Shown: positions 1 to 48,187 of the stretch, piece by piece
Layout of the letters: every line of letters starts with the position of its first letter
How positions within the stretch are numbered: the first letter of the stretch is position 1
Assembly (NCBI GenBank): GCA_021802505.1
Contig: JAJZXE010000004.1
Location: 1-48,187 of the forward strand
Length of the DNA: 48,187 nt
DNA from: Nanobdellota archaeon
GTDB taxonomy: Archaea; Nanobdellota; Nanobdellia; Parvarchaeales; Parvarchaeaceae
Direction: 5' to 3'
The notes under the pieces: model-generated
Databases searched by the model: none
What the model was told of the DNA's origin: nothing
The model's input: only the letters and a program-made list of their open reading frames with translations
Program-made: the position numbers and the translations under genes

Positions 1-1
1 C

Positions 2-565
2 GCATTTAAAACACACATAATCGTCTTTAATTCGTGCTACTTTTCAAATGCGACGCTGGCAGTCAATAATTCCGGTCCATTCTGTCTGGCGAATAACGGC
101 GTAAACATAATCATAAACAAGTCCATACTGTCCTATTACCCGAATTCTACCCTTGAAATACACAACCTGAACGTCTCCGCTTCACCGTTTTCCTTTTTGG
201 ACGGCAAGCCATTGATTACGGTGTGGAACGAGCCTTCGTACGTCGCTGCGGATTCCTATTCATTTCTGACAATTCCAGACACGTTCAAAGTGCACATGGA
301 ATATAATGCGACCGTTGATACCTCTTTCATAGTAATGACCAATCAGCAGTATGTAAACTGGGTCACAACTAAAAGCCTGAAGAATAACTACGTTTCAATA
401 GAAAGTGGCAGGAATATCTCTTCATGGTTCAATCTCAGTACAGGATGTGCGGGCTACGTCGCAGTTATCGAATCGTTAAACGGCCAGGCGGTGGCAATCC
501 ACCCCGATGAAAAGATACTTTATGACCCCGCGAGTGCGCCGACCGGAGCGTGTATTTCACCTTAA
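2..565 (+). CDS. hypothetical secreted/surface protein, 5' end outside the window
   Basis: Frame 2 is open from nt 2, with no stop before the TTG at 197 used by the ORF track, so the CDS enters from upstream. Many N-x-S/T sequons (NAT, NNS, NKS, NST, NVS, NIS, NLS). No family recognised. Confidence 0.45.
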   Translation, partial: AFKTHIIVFNSCYFSNATLAVNNSGPFCLANNGVNIIINKSILSYYPNSTLEIHNLNVSASPFSFLDGKPLITVWNEPSYVAADSYSFLTIPDTFKVHMEYNATVDTSFIVMTNQQYVNWVTTKSLKNNYVSIESGRNISSWFNLSTGCAGYVAVIESLNGQAVAIHPDEKILYDPASAPTGACISP

Positions 566-610
566 ATAAATACAGTCAATTTTAAATCCTTTAAGATCAT
601 AATAAATACC

Positions 611-1222
611 ATGGAAATTGATATTTTCGATGCGGTAAACGAGCTGAAAAGTTTTTATGAGGACAATTCTCCCCTCTCAAAGATAAGCGGTTTAATACCC
701 TACAAAAAAGTATCAATAGATCTGGAGTACAAGGACGGCGTGATAAGGGTGAGGGCACAGCATCCTCTTTCCATTAAGCTGTACAAACTATACAATATAT
801 TAATGCGCCTTTTCCTGGTTAAAGCGGTAAAGCTCACGGTGGACCTGATGGAAAACAACGGGCAGAAATCCGTTTCAAAACAGTTCGGTCCGGATGAAAA
901 TATTGATCCCATAATAGAGGATCTTAAGGGTATACCGCATGAAAGCATAACCGACATAATAGTCGATACGGATTACTTTAAGATAGTCGAAACGCAGGAC
1001 ATGAGCGACAACGTTTCAATAATGCTCAAGAAGACCGGCAAAAAAGAGCTTTTTAAGAGCCTTTCAAACTATCTGTTTCCGTTCATAAACATGCCTGCGA
1101 ATGAATCGTTAAAGGAAGAGATGAGTTTTACAAAAGACAGCGATCAGTTGACGGTTGACGTTTCAATGAAAATAGACGGATCACCGATGGGAATAAAATC
1201 GAAAAAAGTGAAATTGATTTAG
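611..1222 (+). CDS. hypothetical protein, first gene of the KaiC-like/GTPase/Roadblock operon
   Basis: 203-aa ORF with an ATG start. Its stop lies 1 nt before the next ORF. No motif recognised. Confidence 0.5.
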   Translation: MEIDIFDAVNELKSFYEDNSPLSKISGLIPYKKVSIDLEYKDGVIRVRAQHPLSIKLYKLYNILMRLFLVKAVKLTVDLMENNGQKSVSKQFGPDENIDPIIEDLKGIPHESITDIIVDTDYFKIVETQDMSDNVSIMLKKTGKKELFKSLSNYLFPFINMPANESLKEEMSFTKDSDQLTVDVSMKIDGSPMGIKSKKVKLI

Positions 1223-1223
1223 A

Positions 1224-1892
1224 ATGGAAGGGATAAAAACGGGTTTTAAGTCGTTTGATGAATCAACGGGAGGGCTGGATTACAGAAAGACATATGCCCT
1301 TTTCGGCAATAAGGAATCAGGAAAGGAGCAGTTCCTATACAACTTAGTGCAGTCCGCCCTGGCATCAAAAAATGCGATCGTATACGTTCTTACTTCCAAA
1401 TCTTATTCTGATCTTATAAATGAATTCAATGTGAGGAACATACCGATAAACCAGTATCTCGGAAAGGACTTCAAGATACTTGACGATTTCAGCAGAACTA
1501 ACTCACCGAATGCGATGGACAACTCATATGCAAAGATACTTAACGGGCCTTTGGATCTTACAGGTTTGTCAGTCTCATTGTCGGGCGTAAACAGTGATTT
1601 TATAAAAGACGCAAAAACGGTCATAAACATCTTTGATAATCTTTCAAATCTGCTTATGTATAACAACCCTCTGACGGTCTATCGTTTTCTCCAGTTTATC
1701 TGCGGTAAGGCCAAACTCGCCGGTGTTACAACCATATTCTCGGTTGATACAGCAATGCATACCCCTGATATTATAGAAACCATAAAGAACTTATCGGATG
1801 CAATCATAGATCTAAAACTTGAAAATGGCAAAAGATCTTTCAGATTATCTGGAACCAGCAGAGAGGTGCTTGAATTCAAAGAGCTGGAATGA
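1224..1892 (+). CDS. KaiC/RAD55-like RecA-superfamily domain protein with non-canonical Walker A
   Basis: N-terminus IKTGFKSFDESTGGL...YALFGNKESGKEQF follows the KaiC/RAD55 layout. Walker A is GNKESGKE (GxxxxGK-E). Walker B-like VINIFD. Confidence 0.7.
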   Translation: MEGIKTGFKSFDESTGGLDYRKTYALFGNKESGKEQFLYNLVQSALASKNAIVYVLTSKSYSDLINEFNVRNIPINQYLGKDFKILDDFSRTNSPNAMDNSYAKILNGPLDLTGLSVSLSGVNSDFIKDAKTVINIFDNLSNLLMYNNPLTVYRFLQFICGKAKLAGVTTIFSVDTAMHTPDIIETIKNLSDAIIDLKLENGKRSFRLSGTSREVLEFKELE

Positions 1893-1925
1893 TATATTTA
1901 AAAGCATTCAGCTCTACTTATTAAT

Positions 1926-3164
1926 ATGGTCGAATACAGAGGATTGGACGGCATACCTGAAGATGTAGACCCGTACTTTGGGATAGCAAAACTGGATGAG
2001 CAATTGAAGGGGATTCCCTCAAAGAAGATCGTACTAATCTCCGCTTCACCTTCGGTGGGCAACGAAGTGTTCGGTTATCAGATAATACACAAAAATATAA
2101 TTTCAAATGTAAAAGTTCTTGTGTTTCTTAACAGGACCTCACCGCAGTCCTACCTTACGGAGATGAAGGAATACGATTTTCCCTCCAATGACAACATGGT
2201 GATAATCGATGCGTACAGCGGCATAACCGGGATAAAATCCGATGAAACCGATCATATAAAAGTCATAAGCAACCCGTATGACAGGGAAGAGGTAAAATCA
2301 AAGATTCTTAGCGAGCTTAAAAACGGATACGGTCTGCTTGTGATGGATTCTCTCTCATTGCTGGCGGATTTCTTCGATTTTCAGTACGTGAATTCACTTA
2401 TCAAAGAAATTCAAAAAATATCCGAAGAAAAAGATGCGGCGGCAGTTCTGCTGTTCACAGATTGGGGTTATGATAAGGACAATGTCGACAAAATCATCTC
2501 AGAAGTCAATTCGGTAATAGAAGTAAAGGGCATAGAAAAAAGAGTCATCTTCGGCCAGTATTTTGCCGTGCTTAACTGTGACTGGGTTAAGGCGAACGAC
2601 GGCTTCTCCTCCGTTCTTTTTAAATCGATGAAACCTGGAGGAATAAAGGTGTACTTCCCAAAGATACTCGTTACCGGCCCTACGGATGCGGGTAAAAGTT
2701 CGTTTATACACAGCGCCTCGCACAATGCAGTTAGCGTTGATAAATTGGGCGGGACGATTGCATTGGACCACGGCAGTGTCGATTTTGAAGGGTATAAAGC
2801 GGATTTATTTGGTACGCCCGGGCAGGAAAGATTTGATCCCCTGCTTAAAATGCTGGGGGGAGAAGCAATCGGCGTTTTCCTAGTCATAGATTCAACAAAA
2901 CCCGAGCAGTTCCCCAGAGCGATAGAAATGCTTAGAAAAACGGAAACGTACGGCCTACCGGTTGTTGTAATCGCGAATAAGGCGGATCTTAAAGGGGCAT
3001 TGAAGAAAGAAGAGATACGGGCCAAATTACACCTTGATTCAGCGATGGCATTAATACAGACATTTGCGGAGGATTTATCCAAGGTGGATCCGAACGAACC
3101 AACAAAATTAAAAGATGAAGGGGTGCATGAAGCTTTGTCGGTGCTTTTCAAACAGCTGACATAA
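1926..3164 (+). CDS. fusion protein: degenerate KaiC-like domain plus C-terminal small GTPase (COG2229 / MglA-CvnD-like)
   Basis: The N-half has a KaiC-like layout (GIAKLDEQLKG...VLISASPSVGNEVF, Walker B-like LLVMDS). The C-half has G1 GPTDAGKS, G3 LFGTPGQERF and G4 NKAD. Confidence 0.75.
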   Translation: MVEYRGLDGIPEDVDPYFGIAKLDEQLKGIPSKKIVLISASPSVGNEVFGYQIIHKNIISNVKVLVFLNRTSPQSYLTEMKEYDFPSNDNMVIIDAYSGITGIKSDETDHIKVISNPYDREEVKSKILSELKNGYGLLVMDSLSLLADFFDFQYVNSLIKEIQKISEEKDAAAVLLFTDWGYDKDNVDKIISEVNSVIEVKGIEKRVIFGQYFAVLNCDWVKANDGFSSVLFKSMKPGGIKVYFPKILVTGPTDAGKSSFIHSASHNAVSVDKLGGTIALDHGSVDFEGYKADLFGTPGQERFDPLLKMLGGEAIGVFLVIDSTKPEQFPRAIEMLRKTETYGLPVVVIANKADLKGALKKEEIRAKLHLDSAMALIQTFAEDLSKVDPNEPTKLKDEGVHEALSVLFKQLT

Positions 3165-3194
3165 TTATTTAAATAGGTAATTTATAAATTAAAT

Positions 3195-3569
3195 ATGGCT
3201 ACAAAATCTGAACAATTAAAGAGCACTTTGCAGAGATTAAGCACGGTAGGAGGAATAAAAGCTTCCGCTGTGATTTCCGCCAACGGTTTGCCGATGGTTT
3301 CACTTATGCCGGAGGATGTAGATCCGAATACGTTTGCAGCTATGCTTGCCTCAATGGTAGGTTCGGCAGAAACGGCGTTGAAATCCCTGGGAGCAAAAAA
3401 TACACTGGACAGGGTAGTTGCGGAGTCGAAGGATATAAGGGTAGTTGCGGTTCAGGCCGGTACTGATGCAATACTTACAATAATGATCGATCCAAATACA
3501 AACTACGGACTGATACTTCTGGAGTCAAAAAAGGCTTCCGATGAGATTGCAAACATAATGAAGCAGTGA
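3195..3569 (+). CDS. Roadblock/LC7 domain protein (MglB/CvnB-like)
   Basis: 124 aa. The pattern LQRLSTVGGIKASAVISANGLPMVS...DPNTFAAMLASMVGSAE is typical of Robl_LC7. It lies 30 nt downstream of the GTPase gene. Confidence 0.75.
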   Translation: MATKSEQLKSTLQRLSTVGGIKASAVISANGLPMVSLMPEDVDPNTFAAMLASMVGSAETALKSLGAKNTLDRVVAESKDIRVVAVQAGTDAILTIMIDPNTNYGLILLESKKASDEIANIMKQ

Positions 3570-3692
3570 TCGATATCTCAACTGTATTTTAGAATTTTTT
3601 TATTCTGTATCTGTCGGCTTTCTATTTGAGAGAAAAACCTTTGAAATCGGAGAGAAACACCGTGAAATATAAGATAAAAATAAACAACTACC

Positions 3693-3965
3693 TCAACTTT
3701 TAAGCGTCTTTAGAATCTCATCCACCTTATCTATGTTATCCTGTTTGATGGCCTCTATTATTGCGAGTTTGTTCTTTTTCCTGATTTTTACCTTTTCACC
3801 GTTCTTTGTTATCTTCAGCTGTTCTTTGTCGAAGTTTACCGGTAGTTTTTCATTTTTTGGCTGAAAATCTTCATGCTCTTCCTTTCTTGTATACTTTACT
3901 TCGTATCCGTTGAATTTTATTTCTTTTACAGCCTTGCTCTGATGATGTTTATACCATTCTTCCAT
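3693..3965 (-). CDS. hypothetical Lys/Glu-rich small protein
   Basis: 90-aa ORF with an ATG start, convergent with the Roadblock gene. No motif recognised. Confidence 0.35.
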   Translation of the reverse strand: MEEWYKHHQSKAVKEIKFNGYEVKYTRKEEHEDFQPKNEKLPVNFDKEQLKITKNGEKVKIRKKNKLAIIEAIKQDNIDKVDEILKTLKS

Positions 3966-4045
3966 GGAATATATCGTAGTTTCATAGATTTAAACATTTT
4001 GGATACGTATTTATAATTTATAAATTAAAGAATATAATGTTATGA

Positions 4046-4129
4046 GCTCAGGTTGCGTAACCTGGCATCGCGTAAGCCTGGAGAGCTTATGGGAGCAATC
4101 CCTTGAGGGTCCGAATCCCTCCCTGAGCG
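4046..4129 (+). tRNA. tRNA-Ser (anticodon GGA)
   Basis: Folded by hand. Acceptor GCTCAGG/CCTGAGC, 3-bp D stem, anticodon stem TAAGC/GCTTA, loop CTGGAGA. Long variable arm (GGGA-GCAA-TCCC), T arm GAGGG-TCCGAAT-CCCTC, discriminator G. An A/T-rich TATA-like stretch lies upstream. Confidence 0.85.
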
Positions 4130-4238
4130 AGTTTGTGGAGTATTAATAACGTTTATTGGTAAGGTATACTTTTTCAAAAGAATTAAAATGCATGCGGAAT
4201 CCAAGCCGAATTATATCGTATTATAAGGAGGGCTAAGT

Positions 4239-4781
4239 TTATCTGACCCTAAATTCGCTGGCTTTACTCAGTATTTTCAGTTTCTGCAGGATATACCTCG
4301 ATAAAACAAGTATCGCCATGCCAGCGAATAGTGTTATTATCCCGTATATCGGTATTTTAAACAGTAAAAAGGCAACGGCTATACCCAGTGCTGGGGGGTG
4401 CTCGCTGTCCGTTTCAAACAGCAATAAAGAGACCATGAAAATGGTTATGCCAGCTGCTATGTAAAAACTTATTGCTTCCGAAAGCAAAAATCCCATATAA
4501 CCGAACAGGCCTGCTATCAGATAGCTTTTTATAAATCTCGTCTTTTTTGCGGCCTTAGAATACGGCATTAAAAAGAGGATAAAAGCACTGCTCGCGAAAG
4601 AAGTGAAGATCAGTGCCGAGGCTCCGCTTACCTCCTTTATATCAAAATTTATTTCGTGCAGAATAAATATTAGCAGTACTACGATAAATGATGTCAGTAA
4701 GATGGGGATTACGATGTTATTGCGGTTTAACTTGTGTTTTGTTCTCCTGTATTCTTTGTGGCTGAATTCATTTTTCTTCAT
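4239..4781 (-). CDS. HPP-family integral membrane protein
   Basis: Multi-TM 180-aa ORF containing SEHPPALG, which resembles the HPP-family signature. Overlaps the thrS stop by 14 nt. Confidence 0.5.
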   Translation of the reverse strand: MKKNEFSHKEYRRTKHKLNRNNIVIPILLTSFIVVLLIFILHEINFDIKEVSGASALIFTSFASSAFILFLMPYSKAAKKTRFIKSYLIAGLFGYMGFLLSEAISFYIAAGITIFMVSLLLFETDSEHPPALGIAVAFLLFKIPIYGIITLFAGMAILVLSRYILQKLKILSKASEFRVR

Positions 4782-6678
4782 ACGGTAATCTTTCTTCTAT
4801 GTCCTTTACCCTGTCTTTTATGAATGATTCAACGTTTACGTTATATTCCGTCTTTCCTTTGCGGTTTCTGACCGCAATTGTTTTTTTCTCCTCTTCTTTG
4901 TCCCCGATAATTATTATGTATGGGATTTTTTCAAGCTGGCCCTTTCTTATCTTGTATTCTAATGTGCCATTCTCCAGTTCTCCTTCAACCCGTATTCCGC
5001 CGGATTTTATTTTTTTGATGACCTCCAAAGCGTATTTATTGTTTCTTTCGGTGATAGTAAATACCTTGGCCTGAACAGGGGAAAGCCAGAACGGCAGTTC
5101 TCCCTTTGAATTCTCAAGTATTATGCCCATAAATCTTCCAATCGTGCCCATTATTGATCTGTGGATAACGATGGGGAAGTGTTCCTTATTGTCGCTGCCG
5201 ATATACTTTGCAGCAAATCTCACCGCGAGATTAAAATCAAGCTGTATTGTTGAAACCGCGTATGCGTCCTCCTGCCTGCCGCTGAAATCCAGTACGTAGA
5301 TATCTATTTTCGGGCCATAAAACGCACCGTCCCCCTCCTTCACTTCATAGGTATATCCTCTTTTTTCAAGCACATCTTTCAGTATCGCTTCCGCCTTGTC
5401 CCAGAGAGAATCATCCCCTATCCTTTTTTCCGGCCTCGTCGCCAGTTTCATGATTGGCTTCAGATCAAATGGTTTGTAGGTATCATCCATTATATCAAAC
5501 ATCCGCATAATCTCGCCTTCTATCTGTTCCTCTGCTACATAAACATGCGAGTCATTCTGTTCCATCAATCTTGTTCTTAGTAACCCATCAAGCGTTCCCT
5601 CCAGTTCATATCTGTGTAAAAACCCGTAATCCGACAGGCGCATGGGCAGTTCTCTGTAGCTTCTTGTTTTTGACCTGAAAAGCAGCGCCGAGAAAGGGCA
5701 ATTCATTGGCTTAAGTCCGTATTCCTCGTCTGATTCGAAAGGAGTCACCCTAAACATGTTCTCCTTATACTTGTCAAAATGGCCGCTTATTTTCCAGAGG
5801 TCTATTTTGGCTATGAGCGGAGTTATTATCTCCGAATATTCGTACTTTTTATCGAGTTCTCTCGCAAATTTCAATAGTTCATTATAGACTATAGTTCCGT
5901 TTACAGTGAAAAAAGGAGAACCCGGCGATAATTCAGAAAATTCGAACAAACCAAGTTCCTTTCCTATTTTTTTATGGTCGTGCTCTTTTCTTTCCTCCGT
6001 TAATTTAAGATATTCTTCCAGTTCCTGCTTAGACGGGAAACTTACGCCGTATATCCTTGTCATCACTTCTCTTTTGCTGTCTCCTCTCCAGTATGCCCCC
6101 GCCACCTTCAGTAATTTTACAGCCCCGATATAACCTGTAGAGGGTATATGCGGGCCCCTGCACAGGTCGTAGAATTCTCCGTTCCTGTATATGCTGAGAT
6201 TACCGGTTGCTCCTTCTATTATTTCCAGTTTGAATCTGTTTTCCTTTAAGAGCTCTTTTGCCTCCTCTTTTGATATGTCTTTTCTTTCAAAAGCAATGTC
6301 TTCTTTTATTATCTTCCCGATTTCTTTTTCTATTTTTTCCAGATCGTTATCCCCTGCCTTCAAGTTATACAGATCGTAGTAAAATCCTTCGTCTATTGCA
6401 GGGCCTATACCGAGCAGTGCTTCCGGATAAAGTCTCTTGACAGCGACTGCCAGGACATGTGCGGACGAATGCCAAAACACCTTTTTACCCTCTTTGTCAG
6501 CAAATGTATAAAATTTTATCTCGCCGTCTTCATTGATGACCCTGGATAAATCAACCAATTTTCCGTTTATTTCGGCTACCAGTACACCTTTTAAGGGTAT
6601 CCCAAAAGACTTTGCTATCTCTTTTGCGGTTTTACCCTCTCCGAATTCTCCTTCTTTTCCTTTATAGATTATCTTCAT
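4768..6678 (-). CDS. thrS: threonyl-tRNA synthetase, with bacterial/eukaryal-type N-terminal TGS and editing domains
   Basis: 636 aa. TGS-like N-terminus, HxxxH (WHSSAHVLA) and CxxxH (CRGPH) editing-domain motifs, class II core, C-terminal anticodon-binding domain. Confidence 0.95.
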   Translation of the reverse strand: MKIIYKGKEGEFGEGKTAKEIAKSFGIPLKGVLVAEINGKLVDLSRVINEDGEIKFYTFADKEGKKVFWHSSAHVLAVAVKRLYPEALLGIGPAIDEGFYYDLYNLKAGDNDLEKIEKEIGKIIKEDIAFERKDISKEEAKELLKENRFKLEIIEGATGNLSIYRNGEFYDLCRGPHIPSTGYIGAVKLLKVAGAYWRGDSKREVMTRIYGVSFPSKQELEEYLKLTEERKEHDHKKIGKELGLFEFSELSPGSPFFTVNGTIVYNELLKFARELDKKYEYSEIITPLIAKIDLWKISGHFDKYKENMFRVTPFESDEEYGLKPMNCPFSALLFRSKTRSYRELPMRLSDYGFLHRYELEGTLDGLLRTRLMEQNDSHVYVAEEQIEGEIMRMFDIMDDTYKPFDLKPIMKLATRPEKRIGDDSLWDKAEAILKDVLEKRGYTYEVKEGDGAFYGPKIDIYVLDFSGRQEDAYAVSTIQLDFNLAVRFAAKYIGSDNKEHFPIVIHRSIMGTIGRFMGIILENSKGELPFWLSPVQAKVFTITERNNKYALEVIKKIKSGGIRVEGELENGTLEYKIRKGQLEKIPYIIIIGDKEEEKKTIAVRNRKGKTEYNVNVESFIKDRVKDIEERLPYEEK

Positions 6679-6848
6679 TTATTTTCTATTAATCTCAGTA
6701 TATTAATAATTAGCTGTTAATTTATGAGCAGTTTACTCAGAAGCAATTATTTGCCGGTTTTCTTTGCTTTATACCGCCTTTTCTGGTATTTTTGAGCGTG
6801 CTATAGTTTATATTCTATGAATTAAAATATTAATCTATTAAATGCGTC

Positions 6849-7034
6849 GTGAAAGTTATGGTTTTAAACAGAAAAGGAATGGAGCTGGGCATAACAATCA
6901 TAATAATCATAGTAATAGCGCTCGCATTACTCGTTATTTTACTGTTCCTTTTAAAAACGGGAATATTCTCGCCGGTAACCAGTCTTCTTCATTCAAGCCC
7001 CAATACAAGTTCTATAAACAATAGTCTGCCTTGA
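6849..7034 (+). CDS. small single-pass membrane protein (hypothetical)
   Basis: 61-aa ORF with a GTG start and alternative ATGs at 6858 and 6879. Contains a strongly hydrophobic stretch (ITIIIIIVIALALLVILLFLL). Confidence 0.3.
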   Translation: MKVMVLNRKGMELGITIIIIIVIALALLVILLFLLKTGIFSPVTSLLHSSPNTSSINNSLP

Positions 7035-7096
7035 AATAAGCAAAAATGCGGCAATGTGCAGAAGATTTTTATACTTTTAAATATATTTTATACGAT

Positions 7097-8086
7097 ATGA
7101 AGGCCTGGGTTCTGAGTAAAAACGGGATTGATAATCTAAGTCTGACGGAAATTGAAAGACCGAAAATTGGTAGGGATCAGGTTCTTATAAAGGTAAAGGC
7201 GGTCGGACTTAATCCGATTGATTCTATGGTCGTTGATTTTATACCGGTTAGCTCTCCAATAATACCCGGTGCAGAATTTTCCGGAGAAATAGCCGAAATC
7301 GGAGAAGATGTAGCGGGTTTTAATATCGGAGAGAAAGTCACCGTATACCCGAGGTATTTTGACGGTTCGTGCAAATACTGTTTGAGTGGAAATGAGATGC
7401 TTTGCGATAACGGTTACATAATGGGTGTAAGTTCAAACGCGGGACTGGCGGAATATGCCGCGGTCGATTCGAAAAATGTTTTTAAGCTTCCGGATAAAGC
7501 CGGTTTTGAGATGGGTGCAAGCCTTCCTGTAGCCGCCCTTACTTCTTACAACGCCCTTGAGAGAGCCGATTTAAAGAAAGGCGAGTTTATCGCGGTCATA
7601 GGCGCCGGCGGCAACACAGGTATGTTTGCAATTCAGTTTGCAAAGAAGCGCGGTGCGAAAGTGATTGCAGTTTCAAGCAAAGGCTGGCTCAAAGAATTTG
7701 GTGCGGATTATGTTGTTGATTATAAAAATGCGGCAGAAGAAGTCAAAAATATAACTGATTCAGCAATGGCGGACGTTGTTGTGGATTCAATAGGTGAGAA
7801 GTTATGGGGTTTGGGTTATTCTATCCTGGGCAAGGGCGGCAGGATAGTTGTTTTTGGCACAGAGACCGGAAAAGATGTAAATATAGACCTTTCACAGCTT
7901 TATTCCAGGCAATTAAAGATAATTGGTTCAACAGGTGGCGCAGTTCACCAGTTCTCCGAGGTCGTAAAGAATTCCAGTGACTTGAAAGTTAAAGTCTGGA
8001 AAAAATTTAAATTTGAAGATACAAAGAGTGCGTTTCAAGCCATGAAAGACAGAAATAAAGACGGAAGAATCATAATAGAACAGTGA
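7097..8086 (+). CDS. medium-chain (zinc-type) alcohol dehydrogenase / quinone oxidoreductase family protein
   Basis: MKAWVL..., GAEFSGEI, structural-zinc Cys cluster CKYCLSGNEMLC, nucleotide-binding VIGAGGNTG. ATG 7097 is preferred over 7046 because a TATA-like TTTTTATAC lies about 27 nt upstream, giving leaderless geometry. Confidence 0.85.
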   Translation: MKAWVLSKNGIDNLSLTEIERPKIGRDQVLIKVKAVGLNPIDSMVVDFIPVSSPIIPGAEFSGEIAEIGEDVAGFNIGEKVTVYPRYFDGSCKYCLSGNEMLCDNGYIMGVSSNAGLAEYAAVDSKNVFKLPDKAGFEMGASLPVAALTSYNALERADLKKGEFIAVIGAGGNTGMFAIQFAKKRGAKVIAVSSKGWLKEFGADYVVDYKNAAEEVKNITDSAMADVVVDSIGEKLWGLGYSILGKGGRIVVFGTETGKDVNIDLSQLYSRQLKIIGSTGGAVHQFSEVVKNSSDLKVKVWKKFKFEDTKSAFQAMKDRNKDGRIIIEQ

Positions 8087-8168
8087 ACTATCCCGGCTGC
8101 CACACAAATCCGGAAAAGTTTTTTATTCCGTGAAAGAATTTGAATGGGGTTTAACTCCGGCTGTAAAT

Positions 8169-8612
8169 CTAGCACTTAAAATAATAAAGTATATAATTTT
8201 TATCAGCTGACAATTTTGTTATTTTTATTTTTGATATGGAAGTTGTTATGTTTGAACACTGTTCTCCGTAAGGTGATATTATCGGATAAATCTCCAGGGA
8301 ATAATTTCCGGGGGAGGAGGTTATGCTTATGTTGTCGTTAAGATAAGCGGTATAATTTGCCCCGTTAAAATTGATCGCCCAGCTGTACACGCGATTCGAA
8401 AAAGGGTGACAGAATGACGTGCAGTTATAAGCCGTAAAATTGGTTGTGACTTCCGAGAGCTGTCCGCCGGTGGATGTCGTTATTCCCCGGGTTAATCCCC
8501 CGAGATTTGTTATTATATAGCTTCGTATGGTCGAGTCAAATATCAATAGGATGGCTATCGCTATTATAGCCGTTATAAGAACCCATACACCAAAATTTAT
8601 TTGTCCTTTCAT
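8169..8612 (-). CDS. secreted glycoprotein candidate, possible class III (type IV pilin-like) signal peptide
   Basis: The N-terminus MKG-QINFGVWVLITAIIAIAILLIF is a short charged head, a Gly, then a hydrophobic helix. Sequons present: NFT, NCT, NYT, NIS, NYS, NIT. Last gene of the gatD-gatE-methyltransferase string. Confidence 0.45.
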   Translation of the reverse strand: MKGQINFGVWVLITAIIAIAILLIFDSTIRSYIITNLGGLTRGITTSTGGQLSEVTTNFTAYNCTSFCHPFSNRVYSWAINFNGANYTAYLNDNISITSSPGNYSLEIYPIISPYGEQCSNITTSISKIKITKLSADKNYILYYFKC

Positions 8613-8616
8613 ATCG

Positions 8617-9204
8617 TTATTTTAATCCATAAACTATTACAGTTGGCAAAATATAATAGTTCTTTTTGTGGAAGGGCAGGCTTTTTTCAAGTTTAATCCC
8701 CTTCATGTCATGCACCGATAATCCATTTTCATCGGCAATTTTTCTTATTTCTTTGTTATTTTTGTAAATGAAGAAGATGTCACCGGCTATACTTTTAATC
8801 TTTTTTATAAATGCAGCTAAACTGAAATTGCTTTGAAATCCGAAGGGAGGGTTTGATATCGCTATATCATACTTGTTCTGGATGTCAAAAAGATCCATAC
8901 ATAATGCGGCCGTATTTCCCAATTCAAGCAGGCTTATGTTATTTTCCGCGGAAGTCACCGCTCTGGCATCAATATCATAGAGGTCTACCTTTTCGGCGCC
9001 CCATACCGCGGCAGATATGCCGAGGATGCCGTTTCCACAGCCTACATCGGCTATATTTTTTCCTCTTATGCCTGCCTGCGAGTCTACAAACTCCATTAAT
9101 TCGTATGCGGCACCGATATCCGTCCTGTACTGCTCTAATTTTAAGTTATTTTTTCCGCTTTTGTCCAGCTTAGATAATATCCTATAAAATTCAATTTTTT
9201 TCAT
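8617..9204 (-). CDS. class I SAM-dependent methyltransferase with NPPF motif (COG2263/METTL5-like)
   Basis: Motif I DVGCGNGILG and motif IV ISNPPFG. 4-nt overlap with gatE. Confidence 0.8.
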   Translation of the reverse strand: MKKIEFYRILSKLDKSGKNNLKLEQYRTDIGAAYELMEFVDSQAGIRGKNIADVGCGNGILGISAAVWGAEKVDLYDIDARAVTSAENNISLLELGNTAALCMDLFDIQNKYDIAISNPPFGFQSNFSLAAFIKKIKSIAGDIFFIYKNNKEIRKIADENGLSVHDMKGIKLEKSLPFHKKNYYILPTVIVYGLK

Positions 9205-11015
9205 TTTTTAATTATTTCCGATGCTATCCTGTATGCATCTTTTGCTTCAAATGTAATTCCAATTCTGTCTTTTAAATTCACTATAAGCGAGTCAATTTTT
9301 TCTATTTTCCCATCACGTACCAGCTTTTTAATCTCGTCTTTAAGCTCGCTTTCACTTCTTTTTTCCAGTTTTTTGTTTTTTATTATCTCTTCAATGTTCT
9401 GTTTTCCGGAGAGGGCTATTTCTTCCATGATTACTCTAGCGGCATCTCTGACTATTTTGCCCTCCTTTATTTTCTCAAGCAAGTCTTCCATGCTGCTGCT
9501 GTTTATTTCCACTCCGAATTTTCTTTTTATATACTTCCACTCCTCAACCGCTATCTGTATTATTATGCTGAATGGAAGACCTGTCTTCTTGTTCAGGTAC
9601 ATTGCTTCATCAAGTTTTCTGGCTGAAATCAGCTGGTCAAGGAATTCGTCAGATATTCCCAGTGAATCCTTTATGGAGTCAACTGTCATTCCTATGTAAT
9701 TTTTGCCGTCTTCCAATGTTTTGCTGTCTATTTCAATTATCGGCAGATCCGTCTCAACGTACATCCTGTCCTTTCCGCCCATCGGCCTGAGAAATCTGGT
9801 AGTATTGTCTTCCTGTACCAGGCGGACTTCCGATGGTACGTCATTTAAAAGATTTTTTATCCTTTCCTTTACAGTCTCCATTGTTTTTTCCTCATATCCC
9901 CTGTCGCAGATGGAGAAAAGAAACGCGTCATTTTCTCCGCAGCCGAGCTTCTTAGCTATGCTTTTCTTAACATCTTCCGTTATCCCATAAGCAGGGAGCT
10001 CATCCGAGTGTATTATGCCGTAATTCAGCTTCACTTTAAGGTAATCGCTTATTTCTCCGCCAAACCTCTTGTTTTCACAGATATACGTTCCCAGTATGCC
10101 TTTTAAACCCTCAAGCTTTATTCCCGCTATGCTTTTACCGTTCTTAACGGCGTTTTTGACAAGATTTGATTCCGTTCCGTTAAAAACCTCCTTTATGTCG
10201 GTTGTTTTACCGTCCAGATTTTTTGCAAGATATCCGCTTTCATTCTTTATCTTTATAAGGCTTTGTTGTCTCCTGGCTTCATTTAGAATCACCTTATCCA
10301 TTTCCCTTATGTTCTGGAATCCCTTCAATTCCACTCTTTTTCCGCCCTCGATCGATAAATTTACATCCTGCCTTATTGTTCCTATTCCCCTCTTTACATT
10401 GAAAAGCCTGGTGAATTTTCCGAACTGCATGGCAATTTCCTTTGCTTCATTTTCATCCGTATCTATAATGCCTGTTGCAATCTCTATGAGAGGTATTCCT
10501 ATCCTGTCGAGGAAGTATACGGTTTCATGGCCGTTTTCCGTTTCCTTTCTGGCGGAATCCTCTTCTATTGAGATAGTGTCTATTTTTATTTTTTTATCCA
10601 TAAATGGGAATTCGCCGTTTACCGCCAGTATTGCAGTTCTTTGGAATCCGGTGGTATTGGAGCCGTCCACTATCGTCTTTCTCATGAAGACAAGATTCTT
10701 TAGCAGGTATGAATTCAGTGCGCACGACAGGTTTACGCCGGTGGAAAGTGCACTCTCATCTATTTCATGAGGGGGCTCTTCATCTATGTCTACAAGGCAG
10801 TCCGTATCCTCAAACAATTTATACGTTATTTTTCTGGTTTTCATGCCTTCAAATTCCGCACTTACATCTATTCTGCCTTCTTCTCCAAACGAGGGCCTTA
10901 TAAGCCTTTTTATCTCTTCATAACCTTTGTTTTCCTTTATCTCCGATTTACACCTGCAGAAAAGTTTCCCCGAATCAATCTGTACATGCCACTCAAATCC
11001 GCATTTTATTTTCAT
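9201..11015 (-). CDS. gatE: Glu-tRNA(Gln) amidotransferase subunit E
   Basis: 604 aa. N-terminus MKIKCGFEWHVQ...KLFCRC is typical of GatE/GatB. 4-nt overlap with gatD upstream. Confidence 0.95.
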   Translation of the reverse strand: MKIKCGFEWHVQIDSGKLFCRCKSEIKENKGYEEIKRLIRPSFGEEGRIDVSAEFEGMKTRKITYKLFEDTDCLVDIDEEPPHEIDESALSTGVNLSCALNSYLLKNLVFMRKTIVDGSNTTGFQRTAILAVNGEFPFMDKKIKIDTISIEEDSARKETENGHETVYFLDRIGIPLIEIATGIIDTDENEAKEIAMQFGKFTRLFNVKRGIGTIRQDVNLSIEGGKRVELKGFQNIREMDKVILNEARRQQSLIKIKNESGYLAKNLDGKTTDIKEVFNGTESNLVKNAVKNGKSIAGIKLEGLKGILGTYICENKRFGGEISDYLKVKLNYGIIHSDELPAYGITEDVKKSIAKKLGCGENDAFLFSICDRGYEEKTMETVKERIKNLLNDVPSEVRLVQEDNTTRFLRPMGGKDRMYVETDLPIIEIDSKTLEDGKNYIGMTVDSIKDSLGISDEFLDQLISARKLDEAMYLNKKTGLPFSIIIQIAVEEWKYIKRKFGVEINSSSMEDLLEKIKEGKIVRDAARVIMEEIALSGKQNIEEIIKNKKLEKRSESELKDEIKKLVRDGKIEKIDSLIVNLKDRIGITFEAKDAYRIASEIIKK

Positions 11016-12310
11016 ATCAAAAAATCAGATACACCACTCCGCTCCCTTTTTTCTCCGGCAAGATTTTTCTGCATCATTTCCCTTATGTCTTCGATTTTTT
11101 TGCAGTTTCCGAGGGCAAACATCATCTTTACAAATGCCGTTTCTGTTGTCATATCCCCGGTATAGATTATATTCCCGAACTTTGATGTTTCTCTGAGCGT
11201 GCTGTACACAAATCTATTCGTTGCCCCGTATATTGTCTGGGAGGTTATAGCCACCGGTACGTCCGCGTTTTCCGCTTTTTTTAGCGCATTCAGAATCGTT
11301 TTGTCCTCCAAAGGAAGATTTCCGAACCCAGTAGCCGCAATCACGAGACCGTGTACTTTTTTGTCTATGTAATAATCTATGATATCCCCGCCCATCGAAG
11401 GATAACTGTATATCATTTTCACCTTTTCATCTATTTTGCCGTTTAACTTTGTTGAGCCGCTTTTGTTTATGATCTCAGTGGAAGCATCTTTTATCTCTCC
11501 GTCCATGTACACCCTTGCGAGTGGTTTTATGTTTATCGGCCGAAATGCATCTCTTCTCTCCGTATGCATTTTTCTGGCCTTATTGCCCCTTAATATATAA
11601 TTGTATTCATCGTTTAGGTCTGCATGCATGCATATGACGGATTCTCCGCCAGTAAACTTTTTAGCGGTTATCGCAGACAAAAGCAGATTTGTAGATGCGT
11701 CGGTAGACCCTCTGTCCGTGCTCCTTTGTGAACCTGTAAAAACCACCGGTGCTGACAACGGATTCAAAAGAAATGACAATGCGGATGATGCAAAGTGCAT
11801 CGTATCAGTTCCGCTGGTGATTATCACTCCTTTGCTGCCATTTTTAATCGATGAATACGCTTCATTCGCTATTTTTAACCAGTCCGAGGGAAGCATATTT
11901 TCGGATAATTTTCTCATGAGATTCACTATTGTTATCTTTCCCTGCTTTTTCAGATCCGGAGACAACTGAAAGTAATACTCACTGTCCATGGACGGTGAAA
12001 CCCCTCCCGTCTTGTAATCTATTTTAGAAGAGATAGTGCCGCCGGTTGTTATAATTGTCAGGTCAGCATTTTCTTCAACATGCATTTTATCTTTTTCCGC
12101 GGTTTTGTCAACGATAGCAGATTTTTCGATTACAGTCAGATTATCAATGGAGTCTATCGGGAGCGCTACGTCGTATCCTGATTTTAACTTTACGATTATT
12201 AGATTATCCTCTTCTTTTATGAAGTCCCCGTTGAAAATTTGATTTTCTATTTTTATCTCTACTAAATCTCCAAATGCCAGATTTTTGGTCTCTACTTTCT
12301 TAGCGGTCAT
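11012..12310 (-). CDS. gatD: Glu-tRNA(Gln) amidotransferase subunit D (asparaginase-like)
   Basis: 432 aa. Asparaginase motifs TGGTISS and SGTDTM. Adjacent to gatE. Confidence 0.95.
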   Translation of the reverse strand: MTAKKVETKNLAFGDLVEIKIENQIFNGDFIKEEDNLIIVKLKSGYDVALPIDSIDNLTVIEKSAIVDKTAEKDKMHVEENADLTIITTGGTISSKIDYKTGGVSPSMDSEYYFQLSPDLKKQGKITIVNLMRKLSENMLPSDWLKIANEAYSSIKNGSKGVIITSGTDTMHFASSALSFLLNPLSAPVVFTGSQRSTDRGSTDASTNLLLSAITAKKFTGGESVICMHADLNDEYNYILRGNKARKMHTERRDAFRPINIKPLARVYMDGEIKDASTEIINKSGSTKLNGKIDEKVKMIYSYPSMGGDIIDYYIDKKVHGLVIAATGFGNLPLEDKTILNALKKAENADVPVAITSQTIYGATNRFVYSTLRETSKFGNIIYTGDMTTETAFVKMMFALGNCKKIEDIREMMQKNLAGEKRERSGVSDFLI

Positions 12311-12528
12311 TATAATATTTATATCCGCTCCGTTTTAACTCTTTTCATTCAAACCGCCATGAAACTGCATTCAGGGTTTTCCAGCCTGTAATCCGTTTTT
12401 TAAAGATAATGTGACTTATAGATGAGTGAACTACCTGCGTTGAATATTTTAAAACCTCTAATATAAAAAGAATTATAAACACGCGGGAACTCTGTAAATT
12501 GTGTCAGTCTTTATGAAAATTATATATA

Positions 12529-12933
12529 TTGTTATATCTGGCGTTGATTCCGGTGTTAAGCCTGTTGATGGCACCGTTTTTTAATCCGCACTATGCCATC
12601 TATACAGGAATATACTTTTACAATAATGTCTATAACTTCAACATGAATGCATTTTCCGCCGTTATAGATTTCATTGCGATGCTGGGAGTGTATACGGCGG
12701 TATTGCTGACAAGGCTGAGAGGGAATCCGTTCGCAGTGCTTGCATCCCTGGGAATAGCCATCAGCATGCTTGGATTTTACGGCATTTACACTCCTTTTGT
12801 GATAACAGCGAGCATACTTGGAATAAGCGATTTTTTCATCATAATTGCGATGATGTTTGTAAGTTATGACATTGGCAGGTGCTATAATAAAAGTACGCGG
12901 GATAGGCATCGCAGAAGCATCCGTAAGATATAA
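12529..12933 (+). CDS. hypothetical integral membrane protein
   Basis: 134-aa ORF with several hydrophobic segments. Preferred over the overlapping antisense ORF 12556-12981. Confidence 0.4.
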   Translation: MLYLALIPVLSLLMAPFFNPHYAIYTGIYFYNNVYNFNMNAFSAVIDFIAMLGVYTAVLLTRLRGNPFAVLASLGIAISMLGFYGIYTPFVITASILGISDFFIIIAMMFVSYDIGRCYNKSTRDRHRRSIRKI

Positions 12934-13068
12934 TCTGTCGCGTATAGTAATGGCTTTTTGTATAAAGTTATTTTTTACCATCCTATAAAAATTCCAACAA
13001 TAGATACTTTATGACAATAATCTTTTTAAATGGGAAAAGACTACTATAGTTATTTAAATAAATAGAAT

Positions 13069-13098
13069 AAATTTGAATGTTGGGGAACATTCAAATTT
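13069..13098. repeat. perfect inverted repeat with 13-bp arms and a GGGG loop, upstream of ftsZ1
   Basis: AAATTTGAATGTT-GGGG-AACATTCAAATTT read directly. A second hairpin, GTAAGT-TTTGGGGTC-ACTTAC, lies at 13111-13131 and is followed by a T-run. Confidence 0.5.
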
Positions 13099-13209
13099 TA
13101 ATCGTAACGTGTAAGTTTTGGGGTCACTTACTTGTTTTTCTTAATAAAATAAAGACATGTTGGGAATATAAAGCTTTCGCTTTTGTTTCCAACATAACGG
13201 AGGGAAAAA

Positions 13210-14295
13210 ATGGTAATGGATTTGCTTGTGGAAAGCGCATTGAAAGCCAGTAGGGAGGGGGGTATCAACGAACCTTTATTCAACCAGGCTCTTATAAAAG
13301 TTATAGGGGTCGGCGGCGGCGGAAATAATATGGGCAATTGGCTCTTTAAAAAAGGAGTCAAGGGCGCTGAAGTAATTCTGGCCAATACGGACCAGATACA
13401 GCTCAATGCAAGGAATGGTGATAAAAAGATCCTTATCGGAAAGGAGCTTACGAAGGGATTAGGTGCGGGCGGTTTTCCTGAAAAAGGAAGGATGGCTGCA
13501 GAAGAATCCTCAAGGGAAATAAAGGATTCGCTCAGAGGAGCGGATTTGGTATTTGTATGTGCAGGCCTAGGAGGAGGAACGGGTACCGGTGCTGCGCCTG
13601 TCGTCGCAAAAATTGCAAAGGACATGGGCGCAATCGTAATAAGTACGGTAACGATGCCTTTCAAGACTGAAAGAAAAAGAGTAGAATCCGCTGAATCGGG
13701 TTTGGAAGAATTAAGGAACAGCTCCGACACTGTTATAGTGATAGACAATAACAGGCTCGTAAGCATGGCCGGGAACCTTCCGATAGACCAGGCATTTAAC
13801 GTTGCCAATGAGGTCGTTGCAACCATGATAAAGGGAATAGTTGAGACTATCTCGGACGCAAGCGCATTGGTTCACCTTGATTTTGCTGATATAAAGGCAA
13901 TAATGAACAAGGGCGGCGTTTCTGTGATCGGAATCGGTGAAACAGACGCTTCAGATTCCAGAGTAACCGAAGTAGTAAGAAGAGCCTTGAATAATCCTCT
14001 TCTTGACGTAAGTTACAAAGGCGCGAAGGGAGCACTGATACACATCTCCGGAGGGCCGGATTTAACCCTTGCAGAAGTCAACCAGATCGGAGAAATGGCG
14101 ACTCAATCTTTGGACCCTGATGCAGTAGTCATATGGGGCGCAAAAGTCGATGAGTCGTTGTCCGGAAAGCTGAGGGTCATGACAATAATTACCGGAGTGA
14201 GTTCTCCGTATTTATTGGGACCTGAGGAGATAAACACCCTCTCCAAGACAACTGGCGCAATAAACCAGGAACTTGGCATAGAGATATTAAAGTAA
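13210..14295 (+). CDS. ftsZ: cell division GTPase FtsZ (paralog 1)
   Basis: IKVIGVGGGGNN and the tubulin signature GGGTGTGAAP. 361 aa. Confidence 0.95.
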   Translation: MVMDLLVESALKASREGGINEPLFNQALIKVIGVGGGGNNMGNWLFKKGVKGAEVILANTDQIQLNARNGDKKILIGKELTKGLGAGGFPEKGRMAAEESSREIKDSLRGADLVFVCAGLGGGTGTGAAPVVAKIAKDMGAIVISTVTMPFKTERKRVESAESGLEELRNSSDTVIVIDNNRLVSMAGNLPIDQAFNVANEVVATMIKGIVETISDASALVHLDFADIKAIMNKGGVSVIGIGETDASDSRVTEVVRRALNNPLLDVSYKGAKGALIHISGGPDLTLAEVNQIGEMATQSLDPDAVVIWGAKVDESLSGKLRVMTIITGVSSPYLLGPEEINTLSKTTGAINQELGIEILK

Positions 14296-14303
14296 TTTGT
14301 TTT

Positions 14304-14319
14304 GGCCCTTTTTAGGGCC
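14304..14319. terminator. hairpin GGCCC-TTTTTA-GGGCC between convergent ftsZ1 and padR-like genes
   Basis: 5-bp GC stem in a T-rich context, immediately after the ftsZ1 stop. Confidence 0.4.
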
Positions 14320-14353
14320 TTATCTTGTTTATCAAAATTTCCTCAAAATAAAG

Positions 14354-14371
14354 CGGGGGTATAATCCCCCG
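14354..14371. terminator. hairpin CGGGGG-TATAAT-CCCCCG next to the 3' end of the PadR-like gene
   Basis: 6-bp GC stem read directly, located between convergent genes. Confidence 0.4.
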
Positions 14372-14376
14372 TCCCC

Positions 14377-14670
14377 CTATTTCTCGATTTCAGAGTACAG
14401 CCTTTCAAAGTATGAAAGCGCTTTCTTCTCTTCGGAAAGGCCCTTTTTAGTTATCGAATAAACTTTTCTTTTGCCGCGTCTTTTTCCGACTATTAATTCC
14501 GCCTTTGAAAGTCTCTTAAGCGCTGGGTATATCGTGCTTGCGACCGGCTTTTTTCCGCGGTATTTTTCTATATTTGTGGCTATTTCTTCCCCGCACAGAT
14601 CTTCCTTCTTAAGCATGTTTAATATCTGAAATGAAAGCATGCCTCTCATGTCGCAACTGACTTTTTTCAT
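14377..14670 (-). CDS. PadR-family winged-helix transcriptional regulator
   Basis: 97 aa. The pattern ILNMLKKEDLCGEEIA...STIYPALKRLSKAELI...KVYSITKKG matches PadR. Confidence 0.75.
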   Translation of the reverse strand: MKKVSCDMRGMLSFQILNMLKKEDLCGEEIATNIEKYRGKKPVASTIYPALKRLSKAELIVGKRRGKRKVYSITKKGLSEEKKALSYFERLYSEIEK

Positions 14671-14705
14671 ACGTTTCCTATGAAATTATCGTTTTTATAT
14701 CTTAA

Positions 14706-15188
14706 ATGACATATGAAAATATGCTGGATATAAAAAACGGGCAGGCTCTGCAGGAATTTTATAACGATTTCATTTATAGTTCCAGAAAAAGGCTGTCGTC
14801 TTTGCTGGAGGATAAAAACATCGAGGACGTTAAATTTTTGAGGTCAAATCTTGAGGTATGCATCAAAAACTACGGCCTGGTCACAGCTATATCCGAAAGA
14901 CTACTTTCAATGAGGGGAGACAGGGAAATGCTTAGTAAATTAAAGATTGAATACAAGTACCACGATCCCGGAGCCATAGAAAAAGCATACTTTAATTCTA
15001 TTGACTACATAGAAAGATTCTATCACGGGATAGCGGAGGATTTCATTGAAAAATTAAACAGCAAAAGTTCTTTGACCGAGATATATAACTGCGAAGTGGA
15101 ATTCAATAGCATGCTTTACAGTTTTATGCACGATTATAGCCAAGTAGTAGACAGTGCGTATATACCTTCTTTAAAGGTTATAATATAA
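14706..15188 (+). CDS. hypothetical protein (helical), divergent from the PadR-like gene
   Basis: 160-aa ORF with an ATG start and a 35-nt divergent intergenic region. No motif recognised. Confidence 0.45.
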   Translation: MTYENMLDIKNGQALQEFYNDFIYSSRKRLSSLLEDKNIEDVKFLRSNLEVCIKNYGLVTAISERLLSMRGDREMLSKLKIEYKYHDPGAIEKAYFNSIDYIERFYHGIAEDFIEKLNSKSSLTEIYNCEVEFNSMLYSFMHDYSQVVDSAYIPSLKVII

Positions 15189-15205
15189 AATTGCCATAAT
15201 ATAAA

Positions 15206-15730
15206 ATGGAAAATATTGTCTACAGTTCCCCCCGGAAAACAATGAGGATAGAAGAGGGATATTCGTCTGTACGCGGAAAAAAACTGAGGAATTTCAGGAT
15301 ATTGAAGAATGATGCGGTGGTAATCCTCCCTTTTTTGGATGAAGACACAATAATAATGGAAAGACAGTTCAGGTTTGCCGTAAAGCGGAAAATACTGGAG
15401 CTGCCGGCAGGTTCTATAGAAAAAAATGAAAGCAGGGAAAATGCGGTCAAAAGGGAGCTTGCGGAGGAAGTGGGCTATTACCCAAGAAAATTAAAGCTGA
15501 TGTTTAAAACCTGGAACAATCCCGCCATAATGGATTATGTAGAATACCACTATCTGGCCTATAATCTGGTAAAAAAGAAGGGGAGTCCGGATGAAACTGA
15601 GCTTATAACCCCTGTCAAAATAAAATTTGATGAAGCTGTCAGCAGGGCGTATACCGGCGGAATAATGGACACAAAATCCATGTTGTCCCTGCTCTTTTAC
15701 CTGCAGAGATACAGAAGAAAAGATAAATAG
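15206..15730 (+). CDS. NUDIX hydrolase (ADP-ribose pyrophosphatase-like)
   Basis: Nudix box: GSIEKNESRENAVKRELAEEVGY. Confidence 0.85.
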   Translation: MENIVYSSPRKTMRIEEGYSSVRGKKLRNFRILKNDAVVILPFLDEDTIIMERQFRFAVKRKILELPAGSIEKNESRENAVKRELAEEVGYYPRKLKLMFKTWNNPAIMDYVEYHYLAYNLVKKKGSPDETELITPVKIKFDEAVSRAYTGGIMDTKSMLSLLFYLQRYRRKDK

Positions 15731-15750
15731 AAATACCGCTTTTAATCCGG

Positions 15751-16380
15751 ATGGATGAACTTTTTGTTTCATTGCACTGCTTTAAATTTGGTTCATTTGA
15801 AGATTCCGCCGGCAAAAAGGAACTGTTTCAGAAAATAAACAGAATAGCGGAGGAGCTTTCCAAGAAAGGGATATTTGTATGCCGCCAGTTTTTTTCAATA
15901 AAATATAATGCCGATCTGATACTATTCAACATTGCCGGTTCATATGAACTTCTTTTTTCATTCAAAGAGAAATTAACTGCTATTTCGGATAAAATATTGA
16001 CTGAAACTTACAGTTATTTTTCCGTGTACGAACATCCAAATACCCAGTATTTGAAAGAAGACGACGAAACAAAATATCTTGTGGCTTATCCCGTAAAAAA
16101 GGATCCGGCCTGGTATCTTTTAGACAAAAGCGAGCAGGAGAGGATAACAAAAGAACACGTCAGTATGGCAGTAAACGACCCGAACAACAAAAAAATACGC
16201 TCATACACGACGTACTCATTCGCGGTTGACGATTTTGAATTCCTGGTTCTATACGAAGTTGCATCATTGCCGGAGTGGATGAGGGTCGCAAGGGATCTTA
16301 GAAAAGCGGAAGCGAGGAAATGGATAACCGTTGAAAGTCCTGTTTTCGTCGGAGAGAAGGTCGGTTTGCTCATTGATTGA
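15751..16380 (+). CDS. chlorite dismutase-like / HemQ-like family protein
   Basis: The pattern YLVAYPVKKDPAWYLL...ITKEH...SYTTYSFAVDDFEFLVLYE...EWMRVARDLRKAEARKW is typical of Cld-like proteins. Confidence 0.7.
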   Translation: MDELFVSLHCFKFGSFEDSAGKKELFQKINRIAEELSKKGIFVCRQFFSIKYNADLILFNIAGSYELLFSFKEKLTAISDKILTETYSYFSVYEHPNTQYLKEDDETKYLVAYPVKKDPAWYLLDKSEQERITKEHVSMAVNDPNNKKIRSYTTYSFAVDDFEFLVLYEVASLPEWMRVARDLRKAEARKWITVESPVFVGEKVGLLID

Positions 16381-16681
16381 CTTCATTTAACTGCGTAAAT
16401 ATCCTGTGGTAGGGCCTTCCTTCAATTATACCTTTTCCGTATTCCGTCGTGTCCTTAAAAGCCTTTGCAGTTGTGAATTCTCTGAACGAATCCGTATCCT
16501 TCCATTCGCTGTATATCATGTATTCTGTAACAGTGTCATTGTCGCCGACCTTTTTGTATATCGCAGCGGTCTCGAATCCCCTTACGTTATTTTTCAGGTA
16601 CTCGACAACTTTCTGAAACGTGTCTTCAAACTCCTTTTCATGGCCCTTTTTAACGTTATAGTACAGCCCGACGTTTATCAT
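16370..16681 (-). CDS. antibiotic-biosynthesis-monooxygenase (ABM) domain protein
   Basis: 103 aa. The pattern GHEKEFEDTF...YSEWKDTDSFREF is an ABM/ferredoxin-like pattern. 11-nt convergent overlap with the Cld-like gene. Confidence 0.65.
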   Translation of the reverse strand: MINVGLYYNVKKGHEKEFEDTFQKVVEYLKNNVRGFETAAIYKKVGDNDTVTEYMIYSEWKDTDSFREFTTAKAFKDTTEYGKGIIEGRPYHRIFTQLNEVNQ

Positions 16682-17044
16682 ACAATTTAAATCGGTCTAT
16701 TATTTATAAACCTATATAACAAGAATCTTTTTTATAGGAGTGAGGAGCCGCTGTACAGGATACTTAAAAACCATTTATTTTTGATTAATTCAGTAAACTG
16801 GCTTTAAGTATATCCTGCCCAAGTGCTTAGATTGGTAGGATTTAGGATTTTCGCCCGGAGTTTCGAATTATCCGTTTCCGATAAGATGTTTGTTCCGCTC
16901 CGGGTGATGTTTACCTATTTCATACTGCCCTTGCAGGTCTCATTACCAGCGGTCTAATACTCTCCCAGTCCCTGACCAGGATTGACAGCATCCCGCATCT
17001 TCGGGCCATATGCGTATCAGGCACGCTGTTTACTTGGCCTGTTG

Positions 17045-17368
17045 TTATACAGAAGGAGTGTAACTGTCTAGCACCTTCTCCCACAATCCCGACACGAACC
17101 TGTCAATGTGTATGACCTTATAACTATCTACACCTTCATCCACTAAGTAATCCGCTTCGAAGACATTTACAGGACTAAGTTGAGACCCGCCATCTCTTAT
17201 ATAATCGATTTCAAGGTGCCTGCCTTTAACTACAGGCTGGTACCAACCAGGATTAAAGGGTGTGATCCTGATAGAAGTAATATTTATACTGCTATCTTTT
17301 GGAAAAGACAGGATAAGCCGTTCATTCCCATTGCCGAGTCTGTACAGCAAGTTAGCCTGCTTTATCAC
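17045..17368 (-). CDS. hypothetical protein (islet ORF)
   Basis: 107 aa. The GTG start overlaps the upstream stop (GTGA). No motif recognised. Confidence 0.4.
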   Translation of the reverse strand: MIKQANLLYRLGNGNERLILSFPKDSSINITSIRITPFNPGWYQPVVKGRHLEIDYIRDGGSQLSPVNVFEADYLVDEGVDSYKVIHIDRFVSGLWEKVLDSYTPSV

Positions 17369-17571
17369 TCTTTCCAGACCACCTTTTGCTTCTCCCGCGT
17401 TTTCGTTGGAAAGTTTTTTGGCGACCTCTCAGCAATAACAAATACTCCCTCTGGATGAGGATACTTATACATAGCCTCATACTGGTATGCACTCAATCTT
17501 CCCGGAATCCTATCCCCCAATATCTTTCCCAGACCATCAATTCGGTCCGTTTTCATCCCTACATTCTCCAT
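17365..17571 (-). CDS. hypothetical protein (islet ORF)
   Basis: 68 aa. Overlaps both neighbours, by 4 nt and by 13 nt. Confidence 0.35.
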   Translation of the reverse strand: MENVGMKTDRIDGLGKILGDRIPGRLSAYQYEAMYKYPHPEGVFVIAERSPKNFPTKTREKQKVVWKE

Positions 17572-17852
17572 ATTTTACCCCCCTTTACCCGTTCTTCTTC
17601 CAGAACACGGTTATCCTTTGTTTTCACCAGAGCCAGGCAGACCGCCAGACTCCTGCCAACCGGCGTAAACTGTAATGGCACCCCTTTTTGCTCTGATGAA
17701 CCACATGTGATTATCTCTAGTGCTTTAAGCTTCCTTATGGTGCGCCAGAAAGAAGTCCTTGAAAAGTGCTGTTCCTGCATCAGGATAGATATAATTTTGT
17801 CAGCACAGCTAGCTTCTACACGCAGAAGATCTATAAGAGTGGTTTTTATCTC
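17559..17852 (-). pseudogene. winged-helix DNA-binding protein, apparently lacking a usable start codon (possibly 5'-truncated)
   Basis: The open frame reads EIKTTLIDLLRVEASCADKIISILMQEQHFSRTSFWRTIRKLKALEIITCGSS..., which is wHTH-like. The only ATG (17780) lies inside helix 2. There is no ATG, GTG or TTG between the upstream TGA (17853-17855) and that ATG. Confidence 0.4.
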
Positions 17853-17905
17853 TCAGGTTAAGAGTACTGTCCGAGAATTTTATCAGTGAGTTAAATATAT
17901 CGGTC

Positions 17906-18121
17906 TTACTGGTACCGGCGGAGCCCTCTCCTCAGTGCTGTATCTGCATCTCTGCCGGTTAAGGCGATGCTGCCTGCGAGAGTGGCTTTTTCTCCGATTT
18001 TTTTATTATCAAATCCCATACGTGTATAGTGGCGGGATGTTCTATATAAACGTTTTGTATCAAGATTGTGGTACATGCCTGCAGGTACATTATTGAGATT
18101 AGGAGTCACTGCATATAACAC
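17906..18121 (-). CDS. hypothetical basic protein adjacent to tRNA-Val
   Basis: 71-aa ORF whose GTG start is 12 nt from the tRNA 3' end. No convincing recombinase motif. Confidence 0.25.
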   Translation of the reverse strand: MLYAVTPNLNNVPAGMYHNLDTKRLYRTSRHYTRMGFDNKKIGEKATLAGSIALTGRDADTALRRGLRRYQ

Positions 18122-18132
18122 CCAAAGTTAAA

Positions 18133-18205
18133 TGGGCCCAGGGAGATTCGAACTCCCGGCCTTCTGCGTGTAAGGCAGACGTCATAACCACTAGACCATA
18201 GGCCC
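18133..18205 (-). tRNA. tRNA-Val (anticodon TAC)
   Basis: The reverse complement folds by hand. Acceptor GGGCCTA/TGGGCCC, anticodon stem TCTGC/GCAGA, loop CTTACAC, T arm GGGAG-TTCGAAT-CTCCC, discriminator A. Confidence 0.85.
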
Positions 18206-18259
18206 ATAGGAATGATAATATGCTAAAGTTATTTAAATAATTATAAATCACTAAATAGA

Positions 18260-18793
18260 ATGCAAAGGAAACTTTCTGCAGTCATATCCGATTTCGACGA
18301 TACTCTGTTCTTCAATGATAAATGTATAAAGGCGGCTTCTTTGGAGGTATTAGGCAAGGAACTTACGGCGCGTGAGCTAAAAACGGTTGATAGGGCGGAT
18401 AAAAGCAGAATCTATTCCGTCGCTTACTCCAAACACGCGGATAAATTGACGCCGAACTACTCCGTTCTTAGCTATCTGCGAAAAATGCATGGTCTGGGTT
18501 ATGATATCATAATCATGAGCGCCAGGGGGGAAGAGCACAGAGAAATAACCAAGGAAATGCTGAGCAATGAAGGCATACTCTACGAAGATGTGATACTTCC
18601 GCGGGACCACTCCATTCCGGATCAGGAATGGAAATTGAAAGAACTTAAAAAACTATCAAAAAAATACGATGAGCTTATCTTTTTGGAGGATAAACTGGAG
18701 AATATATCCTACATAATGAAAAGGTACAAGTATTATAATACGGCGTTTTACCTGGTCAAGGATTCGCTTTTGATATACCAGAGCAAAAAATAA
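18260..18793 (+). CDS. HAD-superfamily hydrolase/phosphatase
   Basis: Motif I ISDFDDTLF (DxDxT), motif II-like IIMSARG, and an acidic motif FLEDK near the C-terminus. Confidence 0.65.
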   Translation: MQRKLSAVISDFDDTLFFNDKCIKAASLEVLGKELTARELKTVDRADKSRIYSVAYSKHADKLTPNYSVLSYLRKMHGLGYDIIIMSARGEEHREITKEMLSNEGILYEDVILPRDHSIPDQEWKLKELKKLSKKYDELIFLEDKLENISYIMKRYKYYNTAFYLVKDSLLIYQSKK

Positions 18794-18852
18794 TAATGTT
18801 TTTGGTGCAGTAAACCTTTTTATTGTCTGTTCAATTTAATCATTTGTTTAAA

Positions 18853-18926
18853 GGGCTCGTAGCTTAACTCGGTAGAGCATCCGGCTCTTAACCGGATTGT
18901 TGCGGGTTCAAATCCCGTCGAGCCCA
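18853..18926 (+). tRNA. tRNA-Lys (anticodon CTT)
   Basis: Folded by hand. Acceptor GGGCTCG/CGAGCCC, D stem GCTT/GAGC, anticodon stem TCCGG/CCGGA, loop CTCTTAA, T arm GCGGG-TTCAAAT-CCCGT, discriminator A. Confidence 0.9.
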
Positions 18927-19170
18927 CACTATGTGCGGGGTAATGCCATCTCCGAGAAATTTGATTACTTCTTGTAAAAAAGTAAGTTTATACCTTTCAT
19001 TTTCTTTTTTAAAGTACAGTAACGTATGGGAAAAGGAACTGGTTTAATATCTGAGCTAATCCTCGCCATCGTAACATTAATCATAATTCCCAGCTTTTTA
19101 ACTATTTTGGGATGTCCTACCAAAACACTCAAGCTTTTAACATAGGAATGTCTAATAATACCTATAAAAA

Positions 19171-19443
19171 ATGGAAACAGATAGAGATATAACTAGAATA
19201 TCATTAACCACCGTCTTTGTTATAGCTGCATTGATTATTGTAATTGTAGGCTGGGCTTTTAACATTAACTTCGGGTTATTGGGCACGATAGCCTGGATAT
19301 TCCTCGTAATCATAGCCATTATTCTTGTAATATACTTTGTAGGGGGGATATTGGGTTGGCTGATACTTATAGCTATTATAGTCTTATCTATACTGTTTTT
19401 CTTATTCCATGTCTTAGTCACGGTGTTTGGCGTGACGCTTTAA
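19171..19443 (+). CDS. small hydrophobic membrane protein (hypothetical)
   Basis: 90-aa ORF that is almost entirely hydrophobic. An equally long antisense ORF exists (19152-19421), so the strand is uncertain. Confidence 0.3.
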   Translation: METDRDITRISLTTVFVIAALIIVIVGWAFNINFGLLGTIAWIFLVIIAIILVIYFVGGILGWLILIAIIVLSILFFLFHVLVTVFGVTL

Positions 19444-19642
19444 GATTACAATACACCCACCGTCGAAACTGGTTTGGGGATTTACTGGGATATTAAAGCC
19501 GCCGATGTCATTAGCACAACTCTTCTTATAAAAGAATATTGGCCATAATTTACAGTTTTAGCATCAAATACAGTTTATAAACTTGTATCAGTGCCGTTTC
19601 AAAGATGCTTTTAAGCGAATCCCAGATAAATTATTTATGAAG

Positions 19643-20131
19643 TTATAATTTTAATATCATTCTTATTTCTTTGCCGCGATTTTTGTCTTTACTCACCGGT
19701 TTAAATCCCGCACTTTTGTACATCCTGATGCTTCTCTTATTATAATCCGATATTCCAGAAACTTTCATTTCTTTCCATCCTGAGCGCTTAGCCTTTTTAA
19801 TCAGGATTTTCAATGCATCCAACCCTATCCCTTTTCCCCAATACCTTGGCAGACCTATTGTTATCGGAGTGCTCGTTTTTGTCATGCTGGCATCACCGAC
19901 AGGTATCCAATTCCTTCCTTTTTTGATTTCAATGATATACATCTTTCCGTCACTGGTCAAATACTTATGCATTCTTTTTATGACAGGTTCATCATACGGC
20001 CTGGTATGTCCTTCAGAATAGTATAAAACCTTCTTGTTGTTATACCACTCCAACATTTTATGTATGTCCCTAGATAATCTGATTTGTCGGAGTCTTACGG
20101 TATAACGACTAGCAGTAGCCTCCTTTTCCAT
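19643..20131 (-). CDS. GNAT-family N-acetyltransferase
   Basis: Acetyl-CoA-binding motif RYWGKGIGLDALKILIKKAK, and ...NKRSIRMYKSAGF. Confidence 0.8.
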   Translation of the reverse strand: MEKEATASRYTVRLRQIRLSRDIHKMLEWYNNKKVLYYSEGHTRPYDEPVIKRMHKYLTSDGKMYIIEIKKGRNWIPVGDASMTKTSTPITIGLPRYWGKGIGLDALKILIKKAKRSGWKEMKVSGISDYNKRSIRMYKSAGFKPVSKDKNRGKEIRMILKL

Positions 20132-20286
20132 AGTAATTATTTAAATCGTCAAGATAAAAACAGTGCCATTTTTTGGCGACAGCATTATCAGCCGACTTCT
20201 TTACGGCGGATAATGTCCCTAAATCATGGAAGCTGTTTAAACTTTTTCGAACAAACTTATTAATCTTTGAAAAAAGAGAGAATATT

Positions 20287-21042
20287 ATGCAATTGCAGAA
20301 TTTTTTCATCAGACACGCAAATGAATACTCCAGGAGCGAGGGCCACATGCACGGGAAAGATCTGGACTTATTGGTAAGCCTGCTGGATTTAAAGAAGGAC
20401 TATAAGGCTTTGGACGTCGGAACCGGTCCGGGTTTTGTAGCCTTTGAAATAGCGGATAAGATCTCTGTTTCGGTAGGCATGGATATAACTAATGAGATGC
20501 TGGATATCGCCGTTAAAAAATCCATTGGAAATAAAAATAAAAACCTTATTTTCGTAAGGGGCGATGCGATGGATATGCCATTTCCAAACGGTTCTTTTAA
20601 TGTTATTACCTGCAGGAGGGTAAACCATCACATTAAAAATAATGATAAATTCCTGGCGGAAGCTTTTCGCGTTCTTAACAATAACGGAATACTGGGCATA
20701 ACCGATTTACTGAAACCTATCAGCGATAAGAAGGATGTATTCAATAAATTGGAGAAGGCGAGAGATGCGACTTATGTCGGTTCCAGCTCCCTGGATGACT
20801 GGTTTAAACTCTTAAAACAAAACGGTTTTACCATTGATACATTCAGGACGTTTGAAATGGTCGAAACATTTGAATCGTGGCTGTCACCGTTAAATGTCGG
20901 TTCACAGGCAGGCAAGAGAGCTAGAAATTTGATCAAGAAGAATATCAAATACTTCAAAGAAGTTTTTAATTATGATGAAAAATCGGATTCATTCAAAAAG
21001 TATAGAATGGTGATAATTGCGAAAAAAGGCCCAGAAAAATAA
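20287..21042 (+). CDS. class I SAM-dependent methyltransferase (Methyltransf_11/UbiE-like)
   Basis: Motif I LDVGTGPGF, and post-I/II FVRGDAMDMPFPNGSFNVI. ATG 20287 is preferred to the TTG at 20173. Confidence 0.8.
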   Translation: MQLQNFFIRHANEYSRSEGHMHGKDLDLLVSLLDLKKDYKALDVGTGPGFVAFEIADKISVSVGMDITNEMLDIAVKKSIGNKNKNLIFVRGDAMDMPFPNGSFNVITCRRVNHHIKNNDKFLAEAFRVLNNNGILGITDLLKPISDKKDVFNKLEKARDATYVGSSSLDDWFKLLKQNGFTIDTFRTFEMVETFESWLSPLNVGSQAGKRARNLIKKNIKYFKEVFNYDEKSDSFKKYRMVIIAKKGPEK

Positions 21043-21095
21043 ATACACCCCAATTAATACTCCATATTTATATAGTTTAAACGTTTTTCCTGATT

Positions 21096-21773
21096 ATGGT
21101 TGACTACGTTATCAACGGAGAGGATATTCAATATCTGAATGTCGGATTGAAATTCGGAGAATCAGTCTTTATAGAGCCGGGTCACTTAATTTTTAAGGAG
21201 CCGTCCGTAAATCTTGATATCAGTGCAGGCGGGCTTAAGGGGGCCTTTTCACACCTGCTTGCAGGCTCTGCGGTTTTTCTGCTTAAAGTGGATGGGCCAG
21301 GGTCTTTTGCTTCCGCAGGGTTTTTACCAGGCAAAGTCATTGAAATCGATTTAAACGGAAGCGGTATAATTGCGGAATTTAATTCTTTTTTGTGCATGGA
21401 CAGCAGTATCTCCTATTCAAGTAAATTTGCCGGCGTTTTCCAGGCGTTTTTAGGGGGAGAAGGAATCTTCCTGGAAGAATTTACGGGTACAGGTAAACTG
21501 TTTCTGCATGGTCATGGCAGGGTTATACAGATGGATTTAAAAGACGGGGAGTATATTCAGGCAGAAGCGAGCCATATACTTGCATTTGATGCGGGTATGC
21601 AGTATTCTGTCAAGAAAATCGGCAATTTAAAAACGACCGTTTTGGCAGGATTAGAAGGAGAAGGTCTATTTTTTGCGGAAATACACGGACCCGGCAAGGT
21701 CTGGCTGCACACAATATCGCTGGTCCAATTGGCGGCGAAATTAAGTGTTAGATCAGGCGGTAACAGGATCTAA
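21096..21773 (+). CDS. AIM24/DUF124 (TIGR00266-like) family protein
   Basis: Repeated beta-rich pattern ...GEGIFLEEFTGTGKLFLHGHG... and ...GEGLFFAEIHGPGKVWLHT..., typical of this family. Confidence 0.7.
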   Translation: MVDYVINGEDIQYLNVGLKFGESVFIEPGHLIFKEPSVNLDISAGGLKGAFSHLLAGSAVFLLKVDGPGSFASAGFLPGKVIEIDLNGSGIIAEFNSFLCMDSSISYSSKFAGVFQAFLGGEGIFLEEFTGTGKLFLHGHGRVIQMDLKDGEYIQAEASHILAFDAGMQYSVKKIGNLKTTVLAGLEGEGLFFAEIHGPGKVWLHTISLVQLAAKLSVRSGGNRI

Positions 21774-21782
21774 GATTTTTCA

Positions 21783-22691
21783 TTGCCTATGATAATCGCT
21801 TTGTTAAGTTCGGAAAAGATTCCAGATGACAAGCTGCACAGGCTAATTTCGAAAAAGCTTGATTTGATAAACAACGTACAGATATGCAGCAATAAAAAAG
21901 GGGATATCCTGCTTTATCCTACGGATTTTCCAAATTCGATAGTTTCGCTGCTTAACATTCTTTCCGTTTCAGATAAGGTTATGCTGTGTGTTAACAGTCA
22001 AATAACCGCATTGGACGCAGAGCTGGTTTTAGCGGTTGAAAATTCGGATTTAGGCGGAATAGTTTTAAAGGATGAGTATTCGGACATAACTTCTTTTGAC
22101 AGATTTTTCAAGGGGTATAGGATAACGGATTTTAAGAAAGTCGGTTTATCCGAGGAATACTCATTCGAAAACGAGTACAAAACAAGGAATTTCAAATACG
22201 TTTCTATAGATAAACACTTCATAGTCAAGGGGATAGGCTCTGTCTTAATCGGTTTTGTTTTAGGCGACACCGTAAAAAAAGGGGAAAAGCTCCTTTTGCT
22301 TCCGTCCTTGAAAGCATGTACTATAAAGAGTATACAGGTAATGGATGTGGACAGATCGGAAGCTGAAGGAGGAACGCATGTCGGGCTGGCATTAAATAAT
22401 GTCTCAGAAGAGGATCTTTCAAACAATTACGCGGTTTCATCCTTCCGGGAACTAGAACAGGTTTACAACGTTTCGCTGCATATTTCTCCCTTTTACAAGG
22501 AAGATATCTTCTCCAAACAGTTATCCTTCTCTTTTTTCGGGGAGAATATTCCCGTGTCTCTAACAAATGAAAACGGGATTACACGGGCCAGATTCAATAA
22601 AAAGATACCGTCAATAAAAGGAAGATACCCGGTAGCGGATGCCAGTTTATCAATAGGCAAAAACAGGATAGCGGGCAGTATAACTCTCTAG
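21783..22691 (+). CDS. translation-factor (EF-Tu/SelB)-like protein with degenerate G domain
   Basis: The central segment FIVKGIGSVLIGFVLGDTVKKGEKLLLLP...IKSIQV...AEGGTHVGLAL resembles the EF-Tu domain 2 beta-barrel. The N-domain aligns by eye to a G domain but lacks the P-loop (IIALLSSEKIPDD), DxxG and NKxD. Confidence 0.5.
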   Translation: MPMIIALLSSEKIPDDKLHRLISKKLDLINNVQICSNKKGDILLYPTDFPNSIVSLLNILSVSDKVMLCVNSQITALDAELVLAVENSDLGGIVLKDEYSDITSFDRFFKGYRITDFKKVGLSEEYSFENEYKTRNFKYVSIDKHFIVKGIGSVLIGFVLGDTVKKGEKLLLLPSLKACTIKSIQVMDVDRSEAEGGTHVGLALNNVSEEDLSNNYAVSSFRELEQVYNVSLHISPFYKEDIFSKQLSFSFFGENIPVSLTNENGITRARFNKKIPSIKGRYPVADASLSIGKNRIAGSITL

Positions 22692-23614
22692 AGTATATCA
22701 GGTACTTTTTTCAGTTGTTTGTAGTATTCGTACGCGGCTTTTATTCCGTCTTTTATTTTAACGGAAGGCGAAAATCCGAGGATTTCCCTGCTTTTTGCCG
22801 TGTCTGCCTCTACGACATCGACATAGTTTTTAAGCGGGTTTTCTATATTCTTTCTTTTTATTTTTCTCTGCATAATATCCTCTACCATTCCGATTATCTC
22901 ATTGAAGGTGTAGGATTTCCCGTTTCCCACGTTGAATATTCCGTTTTCGCCGCTTTTTGCCGCGATAATATTGGCGGAAACAACATCCCCCACATTGATC
23001 AAATCCCTCCTCTGGGATCCATCCCCGTATATTATTAATTCTTTGTCCAAAAGGCCTTTCCATATGATCTGGGAAACCATATTGGCAAATTTCCCCTTGC
23101 TTTCCTCCTTGTCACCGTATACGCTGAAATACCTTAATCCGCAGTACTTTAAGCCGTACATCTGGTTAAATAAATCCGCAAATCTTTCCATAGGATACCT
23201 CGCCTCTGTGTAAAAATCCTTTACCTTAGGGAACATGGTTTCAGTATGCGGCGGCGGGTATCCGTTGTATATGGAAGAGCTCGAAGCAAACACCAATTTG
23301 CAGTCGTTCTTTACACAGTATTCAAGAATGGAAATAAAATCGGATATCGCCTTCCCCATAAGCTCGGGATCCTCTCTGTACATGGGGCTGGAGGAGTAGA
23401 TCCCCTCGTGAAAAACTACATCGGCTTTTCCTTCGGTTTTTATTGAAGATGCATTTTTTTGTACAAATTTTATCTTTTCAGATATCTTTTTCAGATTTTT
23501 TTTGTCGCCGGTGTGAAGATTGTCGATAACCGTTACGGAATAACCCTCGTTTACGAGTCTTTCAGCGATATGCGAACCTATGAATCCAGCACCGCCGGTT
23601 ACAATTGCCTTCAT
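22688..23614 (-). CDS. NAD-dependent nucleotide-sugar epimerase/dehydratase (extended SDR)
   Basis: N-terminus MKAIVTGGAGFIGSH. 308 aa. Confidence 0.9.
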   Translation of the reverse strand: MKAIVTGGAGFIGSHIAERLVNEGYSVTVIDNLHTGDKKNLKKISEKIKFVQKNASSIKTEGKADVVFHEGIYSSSPMYREDPELMGKAISDFISILEYCVKNDCKLVFASSSSIYNGYPPPHTETMFPKVKDFYTEARYPMERFADLFNQMYGLKYCGLRYFSVYGDKEESKGKFANMVSQIIWKGLLDKELIIYGDGSQRRDLINVGDVVSANIIAAKSGENGIFNVGNGKSYTFNEIIGMVEDIMQRKIKRKNIENPLKNYVDVVEADTAKSREILGFSPSVKIKDGIKAAYEYYKQLKKVPDIL

Positions 23615-23652
23615 GATAAATCTAAATATTTTGCATATTTAAAGATAAACTG

Positions 23653-24342
23653 TCAGTTCTCCCTGAGATAACTCTCCAGATCTTCCGCGTTTATCATCGG
23701 CTTTTTTACCTTATTCATGTCATCTATCGCAATCCTCTGGCAGGCCGTGCTTACAAATGCGTCTATGTCCCTGAATTCATTCAGTCTTTCAAAATTTACC
23801 TCATCGGCAATAACGGAATAGACTTTTTTCCCGTCTTTCTTAAGTTTTTCTTTCAGCAGTTTAGACCCGTAAGTCTGTCCCGCTTTTGTGGATTCCACAA
23901 ACATCACCTTTTTTGCGGTGATAACCGCGCCTATCCCCTGCATTATCCTTTTTTTGTATTTTTCCGCGGCCCCCGCGTCTATCACCTCTATATTCTCTGT
24001 TTCCGGGTCGGCAGTGATTACCGTTTTTCCGTATTTTAACGGTATACCCAGAACATGGAACATCCCCTGTTCAAATGCCAGTGTTGCATCACAGTCGCTG
24101 CAATCCGCGGCATAGACATCGCAGCCGAGTATCTGTCCGGGATACATGGCCCTGTAGAGCGATTGTTTTACAACGAATTCCTTATCTTTAATCCTGCTTT
24201 TGAAATCATTCATCTGGTCGATGAACTGGATAGCCGCGACAAGATTTATTTTTTTGTAGGGTTTTATCTCCGCATAGATCCTTTTTACAAATTCATCGCT
24301 GAGTTTTCCCTTAAACCTCGATTCGGCAAAAATAACTTCCAT
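23653..24342 (-). CDS. dph2: diphthamide synthesis Dph2-like protein (short form)
   Basis: PGQILGC and STACQRIAIDD correspond to the conserved GQVLGC and ACPR(V/I) regions of archaeal Dph2. Only 229 aa. An in-frame TAA 27 nt upstream of the ATG excludes an N-terminal extension. Confidence 0.65.
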   Translation of the reverse strand: MEVIFAESRFKGKLSDEFVKRIYAEIKPYKKINLVAAIQFIDQMNDFKSRIKDKEFVVKQSLYRAMYPGQILGCDVYAADCSDCDATLAFEQGMFHVLGIPLKYGKTVITADPETENIEVIDAGAAEKYKKRIMQGIGAVITAKKVMFVESTKAGQTYGSKLLKEKLKKDGKKVYSVIADEVNFERLNEFRDIDAFVSTACQRIAIDDMNKVKKPMINAEDLESYLREN

Positions 24343-24421
24343 ATCTTTTTCATCTTCAAAATCAATTATTTATATTGAATAGTAATCTATTTATAAGTAA
24401 TAGTCATATCTAATAAAGTCT

Positions 24422-24799
24422 ATGGAGATAAAAATAGTGATAAACGATCCAAAAACGGGCAAGTCTTTTAATAAGACTGTGGAAAGCGAGAAAGCGGACC
24501 AGCTGTTCGGCAAGAGAATAGGAGAGGAGCTTGATCTTTCATTTATAGGCATGGACGGATATTCCGGCAGTATAACCGGCGGAAGCTACATGACCGGCAT
24601 GCCAATGTCAAAGAATCTGGACGGTTCCGGGCTTAAAAGAGTTCTTATAGGTAAAGGGCTCGGTAATAAAACCGATGTAAGGCTAAGAAAAAGCATCGCG
24701 GGCAATACCGTCGGTCAGTTCACTTCTCAGATAAACATAAAGATATCGAAATACGGCGAAAAATCTTTGGAGCAGTTGTTTACACCTTCTAATGGTTAG
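24422..24799 (+). CDS. rps6e: 30S ribosomal protein eS6
   Basis: MEIKIVINDPKTGKSF...GMDGYSGSITGGSYMTGMPM...RLRKS matches the S6e pattern. Confidence 0.9.
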   Translation: MEIKIVINDPKTGKSFNKTVESEKADQLFGKRIGEELDLSFIGMDGYSGSITGGSYMTGMPMSKNLDGSGLKRVLIGKGLGNKTDVRLRKSIAGNTVGQFTSQINIKISKYGEKSLEQLFTPSNG

Positions 24800-25973
24800 G
24801 GATATAACGATAGATGTAGTCGGCAATTTTGCGGACGGGAAGACGACGCTTGTGAAGGCTATTACAAGCGAGTCTACTCTGAGACATAGCGAAGAAAAAA
24901 AGAGAGGGATAACCATTCGATTGGGTTACGCGCATTTTCTCATATACAAATGCAGTTCCTGCGGTTCATTCAGCAGGTATGAAAAATGCGAGGCGTGCAA
25001 TTCTAAAGCGAGTCTTTATTACAGGGTTTCGATAATAGATTCGCCTGGTCATAAGACACTCATGACCATAATGTTGAGCGGCGCCACGCTTGTAGACGGT
25101 GCGGTTTTGGTGATAGCCGCCAATCAGAAATGCCCACAGCCGCAGACTCAGGAGCATATTGAAGCGCTGCGTATAATAGGCGTTAAAAATCTGGTGGTAG
25201 CGCAGACAAAAATAGACGTGGCGGGAAAGGAAAGGGCAAAGGAAAGCTATAATGAAATAAGGGATTTTCTTTCGAAAAACGGATATGAAAATGCGAAGAT
25301 AATACCGGTATTTGCCGCGCAGAATATCAATATAACACAGCTGATGCAGGAGATTGGAAAATTCACTATCCCAGAAGAGAATGGGGACGAAAGAACAGAG
25401 GTTGTGGTCGTAAGGAGTTTTGATATAAACCGGCCAGGCACAGAGGTAGCAGAACTTAAGGGAGGTGTCATCGGTGGCGGATTGAAGTCCGGAAAACTTA
25501 AATTGGGCGATAATATAGTCATCTATCCCGGAATATTCATAAAGAATTCGTGGAAGCCCCTGAAAAGCAAGGTCACCGGCATACAAAGCGAATTCGGGGA
25601 CGAAAAATCTGCTTCGAGAGGGCTGATGGTGGGCATAGAAACAGATTTAGACCCGTCTATCGCAAGAAGAGACAATCTGGCAGGGTCTTTGGCGGTAAAG
25701 GAAGGAACCGTACCGATGTTCAAAAACAGGATATCAATTAAATACACTGCCATTTCCGGCAAGTTTGAGAAACCACTGCAAAAAGGCGAAACGGTGCTGC
25801 TTAACGTCCTGGCTTCAAAGGTTTTAGGCACCGTAGTTTCCTCCTCTTCGAACGGAGTGGTGATAAACTTGGGCGATTCGTCATTGCCTTATTTTAAAGA
25901 TGATAATGCAATATTGTCCAGAAAGATAAACAACGTCTGGACCATCGCCGGTTCCGGCAGCATCTATGACTGA
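24792..25973 (+). CDS. eif2g: translation initiation factor aIF2 gamma subunit (divergent G motifs)
   Basis: G1 VGNFADGKTTL, RGITI, zinc knuckle CSSCGS...CEACNS, G3 DSPGH, G4 QTKID, plus domains II/III. The ATG overlaps the rps6e stop. Confidence 0.9.
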   Translation: MVRDITIDVVGNFADGKTTLVKAITSESTLRHSEEKKRGITIRLGYAHFLIYKCSSCGSFSRYEKCEACNSKASLYYRVSIIDSPGHKTLMTIMLSGATLVDGAVLVIAANQKCPQPQTQEHIEALRIIGVKNLVVAQTKIDVAGKERAKESYNEIRDFLSKNGYENAKIIPVFAAQNINITQLMQEIGKFTIPEENGDERTEVVVVRSFDINRPGTEVAELKGGVIGGGLKSGKLKLGDNIVIYPGIFIKNSWKPLKSKVTGIQSEFGDEKSASRGLMVGIETDLDPSIARRDNLAGSLAVKEGTVPMFKNRISIKYTAISGKFEKPLQKGETVLLNVLASKVLGTVVSSSSNGVVINLGDSSLPYFKDDNAILSRKINNVWTIAGSGSIYD

Positions 25974-26322
25974 CATATTAGTTGACACAAACATACTGGT
26001 TTATTGTTTTGACAGGAAAATCGATTTAGAACGGGTTCTTGATGATTTTTTGCAGCAGGGTTTCTCGCTTTTGACCCTGAAAAAGTGCATGGATGAACTT
26101 CTTGCAATAAAAAGAAAGGATGTAGAGAGCTTTTTTAGCTCCTATAAAATAAATATCATGGATTTTAACGTGGGTAAAAACACGGATGATACAATAATCG
26201 ATTTCTGCAGAAGGAATGGATGCGTTGTCTTTACGGAGGACAGAAATTTAATCGCAAGGACAAAAGGCCTCGGTGTAAAAACCATCAGTTTTCGCGGCAA
26301 AACCCTAAAGTTCAATCCATAA
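25966..26322 (+). CDS. PIN-domain protein (conserved archaeal Fcf1/COG1412-like context)
   Basis: MTDILVDTNILVY...FTEDRNL. 8-nt overlap with eif2g. Confidence 0.75.
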   Translation: MTDILVDTNILVYCFDRKIDLERVLDDFLQQGFSLLTLKKCMDELLAIKRKDVESFFSSYKINIMDFNVGKNTDDTIIDFCRRNGCVVFTEDRNLIARTKGLGVKTISFRGKTLKFNP

Positions 26323-26383
26323 TCTAAGTTTTTTGATAAGGGATACAAATGCTTATATATCTACAACTGCAGAAAATAAGATT

Positions 26384-26656
26384 ATGGAAAATGATATCAT
26401 CTTTGTGGGCAAGAAGCCCATAATGTCGTATGTCATGGCTATACTCACACACCTGAATTCAGGCAACAATCAGGTGATAATAAAAGCAAGAGGCTCCACA
26501 ATCTCGGCGGCCGTTGATATCTCGCAGGTGACAATGCATAAATTTATGAAGGATCTTAAGATATCCAATCTGGAGATAGGAACAGAGGAGCTTTCTGATA
26601 AGGATGGAAAGAAAAGAAACGTTTCTTTCATATCCATAGAAATGAAGAGGCAGTAA
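26384..26656 (+). CDS. albA: DNA/RNA-binding protein Alba
   Basis: IIFVGKKPIMSYVMAILTHLNSG..VIIKARGSTISAAVD matches Alba/Sac10b. Internal ATG 26384 is preferred to the ORF-track start at 26333. Confidence 0.85.
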   Translation: MENDIIFVGKKPIMSYVMAILTHLNSGNNQVIIKARGSTISAAVDISQVTMHKFMKDLKISNLEIGTEELSDKDGKKRNVSFISIEMKRQ

Positions 26657-27300
26657 TGATAAAGGAAAATGATTTTGTAATGATAAATTTTGTCGGGAGA
26701 ATAACAGCCACCAATCAGATATTTGATTTGACCGACAAGAGCGTAGCGGAGAAGGAAAATATAAAAGGGGATTACAATTTTTCCCCGGTTCTTGTAATTC
26801 CTGGCGGCAATTACGTGCTTAAAGCGGTCTCCGATTCTCTTTTAAATAAAAACATCGGCGATAAATATGAGGTTACGGTTGCTCCGAAGGACGGCTTCGG
26901 AGAATTCGATAGGAAACTTATAAAGACCTATGGTCTTTCGGTATTCAGGGGCAACAATATAAATCCCTCTGTCGGAGACATGATAATGCTTGATGACAGG
27001 ATGGCGACCGTACTCGCGATAAACAGCGGAAGGGTCCTTGTGAGTTATAATCATCCGCTTGCCGGCAAGGAATTAAAATACAGCATTGAGGTTCTTTCCA
27101 TAATAGAAGACAATAAAGATAAGTGCTCCGCAATATTTGAGCATTACACCGGTAAAAAACCGGATTCCGTCGAGATTCAGGGCGATTCAGTCAAGTTTAC
27201 TGCAAAAGACGACATAAAGAGCTATATTAAAGACGGTATCTCACAGGACATTAAAAAATACATAAACGACAAGTTTACTGTAGAGATCATAAAACAATAG
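26656..27300 (+). CDS. FKBP-type peptidyl-prolyl cis-trans isomerase (SlyD-like, with insert-in-flap domain)
   Basis: DFVMINFVGRI... and ...VSYNHPLAGKELKYSIEV. TAATG overlap with albA. Confidence 0.85.
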   Translation: MIKENDFVMINFVGRITATNQIFDLTDKSVAEKENIKGDYNFSPVLVIPGGNYVLKAVSDSLLNKNIGDKYEVTVAPKDGFGEFDRKLIKTYGLSVFRGNNINPSVGDMIMLDDRMATVLAINSGRVLVSYNHPLAGKELKYSIEVLSIIEDNKDKCSAIFEHYTGKKPDSVEIQGDSVKFTAKDDIKSYIKDGISQDIKKYINDKFTVEIIKQ

Positions 27301-27334
27301 AGGTTATTTAAACTGTATCTTCATAATATCCATT

Positions 27335-27697
27335 ATGATTGACATCATAAGTGTGATATATCTTCTGGTCGGAATTGTGGGTTTTATAGGAGCCTTCTTT
27401 GCTATTTCTATAGTCAGGATCCTGATAAAACATAAGAGAGACAATGCGCCTCTGACGATTTTTATGCTTAACCCGACCGAGTCCCAAAAAAACATAATGC
27501 TTTTTAGGTATCCCGCAATAATGCTTTTGTTGACCGGGATTGCGACAATTATGCAGAGATTTGTCGGTACTCCTACTTTGAATAATTTTATATTTGCAGT
27601 ATTCTTCTATCTTTCGTATATCTTTGGGCTTGTTACCATATTAGTTTTCGTTTTCGTTATCTACAGCTGGTATAGACAGATGAAGAGGTTTGCATGA
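27335..27697 (+). CDS. hypothetical polytopic membrane protein
   Basis: 120 aa with hydrophobic segments. 4-nt overlap with the next ORF. Confidence 0.4.
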   Translation: MIDIISVIYLLVGIVGFIGAFFAISIVRILIKHKRDNAPLTIFMLNPTESQKNIMLFRYPAIMLLLTGIATIMQRFVGTPTLNNFIFAVFFYLSYIFGLVTILVFVFVIYSWYRQMKRFA

Positions 27698-28023
27698 TAC
27701 TTTCTTTTTTCAGCAGCAGCTTTGATGCATACTACAGGGTTATAAGTTTTCTGCTGAATGCGGTTGCATTTTCATTCTTTTTTTACGGGATATACACGCT
27801 GAAAAAATCGCCCAAGGAATTTCTGGCAAAGTTGTTTGTAAATCACAGGAGAACTGTCATATCTTTCTTTCTATTAGCGCTGTCTGCAGTCTTTATAGCA
27901 ATCGGTTATATTCTTACAGGTTTAATCTCAATTTCTAATCCCGGCACAATAATTTGGGAATATACAAATTTACTTGCTTACTCTGCATTGGCAGTCTTCT
28001 CGATAATTTTCTTTGTCAGGTAG
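27694..28023 (+). CDS. hypothetical polytopic membrane protein
   Basis: 109 aa with hydrophobic segments. Translationally coupled to the upstream ORF. Confidence 0.4.
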   Translation: MILSFFSSSFDAYYRVISFLLNAVAFSFFFYGIYTLKKSPKEFLAKLFVNHRRTVISFFLLALSAVFIAIGYILTGLISISNPGTIIWEYTNLLAYSALAVFSIIFFVR

Positions 28024-28118
28024 GAAAACGCTGCCTCTGCCTAATTTTCTGTTTCTATACCGGAGTTAACCTATTTATTTATATATTGGCTGAAACTATT
28101 AATTCATTGAGGTAAATT

Positions 28119-29246
28119 ATGGATGATATGCAAACGGATAATTCACTTAGCTTAGGAATAAAAAGCGCGAAGTTTGATGCAAGCAAGACAAAGGAATTTG
28201 ATAAGTCTCTTGAGGAATTGATAGCATCAAGAAGGGCAAATATCAAAGTGGTAGGAGTGGGCGGATCGGGTAATAATACCCTCAGCAGAATGTTTGAAGT
28301 GGGGATAAAGGGCGCAGAATTTATAGCCGTAAACACGGACGCAGCTGATTTATTATGCACACCCTCCGACAAAAAGATACTCATAGGAAAGGAACTTACA
28401 AACGGACTGGGTGCGGGCGCAGACCCGTCTGTTGGTGAAGCCGCTGCAAAGGAACAGGAGCAGGAGATAAAGGAAGCATTGCAGGGCGCAGACCTTGTCT
28501 TTATCTGCTGCGGTATGGGGGGAGGAACGGGTACCGGTGCTGCTCCGATAACCGCTGCCGTCGCAAAGAAATTGAATGCTCTTACCATCGCGGTTGTAAC
28601 CCTGCCGTTCAAGGCTGAAGGAAAAAGAAGGATGAACGCCGCTTTAAACGGGGTAGAAAAATTAAAAAATACTGTTGATACTCTTATAACGGTTCCAAAT
28701 GAAAAGCTCATGGCGATAGCGCCGGGGCTGCCTTTACCAATCGCTTTAAAGATAGCAGATGACGTCCTTACGAACGCGGTAAAAGGTATAACGGAGCTTA
28801 TAACAAAACCGGGACTGATAAACGTCGACTTTGCCGATGTTAAAAGAATAATGTCGAACGGCGGAGTTGCTCTTATAGGGACAGGAGAAAGCGATGCGAA
28901 GGACAAAAAACTTGAGACCGTAGTTGAAAAAGTATTGAACAATCCTCTGATAGATGTTGATGTATCCTCTGCAAGAGGCATGCTTATCGATGTCAGCGGC
29001 GGGCCGTCATTGACGCTGGAAGAGGCAAACAAACTAGTCGATCTTATAGGCCAGAAATTACCTGAGGATATAAACATAATATGGGGCGCACATATATTCC
29101 CGGATCTTAAAAACACTGTAAAGGTTCTTGCCATAATAACGGGAGTAACCTCAAAACAGATAAGCGGTAAATCAATCGCCGAGGATCAGCAGCTCAAGGA
29201 GAAAAGAGAGGTAGAGGACGAGCTCGGCATAACTTTCCTGAGTTAA
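28119..29246 (+). CDS. ftsZ: cell division GTPase FtsZ (paralog 2)
   Basis: IKVVGVGGSGNN and GGGTGTGAAP. 375 aa. Followed by secE, as in the conserved euryarchaeal arrangement. Confidence 0.95.
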   Translation: MDDMQTDNSLSLGIKSAKFDASKTKEFDKSLEELIASRRANIKVVGVGGSGNNTLSRMFEVGIKGAEFIAVNTDAADLLCTPSDKKILIGKELTNGLGAGADPSVGEAAAKEQEQEIKEALQGADLVFICCGMGGGTGTGAAPITAAVAKKLNALTIAVVTLPFKAEGKRRMNAALNGVEKLKNTVDTLITVPNEKLMAIAPGLPLPIALKIADDVLTNAVKGITELITKPGLINVDFADVKRIMSNGGVALIGTGESDAKDKKLETVVEKVLNNPLIDVDVSSARGMLIDVSGGPSLTLEEANKLVDLIGQKLPEDINIIWGAHIFPDLKNTVKVLAIITGVTSKQISGKSIAEDQQLKEKREVEDELGITFLS

Positions 29247-29250
29247 TTTT

Positions 29251-29688
29251 ATGGAAGAAAATAAGAGTCTGGCGGACGCTAATTCTGTTGTGATACCTGA
29301 AAAAAAGGAAGAAGTTCCTGACAAATCTGCTGCTGCACCTGCAGCCGTTCAGACAAAGCCGCAGGATAATTCTTCTGATAAAATAAAAAAGACGCAGGAG
29401 ATGGATAAAGTCCAGCCCAAAACTCAGAATATTAGCGGCAATGAACAGCACAAGGTAAAGAAGAGAAGATTTCACTTATATCACGTTAAAAATGCGCTTA
29501 AAAAAGCGCATCCTATGAACATAAAGGCAAAACTTGGACATTACAGGTTTGAATACAGCAGGATACTGCACCTGGCAAGAAAACCCACGAAACAGGAATT
29601 CAAGGAGCTTTCTATAATGGTTATAATAGGTACTTTTATAATAGGCACGCTCGGTTTTATTATACAGATGATAATTCAGTATATATAA
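29251..29688 (+). CDS. secE: protein translocase subunit SecE/Sec61-gamma with an N-terminal low-complexity extension (alternative start ATG 29515)
   Basis: The C-terminal 57 aa (...YSRILHLARKPTKQEFKELSIMVIIGTFIIGTLGFIIQ...) match archaeal SecE. The long form starts 4 nt after the ftsZ2 stop. Confidence 0.7.
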   Translation: MEENKSLADANSVVIPEKKEEVPDKSAAAPAAVQTKPQDNSSDKIKKTQEMDKVQPKTQNISGNEQHKVKKRRFHLYHVKNALKKAHPMNIKAKLGHYRFEYSRILHLARKPTKQEFKELSIMVIIGTFIIGTLGFIIQMIIQYI

Positions 29689-29771
29689 ATTTGAAGCGGA
29701 GTTTCTGTTATAATTAAATAGTTTAAGCTGCTTTATTATTAAATGAAGTTGCACTGTCAGAGGCCGTTTTT

Positions 29772-30257
29772 ATGAGGGAAAATGCAAGCGTTTCGGTTGA
29801 TAAAAACGTACTTAATATCGTTGATCTGTTTAGAGGAGAGACGCCGAGGATGAAATTTATAAATGATTCAATAAAAAGGGGATTGGGTCTGTTTGAAGCC
29901 GTCTGGATATTCAAGAGGGAACTTATGGAGATAAGTGTCAGCAGTAAGATCATTGCCAGAGTGGGGAGAAGTTCGATGAAACCCATTCATAAACACTCGG
30001 GTTTTCTTGAAATAACGCAGGAAAGCATAGAATTTTACAGCAAAAAACTTGATAAGCCGATAATGGTGGTTGAAAAGAGGTCAATATCCAGCATATCCGT
30101 AGGTTATGACAGGCTTTTTAAGCAATCGTTTTATCCATATTCCCCGCCTCTCAAATTTATTTTTGATGGCAGAACAGTATATCTTTTTTTGAGACTGCCC
30201 GGAGAAAAGAAATTCCGCGGCGATGACAAGCTTTTTATCGGGTTGTTAAGCGATTAA
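29772..30257 (+). CDS. hypothetical protein
   Basis: 161-aa ORF ending 1 nt before the ATPase gene. No motif recognised. Confidence 0.4.
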   Translation: MRENASVSVDKNVLNIVDLFRGETPRMKFINDSIKRGLGLFEAVWIFKRELMEISVSSKIIARVGRSSMKPIHKHSGFLEITQESIEFYSKKLDKPIMVVEKRSISSISVGYDRLFKQSFYPYSPPLKFIFDGRTVYLFLRLPGEKKFRGDDKLFIGLLSD

Positions 30258-30258
30258 T

Positions 30259-32676
30259 ATGAAAGATCCGGGCGGAAAAATAAATAAAGAGGAAGAATTT
30301 AAGAAAGTCTCTTCGAGTAAGAACGGTCTGTCGCAAAGGGAAGCAGACAAAAGATTAGAGCAGTACGGTTACAATGAAATTGCGGATAAAAAAGCGAATC
30401 CCGTTAAAAAATTCCTTTCAAAGTTCTACGGCCCCATACCGATAATGCTTTTCATTGTGATAGCCCTGTCGTTTTTTCTGGGAAAATACATAGATGCGTA
30501 CATAGTCATAGGTCTTTTGCTTTTTAACGGCATAGCCGGTTTTCTCGAGGAATTCAAAGCGGACAATACACTCGAACTGCTGAAAAACAGGCTGTCTGTT
30601 AACGTCAATGTGGAAAGAGACGGTAACTGGAAAAAAATGCCGGCAAAATTCCTTGTACCGGGGGATGTCATAAGGGTAAGGCTTGGTGACATAGTTCCTG
30701 CGGATTGTCTCATCATCGAGGGAGATTATCTTTCGGTGGACCAATCAATGCTTACCGGGGAATCCCTGCCGGTCGATAAAAAGGAAGGAGAAATTATATT
30801 CTCCTCCTCAACGGTAAGGGAAGGAGAAGCGACCGCACTGGTGCTGAAGACCGGAAACAAAACCTCGTTCGGAAAAACAGCGGATCTGGTCAGGATCGCC
30901 TCCGGCAGAATACACTTGGAGGATGACATACTGCGCCTGATAAAATACCTTATCTACATTGATCTTGCACTCATAGCTGTTGTTTTCATTGTTTCATTTC
31001 TTTCAGACATCAGCATCCTTACCATAATACCATTTTCTCTTTTGATCCTTTTGGCATCAGTACCAGTAGCCTTGCCCGCCGCCTTTACGGTCGCGATGGC
31101 TTACGGAACCGAAAGGCTTTCTTCAAAGAACATACTCGTGACCAAGCTGGAAGCCATTGAGGAGGCATCTACTATGAATGTCGTGTGTCTGGATAAAACA
31201 GGGACTATCACCGGCAACCAGCTGTCGGTTTCCGAGCCTTTTAACTACGGTAAATTCTCCAGGGAGGAAGTCCTGTTTTACGGCGCTATCGCATCAAGAA
31301 GGGAGGATAACGATGAGATAGACACCGCGATAATAGACGGATTTAAGAAATATGACAGCAAAAAACTGGAATCAGGATATAAACTCGTGAAATTCATACC
31401 TTTTAGCCCAGCCACAAAGCTTTCGCAGGCCGACGTCGTATTAAACGGTAAAAAGATATCAGCGATAAAAGGTTTCCCTTCAATAGTAATGAAGAGATGC
31501 ACATTAGATTCCGGCGAAACAAAGAAAATAAACGCGAAGATAAAGGAATTCTCCATAAAGGGTTTCCGTACGATCGCTGTCGCCGCTAAATTAAGCGGTA
31601 AGAAGGACTGGTCTTTCATCGGTGTAATACCATTAAATGACAAGCCGAGAGAAGACAGTAAACAGCTTATAGAGGAGTTAAAGTCGCTGGGCATAAAGGT
31701 AAAAATGCTTACGGGTGACAACATAGATACGGCGAAAGAGGTAGCCACCGAAGTAGGAATAGGGGATAAGATCTTGGATGTGAAATCTCTGGAAGGGCTG
31801 GATGAAAAGACCATGTCAAAGCTTGTGATAGAGCACGACGGCTTTGCCGGTATTTTTCCCAAGGATAAATACACCATAGTGAAGGCTCTGCAGGATTCGG
31901 GTTATCACGTCGGGATGACTGGTGACGGGGTCAATGATGCACCGGCTTTGAAACAGGCCGAAGTCGGTATCGCCGTCTCCAATGCCACTGATGTTGCAAA
32001 GAGTGCCGCGACCATCGTTCTGACGTCTGCAGGAATAGAGCCGATAGTCAATGCGGTGAGGGAGAGCAGGTCAATATTCGAGAGGATGATAAGCTACACC
32101 TTAAACAAAGTTACCAGGATATTCCAGATAGCTTTTTTTCTTTCCGTAGCTTTTGTTATTTTAAGGTTTCTTCCTATTAGGACTATCCAGCTTATTTTAA
32201 TGATATTTATAAACGATATCGGCAGCATCACTCTCTCTACAGACAAAGAAAGCTATTCCAAGAAACCGGACACGTGGGACATAAAAGCCATACTCTACGC
32301 AGCCGCGATATTCGGCATAATGGCGATAGCCGAGGTAGCAGTGCTTGCTTATCTGGGATTAAGCTATTTCCACCTGAGTCATACGGAATTTGAGACATTT
32401 ATGTTCGCCGCATTTATCTTTTCAATAGAAGCACTGCTTCTGTCAATACGTTCCAGGAGGAGATTTTTCCACTCAAGGCCGAGCATTCCGGTCATGATGC
32501 AGATAGTATCCGCCGTCGCAATAACCTGGGTAATAGCAAATTTCGGGATTCTGATGCAGAGTATAAGCAGTTATTACCTGATTTTCATAGGCGTGTTCGC
32601 GGTGGCATTTCTTCTGGTAACCGATCTTGTAAAAGTCTTCCTATACAAAAAGGACAAGGAATTCTCCCTTCTTTAA
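30259..32676 (+). CDS. P-type ATPase, plasma-membrane H+-ATPase-like (type III)
   Basis: CLDKTGTITGN, MLTGDN, MTGDGVNDAPALKQAEVGIAV, and N-terminal GLSQREADKRLEQYGYNEI. Confidence 0.93.
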   Translation: MKDPGGKINKEEEFKKVSSSKNGLSQREADKRLEQYGYNEIADKKANPVKKFLSKFYGPIPIMLFIVIALSFFLGKYIDAYIVIGLLLFNGIAGFLEEFKADNTLELLKNRLSVNVNVERDGNWKKMPAKFLVPGDVIRVRLGDIVPADCLIIEGDYLSVDQSMLTGESLPVDKKEGEIIFSSSTVREGEATALVLKTGNKTSFGKTADLVRIASGRIHLEDDILRLIKYLIYIDLALIAVVFIVSFLSDISILTIIPFSLLILLASVPVALPAAFTVAMAYGTERLSSKNILVTKLEAIEEASTMNVVCLDKTGTITGNQLSVSEPFNYGKFSREEVLFYGAIASRREDNDEIDTAIIDGFKKYDSKKLESGYKLVKFIPFSPATKLSQADVVLNGKKISAIKGFPSIVMKRCTLDSGETKKINAKIKEFSIKGFRTIAVAAKLSGKKDWSFIGVIPLNDKPREDSKQLIEELKSLGIKVKMLTGDNIDTAKEVATEVGIGDKILDVKSLEGLDEKTMSKLVIEHDGFAGIFPKDKYTIVKALQDSGYHVGMTGDGVNDAPALKQAEVGIAVSNATDVAKSAATIVLTSAGIEPIVNAVRESRSIFERMISYTLNKVTRIFQIAFFLSVAFVILRFLPIRTIQLILMIFINDIGSITLSTDKESYSKKPDTWDIKAILYAAAIFGIMAIAEVAVLAYLGLSYFHLSHTEFETFMFAAFIFSIEALLLSIRSRRRFFHSRPSIPVMMQIVSAVAITWVIANFGILMQSISSYYLIFIGVFAVAFLLVTDLVKVFLYKKDKEFSLL

Positions 32677-32682
32677 TTCTAC

Positions 32683-33507
32683 ATGAAACTTAAAAATCAC
32701 ACCATATTCATTATTTCTTTTCTGCTTTCCTTCCTGGTTTATTTCTTCCTTCACGGATTTGAATATGTTTATTATGCCGCTGTTATCGGTGTTTTTTCTT
32801 CCTTTTTGCTTATTTCATACACTTCAAAAAAATATTATTTTTATTGTGCATTTGCAGTAATCCTGGCGTTCATTTTTTTAAATTTGATGCCGCTGCATTT
32901 TTTACTTCAGTTGCTTTCTTTGAGTTTGTTGGTCCAGGCTCTTTTTATAAAAAAATTATCCGTAAAAACTCTGCATCTCAACAGGGAAATAGAACTAAGA
33001 AGGGATCTGGTTCAGATAATAATCGGGGGGATATCCCTTTTAGTGCTGTTTCTGCTTGACCGATTACCGCTTGTCCTGCTTGTTTTGTTTGGTATGTTAT
33101 CCGCGCACGTAATGCTTGTTTATGGCGGGAAGCTAAATAAATTTACCGAGCTGCTGGAAAGAGAGGGGGTGATCTTCGGCTCCGGCGCCATGTTTATGGC
33201 GGTGGGTTCTCTTCTTTTATTGGGTTTTATAACCCGGTTTAATCTTCTTTTTCTCGGCCTGTTTGCCCTTCTTATCTCCGATCCGGTGGCGACGGTTGCC
33301 GGTTTAAGCGGGGGCAAAAAACCGGGTAAGAAGTCGATAGCAGGCAGCGCCGCATTTTTTGCATCCTTAGCCATTCCAGGTGTGCTGTTGTTCGGTTTAT
33401 TCGGTGCATTATTCGCATTTGTACTCACGCTCGCGGAACGCTTTAGTCCCATAGACGATAACCTGTTCATTCCCATTGTTTCGCTTCTTCTCTCCCTTAC
33501 AGTGTAG
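32683..33507 (+). CDS. polytopic membrane protein, dolichol/phytol kinase-like (CTP_transf_1-like)
   Basis: SDPVATVAGLSGGKKPGKKSIAGSAAFF resembles the GDxxAxxxG...K(S/T)xEG motif of dolichol kinase and CDS-family enzymes. Confidence 0.45.
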   Translation: MKLKNHTIFIISFLLSFLVYFFLHGFEYVYYAAVIGVFSSFLLISYTSKKYYFYCAFAVILAFIFLNLMPLHFLLQLLSLSLLVQALFIKKLSVKTLHLNREIELRRDLVQIIIGGISLLVLFLLDRLPLVLLVLFGMLSAHVMLVYGGKLNKFTELLEREGVIFGSGAMFMAVGSLLLLGFITRFNLLFLGLFALLISDPVATVAGLSGGKKPGKKSIAGSAAFFASLAIPGVLLFGLFGALFAFVLTLAERFSPIDDNLFIPIVSLLLSLTV

Positions 33508-33537
33508 TTTAAATATTACGGCAACAATATAAAGCAA

Positions 33538-34173
33538 ATGTCGGGATTATTTGCGAGCGAAGTCTTCATAGAGTTTTCCACACTGCTGATACTCGCTTTA
33601 ACCGTTCCGTTAGCCGCATTAATGACCTACAAATCTTTTAAGAAAAAAGGAAAAAGCCAGTTTTACTGGTCCGTAGGACTGTGGCTGTTTACGGCGGGTG
33701 TTCTTTTGGAGGTGTTTTTCTCGTTCAACATATACAATGCGGTACTTATTAAAATTTACCTTGCAGCGGTTGCGTTTCTCGTGAGTTTTCTTGCATTGGG
33801 TTCCGTATCGCTTCTTAAAAACAGGCTGTTTTACAGTTATTACGGCGTATTTTTTATTCTTTCAGGGATATTTGTCGTTTACTCGTTGATTGTTTCCAAT
33901 ATCGGAAACATACTTACAAATTACGTCGTATTCGGCATTTTACCGCTGCTGGTCGTGATATCCTCCTCAATAATGACATTTCCCGCAGCAATAATCCTTA
34001 TATTGGTAGCGGCGCTTTCATACAGAAAAAAACCGAATAAAAAAATGCTGTCTATAATAGCAGGAGTCATAATAGTCAGCATAGCCGGCTCTCTTTACAT
34101 TGCGCATTTTCCCGCATTTTTGTACTATTCCGAGTTCATAGGTATTTTACTGCTTTGGCTCGGTTTTATTTAA
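33538..34173 (+). CDS. hypothetical polytopic membrane protein
   Basis: 211 aa with multiple hydrophobic helices. Confidence 0.4.
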   Translation: MSGLFASEVFIEFSTLLILALTVPLAALMTYKSFKKKGKSQFYWSVGLWLFTAGVLLEVFFSFNIYNAVLIKIYLAAVAFLVSFLALGSVSLLKNRLFYSYYGVFFILSGIFVVYSLIVSNIGNILTNYVVFGILPLLVVISSSIMTFPAAIILILVAALSYRKKPNKKMLSIIAGVIIVSIAGSLYIAHFPAFLYYSEFIGILLLWLGFI

Positions 34174-34227
34174 TCATCTAAGGAATAGTGACGGCTAGGG
34201 CATGTATTTAAACGGTTGCAGTTTTAA

Positions 34228-35118
34228 ATGTATATGAATAAATTGCTGCCCGCCGTTATTGCCCTAATAATTGTAATAACGATCGTAGGTTTTCTTTTTT
34301 ATGGCAAGCTGTATCCGAGCAGTGCAGCACCGTCTGTCTCATCTCAAGCTTTTACCTCGCCTTCTAATTTCTCGCAGCTGTACAGTGCAGCCGGCAATGT
34401 ATATAACTCCTCACAATCTTTCAATCTTACCTATAAAGTTACCGTAATTTCTAAGCCTGTTTTCAACTTTACAAATGCAAGTTTCACTATTGCAAAATAT
34501 GGCAACTTTTTCAGGGCCGATCTTGCATATTCCGAAGGGATACCTATCAATGAATCTTTTATACCTGGCGTTCCGCTAAAGCTGATAGTTGCATCTACAA
34601 CCATCTATAAGCTAGCATCGTTACTAGCATGTCATAGAGAGCAGATTTCAAACATCTCGCCAGTCAACAGTACAATACTTTCAAAAATAGATACAATGAA
34701 TTCCTATCCGTCGGCGGTAGGTTGTAATACAGTAACTGTACCGTCCAATATATCTTCTTTTGAACTGGCGGATTCGATAGCAATGGTACCAATAGCTACG
34801 GGTTCTTTTAGTAATGTGTCAATGAATAGTATTACCTCGCCGGCTGAAGCATTTGACGAGTCAAAAATAGTGTTTTCTGGCAAAAAAAGCATAGCCGGCA
34901 ATGAATGTTATGAGGAGAATATGCAAAATTCAAGTGCTTCCGGGAATATTACACTTGATTTGTGTATCTCACCCCAATACGGTCTGCCGTTATCTACTGT
35001 TATAAGCGAAAAAAATATCTATACAAATAGCACTACATACATGGGTGTTGTACTGTCTTCAGTGAACTCCGTTCCTTCATCAGCCTCAAGTATCACTGCT
35101 AATCCTAGTAATAGCTGA
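34228..35118 (+). CDS. membrane-anchored Ser/Asn-rich extracellular protein (hypothetical glycoprotein)
   Basis: N-terminal TM helix followed by many N-x-S/T sequons (NFS, NSS, NLT, NFT, NAS, NES, NIS, NST, NVS, NSS, NIT). Confidence 0.45.
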   Translation: MYMNKLLPAVIALIIVITIVGFLFYGKLYPSSAAPSVSSQAFTSPSNFSQLYSAAGNVYNSSQSFNLTYKVTVISKPVFNFTNASFTIAKYGNFFRADLAYSEGIPINESFIPGVPLKLIVASTTIYKLASLLACHREQISNISPVNSTILSKIDTMNSYPSAVGCNTVTVPSNISSFELADSIAMVPIATGSFSNVSMNSITSPAEAFDESKIVFSGKKSIAGNECYEENMQNSSASGNITLDLCISPQYGLPLSTVISEKNIYTNSTTYMGVVLSSVNSVPSSASSITANPSNS

Positions 35119-35221
35119 AGATTTCTTTTTTAACTGTCCTGCATTCGGTTGCCGTCATATTTGTGCTAAAACCAGGATATTTCACAGGAAAAATATAAAA
35201 AGGGGGAGAAAGTTAAATTAA

Positions 35222-36826
35222 ATGCAGACAAAGTTCGTAGTTGTTCTCGGATCGATAATGAGCGGTTTGGGCAAGGGCGTCGTATCCTCATCCATAATGA
35301 AGATTTTGGACATGTACGATTTTAAGGTTCTCCCGATAAAATTTGACGGCTATCTTAATTACGACTGCGGCACGATGAACCCATACCGTCACGGCGAGGT
35401 ATTTGTTCTTGATGACAAGGGAGAGGTCGATATGGACTTTGGAACGTATGAACGTTTTCTCAACCGCAGTCTGACCAGCAGTTCGTCGATAACCGGAGGA
35501 AAATTATTCGGAGAGATAATAGAAAAAGAAAGAAAGGGGGAATACTTAGGTGAAGATGTGCAGGTTATCCCCCACCTGACAAACGAAATACAGCAGAAGG
35601 TAAAAAACTTCGCAGCTAAAAACAAACTGGATTTCGTGGTCATAGAAGTCGGCGGCACGGTCGGCGATCTGGAAAACGGATATTTTATAGAGGCTATGCG
35701 GCAGCTTTCCTTGAAAGAGCAGGTCGTCTTCATTGACGTTACATATATTCCCAGGTTAAAGACCGTCGGAGAGCAGAAAACAAAGCCCACGCAGTCCGCG
35801 TTCAGAGCTTTAATGGCCGTGGGTATAAACCCTGATTTTTTGATCTGCAGGACAGATGGGGAGATGGATGAGAACATTAAAAGGAAGCTATCCATGTTTA
35901 CCAGTCTCGCAGAGGATCGTATAATAAACGATCCGGATATGGATTCACCGTATCAACTGCCCCTGTATCTTATAAACCAGAAATTTGACAGGATACTCCT
36001 GCATTCATTTGATGCGGATAACAAGAGGATAAACCTGAATAAACTTAAAAGATGGAATGAAAATGTCGATAACATAATCAGAAAGGACGGTAAAAAATTT
36101 ACGGTGGCAGTAGTCGGTAAATACGTCGAATTGAAAGATTCCTACGTAAGCGTAAAAGAGGCTCTAATGCACGCAGCCGGCAGGTTATCCGTCAATCTTG
36201 ATGTAAAATGGATAGAGTCCGAGCTGCTGGAAAGGAACAGTCCGGAAGAATCTTTAAAAGATGTTGACGGGGTAATAGTTCCGGGCGGTTTCGGTAAAAG
36301 AGGCATAGAAGGCATGATCTCCGCCATAAAGTATGCAAGAGAGAATAAACTGCCTTATCTGGGATTATGCTTGGGTATGCAGTTAATGACTGTGGAATTT
36401 GCAAGAAACGCATGCAACATGAAGGGAGCAAACTCGACGGAATTCAATGCGGATACAAAATACAATGTTATAGATATTCTTCCGTCTCAACTTTCCGTTA
36501 CGCAGAAAGGAGGCACCATGCGTCTAGGGTCATGGGAGATGGTGATAAGTGATAAAAATTCGATAGCCTTCGCTTCTTACGGTAAAAAATCAGTTTCGGA
36601 AAGGCACAGGCACAGGTATGAGCTTAATAACAAATTCAGGAGCATTCTTAATAAAAACGGGTTAAAGATAACAGCAACAACAAGAGACGGAAAATTGGTG
36701 GAGATAATAGAATGGAAAGATGGATTCGGTGTGGCTACGCAGGCACACCCGGAGCTAAAATCCAGGATAGAGCAGCCCGCTCCCCTGTTTTTGTCTTTTT
36801 TAAAAGCCGTCAAATCAAGAAAATAA
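35222..36826 (+). CDS. pyrG: CTP synthase
   Basis: 534 aa. N-terminal synthetase domain (VVLGSIMSGLGKG) and C-terminal glutaminase domain (GLCLGMQ, HRHRYE). Confidence 0.95.
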   Translation: MQTKFVVVLGSIMSGLGKGVVSSSIMKILDMYDFKVLPIKFDGYLNYDCGTMNPYRHGEVFVLDDKGEVDMDFGTYERFLNRSLTSSSSITGGKLFGEIIEKERKGEYLGEDVQVIPHLTNEIQQKVKNFAAKNKLDFVVIEVGGTVGDLENGYFIEAMRQLSLKEQVVFIDVTYIPRLKTVGEQKTKPTQSAFRALMAVGINPDFLICRTDGEMDENIKRKLSMFTSLAEDRIINDPDMDSPYQLPLYLINQKFDRILLHSFDADNKRINLNKLKRWNENVDNIIRKDGKKFTVAVVGKYVELKDSYVSVKEALMHAAGRLSVNLDVKWIESELLERNSPEESLKDVDGVIVPGGFGKRGIEGMISAIKYARENKLPYLGLCLGMQLMTVEFARNACNMKGANSTEFNADTKYNVIDILPSQLSVTQKGGTMRLGSWEMVISDKNSIAFASYGKKSVSERHRHRYELNNKFRSILNKNGLKITATTRDGKLVEIIEWKDGFGVATQAHPELKSRIEQPAPLFLSFLKAVKSRK

Positions 36827-36828
36827 AA

Positions 36829-36837
36829 TTATAAATA
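36829..36837 (+). promoter_or_regulatory. TATA-box-like element TTATAAATA, about 26 nt upstream of the micropeptide ATG
   Basis: The sequence and spacing fit an archaeal promoter driving a leaderless transcript that starts at or near 36859. Confidence 0.4.
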
Positions 36838-36858
36838 CTAATTCAGCGTAACTCTGGT

Positions 36859-36927
36859 ATGGCAGAAGAAGAAAAAGAAGAAAAATGCGGCTGCGGGTGC
36901 GGATGCAATTGCGGCTGCTCCGATTAA
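36859..36927 (+). CDS. 22-aa Cys-rich micropeptide MAEEEKEEKCGCGCGCNCGCSD (metallothionein-like candidate)
   Basis: ATG...TAA ORF below the ORF-track size cutoff, with its own TATA-like box. The TGC-GGN hexamer repeat varies only at Gly third positions (GGC/GGG/GGA/GGC) plus one AAT, which is the pattern expected under peptide-level constraint. Confidence 0.45.
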   Translation: MAEEEKEEKCGCGCGCNCGCSD

Positions 36928-36997
36928 TACTATAGCATTTTGTTTGAAAAATTGCAAACACTTATAAGTGATGAGCTGTTTAATACTGTGTGGTTTT

Positions 36998-37231
36998 ATG
37001 GCCTACAAATTTTCTTGCAGAGCAACCGGCCTTGACTGCGATTTTACGGCAGAAGCTGGGACGATGGACGAGCTTATGCCTAAGGTTGCAGAACACGGCA
37101 AGCAGGCCCATGGCATGGAGCAGATCTCAGATGAGACTATGCAAAAAGTCAAGGCTGCAATAACTGAGGAGCCAAGCAGTGAATCTGCCGGCAGCGAAGA
37201 AAAGGCTGACGAGACTTCTGGCAATCAGTAA
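36998..37231 (+). CDS. DUF1059-family small metal-binding protein
   Basis: MAYKFSCRATGLDCDFTAEAGTMDELMPKVAEHGKQAHGME matches the DUF1059 pattern (FxC...C.F......E.l...v..H....HG). It has an acidic C-terminal tail. ATG 36998 is preferred to GTG 36968. Confidence 0.7.
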   Translation: MAYKFSCRATGLDCDFTAEAGTMDELMPKVAEHGKQAHGMEQISDETMQKVKAAITEEPSSESAGSEEKADETSGNQ

Positions 37232-37245
37232 AAAAACTTTTTTTT

Positions 37246-37263
37246 AGGGGTTTTTTACCCCCT
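37246..37263 (+). terminator. hairpin AGGGG-TTTTTTA-CCCCT followed by a T-run
   Basis: Read directly downstream of the DUF1059 gene stop. Followed by TATTTTTTT. Confidence 0.45.
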
Positions 37264-37307
37264 TATTTTTTTAAAAGTATTTATATCCGTTCTAATCTAT
37301 AAAAAAA

Positions 37308-37793
37308 ATGGAAACTAAGCCTGATTCATACCTGGAAAGAACGCTTTTGTCGGCAGGTATGTCAATTGAAGAAGCCTCCTATTTGGAGGGCAGACTTTCA
37401 AAGTTTAGTTATCCTGGACATATAGCCGATAAAATAGTGTCGTACAAGAAAGGTCTCAAAAAAGACAGGAAATCGTTTTATAAGAAAGCGGTGGAAATGA
37501 TAAGCAGGTACGATTTCCCCGATTCCGTTGCTTATTTACTGGATAATATGTATTCGGTCAAAAAAAGAGATCTGCTTGGGACACTGGACGTGATCGGCAG
37601 CGACTATGTTTCAGAATATGTTAATTTCTTGGATATTGCCTATAAACGTTCCAAAGGCACAGAATTCCTTAAAGAGCTGTTTTCTTTGGATAAAATAGAC
37701 AGCGATTCAGCGAAAAACCTGATAAAAAGGGACGTTGAGAAGAGGGAAATAAAGGACGTGCTGCCAAAGGAAATAATTTCTATTCTTTATTGA
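37308..37793 (+). CDS. hypothetical protein
   Basis: 161-aa ORF with an ATG start. No motif recognised. Confidence 0.45.
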   Translation: METKPDSYLERTLLSAGMSIEEASYLEGRLSKFSYPGHIADKIVSYKKGLKKDRKSFYKKAVEMISRYDFPDSVAYLLDNMYSVKKRDLLGTLDVIGSDYVSEYVNFLDIAYKRSKGTEFLKELFSLDKIDSDSAKNLIKRDVEKREIKDVLPKEIISILY

Positions 37794-38097
37794 GTTTGTC
37801 TTTATTTTTTATATATACATTTCTGACTTTAAGCATGTGTTTGCACGGCATACCGTAATACCTGAAGGATTCACACGTGCAGCTGCCGCTTATCAGGTAC
37901 ATCGAGCTTGGCAGATATTCCACTTCTACTTTATGAAAATAACCCTTTCTTGTCTCGCTTTCCGAATAAGCGGAGATATCAACCGCTCTTCCTTTTACGT
38001 TCAATCCGTATATTCTCGTGTTTTTATCGCTTGAAATCATCAGGGGAGAGCCTATTATATCCTCTAATTTATACCCCCTCGTTTCCTGTTTTTCCAT
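37780..38097 (-). CDS. SWIM zinc-finger protein
   Basis: CTCESFRYYGMPCKH is the CxCx(n)CxH SWIM signature. 105 aa. Confidence 0.65.
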   Translation of the reverse strand: MEKQETRGYKLEDIIGSPLMISSDKNTRIYGLNVKGRAVDISAYSESETRKGYFHKVEVEYLPSSMYLISGSCTCESFRYYGMPCKHMLKVRNVYIKNKDKLNKE

Positions 38098-38127
38098 TGT
38101 CTTTTTATTCTTTTATGATTTAAATAT

Positions 38128-39150
38128 CTAAAATTTTATGATTTTTACGCCGTTTACCCTGCTTTTCTTAAGGTCATTAAGGGCGGAATTTATATCCTCT
38201 AGTTTTATGAGGTCATAAACCGGTTTTATCCCGAGGTTCGCCGCGAGTCTTAGATACTCACGCATGTCTTCCCGTGTGTACGATTCTACGGAGAGCAGCG
38301 TTTTTTCATGGAATAACTGCGAATCATAATCTATTTTTATTTCACCGTCTATGTGTATCCCCGATACTACGACCCTGCCACCCGGTTTTATTATTTTTAA
38401 TGCATTCATTACAGGTACGGCGGAAGGCGCAAAAACTATCGCATTCTCTATATCTTTATCCTTCAAACCCTGATAAATATCCCCTTCCTTCGGAGAAAGC
38501 GTAAAATCAGCTCCTAAGTCACCGGCGAGTTTGAGGTGCTCTTCATTTCTGCTTACTATTACCACTTTATAACCAAGTCTCTTTGCCAGCTGCAGTGTCA
38601 AATGAGCCGAACCGCCGAATCCAAACATTGCAAGCGTGCTTCCCGGCGAAGCATTAGCTAATTTGAAGGAGCGGTAGCCTATCGCTCCGGAACATAGCAG
38701 CGGCGCAATTTCCTCGTTTTTTAACTGAACAGGTAACTGAAATACGAACCTGCTGTCCGCTATCATATACTGAGAATAGCCGCCATTCCTCGAGAAACCG
38801 GTAAATTGTTTGTTTTCACACAGGTTTTCCCTGCCGCTTAAACAGTATTCACAGTTTCCGCACGAGTTGTAGAGCCAGGCAACGCCGACCCTTTCCCCGA
38901 TGTTTAAATTTTTCACTTCCCTGCCCTTTCCGGAAATTATACCCACTATCTCATGTCCCGGTATTACATTTTTTAGGTTGTTGTCAAGCTCTCCCTCTAT
39001 CACATGCAGATCAGTTCTGCACACTCCGCACACATCTACTTTTATAAGCAATTCATTGTCTCTTAGTTCCGGTAAATCAATTTCCTTTATCTTCAGGGGA
39101 TTTTCCCCTATCTTTCCGGTTTTTTCCAGGATGGCTGCCTTTACTTTCAT
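38128..39150 (-). CDS. adh: zinc-dependent alcohol dehydrogenase
   Basis: GVCRTDLHV, GHEIVG, structural zinc CGNCEYCLSGRENLC, and a GFGGSAH nucleotide-binding fold. Confidence 0.9.
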   Translation of the reverse strand: MKVKAAILEKTGKIGENPLKIKEIDLPELRDNELLIKVDVCGVCRTDLHVIEGELDNNLKNVIPGHEIVGIISGKGREVKNLNIGERVGVAWLYNSCGNCEYCLSGRENLCENKQFTGFSRNGGYSQYMIADSRFVFQLPVQLKNEEIAPLLCSGAIGYRSFKLANASPGSTLAMFGFGGSAHLTLQLAKRLGYKVVIVSRNEEHLKLAGDLGADFTLSPKEGDIYQGLKDKDIENAIVFAPSAVPVMNALKIIKPGGRVVVSGIHIDGEIKIDYDSQLFHEKTLLSVESYTREDMREYLRLAANLGIKPVYDLIKLEDINSALNDLKKSRVNGVKIIKF

Positions 39151-39222
39151 ACTAGTTATAATATATAAATAGAATTAATACTTGAATGAAAAGTTTAATA
39201 TCTAAGTAGGATTAATTATTGA

Positions 39223-40977
39223 ATGCCTTTAAGCTTTGCGGATTTTAAGGATATTGGATTTATAAGCAACCAGCTGACAAGCTCGCTTATAGACAAGAAT
39301 GGAGACATATTATGGCTCTGTTTTCCAAAGTTTGATTCCGATCCGCCAATCGCTTATATACTGGATGAAAATAACGGCGGCAGGTTCAGATTAAGTCCAC
39401 CGGTCCAATTTTCATCCGAGCATAAGTATACCGCACCGAATGTTCTGCATACAAGCTTTAAGACCATAGAGGGAAGCGCCGATATCGACGATTTTTTGAT
39501 ACCCGGGAAAGCAATATTCATAAGGAATATAAATTCACAGATTAAAATGCAGCTTACTTTCAAGCCGCTGTTCAATTTAAACCAGAACAATTTTAATTAT
39601 TCAGAAAACGACGGCAGAATAATATTTGACGGCAAGAACGGAAAGGGAAGACTCGTTTTGGAAATAAACGGGGTATACGAGAAAAAGGGAGATTACACCT
39701 GGGAGATAAGTCCCGGGTTATGTCAGATAATGCTTTCCTATTATCCATCCGCGGAAGTCTACGAGTTGGAGGGTAAAAACAATCTTCTGGCAAACATGTC
39801 AAAGGCTTTGGAATCTACAATAAATTACTGGGGCTCATATACGGAGAAGATAAAACTGAATTTAAGCGGCAGCAAATTGGAGGAATTTAATTCTATTTTT
39901 AAAACGTCCGTTTTTACGATACTCGGCTTGATTTATTCTCCGACCGGCAGTATAATAGCCGCCCCTACGGCTTCCCTGCCAGAAGACCCTGGCGGGAACA
40001 GGAATTGGGATTACAGATACGTATGGGTGAGGGATTCTTCAATAATGGCTTCCGCCCTCTGTAATGCAGGTTTGGAAATAGACGGCAGGAGGGCCCTGGA
40101 ATTTTTATTCAGCATGATCGACTATTCCGGCAAGCCGCTCTATAATCTGTATAAGGCGGACGGTACAAAAATTTACGGCGAGAAATACATAGACTCTCTG
40201 CAGGGATTTATGAACTCTAAACCGGTGAGGGTAGGCAACCGTGCGACCAATCAGATCCAGCTGGATATAGAGGGAGAGTTTTTATACGCGGTAAAGAGCT
40301 ATTTTGATGTTACTAACGATAAGGAATTCATACAGAATCATATTAAAGCCATAGAATACATCGCAGACTGGCTGTCAGACAACTGGCAGCTCGCGGATTC
40401 GGGCATATGGGAAAAGCCGGAAGACCACGAATACACACATTCAAAAGTGATGATATGGTCGGCTCTGGAAAGCGCGGGAAACATGGTCACGATGCTGGGC
40501 GGGAATGACCGGTGGAATGATACTAGGAATGAAATAAAAAGATGGATAATGTCAAACTGCGTCAGGGATGGCTGTTTTGTAACGTTCCCAAAAAGCAGCG
40601 AAGTCGATGCAACTGCTTTATCTTTTCCCCTTTATGGTTTTGTTAGTGTAACTGATCCGATATTCGTTAAAACCCTTAAAATAATTGAAAAAACGCTCGT
40701 TGTAAAGGGATTTGTTTATAGGTATAATTTTGATCCACTGGGAAAAGCAAATCATGCTTTTGTTCTCTGTTCCATGTGGCTTGCTTCGGTTTATTCAAAG
40801 ATGGACAGAGATAACGATGCAGTAAAAGTACTTGAAAACGTGAAGAGCATAACCGGGCCGAACAATTTAATCGGAGAGGATGTAGATGTGCACAACAAAG
40901 TTTTCACAGGCAATTTCCCGCAGGGCTTTGTGCACGCGAGTTTTATAACTGCCATCACTGACATGTTTAAAAAATAA
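39223..40977 (+). CDS. glycoside hydrolase family 15 (glucoamylase/trehalase-like)
   Basis: NWDYRYVWVRDSS and (alpha/alpha)6-type C-terminal motifs. 584 aa. Confidence 0.88.
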   Translation: MPLSFADFKDIGFISNQLTSSLIDKNGDILWLCFPKFDSDPPIAYILDENNGGRFRLSPPVQFSSEHKYTAPNVLHTSFKTIEGSADIDDFLIPGKAIFIRNINSQIKMQLTFKPLFNLNQNNFNYSENDGRIIFDGKNGKGRLVLEINGVYEKKGDYTWEISPGLCQIMLSYYPSAEVYELEGKNNLLANMSKALESTINYWGSYTEKIKLNLSGSKLEEFNSIFKTSVFTILGLIYSPTGSIIAAPTASLPEDPGGNRNWDYRYVWVRDSSIMASALCNAGLEIDGRRALEFLFSMIDYSGKPLYNLYKADGTKIYGEKYIDSLQGFMNSKPVRVGNRATNQIQLDIEGEFLYAVKSYFDVTNDKEFIQNHIKAIEYIADWLSDNWQLADSGIWEKPEDHEYTHSKVMIWSALESAGNMVTMLGGNDRWNDTRNEIKRWIMSNCVRDGCFVTFPKSSEVDATALSFPLYGFVSVTDPIFVKTLKIIEKTLVVKGFVYRYNFDPLGKANHAFVLCSMWLASVYSKMDRDNDAVKVLENVKSITGPNNLIGEDVDVHNKVFTGNFPQGFVHASFITAITDMFKK

Positions 40978-41244
40978 TTAATGTTTAACTTATTCTTTGT
41001 TTATTGGTTTTATGTTTTGAGTCCTTTCTTACACATTAACTTTATTTAATTAGCAGCAGAAAACATCAACAGGAAGAATTGCTTATTTTAGAGATTTTTA
41101 ACGATTTTTTAAAAGCGAGCAGTATCTCCTTATAAATTTATAACATTGATAAATGGGACTTACACTGCCTGAGGGAAAAAAATAGGACGCCGCTAAGTTT
41201 AAGTTCGTTTCGATGCCGCCGTTTCGGATGCGGCGGCAGGCGCG

Positions 41245-42321
41245 TCATCCCGCTTTCTTCTCAGCTTTCCTTACCTTAGCATTGCTTGCTTCGTAAAGCT
41301 CTATCACGAAGCTCTTGAAGCTCATGTCCCGTTTGTACAGCACGTTCCATAACGTCTGCAGGAGTTGTTCATAGACGAAATAGAAGAACCTTATCTTGAT
41401 CTCAGTGGACTTGGATTTTATCGTAGCTTCGTCCTGGACGCGGAAACCTGTCTCGATGCCCCATCTCTGCTTGTAAGTCTGGATGATGTTTTCAAGGTCG
41501 ACGTCGTCGACGTTGGTAGCGAAGCACCAGTCGAACTTCTTTCCGTTAGAAGGATCAACTATCCTCTTGAGCAGAGCGAGCGTAGTCTCCCCTTCCTTCT
41601 TCTCGCCGTTCGAATCCGTGAACTCGAACGCATGTCTCAGTTTTAACTTCTGGTCTTTTTCCATCTTCTCCAGTTCTTCCTTTACGTTCTCCTTCTTGGG
41701 CACGAACATCAGATAAGGATAGTTTGCGGAGCTCAAAGCCCAGAGCAGCTCCTTCGAATAGAACCCTCTGTCGAACAGTAACAGTTTGACGGACTTGACC
41801 AAAGGCTTGAGCAGCGAAAGGCAGAAAAGCACGTCTCTAGCCATGAATCCGCCCATTTCTACGGGTATCGTCAACAGCGGTATCTTCTCTTTGTTTTCGT
41901 AACCAACCATGGCACAGGTAAGGAACTTGAACTTTCCGGTGACGGCGTTCTCTCCAGTCCATCCGTGGATCCATCTTCCGCCGATCTCGCCGTAGAAATC
42001 CTCGTCTGTGTAATCAAAAGCCAGGACGACCTCCCTTTCGTTAAGGTTTATCCTGCTCCCTACGATCTTAAGACTTCTCAGGTAGCTGCCGTAGACGTCT
42101 TCCACATCAACCGCTTTTATCGCCAGATGCAGACTGTCGGCTTTGTCCCCGACCGTCTCGACGTAGGTGTTCGCCATCGCTGCCTTTAGCAGGTCCCTGT
42201 CGTAATGAAAACCGGACGGCGCTTTTTCCCGGTCAAGGTCCAGCGCCACGTCCACGAACAGGTCGACGGTCTTGGTCGTCTTGAACAGCTCCCTGGCAAG
42301 CGTCTTCTCGTCCATGCTCAT
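41245..42321 (-). CDS. DDE transposase (IS4/IS5 superfamily, DDE_Tnp_1-like)
   Basis: Candidate DDE residues lie in LAFDYTDEDF, LLFDRGFYS and YKQRWGIETGFRVQDE..K (Y-x2-R-x3-E-x6-K-like). 358 aa. Confidence 0.85.
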   Translation of the reverse strand: MSMDEKTLARELFKTTKTVDLFVDVALDLDREKAPSGFHYDRDLLKAAMANTYVETVGDKADSLHLAIKAVDVEDVYGSYLRSLKIVGSRINLNEREVVLAFDYTDEDFYGEIGGRWIHGWTGENAVTGKFKFLTCAMVGYENKEKIPLLTIPVEMGGFMARDVLFCLSLLKPLVKSVKLLLFDRGFYSKELLWALSSANYPYLMFVPKKENVKEELEKMEKDQKLKLRHAFEFTDSNGEKKEGETTLALLKRIVDPSNGKKFDWCFATNVDDVDLENIIQTYKQRWGIETGFRVQDEATIKSKSTEIKIRFFYFVYEQLLQTLWNVLYKRDMSFKSFVIELYEASNAKVRKAEKKAG

Positions 42322-42470
42322 ATTATCACGAGGTAAACAGTCCTTCCGAGGTATCTTTTCGGGCAGTCCACCTTTGCGGACGTGCCGAACTTAGTGACTT
42401 TCCTGAGCATGAACGCCTTCACGTTCTTTATCTCTACCTTATTCGCTATCTTCACGTCGACCTTTCTCAT
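42318..42470 (-). CDS. small IS-encoded protein (AbrB/SpoVT-like or DUF2080-like putative transposon protein)
   Basis: The 50-aa form MRKVDVKIANKVEIKNVKAFMLRKVTKFGTSAKVDCPKRYLGRTVYLVII starts at ATG 42470. ATGA overlap with the transposase start. The family call is from memory and is tentative. Confidence 0.45.
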   Translation of the reverse strand: MRKVDVKIANKVEIKNVKAFMLRKVTKFGTSAKVDCPKRYLGRTVYLVII

Positions 42471-42611
42471 AAGATATCTAATAGATATCTTAATATAAAA
42501 GTCATATTTGTATATATTTTTACTCAAGTTTAGTAATAAAATCACTTAAAATAGCCCATTTTCAGGAGATACTGGCGAAAGCTTTAAATATAATTAACTT
42601 TATTTGTAAAT

Positions 42612-44072
42612 ATGGCTCAGAAAAAAACTAGTTTTTCTGCAGCTACAATAGCCGTCGTTGTTGTAGTTGCTGTTATATTTTTCTTCGTAGGCTATCTCTC
42701 TCACACAACTGTTTCCACAAGTGTAGTACCTCCTTCAAATGTTTCTTCGGTGTTTTCCGCTTCTCCAACAATAGGCGTGTATCAGGGTCCTAGCGGCCTT
42801 AATAATACTGAACATTTGATAGGCGGGGATGTATTTGCGATTCCAAAAGGTGCAACTAACTTAAATGCGATTGATACCGTAATATCATTCTTCTTGTCTA
42901 CTCAGGCGCAGGTTCAACTTGAAAAACTGGGGTGGCCTCCAATAGATACGGGAGCTTATGCCGCTAATCCGGTAAACACTACTCTTCCGACATACAATGG
43001 TCCAGCAGTAACGGTTACCATGTATGATGACTTGGGAGCTAGTTCATCCGCCACCTACATAATGAAAAGTGTATTAATTCCTGAATTTGAATCTATTTAC
43101 CCTAATATAAAAATCAATTGGGTGCAGCTTAGGCCGGATCAGATCACAACTGATGTGGAAGCACTGGTCCAAAGCGGTACTGTCGGCGCTACAGTCATTG
43201 CCCAGGACAATTTGGCAATAGGAGAACTATTCTATCCCGGTTATTTAGATAATATTACAAATGCAAGTTTGCTTCTGCCGAGTGATTTGATATCTTCCAT
43301 GGTAGGGCTTGTAAGTTATGAAAAGCAGACTTATCACGGGGTATACTTCCTCCCTTACAGGGCAAATCTGGCGTTAGTCTGGTATAACCCTGCTGCGTTG
43401 GCAAAAGTCGGATTTACAACTCCTCCTCAAAATTGGACACAGTTACTTGCATTGGGTAAAGCACTTACTTCTGCAGGATTGGGCGGAATAAGTATGCAGG
43501 GCCACGGAGGCGCCAGTACTTCTACTGAGATGTTTCAATGGATGGTACAGGCTGGAGGTAATCCTCTGGTTTTGAATGACAGCGGAGACGTTGCTGCCTA
43601 TTATTACATGTACAACTTAAGTAAGTATTTCTCTCCAGCTTACACGCATGATTACTGGGCATCATATAAAGGACTTAATAACAATGAATATAATTACTTT
43701 GATTATCAGTGGCCGGGATCACTTCCGAATTATGAATCAATAGCAACATCTGGAACAGTTGTATACAACACTAGCAATGCTACTTACACCAATACAACTG
43801 CTACAAAAAATTCAATATTGGCGGCTTTTAACCAGGGTGCGTTCTTCAGGCCGCCGGTTGCGTGGATAACAGAATGGGATGCATTGGCAGATGATGCCTT
43901 CACCAAAATAGTCACTGAAAACTGTGTTTCCTCAACATGTACCGCTGGCAGCATACAGACTATTTTGAACAGCGAGAATCTTGCTATGTACAATTACCTG
44001 GTAAGCAATTATAATACTACCTACGCTAATCAGTATGAAAGTGGTTACTTCACTCCGCTGAAAGCCGCTTAA
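42612..44072 (+). CDS. ABC transporter solute-binding protein (sugar type, family 1), membrane-anchored
   Basis: N-terminal TM helix. SBP-like segments: VTVTMYDD...FESIYPNIKINW, YFLPYRANLALVWYNPAAL...PPQNWTQLLALGKAL, and FQWMVQAGG. Followed by two permease genes and an ATPase gene. Confidence 0.8.
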   Translation: MAQKKTSFSAATIAVVVVVAVIFFFVGYLSHTTVSTSVVPPSNVSSVFSASPTIGVYQGPSGLNNTEHLIGGDVFAIPKGATNLNAIDTVISFFLSTQAQVQLEKLGWPPIDTGAYAANPVNTTLPTYNGPAVTVTMYDDLGASSSATYIMKSVLIPEFESIYPNIKINWVQLRPDQITTDVEALVQSGTVGATVIAQDNLAIGELFYPGYLDNITNASLLLPSDLISSMVGLVSYEKQTYHGVYFLPYRANLALVWYNPAALAKVGFTTPPQNWTQLLALGKALTSAGLGGISMQGHGGASTSTEMFQWMVQAGGNPLVLNDSGDVAAYYYMYNLSKYFSPAYTHDYWASYKGLNNNEYNYFDYQWPGSLPNYESIATSGTVVYNTSNATYTNTTATKNSILAAFNQGAFFRPPVAWITEWDALADDAFTKIVTENCVSSTCTAGSIQTILNSENLAMYNYLVSNYNTTYANQYESGYFTPLKAA

Positions 44073-44108
44073 ATCTTTTTTATATAATTAGGTTTTAAAT
44101 TATCTTAT

Positions 44109-44966
44109 ATGAGATTCAGAATAAAACGTAAATATTTACCGGTATTATTGATTTTGCCCCTGATATTTTATCTCGTCGGGATCTCTTTTTATCCCGCATT
44201 ATCGGGCATTTTCCAGAGTTTTCATTCACCCTCTACCGGAAAATTGACCCTGGAAAATTTTACTGCTTTAGGCCATTATGGAATTATTTCAGCCATAATT
44301 AACACCTTTATATTGACTGCCGGAGCACTGGCTATCGAATTTACTTTAGGGTTTATAATAGCTACGTTACTGACGAAAACTTTAAGGGGCAAGGCGATAT
44401 TTTCTACCATATATATTATACCATTCGGGATAGCGACCGTCGTTTCAGCCTATACTTTTTCTCTTATATTTCCAGCTGTGGGCGGTTATGCAAACTCTTT
44501 TTTAGCCTTATTCGGGATACACGCCATAAACTGGTATGCTAATACCTACATGACGCTTTTTACGACAATGCTTGCGGATTCATGGAAGACCGTTCCGATC
44601 ATAGCACTGATACTGTTCGCAGGTATGAGTCAGATCCCGCCGGAAATTTACAGCGCCGCGGCGGTGGATGGTGCGGGCCCCATCCGGAGATTTTTCAGCA
44701 TAACTCTACCGAATATAGCGGATTTCGTTACGATTGCTTTAATAGTCAGGGGTATAGCGGAATTTAACATATTTGCCCTACCTTTGATTCTGTTCGGCTA
44801 TAATCCGCCGCTGCTTACCACGTTGACTTATGAATTTTATTCCACCAGCGCTACTTTGTATTATTCGCTTTCCTCTGCGACTATACTGTTTGCATTCGTT
44901 TTAGGTTTTGCCCTGATTGTAGTGTTCAGAAAGAAACTTGTCGGGGCCTATGAATTAACCGATTAA
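44109..44966 (+). CDS. ABC sugar transporter permease (MalF/UgpA-like)
   Basis: Six-TM pattern with an EAA-like loop: SAAAVDGAGPIRRFFSITLPN. Confidence 0.9.
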   Translation: MRFRIKRKYLPVLLILPLIFYLVGISFYPALSGIFQSFHSPSTGKLTLENFTALGHYGIISAIINTFILTAGALAIEFTLGFIIATLLTKTLRGKAIFSTIYIIPFGIATVVSAYTFSLIFPAVGGYANSFLALFGIHAINWYANTYMTLFTTMLADSWKTVPIIALILFAGMSQIPPEIYSAAAVDGAGPIRRFFSITLPNIADFVTIALIVRGIAEFNIFALPLILFGYNPPLLTTLTYEFYSTSATLYYSLSSATILFAFVLGFALIVVFRKKLVGAYELTD

Positions 44967-44971
44967 ATGCC

Positions 44972-45802
44972 ATGGAAATAAAAACTATCAACAAAATTAA
45001 AAAAATCGTTTTGTATGCGGTTGCAATACTCGTAGCCATACTCTTTATTTATCCGTTATATATCCTGCTACTCGTTTCGTTTTCTCCGACAACTGTCACT
45101 CTTGATAAGCTTTTACCTTCTCAATTGCCGGTGAAATTGACCCTTAATAATTTCATAAGCGCATTAACCCAGTATAATTTTGTTGGGCCTTTGTTCAAAA
45201 GTCTGGAAGTGGCTTTTATGGTGGGGGCTATAACCCTTGCGATAGCCATACCGGCAGCATACGGCTTAAGCAAACTGAATAGGAGAACCGGCAATCTTAT
45301 AATGGTTTTCCTGTTCATAGCCAATTTAGTCCCCGCGCTTATAATAGCAATACCCATATCGGTCGAGTTTATAAAGGCGGGAATGTTTGACAGCCCTCTG
45401 GCGCTGGCGCTTGCCCAGTCGCTGTTTACCCTGCCACTTGCTACATTTATATTGCTTGGCTCCTTCAGGACGATACCCAAGGATTTGGAAAACCAGGCAA
45501 GAGTCGACGGGATGGGCTTATTTAGAACCATATACACAATGTTGGTGCCCATGGCTAAAGCGGGCGTGGCTGCGGCGTTTTTACTCTCATGGCTGACTTC
45601 CTGGGACGAATTTACATTTGCCGTAATCTTATCCCCATTGAAACCCACTCTGCCGGTTATAGTTTATATAAACATAACGGAAGGAAGTCTGATACAGGCC
45701 GCCGCATTTGCCGCCGTAGTTTCAATACCGGTAATTATTTTAACTATAGTACTGCAGAAATACATAAGGGGGATATATCTTACTGGAGGCATAACCGGAT
45801 GA
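44972..45802 (+). CDS. ABC sugar transporter permease (MalG/UgpE-like)
   Basis: EAA-like loop: LENQARVDGMGLFRTIYTMLVPM. Confidence 0.9.
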   Translation: MEIKTINKIKKIVLYAVAILVAILFIYPLYILLLVSFSPTTVTLDKLLPSQLPVKLTLNNFISALTQYNFVGPLFKSLEVAFMVGAITLAIAIPAAYGLSKLNRRTGNLIMVFLFIANLVPALIIAIPISVEFIKAGMFDSPLALALAQSLFTLPLATFILLGSFRTIPKDLENQARVDGMGLFRTIYTMLVPMAKAGVAAAFLLSWLTSWDEFTFAVILSPLKPTLPVIVYINITEGSLIQAAAFAAVVSIPVIILTIVLQKYIRGIYLTGGITG

Positions 45803-46785
45803 CACAGAAGAAAATAAAATTGGAATTAAAGGGCATAACAAAATTTTTCGGCAAAAAAGCGGTTATAGATCATCTAGATCTTAAAGTATACGAAGGGGAG
45901 CTGTTTGCCATTTTAGGCCCGTCCGGGACCGGAAAAAGTACGCTCTTAAAGATAATCGTGGGAATAGAAGAGCCGGATTCGGGTTCGGTATTTTTAGACG
46001 GAAAAGACATAACGAATTTACCCCCGAATAAAAGAAACATCGCAATGGTTTTTCAAAGCTTCGCCCTGTATCCAAATATGGATGTATACCGCAATATCGC
46101 CTTTCCGCTTAAAATTGCAAGGTTTAACAAAGCTGATATAGATAAAAAAGTAAGGTCTGCTGCAAAGCTGCTTGGAATATCCGAAGTTCTTTCATCTTCC
46201 GTTTCAAAGATAAGCGGCGGCCAGAAACAGAGGGTTGCTCTGGCGCGTGCACTGGTCCGCGATCCCTCAATGTTCCTTCTCGATGAGCCTTTTTCCAACC
46301 TGGATGCGAGGGTCAGGTTCACCGCAAGAGAGGAGCTTAAAAGACTGCAAAAAAAACTCAATAGCACGTTTATTTATGTTACGCATGACCAGCGGGAAAC
46401 CTCCAACATAACCAGCAGGGTAGGCGTATTAAATGACGGTAAATTCCAGCAGATAGACTCCTTTGATAATCTTTATAATTTTCCCCAAAACAAATGGGTG
46501 GGGGATTTTATAGGCAATTTCCCGATGAGTTTTATAAAGAAAAGCGATTCAATCAGCTGGGGTTTCAGGCCGGAATGGGCATCCATACACAGGGGAAATT
46601 TAAGTGCAAAGCTTGTTACTAATGAATTGGCGGGAGATATAAATTACTGGCTGTGCGAGACAAAGGAAGGCAGTATGATAGTGCTGCGCGGCAATAAACC
46701 GAGAGAAGTCGGGTCAAAAATTTCGTTTAAACTTAACAAGTATAATATATACAAAAATGGTGTTTTTTTAAAACAAGGCAGATGA
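45799..46785 (+). CDS. ABC sugar transporter ATP-binding protein (MalK/UgpC-like)
   Basis: Walker A GPSGTGKST, signature ISGGQKQR, Walker B FLLDEP. ATG 45799 forms an ATGA overlap with the permease stop. The longer ORF-track start at 45589 lies inside the permease gene. Confidence 0.9.
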   Translation: MTQKKIKLELKGITKFFGKKAVIDHLDLKVYEGELFAILGPSGTGKSTLLKIIVGIEEPDSGSVFLDGKDITNLPPNKRNIAMVFQSFALYPNMDVYRNIAFPLKIARFNKADIDKKVRSAAKLLGISEVLSSSVSKISGGQKQRVALARALVRDPSMFLLDEPFSNLDARVRFTAREELKRLQKKLNSTFIYVTHDQRETSNITSRVGVLNDGKFQQIDSFDNLYNFPQNKWVGDFIGNFPMSFIKKSDSISWGFRPEWASIHRGNLSAKLVTNELAGDINYWLCETKEGSMIVLRGNKPREVGSKISFKLNKYNIYKNGVFLKQGR

Positions 46786-46792
46786 ATATTGT

Positions 46793-47677
46793 TCATTGGT
46801 AACGGCTGGTGATCCATTTTGCCAGTTCGGCCGCCACCCTTTTTTCTTTATTCAGGTATACGTGGTTTGCACCCCTAAAGACCTTGTATGTAAAATCGTT
46901 GCATCTTTCTGCCTTCTCATGTAATATCTCCAGGGCTTTTTCAGAATTCATCGTTGTTGCCTCGTTTACATCGCCAAAAAACGCGAATATCGGTATACCT
47001 ATCTCCCCCAGAACAGATTTTTTATCCGGAGAGTAGGTACTGAATATATCTGCGGGGCCGTTTTCGCGTCCTAGCTGTTCCATGGTTCTTTTTGATACCA
47101 CCTGAAGAGAATCACTGCTGTTCATTAACAGCAGGTTGCCAGTTAACTTGACGGGCTTTTTTCTCTTTAAAATTAATCCTACTATATCTGGAGGCGATGC
47201 GAGTATCAGTCCGTTTACGCGCTTGTCTTTTATTTTATGTAAATAATATACGCACTTGACTGCCCCCAGACTATGTCCCTGTAATATTATGTTTTTGTAT
47301 TTTAACTCCGCAGCAAAGTTAATCCACGCCTTTATATCATGTATGCAGTCTTCAAAGTTTTCATATGCATATCCTATCGTTTTTGATTTTAATTTTCCGG
47401 CCCGTTTTATCTCCGCTATAAAATCATGTCCCCTGTTGTTTACCGGCATGAAATCTATGCTTTGATCCGTATAACCGGATGCCATCGCTTTAATAAAATC
47501 ATTTGCATAGAAATTTCCCGCGGTCCCGTGGATATTTATTACAATTGTATCCGATTTATTTTCTGATTTATATAAAAGTCCGTCCATAACAAGCCTATCA
47601 TCCGTAACAGTCCTGATTTTTTGTGTCCGCATATCATTATTTGAAGATTTTATATTATATTTTTTAAAGCGCTCCAT
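46793..47677 (-). CDS. alpha/beta-fold hydrolase
   Basis: Nucleophile elbow GHSLGA and a HGTAGN oxyanion region. 294 aa. Confidence 0.75.
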   Translation of the reverse strand: MERFKKYNIKSSNNDMRTQKIRTVTDDRLVMDGLLYKSENKSDTIVINIHGTAGNFYANDFIKAMASGYTDQSIDFMPVNNRGHDFIAEIKRAGKLKSKTIGYAYENFEDCIHDIKAWINFAAELKYKNIILQGHSLGAVKCVYYLHKIKDKRVNGLILASPPDIVGLILKRKKPVKLTGNLLLMNSSDSLQVVSKRTMEQLGRENGPADIFSTYSPDKKSVLGEIGIPIFAFFGDVNEATTMNSEKALEILHEKAERCNDFTYKVFRGANHVYLNKEKRVAAELAKWITSRYQ

Positions 47678-48187
47678 TAAATTTCGAGGTGTACATAATT
47701 ACATGGTCTACTACGTCAAATACCCCCAATTTTCGTGTGTGTTCCGGATCTATGGCCTCTATCACTATTTTCCATTCCTTTTTACTATAATCCGGTACAG
47801 GCGTGCAGTAAGTGTGTATCGGGCACTCGGGATTTTCATATTTTGATCCGATCTTCCATTTCTGCGAAAATAGCGTATTAAAATTCATTTTTTTAAGATC
47901 TATCTCAAATCCGCAGACTCTGTCGGAGGCAGTCAGCCCGTTTTTAAAGAAATTCCCCGATGAACCCAAAAAAATTATTTTGTTGCCAAATTCGAATATT
48001 TTTCCGTCTATTGCAAAAATCGGCGGCTGGTTTTTTCCGTTTATCTTAGGAATACCCCAGTATTTCCATTTTATTCCGTCTTTACTTGAGAACAGCGCGG
48101 CGTACAGCTGCTTTTTTGCGTCTATATACGCCTTGCATATTCCGATATATGATCCGTTTATATAACTTATGTTAAAATCCTTCGCGG
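47664..48187 (-). CDS. hypothetical protein with Asp-box (BNR-like) motif, 5' end outside the window
   Basis: The minus-strand frame stays open from 47969 to the window edge (hand-translated: ...LFSSKDGIKWKYWGIP...). SSKDGIKW fits SxDxGxxW. 14-nt overlap with the downstream hydrolase gene. Confidence 0.4.
   Translation of the reverse strand, partial: AKDFNISYINGSYIGICKAYIDAKKQLYAALFSSKDGIKWKYWGIPKINGKNQPPIFAIDGKIFEFGNKIIFLGSSGNFFKNGLTASDRVCGFEIDLKKMNFNTLFSQKWKIGSKYENPECPIHTYCTPVPDYSKKEWKIVIEAIDPEHTRKLGVFDVVDHVIMYTSKFNGAL

Follow-up and report, generated by a model that had tools for sequence, protein, structure and literature searches.

In the bacterial MglA/MglB system, the Roadblock protein MglB is a GAP that binds as a dimer and sets the nucleotide state of MglA, as CvnB presumably does for CvnD, and the system takes part in type IV pilus control; in Myxococcus, MglA and SofG act on PilB/PilT. 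MglA Groups 2-5 are defined by a GTPGQ G3 motif, and the archaeal Group 4, found mostly in methanogen lineages, was surveyed as single-domain GTPases for which no conserved neighbours were reported (Wuichet & Sogaard-Andersen 2014, PMC4316618). ArlH, a regulator of the KaiC-like kind, is non-hydrolysing and docks onto the hexamer of ArlI (PMC8978795), and KaiC-family and Roadblock (arCOG02603) genes occur in archaeal type IV pilus loci (Makarova et al. 2016, PMC4858521). Archaeal signalling hubs have been proposed to include inactivated KaiC (iKaiC) domains (Makarova, Galperin & Koonin 2017, as cited in PMC5847659).

The cluster described here, located in a window of 48,187 nt (the whole stretch of DNA analysed), seems to be a variant built from these kinds of components around a fusion of a pseudo-KaiC domain and a GTPase. 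A preliminary description knew of no described function for the architecture, and our literature searches likewise yielded no characterised function for a KaiC-like/GTPase fusion with a Roadblock protein; Makarova 2017, the likely prior source, lay outside their scope. A widespread archaeal three-gene set has seemingly gone unstudied.

Composition of the gene cluster

The features of the cluster are as follows.
611..1222, + strand: ORF1, 203 aa, alpha/beta protein of no recognisable fold, accessory first gene
1224..1892, + strand: ORF2, 222 aa, inactivated KaiC-like protein (RecA fold), stand-alone, DUF7504 family, from profile matches
1926..3164, + strand: ORF3, 412 aa
1926..2633, + strand: ORF3 N-terminal domain (aa 1-236), inactivated KaiC/ArlH-like RecA-fold, DUF7090 family, from profiles and Foldseek
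2043..2066, + strand: degenerate P-loop ASPSVGNE (ORF3 aa 40-47), aligned to FlaH GDHGTGKS
2634..3164, + strand: ORF3 C-terminal domain (aa 237-412), Ras-superfamily small GTPase of MglA Group 2-5/archaeal type, from profiles
2676-2699, 2805-2834 and 2976-2987, + strand: GTPase motifs G1, G3 and G4
3195..3569, + strand: ORF4, 124 aa, Roadblock/LC7 (MglB-like) protein, from Pfam Robl_LC7

All four ORFs start with ATG, and their common strand and gaps of 1, 33 and 30 nt agree exactly with the preliminary description. The host is a tiny acid-mine Parvarchaeum/ARMAN-like DPANN archaeon (Parvarchaeota), not a member of Thermoplasmata; genomes of this lineage are very small. The cluster lies in a housekeeping region with thrS, gatDE, ftsZ and aIF2-gamma nearby, and its retention there in a small-genome lineage was counted in favour of the explanation preferred below.

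The C-terminal half of ORF3 had been read as a GTPase, and our analysis agrees: G1 (GPTDAGKS, aa 251-258), G3 (LFGTPGQERF, aa 294-303) and G4 (NKAD, aa 351-354) are present, and profiles place aa 240-412 in the P-loop GTPases. Residues 245-409 matched Arf (E 1.5e-11) and Ras (E 2e-8) in Pfam and small_GTP TIGR00231 above its cut-off (E 1.6e-15); the GTP_EFTU match to ORF3 was only partial. Among PDB sequences, Rab11 and Arl3 were matched at E about 1e-8 to 1e-9, and solved bacterial MglA structures were absent from the best 60 matches. In 62 diverse homologues, G251, G256 and K257 (G1), T277 (G2), G296, P298, G299, Q300, R302 and F303 (G3, GTPGQERF) and N351 and K352 (G4) were invariant; the G1-G4 residues, including the catalytic Q300, were highly conserved in 118 homologues, and the interdomain linker KPGGIKVYxPKILVTGP was almost invariant. 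Judged by these motifs, the GTPase domain looks active and appears to be the cluster's only intact nucleotide switch.

A GTPGQ G3, a conserved G2 Thr and the lack of a G1-G2 insert are the criteria for the MglA Groups 2-5/archaeal type (PMC4316618). By sequence the domain fits archaeal Group 4, which it also matches in its resemblance to Arf/Sar; unlike the Group 4 proteins, however, it is one half of a fusion with a pseudo-KaiC domain, and two neighbouring genes are conserved beside it. The MglA/MglB pairs of Myxococcus xanthus and Thermus thermophilus are alike in that a Thr replaces the usual Asp of G3 (TxPGQ) and a Roadblock/LC7 gene adjoins. In contrast to MglA, the present G3 is GTPGQ (Groups 2-5) rather than the TVPGQ of Group 1, G2 lacks an intrinsic Arg finger, the bacterial G1-G2 insert is absent, the GTPase is fused rather than stand-alone, the set includes a second pseudo-KaiC protein, and there are no RomR/RomX-type partners.

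ORF4 was confirmed as a Roadblock/LC7 protein, with Robl_LC7 PF03259 well above its cut-off (E 6.2e-13; 48.7 bits vs 23). Its closest solved relative (9jue, E 5e-12) is an Asgard protein, Roadblock3 of Ca. Prometheoarchaeum; M. xanthus MglB was matched at E 2e-5. No other gene of the cluster is as well conserved (93-96% identity, against 82-86% for ORF3 in the same comparisons). In ORF4, aa 30-31 are a D/N-G pair, in agreement with the Asp-Gly described in MglB proteins that are coupled to MglA. The claim of an MglA/CvnD-type GTPase beside a Roadblock protein also held, with GTPGQ in G3 and the Roadblock gene 3' of the GTPase, and ORF4 is predicted by analogy to regulate the GTPase of ORF3, as its GAP or as a platform. 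Conservons (CvnA-D) and the mycobacterial Mfp system similarly hold a GTPGQ MglA-family GTPase (CvnD/MfpB) and a Roadblock protein (CvnB/MfpD) in one operon. The present module, in contrast, is archaeal and lacks CvnA and CvnC, while conservons lack KaiC-like modules; as already suspected, neither a histidine kinase (CvnA) nor DUF742 (CvnC) was detected in the window or the related loci tested. Eukaryotic and Asgard Roadblock/longin platforms (Ragulator-Rag, TRAPP; 9jue, 9jq8, 7f8m) also pair a Roadblock domain with a small GTPase, but the present module has no Rag-type GTPase-Roadblock fusion and no longin, its GTPase being joined to a RecA-fold pseudo-ATPase. V4R (TRAPPC3-like) genes in one related cluster recall TRAPP.

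The KaiC-like layout proposed for ORF2 and the N-terminal half of ORF3 stood up to profile and fold searches. ORF2 matched DUF7504 (E 2.2e-9) and KaiC PF06745 (E 1.1e-8; 35.1 bits vs cut-off 26.6) in Pfam, and ORF3 aa 19-222 matched DUF7090 (E 1.9e-8) and KaiC (E 1.5e-4). The NCBIfam match of the latter to FlaH NF004723 (E 4.4e-10, 39.5 bits) was far under the cut-off of 194, and there is no arl operon. The top PDB sequence match of this domain was FlaH 4yds (E 1e-3). Foldseek with the AF2 model of ORF3 (pLDDT 88.5, pTM 0.84) matched FlaH 4yds (E 1.3e-14), PH0284 2dr3 (TM 0.83, rmsd 2.6-2.9 A), SSO2452 and KaiC; the single-domain PH0284, FlaH and SSO2452, which share the RecA/KaiC fold, superpose on the modelled domain at TM 0.75-0.83. 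HHalign of ORF2 against the ORF3 N-domain family gave a probability of 99.7% (E 1.8e-26), by which the two are paralogues.

Both modules, however, look catalytically dead from their sequences, and should therefore not be taken as active ATPases, contrary to what "KaiC/RecA-like modules" might suggest. In the ORF3 N-domain, the Walker-A Lys and Ser/Thr are absent in all of 62-118 homologues; the P-loop form ASPxVxNE is family-wide (consensus ASPGVENE, with P42 invariant in the same homologues), and no catalytic Glu pair follows beta-2, where FLNRTSP aligns to FlaH ITTEQT. The ORF2 P-loop GNKESGKE retains the Lys but has Glu in place of Ser/Thr, and TSKS stands where SSO2452 has its catalytic segment TEES. 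In the ORF2 family, GxxxSGK is followed by E, K, L or D, with GK[ST] in 0/13 members examined, and TSK/TDK occupies the TEES position. A Walker-B-like hhhhDSLS segment is conserved in the KaiC-like modules; with its P-loop Gly and Lys kept and the Walker-B Asp mostly kept, ORF2 might still bind nucleotide or even turn it over slowly.

ORF1 had been described as a 203-aa protein of no known family, and profile searches found no significant Pfam, NCBIfam or PADLOC family. Its AF2 model (pLDDT 83, pTM 0.77) gave no Foldseek match in the PDB at E<=0.001 (best 1.1e-3, TM 0.14). Only 10 matches were found among 1.84 billion representative proteins, and homologues occur only in Parvarchaeota, together with a 27%-identical protein in the same position at locus L028 (E 4e-21). 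Its dN/dS is about 0.04. ORF1 is presumably an accessory adaptor limited to Parvarchaeota and a sister lineage.

Conservation and gene neighbourhoods

The four ORFs recur in unchanged order and length across 20 related genomes, with 44-96% amino-acid identity, and the fusion has 399-414 aa and the same architecture in each. In the relatives tested, dN was 0.04-0.12 with synonymous sites saturated, which points to strong purifying selection on all four genes; conserved order and a dN far below the saturated dS show that the genes are real and that the fusion is no frameshift or assembly artefact. Among the best 120 matches, 118 were full-length fusion homologues. A Methanosarcinales member used as query gave 1,737 homologues (protein clusters) at E<=1e-20, with the same architecture among the best matches listed. 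The family spans Methanosarcinales, ANME-2, Methanoperedens, Altiarchaeota and Nanoarchaeota, and is thus, by sequence, a large archaea-wide family not peculiar to one genome. The fusion was rightly taken as genuine, as every related genome and lineages far outside them carry it.

We surveyed 11 independent loci outside Parvarchaeota. The Roadblock gene lies just 3' of the fusion in ten, the contig of the eleventh ending there, and in 8/11 the cluster also includes a DUF7504/DUF7090 pseudo-KaiC gene. In ANME-2, Methanoperedens and Methanosarcinaceae, the trio abuts or overlaps in the gene order of the window. At an Altiarchaeales locus (L032), no stand-alone pseudo-KaiC gene lies within 6 kb; this partner is therefore not obligatory or is encoded elsewhere. 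The four-gene order thus holds in the 20 related genomes, while beyond them the conserved core consists of three genes (KaiC-like, fusion and Roadblock), and ORF1 is a lineage-restricted accessory.

Neighbouring genes differ between lineages. In Parvarchaeota, the gene immediately 5' of the cluster always encodes a surface-type protein, and in 12 close relatives a low-molecular-weight phosphatase-like gene lies 3' of the Roadblock gene. In DPANN-type loci, PAS, FIST, HAMP, V4R, substrate-binding-protein and TrmB genes lie within or beside the cluster; these sensor genes support a signalling role, and the membrane HAMP sensor proteins recall conservons and Mfp.

Proposed GTPase switch and alternative explanations

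The identities of the domains, the state of their motifs, the paralogy of the two KaiC-like modules, and the conservation and linkage of the genes are direct observations. The explanation that we favor, and consider reasonably probable, is a three-component Roadblock-regulated GTPase switch carried by a KaiC-like scaffold that is itself non-catalytic, plus a fourth, lineage-specific gene. The preliminary description had proposed a candidate uncharacterised archaeal GTPase switch of this kind, and the domain, motif and conservation evidence supports it.

From these observations, we infer physical interactions, a GAP role, a scaffold role and an output of the switch. The MglA-type (GTPGQ) domain is rigidly joined, via the near-invariant linker, to the KaiC/ArlH-like domain without Walker-A lysine or catalytic glutamates. 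The two pseudo-ATPase domains may associate, as RecA/KaiC-fold domains do, into a non-catalytic scaffold or docking platform, and an ORF4 Roadblock dimer would bind the GTPase domain and set its nucleotide state. The GTP/GDP state would in turn control partner binding by the platform. Like ArlH, the modules probably act as regulators without hydrolysing nucleotide, and could assemble into rings and dock onto partner proteins; ArlH, however, has a canonical Walker A, binds ATP and autophosphorylates, while both present modules lack key Walker-A and catalytic residues. The GTPase switch may thus replace the ATP-binding/autophosphorylation switch of ArlH or KaiC. As for the output, the leading candidate is a hexameric partner (a type IV pilus/archaellum-type ATPase, for example) or some other process at the cell envelope.

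A dedicated regulator of type IV pilus/archaellum-like assembly, in which the pseudo-KaiC docks on a PilB/ArlI-type ATPase and the GTPase state gates assembly, is possible but not our expectation. This reading is a specific version of the output step above. The ORF3 N-domain has FlaH/ArlH as its top match both in structure and in NCBIfam, archaeal type IV pilus loci are reported to contain KaiC and Roadblock genes (PMC4858521), and a surface-type protein gene always precedes the Parvarchaeota cluster. Locus L033 carries, on one strand, small proteins, T2SSE, two T2SSF, the fusion, a small membrane protein and the Roadblock gene, and at L021, T2SSE, KaiC and Ig-like or repeat proteins are encoded 5' of the fusion. 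The module thus shares with MglA/MglB a pilus link, there via pilus control and here via pilus genes at two loci. However, these are only 2/11 distant loci; no pilus genes are near the Methanosarcinales, ANME and Methanoperedens loci or among the scanned ORFs of the 48-kb window.

A KaiC-type ATP-driven timer or autokinase (cf. cyanobacterial KaiC, archaeal ArlH/CirA-D), with the GTPase and Roadblock as outputs, is unlikely. The KaiC Pfam matches, the Foldseek matches to KaiC, FlaH and PH0284, the Walker-B-like segment, the P-loop Gly and Lys of ORF2 and the phosphatase-like gene of the 12 close relatives are consistent with it, but the Walker-A and catalytic Glu losses described above argue against it, as do the single-domain modules, compared with the double-domain KaiC, and the lack of a KaiB-like gene within the cluster.

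We consider a translation- or ribosome-associated GTPase module very improbable. In three Methanosarcinales-type loci, CRS1_YhbY, S19e, PDCD5-like dsDNA_bind, L39e, L31e and eIF6 directly follow the trio, and thrS and gatDE are neighbours in the window; yet only one order has this ribosomal neighbourhood, DPANN loci have sensor genes in its place, the GTPase is Ras/Arf/MglA-like and not of the translation-factor (TRAFAC) class, with GTP_EFTU matching only in part, and a Roadblock partner is what one typically finds with signalling GTPases. An annotation, assembly or frameshift artefact in the fusion or ORF1, or chance juxtaposition, was rejected as practically inconceivable, given the fusion's constant length in the 20 genomes, the 118 full-length matches of the best 120, the 1,737 homologues, the conserved gene order and dN far below dS.

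Transcription signals

Four putative signals were read from the sequence.
580..587, + strand: TATA-like box TTTTAAAT, 24 nt 5' of the ORF1 ATG
1897..1902, + strand: TATA-like box TTTAAA within ATATTTAAAA, 24 nt 5' of the ORF3 ATG
3168..3173, + strand: TATA-like box TTTAAA within ATTTAAATA, 22 nt 5' of the ORF4 ATG
3595..3601, + strand: oligo-T run (T7), 26 nt past the ORF4 stop codon

The first motif keeps its distance in sampled Parvarchaeota loci while the flanking intergenic sequence diverges, and it is probably the promoter of ORF1-ORF2, with a leaderless or short-leader mRNA. The box 5' of ORF3 is identical in 4 sampled close relatives, with TTAAAT/TTTAAAT at a similar distance in 4/6 sampled divergent loci, and TTTAAAT/TTAAAT 5' of ORF4 is kept in 11/11 loci compared. 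TATA-like hexamers occur in the -40..-15 window of 9/27 trusted gene starts vs 6% of random positions. The preliminary description spoke of an operon, but with conserved boxes before ORF1, ORF3 and ORF4 in Parvarchaeota, the cluster may be three tandem transcription units. Archaeal transcription terminates at oligo-T, and the T7 run is a probable terminator.

Domain composition of the four-gene cluster

The cluster comprises four genes on one strand, separated by gaps of 1, 33 and 30 nt (ORF1/2, ORF2/3 and ORF3/4, respectively). The ORF list gives them as follows:

611-1222, + strand, ORF1, 203 aa, ATG start
1224-1892, + strand, ORF2, 222 aa, ATG start
1926-3164, + strand, ORF3 (the fusion of a KaiC-like N-terminal domain and a small GTPase), 412 aa, ATG start
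3195-3569, + strand, ORF4, 124 aa, ATG start

The coordinates, strand and gaps of the preliminary description agree exactly with this list, and its domain calls for ORF2, ORF3 and ORF4 were each confirmed by profile searches (Pfam, NCBIfam). The GTPase motifs that it reported in the C-terminal half of ORF3 were all found as quoted: GPTDAGKS at aa 251-258 (G1), LFGTPGQERF at aa 294-303 (G3) and NKAD at aa 351-354 (G4). Residues 245-409 matched the Arf profile (E 1.5e-11, 44.5 bits, cut-off 22.3), the Ras profile (E 2e-8, 34.5 bits, cut-off 21.6) and the small_GTP profile TIGR00231 (E 1.6e-15, 57.3 bits, cut-off 42.5). Across 62 diverse homologues, G251, G256 and K257 of G1, T277 of G2, G296, P298, G299, Q300, R302 and F303 of G3 (GTPGQERF), and N351 and K352 of G4 were invariant, while T297 of G3 was at least 90% conserved. 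A Ras-superfamily small GTPase is defined here by G1 GxxxxGK[ST], a G2 Thr, G3 xxxGQ, G4 [NT]KxD and a profile score above cut-off; with its G1-G4 motifs and its scores above cut-off, this half of ORF3 is a small GTPase as judged from sequence.

In its motifs, the domain also fits the MglA family. In MglA Groups 2-5, the G3 motif is GTPGQ, with Thr replacing the Asp of essentially all other GTPases, and a Thr adjoins the G2 Thr where Group 1 has an arginine finger; the G1-G2 insertion of bacterial members is missing from archaeal ones (Wuichet & Sogaard-Andersen, PMC4316618). ORF3 carries the G3 motif of Groups 2-5 (LFGTPGQERF). Its G2 region reads GGTIALDHG (family consensus GTTIALDHG), with no Arg beside the G2 Thr, and 20 residues separate K257 from T277, so that the G1-G2 insert is absent as in the archaeal type. 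The adjacent MglB/Roadblock gene is represented by ORF4, 30 nt downstream. The domain departs from the single-domain form (~160-200 aa), as it makes up the last 176 aa of a two-domain protein of 412 aa. A phmmer search against the PDB ranked Rab11 and Arl3 highest (E ~1e-8 to 1e-9), in agreement with the reported closeness of archaeal Group 4 MglA to Arf/Sar (PMC4316618). By these motif criteria, ORF3 is predicted to contain one intact MglA-type GTPase.

The N-terminal domain of ORF3 has a KaiC-type fold. Residues 19-222 matched DUF7090 (E 1.9e-8, 34.7 bits, cut-off 27), a KaiC-like Pfam family, and scored below cut-off against KaiC PF06745 (E 1.5e-4, 21.7 bits, cut-off 26.6). Membership in ArlH/FlaH, the archaellum regulator, failed with the NCBIfam cut-offs: the domain reached 39.5 bits against FlaH NF004723 (E 4.4e-10, cut-off 194) and 17.7 bits against NF052589 (cut-off 215), and no arl genes were found in the window surroundings examined. 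An AF2 model built from the 62-sequence alignment (pLDDT 88.5, pTM 0.84) was compared with known structures using Foldseek. The N-terminal domain matched PH0284 (TM 0.82-0.83, rmsd 2.6-2.9 A), FlaH/ArlH (4yds, E 1.3e-14) and SSO2452, with TM values of 0.75-0.83 over these three proteins; KaiC and RecA came after. It is joined to the GTPase by a linker, KPGGIKVYxPKILVTGP, whose near invariance in the family, taken with the high pTM, suggests a fixed arrangement of the two domains. A 13-14-residue N-terminal extension (aa 1-14, window 1926-1967) occurs in the clade of the window; it is missing from the 399-aa orthologues of more divergent Parvarchaeota and was modelled with pLDDT <50.

ORF2 matched KaiC PF06745 (E 1.1e-8, 35.1 bits, cut-off 26.6) and DUF7504 (E 2.2e-9), so that it has the KaiC assignment by PF06745, as the ORF3 N-terminal domain has by DUF7090 and Foldseek. 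HHalign aligned the two families with a probability of 99.7% (E 1.8e-26), and on this evidence we regard ORF2 and the ORF3 N-terminal domain as paralogues.

Both modules have altered nucleotide sites. In the ORF3 N-terminal domain, ASPSVGNE occupies the position of GDHGTGKS in FlaH (family consensus ASPGVENE, P42 invariant), so that no canonical Walker A is present; after strand 2, FLNRTS stands where FlaH has ITTEQT, without the catalytic Glu. A Walker-B-like segment, hhhhDSLS, is kept. In ORF2, GNKESGKE and TSKS replace GEPGTGKT and TEES of SSO2452. The 13 ORF2-family members sampled (Parvarchaeota, ANME-2, a euryarchaeal MAG, DPANN-type loci) all lack GK[ST], with E, K, L or D following the Lys; the P-loop Lys itself is absent from one of them, and the glutamate pair from all. 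Since Walker A and the catalytic Glu are altered across both families, the two modules are predicted to be pseudo-ATPases that have lost catalysis, and they match "iKaiC" in the usage of Makarova and Galperin; ORF2 might still bind nucleotide. The two KaiC/RecA-like modules of the preliminary description therefore hold in fold and profile, but not as active ATPase sites, because the residues have been lost.

ORF4 is a Roadblock/LC7 protein, as had been proposed: it scored above the gathering threshold of Robl_LC7 PF03259 (E 6.2e-13, 48.7 bits, cut-off 23) and has solved Roadblock relatives, namely Roadblock3 of Ca. Prometheoarchaeum (9jue, E 5e-12), an Asgard Roadblock (7f8m, E 5e-8), M. xanthus MglB (E 2e-5) and dynein LC7 (E 7e-4). 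The D/N-G pair at aa 30-31 is kept in the ORF4 family and matches the D-G pair that is the only conserved feature reported for the MglB partners of Group 2-5 MglA (PMC4316618).

ORF1 had been described as an unknown 203-aa protein, and profile searches gave no Pfam, NCBIfam or PADLOC family. Its homologues occur only in Parvarchaeota, save one protein in the distant locus L028, which occupies the corresponding place and is 27% identical (E 4e-21). A profile search against 1.84 billion representative proteins returned 10 matches, one of which, a distant homologue in L031, does not adjoin the trio of core genes. The AF2 model is alpha/beta (pLDDT 83); the best match of the profile to PDB sequences had E 0.86, and Foldseek found no PDB match to the model at E<=0.001. 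Weak Foldseek matches to Roadblock/LAMTOR proteins (probability 0.3-0.57) raised the possibility of a Roadblock-like half, which was rejected with an HHalign probability of <1% against the Roadblock profile. We treat ORF1 as a lineage-specific accessory.

Conservation and gene neighborhoods across archaea

The closest homologues of ORF3 (60-86% identity) belong to Candidatus Parvarchaeota/Parvarchaeum MAGs of the ARMAN-4/5 type; the window is therefore assigned to a Parvarchaeum-like DPANN archaeon, and an affinity with Thermoplasmata is ruled out. A scan with one genome per species returned 20 related loci, all from DPANN, including Ca. Parvarchaeum acidiphilum ARMAN-4 (82% identity). The order ORF1-ORF2-ORF3-ORF4 is kept at all 20 Parvarchaeota loci, with nearly identical gene lengths at amino-acid identities of 44%-96%, and a 90-aa gene follows ORF4 on the opposite strand in 19 of them. 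The Roadblock gene is the most conserved of the cluster (93-96% identity where ORF3 shows 82-86%). In comparisons with two relatives, dN was 0.04-0.12 for ORF1-ORF4 and synonymous sites were saturated. All four, the orphan ORF1 included, are real genes under strong purifying selection.

The fusion extends far beyond this lineage. Full-length proteins of 380-426 aa made up 118 of the best 120 ORF3 matches. Altiarchaeales, Nanoarchaeota, Woesearchaeota-labelled genomes, Methanosarcinales, ANME-2 and "Euryarchaeota" supplied matches that are 41-49% identical across 95% of the length. A Methanosarcinales member used as query retrieved 1,737 protein clusters at E<=1e-20; among the best listed, which include Methanosarcinaceae and Ca. 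Methanoperedens, nearly all are ~390 aa and combine KaiC with Arf/Ras in Pfam. The 20 related loci, the conserved order and the wide distribution of full-length homologues exclude a frameshift or assembly artefact. The fusion with a small GTPase is thus genuine, as the preliminary description held, and the window copy is an ordinary member of a large, widespread archaeal family. In the source records, the homologues bear generic names ("GTP-binding protein", "ATPase domain-containing protein", "small GTP-binding protein") and in one case "Circadian clock protein kinase KaiC"; the practical gain for the window is a correct annotation in place of such labels.

We compared gene neighborhoods at 11 independent loci outside the Parvarchaeum clade. 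The fusion recurs in distant archaea, and so does the order pseudo-KaiC, fusion, Roadblock: with a pseudo-KaiC of the DUF7504/DUF7090 type, this order was found in a euryarchaeal MAG (L024), ANME-2 (L025), Methanoperedens (L029), Methanosarcinaceae (L030) and L028, the last also with an ORF1 homologue. A Roadblock gene follows the fusion at 10 of the 11 loci, the contig of the eleventh ending there, and a stand-alone pseudo-KaiC lies in the cluster at 8 of the 11; an Altiarchaeales locus has only the fusion and Roadblock. In DPANN-type loci, sensor genes are lodged between fusion/Roadblock and pseudo-KaiC. The set consists of two small proteins, V4R, Roadblock and PAS in L022/L023 and of Roadblock, FIST and HAMP in L026 and L027, with PAS and another Roadblock in L026. 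Upstream, each of L022/L023, L026 and L027 encodes a TrmB-family regulator. The core, judged by gene content, is therefore the trio of pseudo-KaiC, fusion and Roadblock, with ORF1 as a lineage-specific add-on. Of the four-gene set in the preliminary description, the trio is conserved and ORF1 is lineage-restricted.

Two further features were seen beside the core genes. A protein of ~106-110 aa is encoded directly after the fusion in three DPANN-type loci (L021:7224-7544, L022:7214-7537 and L033:7229-7561); these were rejected as divergent Roadblocks (HHalign 0.4%), show Pfam hints of a membrane protein, look like small multi-pass membrane proteins and could provide a membrane anchor for the GTPase module. 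In ANME-2 (L025:4789-7795), Methanoperedens (L029:6535-7679) and Methanosarcinaceae (L030:6672-6926), a gene for a CRS1_YhbY RNA-binding protein comes directly after the trio, followed in two of the three by genes for ribosomal protein S19e and a PDCD5-like protein, and in ANME-2 also L39e, L31e and eIF6. This linkage may be conserved synteny without functional meaning.

Transcription signals were read from the sequence of the window:

580-587, TTTAAA-type box, 22-24 nt upstream of the ORF1 ATG
1897-1902, TTTAAA-type box, 22-24 nt upstream of the ORF3 ATG
3168-3173, TTTAAA-type box, 22-24 nt upstream of the ORF4 ATG
3595-3601, T7 run after ORF4

Such hexamers occupy the -40 to -15 region at 6% of random positions versus 9 of 27 trusted gene starts in the window. 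The boxes lie mostly at similar positions in the sampled Parvarchaeota loci while the flanking intergenic sequence diverges, and the ORF3 box is missing in two of six divergent loci sampled. ORF2 starts 1 nt past the ORF1 stop codon. The conserved boxes upstream of ORF1, ORF3 and ORF4 suggest that the cluster in Parvarchaeota is probably three tandem units (ORF1-ORF2, ORF3 and ORF4), each probably yielding a leaderless or short-leader mRNA. The four-gene operon of the preliminary description thus stands as a tight same-strand cluster, but probably not as a single transcription unit, three promoters being likely in Parvarchaeota. The trio of Methanosarcinales, whose genes adjoin or overlap, is probably one operon.

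A putative GTPase switch and its output

Roadblock-partnered Ras-like GTPases and KaiC-like proteins are two of the main candidate signalling systems of archaea, and to our knowledge almost no function is known for either. KaiC/RecA-fold domains oligomerise via nucleotide-site interfaces. The module described here physically joins the two families and is conserved from minimal DPANN episymbionts to the methane-cycling Methanosarcinales, ANME-2 and Methanoperedens. Roadblock dimers act on small GTPases of the MglA family and others, both as platforms and as GAPs, as described for MglB (PMC4316618; PMC3747258). ArlH, a non-hydrolysing KaiC-like regulator, forms hexamers and docks on the ArlI ATPase under the control of its nucleotide and phosphorylation state (PMC8978795). 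Based on the Roadblock role, RecA-fold oligomerisation and ArlH docking, we propose that ORF2 and the ORF3 N-terminal domain would form a non-catalytic platform, that the GTP/GDP state of the attached GTPase would control platform assembly or partner binding, and that ORF4 would set this nucleotide state. The ancestral ATP-based switch of a KaiC-like adaptor would have been replaced by a GTPase switch. By analogy with these systems, we lean towards a GTPase switch on a non-catalytic KaiC-like scaffold. A GTPase switch on a KaiC-like scaffold was already offered as a candidate in the preliminary description and is supported by the domain identities, the motif states and the gene linkage.

The output of such a switch is harder to assign. 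The best lead is control of a type IV pilus or archaellum-type ATPase, or of another envelope process; the pilus lead is suggested by two loci, by the FlaH-like fold and by a report that KaiC and Roadblock genes occur in archaeal pilus loci (PMC4858521). In L033, a type IV pilus set (T2SSE and two T2SSF genes, 2121-5867) directly precedes the fusion on the same strand; downstream are genes for a small membrane protein, Roadblock, an MBL-fold protein, HAMP, a substrate-binding protein, HAMP and a second Roadblock. In L021 (1-1645), the upstream genes are T2SSE on the opposite strand, a KaiC gene and genes for Ig-like or repeat proteins. The pilus linkage is seen in this minority of the distant loci, and we consider this output unlikely. 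A bolder version, which we offer only as speculation with little expectation that it is right, is that the module belongs to a class of hybrid P-loop switch not described before, in which an ArlH/KaiC-like ring adaptor lost its own ATP switch and was rewired to a fused MglA-type GTPase under Roadblock control, an ORF2-ORF3 hetero-oligomer docking on and releasing a hexameric partner (for example a type IV pilus or secretion ATPase) in response to GTP state, as an ancient controller of polarity or surface organelles. If true, such a controller would be retained even in the smallest DPANN genomes and would be relevant to host attachment.

In its working, the module would resemble MglA/MglB or a conservon-type GTPase-Roadblock pair, and it shares KaiC-superfamily domains with the proposed archaeal signalling hubs. 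Unlike KaiC and ArlH, it lacks the canonical Walker A and catalytic Glu and does not reach the NCBIfam cut-offs; unlike the MglA family as surveyed, its GTPase is part of a fusion rather than a single-domain protein. No conserved neighbors were reported for archaeal Group 4 MglA (PMC4316618). The HAMP, Roadblock and GTPase combination of the DPANN-type loci recalls the actinobacterial conservon (CvnA-D). However, neither the four ORFs nor the small and HAMP proteins encoded in related clusters gave a HisKA, HATPase or DUF742 match, so the absence of sensor-kinase or DUF742 partners asserted earlier holds for the clusters checked, and a conservon, or a hidden one, is ruled out by the lack of a kinase domain and of DUF742/CvnC. 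A known anti-phage defence system is likewise ruled out, as no PADLOC family matched any of the four proteins at E<=0.01.

Our literature search for the fusion and for DUF7504/DUF7090 found no description, and the 2017 KaiC-hub paper (Makarova, Galperin & Koonin, mBio) may list the fusion. We do not regard the module as a categorically new system; its parts and their pairwise associations are already anticipated. With only three core parts, it is a compact, reconstitutable system that offers a route to the roles of archaeal MglA-type GTPases and of pseudo-KaiC domains. Eukaryotes pair a GTPase with a Roadblock platform in Rag/Ragulator and TRAPP, and the module is also a route to asking whether such pairing already controlled cell-surface machinery in archaea.

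Surroundings of the cluster

In the window, the cluster is surrounded by housekeeping genes (thrS, HPP membrane protein, gatD/gatE, two ftsZ, aIF2-gamma, CTP synthase and a P-type ATPase). The following features were located:

3693-3965, - strand, 90-aa gene
4046-4129, + strand, tRNA-Ser(GGA), between the 90-aa gene and the HPP gene
4239-4781, - strand, HPP-family membrane protein
18132-18206, - strand, tRNA-Val(TAC)
18853-18927, + strand, tRNA-Lys(CTT)

The tRNA-Ser was the only structured RNA found by Rfam in window 1-7000.

Directly upstream of ORF1 lies a gene (2-565, + strand) truncated at the window start and present at full length in L003:4009-4644. Its ~211-aa product starts with a hydrophobic anchor or signal and is rich in N-x-S/T sequons, and on these grounds is likely a glycosylated surface protein; it also matches a transglutaminase N-terminal domain weakly (E 5e-4). 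The gene precedes ORF1 in 18 of the 20 Parvarchaeota loci; it was not detected in L017, nor in L016, which has too little upstream sequence, and is absent in L028. After the Roadblock gene, the 12 closest Parvarchaeum genomes (L001-L011 and L020) carry on the same strand a gene for a 136-aa protein (L003:7663-8073) resembling low-molecular-weight phosphotyrosine phosphatase or ArsC (Pfam LMWPc E 1e-11; CX5R motif CKYNNSRS). Neither the more divergent L012-L019 nor the window has this gene, and in the window only 123 bp (3570-3692) lie between ORF4 and the gene that follows; it might be a dispensable fifth member of the module.

Elsewhere in the window, two FtsZ paralogues (13210-14295 and 28119-29246, both + strand; Tubulin and FtsZ_C, E ~1e-47 each) lie within 15 kb. 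Three consecutive ORFs of 274, 211 and 296 aa without a Pfam family (32683-35118, + strand) follow the P-type cation ATPase gene (30259-32676). A DDE transposase domain is encoded at 41245-42321 (- strand; DDE_Tnp_1, E 4e-9), marking a possible insertion sequence.

Follow-up and report, generated by a model that had tools for sequence, protein, structure and literature searches.

Directly downstream of the CTP synthase gene pyrG, an ultrasmall acidophilic archaeon of the genus Candidatus Parvarchaeum (DPANN, ARMAN-4/5 group) carries a gene of 22 codons that is, from comparison of related sequences, very probably genuine and selected for the peptide that it encodes. This peptide contains six cysteines in a C-x-C run, and its main role is probably metal-thiolate binding of a metallothionein-like kind; we put the likelihood of this reading at roughly 55%. 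The gene lies in a stretch of DNA of 48,187 nucleotides, hereafter the window, in which an earlier note made from the letters had marked the ORF and proposed such a function. The features discussed here are:

35222-36826: pyrG, encoding a 534-aa CTP synthase (Pfam CTP_synth_N/GATase)
36829..36837, + strand: TATA box TTATAAATA, at -30..-22 from the ATG of the small gene and centred ~26 nt upstream of it
36859..36927, + strand: 22-codon small gene (ATG at 36859, TAA at 36925-36927; from the sequence and the ORF list), product MAEEEKEEKCGCGCGCNCGCSD
36886..36918, + strand: coding core of the Cys run, six TGY codons alternating with GGN or AAT codons; presumed thiolate ligand set
36938..36945, + strand: T-rich tract TTTTGTTT, 10 nt past the stop codon, candidate archaeal oligo-T terminator
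36962..36969, + strand: TATA-like element TTATAAGT, upstream of the DUF1059 gene
36998..37231, + strand: DUF1059 gene, 77 aa (Pfam PF06348, E = 7e-21), a frequent downstream partner of the small gene

The small gene starts 32 nt 3' of the pyrG stop codon and ends 70 nt 5' of the DUF1059 gene, in the gap where the earlier note had placed a 22-codon ORF; the sequence and the ORF list confirm it there. Its coding DNA falls into three parts: (i) ATG GCA GAA GAA GAA AAA GAA GAA AAA, encoding an acidic 9-residue N-terminus (MAEEEKEEK), (ii) TGC GGC TGC GGG TGC GGA TGC AAT TGC GGC TGC, encoding the six-Cys C-x-C run, and (iii) TCC GAT TAA, encoding an S-D tail followed by the stop. The product, of ~2.29 kDa (hand calculation from the sequence), has the six Cys within 11 residues after an acidic N-terminus that had been reported for it. 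The TGC-GGN hexamer repeat, whose codons are as had been described, has no second copy in the window: its six TGY codons spaced 6 nt apart are matched nowhere else in the 48 kb, this pattern was found in 0/100 dinucleotide-preserving shuffles with one mismatch tolerated, and no other C.C.C.C run was found across all six frames. Tandem Repeats Finder described the DNA as an imperfect period-6 array with 70% matches, the repeat being perfect at the level of the Cys residues and imperfect at the level of the DNA. An extension of pyrG by readthrough or frameshifting was considered and rejected on two grounds: the frame of the small ORF is not that of pyrG, and an in-frame TAA is present at 36832-36834.

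Species-representative genomes were scanned with the pyrG protein, which yielded 16 loci. The ten closest full-length matches (78-84% identity) are from Candidatus Parvarchaeum and Parvarchaeota MAGs, including ARMAN-5; some of these MAGs are labelled 'Nanoarchaeota archaeon'. Another Parvarchaeota locus, L015, gave a partial match (89% over residues 1-263) that ends short of the position of the small ORF, and the next group, at 56-61% identity, comprises Acidifodinimicrobium, the sister genus of Parvarchaeum (PMC10134863), and Micrarchaeota. An identical pyrG protein is recorded in 57 blocks of the assembly index. The framing of the host as one of the Thermoplasmata, adopted in the earlier note, has to be abandoned: the pyrG kin are Candidatus Parvarchaeum and the host belongs to the Parvarchaeota.

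An ORF of 21-27 codons is present directly 3' of pyrG in 10/10 of the close Parvarchaeota loci. The earlier note had held that a broken frame or an absent repeat in relatives would speak against the peptide; we found instead 14 distinct variants, all in frame, in relatives at 67-84% pyrG identity. They include MAEDDKESCGCGCGCGCGCSD (locus L026), MAEDEKKEGCGCDCGCNCDCSE (L035 and L036) and MANEEPRKEEDKSCDCGSGCGCGCC (L025, the most divergent lineage, with a pyrG only 67% identical), and the peptides of L038 and L008 are the same. When the 14 peptides were aligned, M1, A2 and four Cys columns were invariant, and both the N-terminal M-A and the C-terminal S-D are conserved; the invariant Met-Ala start is compatible with removal of the initiator Met. 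Exactly six Cys are found in 13 of the 14 variants, the exception being L006 with five. Six are kept even where the spacing is altered, as in ARMAN-5 (C-S-C-G-C-NNN-C-G-C-G-C) and in L025 (C-D-C-GSG-C-G-C-G-C-C).

Codon statistics were computed on the eight ungapped 22-codon sequences, leaving out three orthologues found later. In this set, the numbers of variable sites at codon positions 1, 2 and 3 are 2, 4 and 17, the mean pS is 0.60 and the mean pN 0.062 (pN/pS 0.10), and TGC/TGT as well as GGA/GGC/GGT/GGG codons swap freely between species while all Cys are kept. Non-synonymous changes are limited to the x positions of the run (G/N/S/D) and, in the acidic head, to exchanges among E, D, N and K. 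The distribution over codon positions, the low pN/pS and the retention of the Cys residues together argue for purifying selection on the translated peptide. In six independent assemblies of the same species, the whole pyrG-DUF1059 spacer is identical, without any variation in repeat length; as the DNA repeat is, moreover, imperfect, it is not a slipping microsatellite. The claim that the peptide is selected, as opposed to a product of recent slippage, is thus upheld by the mainly synonymous change and by the identity of the spacer, and the hypervariable repeat length that would have pointed to neutral DNA was not seen, the repeat number being stable in the six assemblies. One locus, L039 (GCA_013285365.1; pyrG 79%), carries an apparent decayed remnant in which the TATA box and the ATG are lost, an in-frame TAA is present and two Cys codons are left. 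This decay indicates that the sequence is quickly lost once selection is gone and that at least this lineage can do without the gene.

The gene has escaped annotation, as had been supposed. Between pyrG and DUF1059, no gene is called in the six same-species assemblies listed, nor in L025, L026, L027 and L035, and a call of the small ORF in the correct frame is absent from all loci with gene tables. In L038, the pipeline called a 31-aa ORF (MKKKKENVDAV...) over the same DNA in the +1 frame; a start codon for this frame exists in no lineage but L008/L038, and the frame misfits the codon-position pattern. The small gene illustrates well how a conserved gene can fall under the minimum length that gene callers accept. 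The peptide gave no match in Pfam (hmmscan, E <= 1), in NCBIfam (E <= 10) or among PDB chains (phmmer, E <= 10). When an in-frame extension of 30 aa (36835-36924) was taken as the phmmer query, 1.84 billion representative proteins yielded 0 hits at E <= 0.001, a null that is weakly informative because 22-aa ORFs are left uncalled and composition filters penalise such a query. A degenerate DNA pattern was also searched against metagenome and viral contigs: the metagenome contigs yielded only an ARMAN-5 contig and one unrelated Cys-rich gene, L018, and the viral contigs yielded none.

The position of the TATA box TTATAAATA predicts that transcription starts at or next to the ATG, giving a leaderless mRNA. 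The 11 orthologous loci compared, as well as L025, L026 and L035, all have a TATA element equally far from the ATG, so that the leaderless geometry pointed out in the earlier note recurs there. Ahead of the long ORFs of the window, TATA-like hexamers cluster at -27..-30 (18/54 hits); the promoter of the small ORF is accordingly placed in the way that is standard, and apparently leaderless, in this genome. Runs of T4-T7 are found within about 10-60 nt past the stop codon in most orthologous loci, and we infer that such tracts terminate transcription of the small gene. An RNA element was considered at this locus and rejected, because the Rfam search returned no family and RNAalifold found no covariation or conserved RNA structure in the locus alignment: the consensus is weak (-7 kcal/mol), and its pair changes are only GC/GU wobbles produced by the repeat itself.

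Three properties of the family are those of metallothioneins: (i) a small size, the members having 21-27 residues and thus being well under ~10 kDa, (ii) a high Cys content (6/22 residues, 27%) with a CXC run in the 14 variants, and (iii) the absence of F, Y, W and H from all 14. The residues between the Cys are small or polar (Gly, Asn, Ser, Asp). Since neither Pfam, NCBIfam, the PDB nor the protein search provided a homologue, the assignment is made from composition and pattern only. In terms of coordination chemistry, six Cys thiolates could build a Cu(I)4S6 cage, form a binuclear M(II)2S6 site or provide two As(III)S3 sites, and the near-fixed number of six suggests a defined cluster stoichiometry.

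In the mechanism that we propose, a leaderless mRNA would be transcribed from the TATA box and ended at the T-tract just past the stop codon, and the peptide would act as a cytoplasmic chelator whose six thiolates wrap a small polynuclear metal-thiolate cluster. This cluster would most likely be of the Cu(I)4S6 type, with M(II)2S6 (Zn or Cd) or two As(III)S3 sites as alternatives; Cu(I) is favoured because of the analogy with fungal peptides and the metal load of acid mine drainage. In this role the peptide would buffer soft metals entering the cell by leakage, the acidic head may serve as a solubility or charge element, and metal might be handed to or taken from the DUF1059 protein. The sequences show that the gene exists and is conserved, that its peptide is selected, how its promoter is arranged, that the Cys number is held at six and that DUF1059 is a frequent partner; from there on, we infer the translation of the peptide, its metal binding, the identity of the metal, the stoichiometry and any transfer to DUF1059. 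The habitat is consistent with this proposal: the Parvarchaeales were first found in acid mine drainage (PMC10134863), and acid mine drainage is described, in a passage of PMC12302457, as highly contaminated with metal ions. The comparative-genomics paper on the Parvarchaeales makes no mention of metals (PMC10134863). The dispensability of the gene in L039 counts against the proposal.

As no homology to any metallothionein family was detected, the peptide would be an analogue of the known families and not a homologue or a member. Fungal Cu-thioneins were long held to be the shortest metallothioneins and bind Cu(I) in a single thiolate cluster; CXC is the commonest Cys arrangement in metallothioneins, and small residues between the Cys have been linked to Cu(I) coordination (PMC4755600). 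The family-8 Cu-thioneins of Neurospora crassa and Agaricus bisporus (26 aa, 7 Cys) are, like the Parvarchaeum peptide, very short, gene-encoded and devoid of aromatic residues and His, with CXC motifs separated by small residues (Gly, Ser, Asn). However, their pattern is X2-CXC-X5-CXC-X3-CXC-X2-C-X3 with 7 Cys (PMC4755600), whereas the Parvarchaeum run is an uninterrupted CXCXCXCXCXC with 6 Cys, in an archaeal peptide of 21-27 aa with an 11-residue ligand core and an acidic head. With this different pattern, and no match among PDB chains or in Pfam, the peptide falls outside family 8.

The closest precedent in kind is MymT, a Cu(I) metallothionein encoded by a previously non-annotated ORF, for which a solvent-shielded core with up to six Cu(I) is predicted and whose up-regulation is required for copper resistance (PMC7558416). 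The likeness is a functional and conceptual one: both are prokaryotic Cys-rich small proteins from unannotated ORFs, but MymT has 4.9 kDa, about twice the size, is confined to mycobacteria and has a function shown experimentally. SmtA and BmtA (Pfam Metallothio_Pro) are cytoplasmic prokaryotic proteins that sequester Zn and Cd in metal-thiolate clusters, as proposed here for the peptide; SmtA has a zinc-finger-like fold, unusual for metallothioneins (PMC7558416). In contrast, the Parvarchaeum peptide is too short for such a fold, and it lies outside the SmtA/BmtA group, with 0 Pfam families at E <= 1 and 0 NCBIfam families at E <= 10.

In the CXC-rich domains of Ace1/Mac1, of the Ctr1 C-terminus and of CopY, six thiolates, largely from CXC motifs, enclose four Cu(I) in Cu4S6 clusters. 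The number of six Cys is shared with the Parvarchaeum peptide, but those domains belong to larger proteins, and sometimes to two chains, whereas here the six ligands make up nearly the whole protein. Phytochelatins, (gamma-Glu-Cys)n-Gly, are acidic, repetitive Cys oligopeptides that chelate Cd, As and Cu (PMC3600143); they are similar in size, acidity and Cys repetition, but they are made enzymatically from glutathione with a gamma-linked backbone and are not gene-encoded. The gene L018 recovered from the metagenome contigs (contig Ga0172379_10020179) encodes 50 aa with 16 Cys, a MADEN... start, a K/E-rich head and CxC/CGC motifs including CGCSD. It lies directly upstream of genes for a DsbD_2-cupredoxin membrane protein and an HMA (CopZ-like) chaperone, has no Pfam or NCBIfam annotation and gave no homologues by word search. 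Unlike the Parvarchaeum peptide, it is twice as long, has 16 Cys and comes from a different organism; the likeness may be convergent, as the search pattern demanded those very features. For the Archaea, a 2013 review states that 'MTs are absent in archaea' (PMC3600143), and the searchable literature contained neither 'archaeal metallothionein' nor similar phrases, in agreement with the remark in the earlier note that such peptides are essentially undescribed there.

The gene next to the small ORF offers a possible context for metal binding. DUF1059 has four invariant residues, Cys7, Cys14, His33 and His38, and JGI names one homologue 'predicted small metal-binding protein'. Its gene is directly 3' of the small ORF in seven lineages (the window, L008/L038, L009, L010/L027, L026, L035 and L025); in L025, a gene on the opposite strand separates the small ORF from pyrG, and the small ORF and DUF1059 are still together. 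The L001-L007 clade has no DUF1059 gene beside the small gene, and in some Parvarchaeota genomes a DUF1059 gene follows one for an aCPSF1-like β-CASP nuclease, in a neighbourhood free of CxC ORFs; the two genes are therefore often linked, but not obligatorily. The element TTATAAGT suggests that the DUF1059 gene has its own promoter, and similar elements (cttataagtga, ttttataaagg, cttataaatga and ttttataagtga) are found 5' of DUF1059 in L008, L009, L010 and L025. An AlphaFold2 model of the DUF1059 protein is confident (pLDDT 83), with the order β-α-β-α-α-β; in the PDB, Foldseek found nothing below E = 3 and no sequence relative is present. The literature holds only two incidental mentions of this domain. 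Other neighbours of the small gene encode a P-type ATPase of a non-heavy-metal type, membrane proteins, a 161-aa unknown protein, a SWIM-domain protein, a Zn-type alcohol dehydrogenase and a GH15 enzyme. Genes for metal transporters, metal sensors or chaperones do not adjoin the small gene in any Parvarchaeum locus, and no recognisable operator was seen in the loci. The pairing with DUF1059 adds weak contextual support to the metallothionein-like reading, and that the two proteins actually cooperate is doubtful, with the odds clearly against it.

The high thiol density of the peptide would also suit a thiol redox buffer or a sacrificial antioxidant, which would alternate between its dithiol and disulfide states or neutralise oxidants, the medium being oxidising and rich in Fe(III), and chelation would be incidental. 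A thioredoxin gene starting with MAE(N) fills the slot after pyrG in Acidifodinimicrobium (L011) and in the Parvarchaeota MAG L028, oxygen-tolerance genes are a documented theme in the evolution of the Parvarchaeales (PMC10134863), and metallothioneins are themselves credited with antioxidant roles (PMC7558416). However, redox-active peptides normally carry CxxC or CxxxC in a folded context, and a fixed set of six Cys in C-x-C spacing is a signature of cluster ligation, not of disulfide exchange. The loci, moreover, contain no linked reductase partner, and the frequent partner is a protein with two Cys and two His and not a redox enzyme. We consider a primarily redox function unlikely.

With its 21-27 codons and its run of one rare amino acid, the gene resembles bacterial attenuation leaders, and it could be imagined as a regulatory uORF in which ribosomes stalling at Cys or Gly codons sense the corresponding tRNAs and control read-through at the T-tract into the next gene; such a tract does lie past the stop, and a same-strand downstream gene is always present. 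This is very improbable: the locus has neither conserved RNA structure or covariation nor an Rfam hit, and purifying selection also covers the acidic head and the S-D tail, which stalling would not need. Furthermore, the downstream gene varies by clade, being DUF1059 or the gene for the 161-aa protein, each on the same strand and with its own TATA element, and none of these genes serves Cys or Gly biosynthesis.

Cys-Gly-rich cores are typical substrates of azole-forming cyclodehydratases, as in microcin B17-type peptides, and the Cys/Gly-rich part of the product would suit such enzymes. The small gene might on this ground encode a RiPP precursor, with MAEEEKEEK as the leader and a Cys/Gly core in which thiazoles or thioethers are formed. 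Its acidic N-terminus and its Cys-rich C-terminus superficially look like such a leader and core. We regard this origin of the product as scarcely probable: no gene for a YcaO/cyclodehydratase, radical-SAM enzyme, lanthipeptide synthetase, protease or exporter was found within 2.5-4 kb in the lineages examined, known recognition leaders are far longer than 9 residues, and the conserved M-A and S-D ends fit a finished small protein. In addition, the host is one of the host-dependent DPANN archaea, to which a passage of PMC10134863 ascribes a very limited biosynthetic capacity.

Least probable of all is that the ORF is no gene but a GC-rich neutral microsatellite or a DNA or RNA element 3' of pyrG that is open by chance, a view to which the period-6 repeat, the openness of the +1 frame and of one antisense frame over it and the +1 call by one annotation pipeline lend some colour, but which is largely refuted by the conserved loci, the codon pattern (2/4/17, pN/pS 0.10) and the spacer identity, since the loci inspected share the ATG, the stop and the distance of the TATA box, no length polymorphism occurs within the species, the +1 start is confined to L008/L038 and the sequence decayed quickly in L039.

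Returning to the metallothionein-like reading, we tentatively propose, at slightly less than even odds, that the Parvarchaeum peptides constitute the first metallothionein-type family in the Archaea and the shortest one that is gene-encoded (21-27 residues with an 11-residue six-thiolate core), restricted to Parvarchaeum of acid mines and invisible to gene callers, and that they may act with DUF1059 as a buffer-and-chaperone module. If true, the verdict of the review on metallothioneins in archaea would no longer stand, and nature would have supplied a minimal peptide with a six-thiolate cluster, of use in modelling Cu(I)/Zn/Cd/As-thiolate chemistry and in biosorption engineering. The tolerance of genome-reduced, host-dependent DPANN cells to acid mine drainage would in part be explained, and the widespread and unstudied DUF1059 family would receive its first functional clue.

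Two relatives carry a different gene in the place that the small CxC-peptide ORF occupies after pyrG in Candidatus Parvarchaeum. A thioredoxin gene with a MAEN... start is found at L011:2190-2510 (a locus from Acidifodinimicrobium), in the exact position of the Parvarchaeum CxC peptide (MAEE...), and another, also starting MAEN..., fills the same slot at L028:4144-4461, in a further Parvarchaeota MAG with a pyrG protein about 61% identical to that of the window. The CxC peptide gene possibly originated in the thioredoxin slot or replaced the thioredoxin, the common MAE stretch being too short for a homology test.

At L039:3100-3215 (a Parvarchaeota lineage, pyrG 79%, GCA_013285365.1), the small ORF looks like a decayed remnant: (i) the TATA box and the ATG are lost, (ii) a TAA is in frame and (iii) no more than two Cys codons are left. 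DUF1059 is absent at this locus. The quality of this assembly is uncertain because the contig end carries the adapter-like CTGTCTCTTATACACATCT. At L038:3137-3238 (NCBI assembly GCA_021832485.1), the ORF placed over the small-ORF DNA by automated annotation is 31 aa long and reads the +1 frame, MKKKKENVDAVADATVDVQIKFIRFFRNTYK; the conserved frame gives MADEEKEGKCGCGCGCNCGCSD and starts 6 nt before the called ORF. This call is a concrete case of a wrong frame chosen through length cut-offs.

In the Parvarchaeota DUF1059 proteins (window 36998-37231, L025:4887-5108 and L031:2501-2719), Cys7, Cys14, His33 and His38 are invariant, and a DUF1059 homologue is labelled 'predicted small metal-binding protein' by JGI. 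The AlphaFold2 model was confident (pLDDT 83) and its comparison with the PDB returned no fold match. The family has received essentially no study in the literature.

A second Cys-rich protein was found at L018:113-265, on an unrelated metagenome contig. This 50-aa protein has 16 Cys (MADENQIKKDEKTCTCGCCGEKCGCSDGTCSCTCTCKECTCACDCCKKDK), with no match in Pfam or NCBIfam and no homologue in a word search. Immediately downstream come the genes for a membrane protein of the DsbD_2 plus cupredoxin type and for a chaperone resembling HMA/CopZ. The 50-aa protein is probably an unannotated metallothionein within a metal-handling cluster.

Two further window genes lie near the small ORF:

37308-37793, 161-aa protein, no Pfam match
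41245-42321, minus strand, DDE transposase ORF, 358 aa (PF01609, E = 3.7e-9)

The latter belongs to an insertion sequence that lies some 4 kb beyond the small-ORF locus on its downstream side. Several Parvarchaeum loci (window, L001-L007 and L035) conserve the 161-aa protein, either 3' of the small ORF or 3' of DUF1059. With AAAAGTATTTATAT roughly 28 nt before its start, the gene shares the leaderless TATA geometry of the small ORF. Upstream of the long ORFs of the window, 18 of 54 matches to TATA-like hexamers fall at -27 to -30 from the start codon, a grouping from which it follows that the organism makes many leaderless mRNAs.
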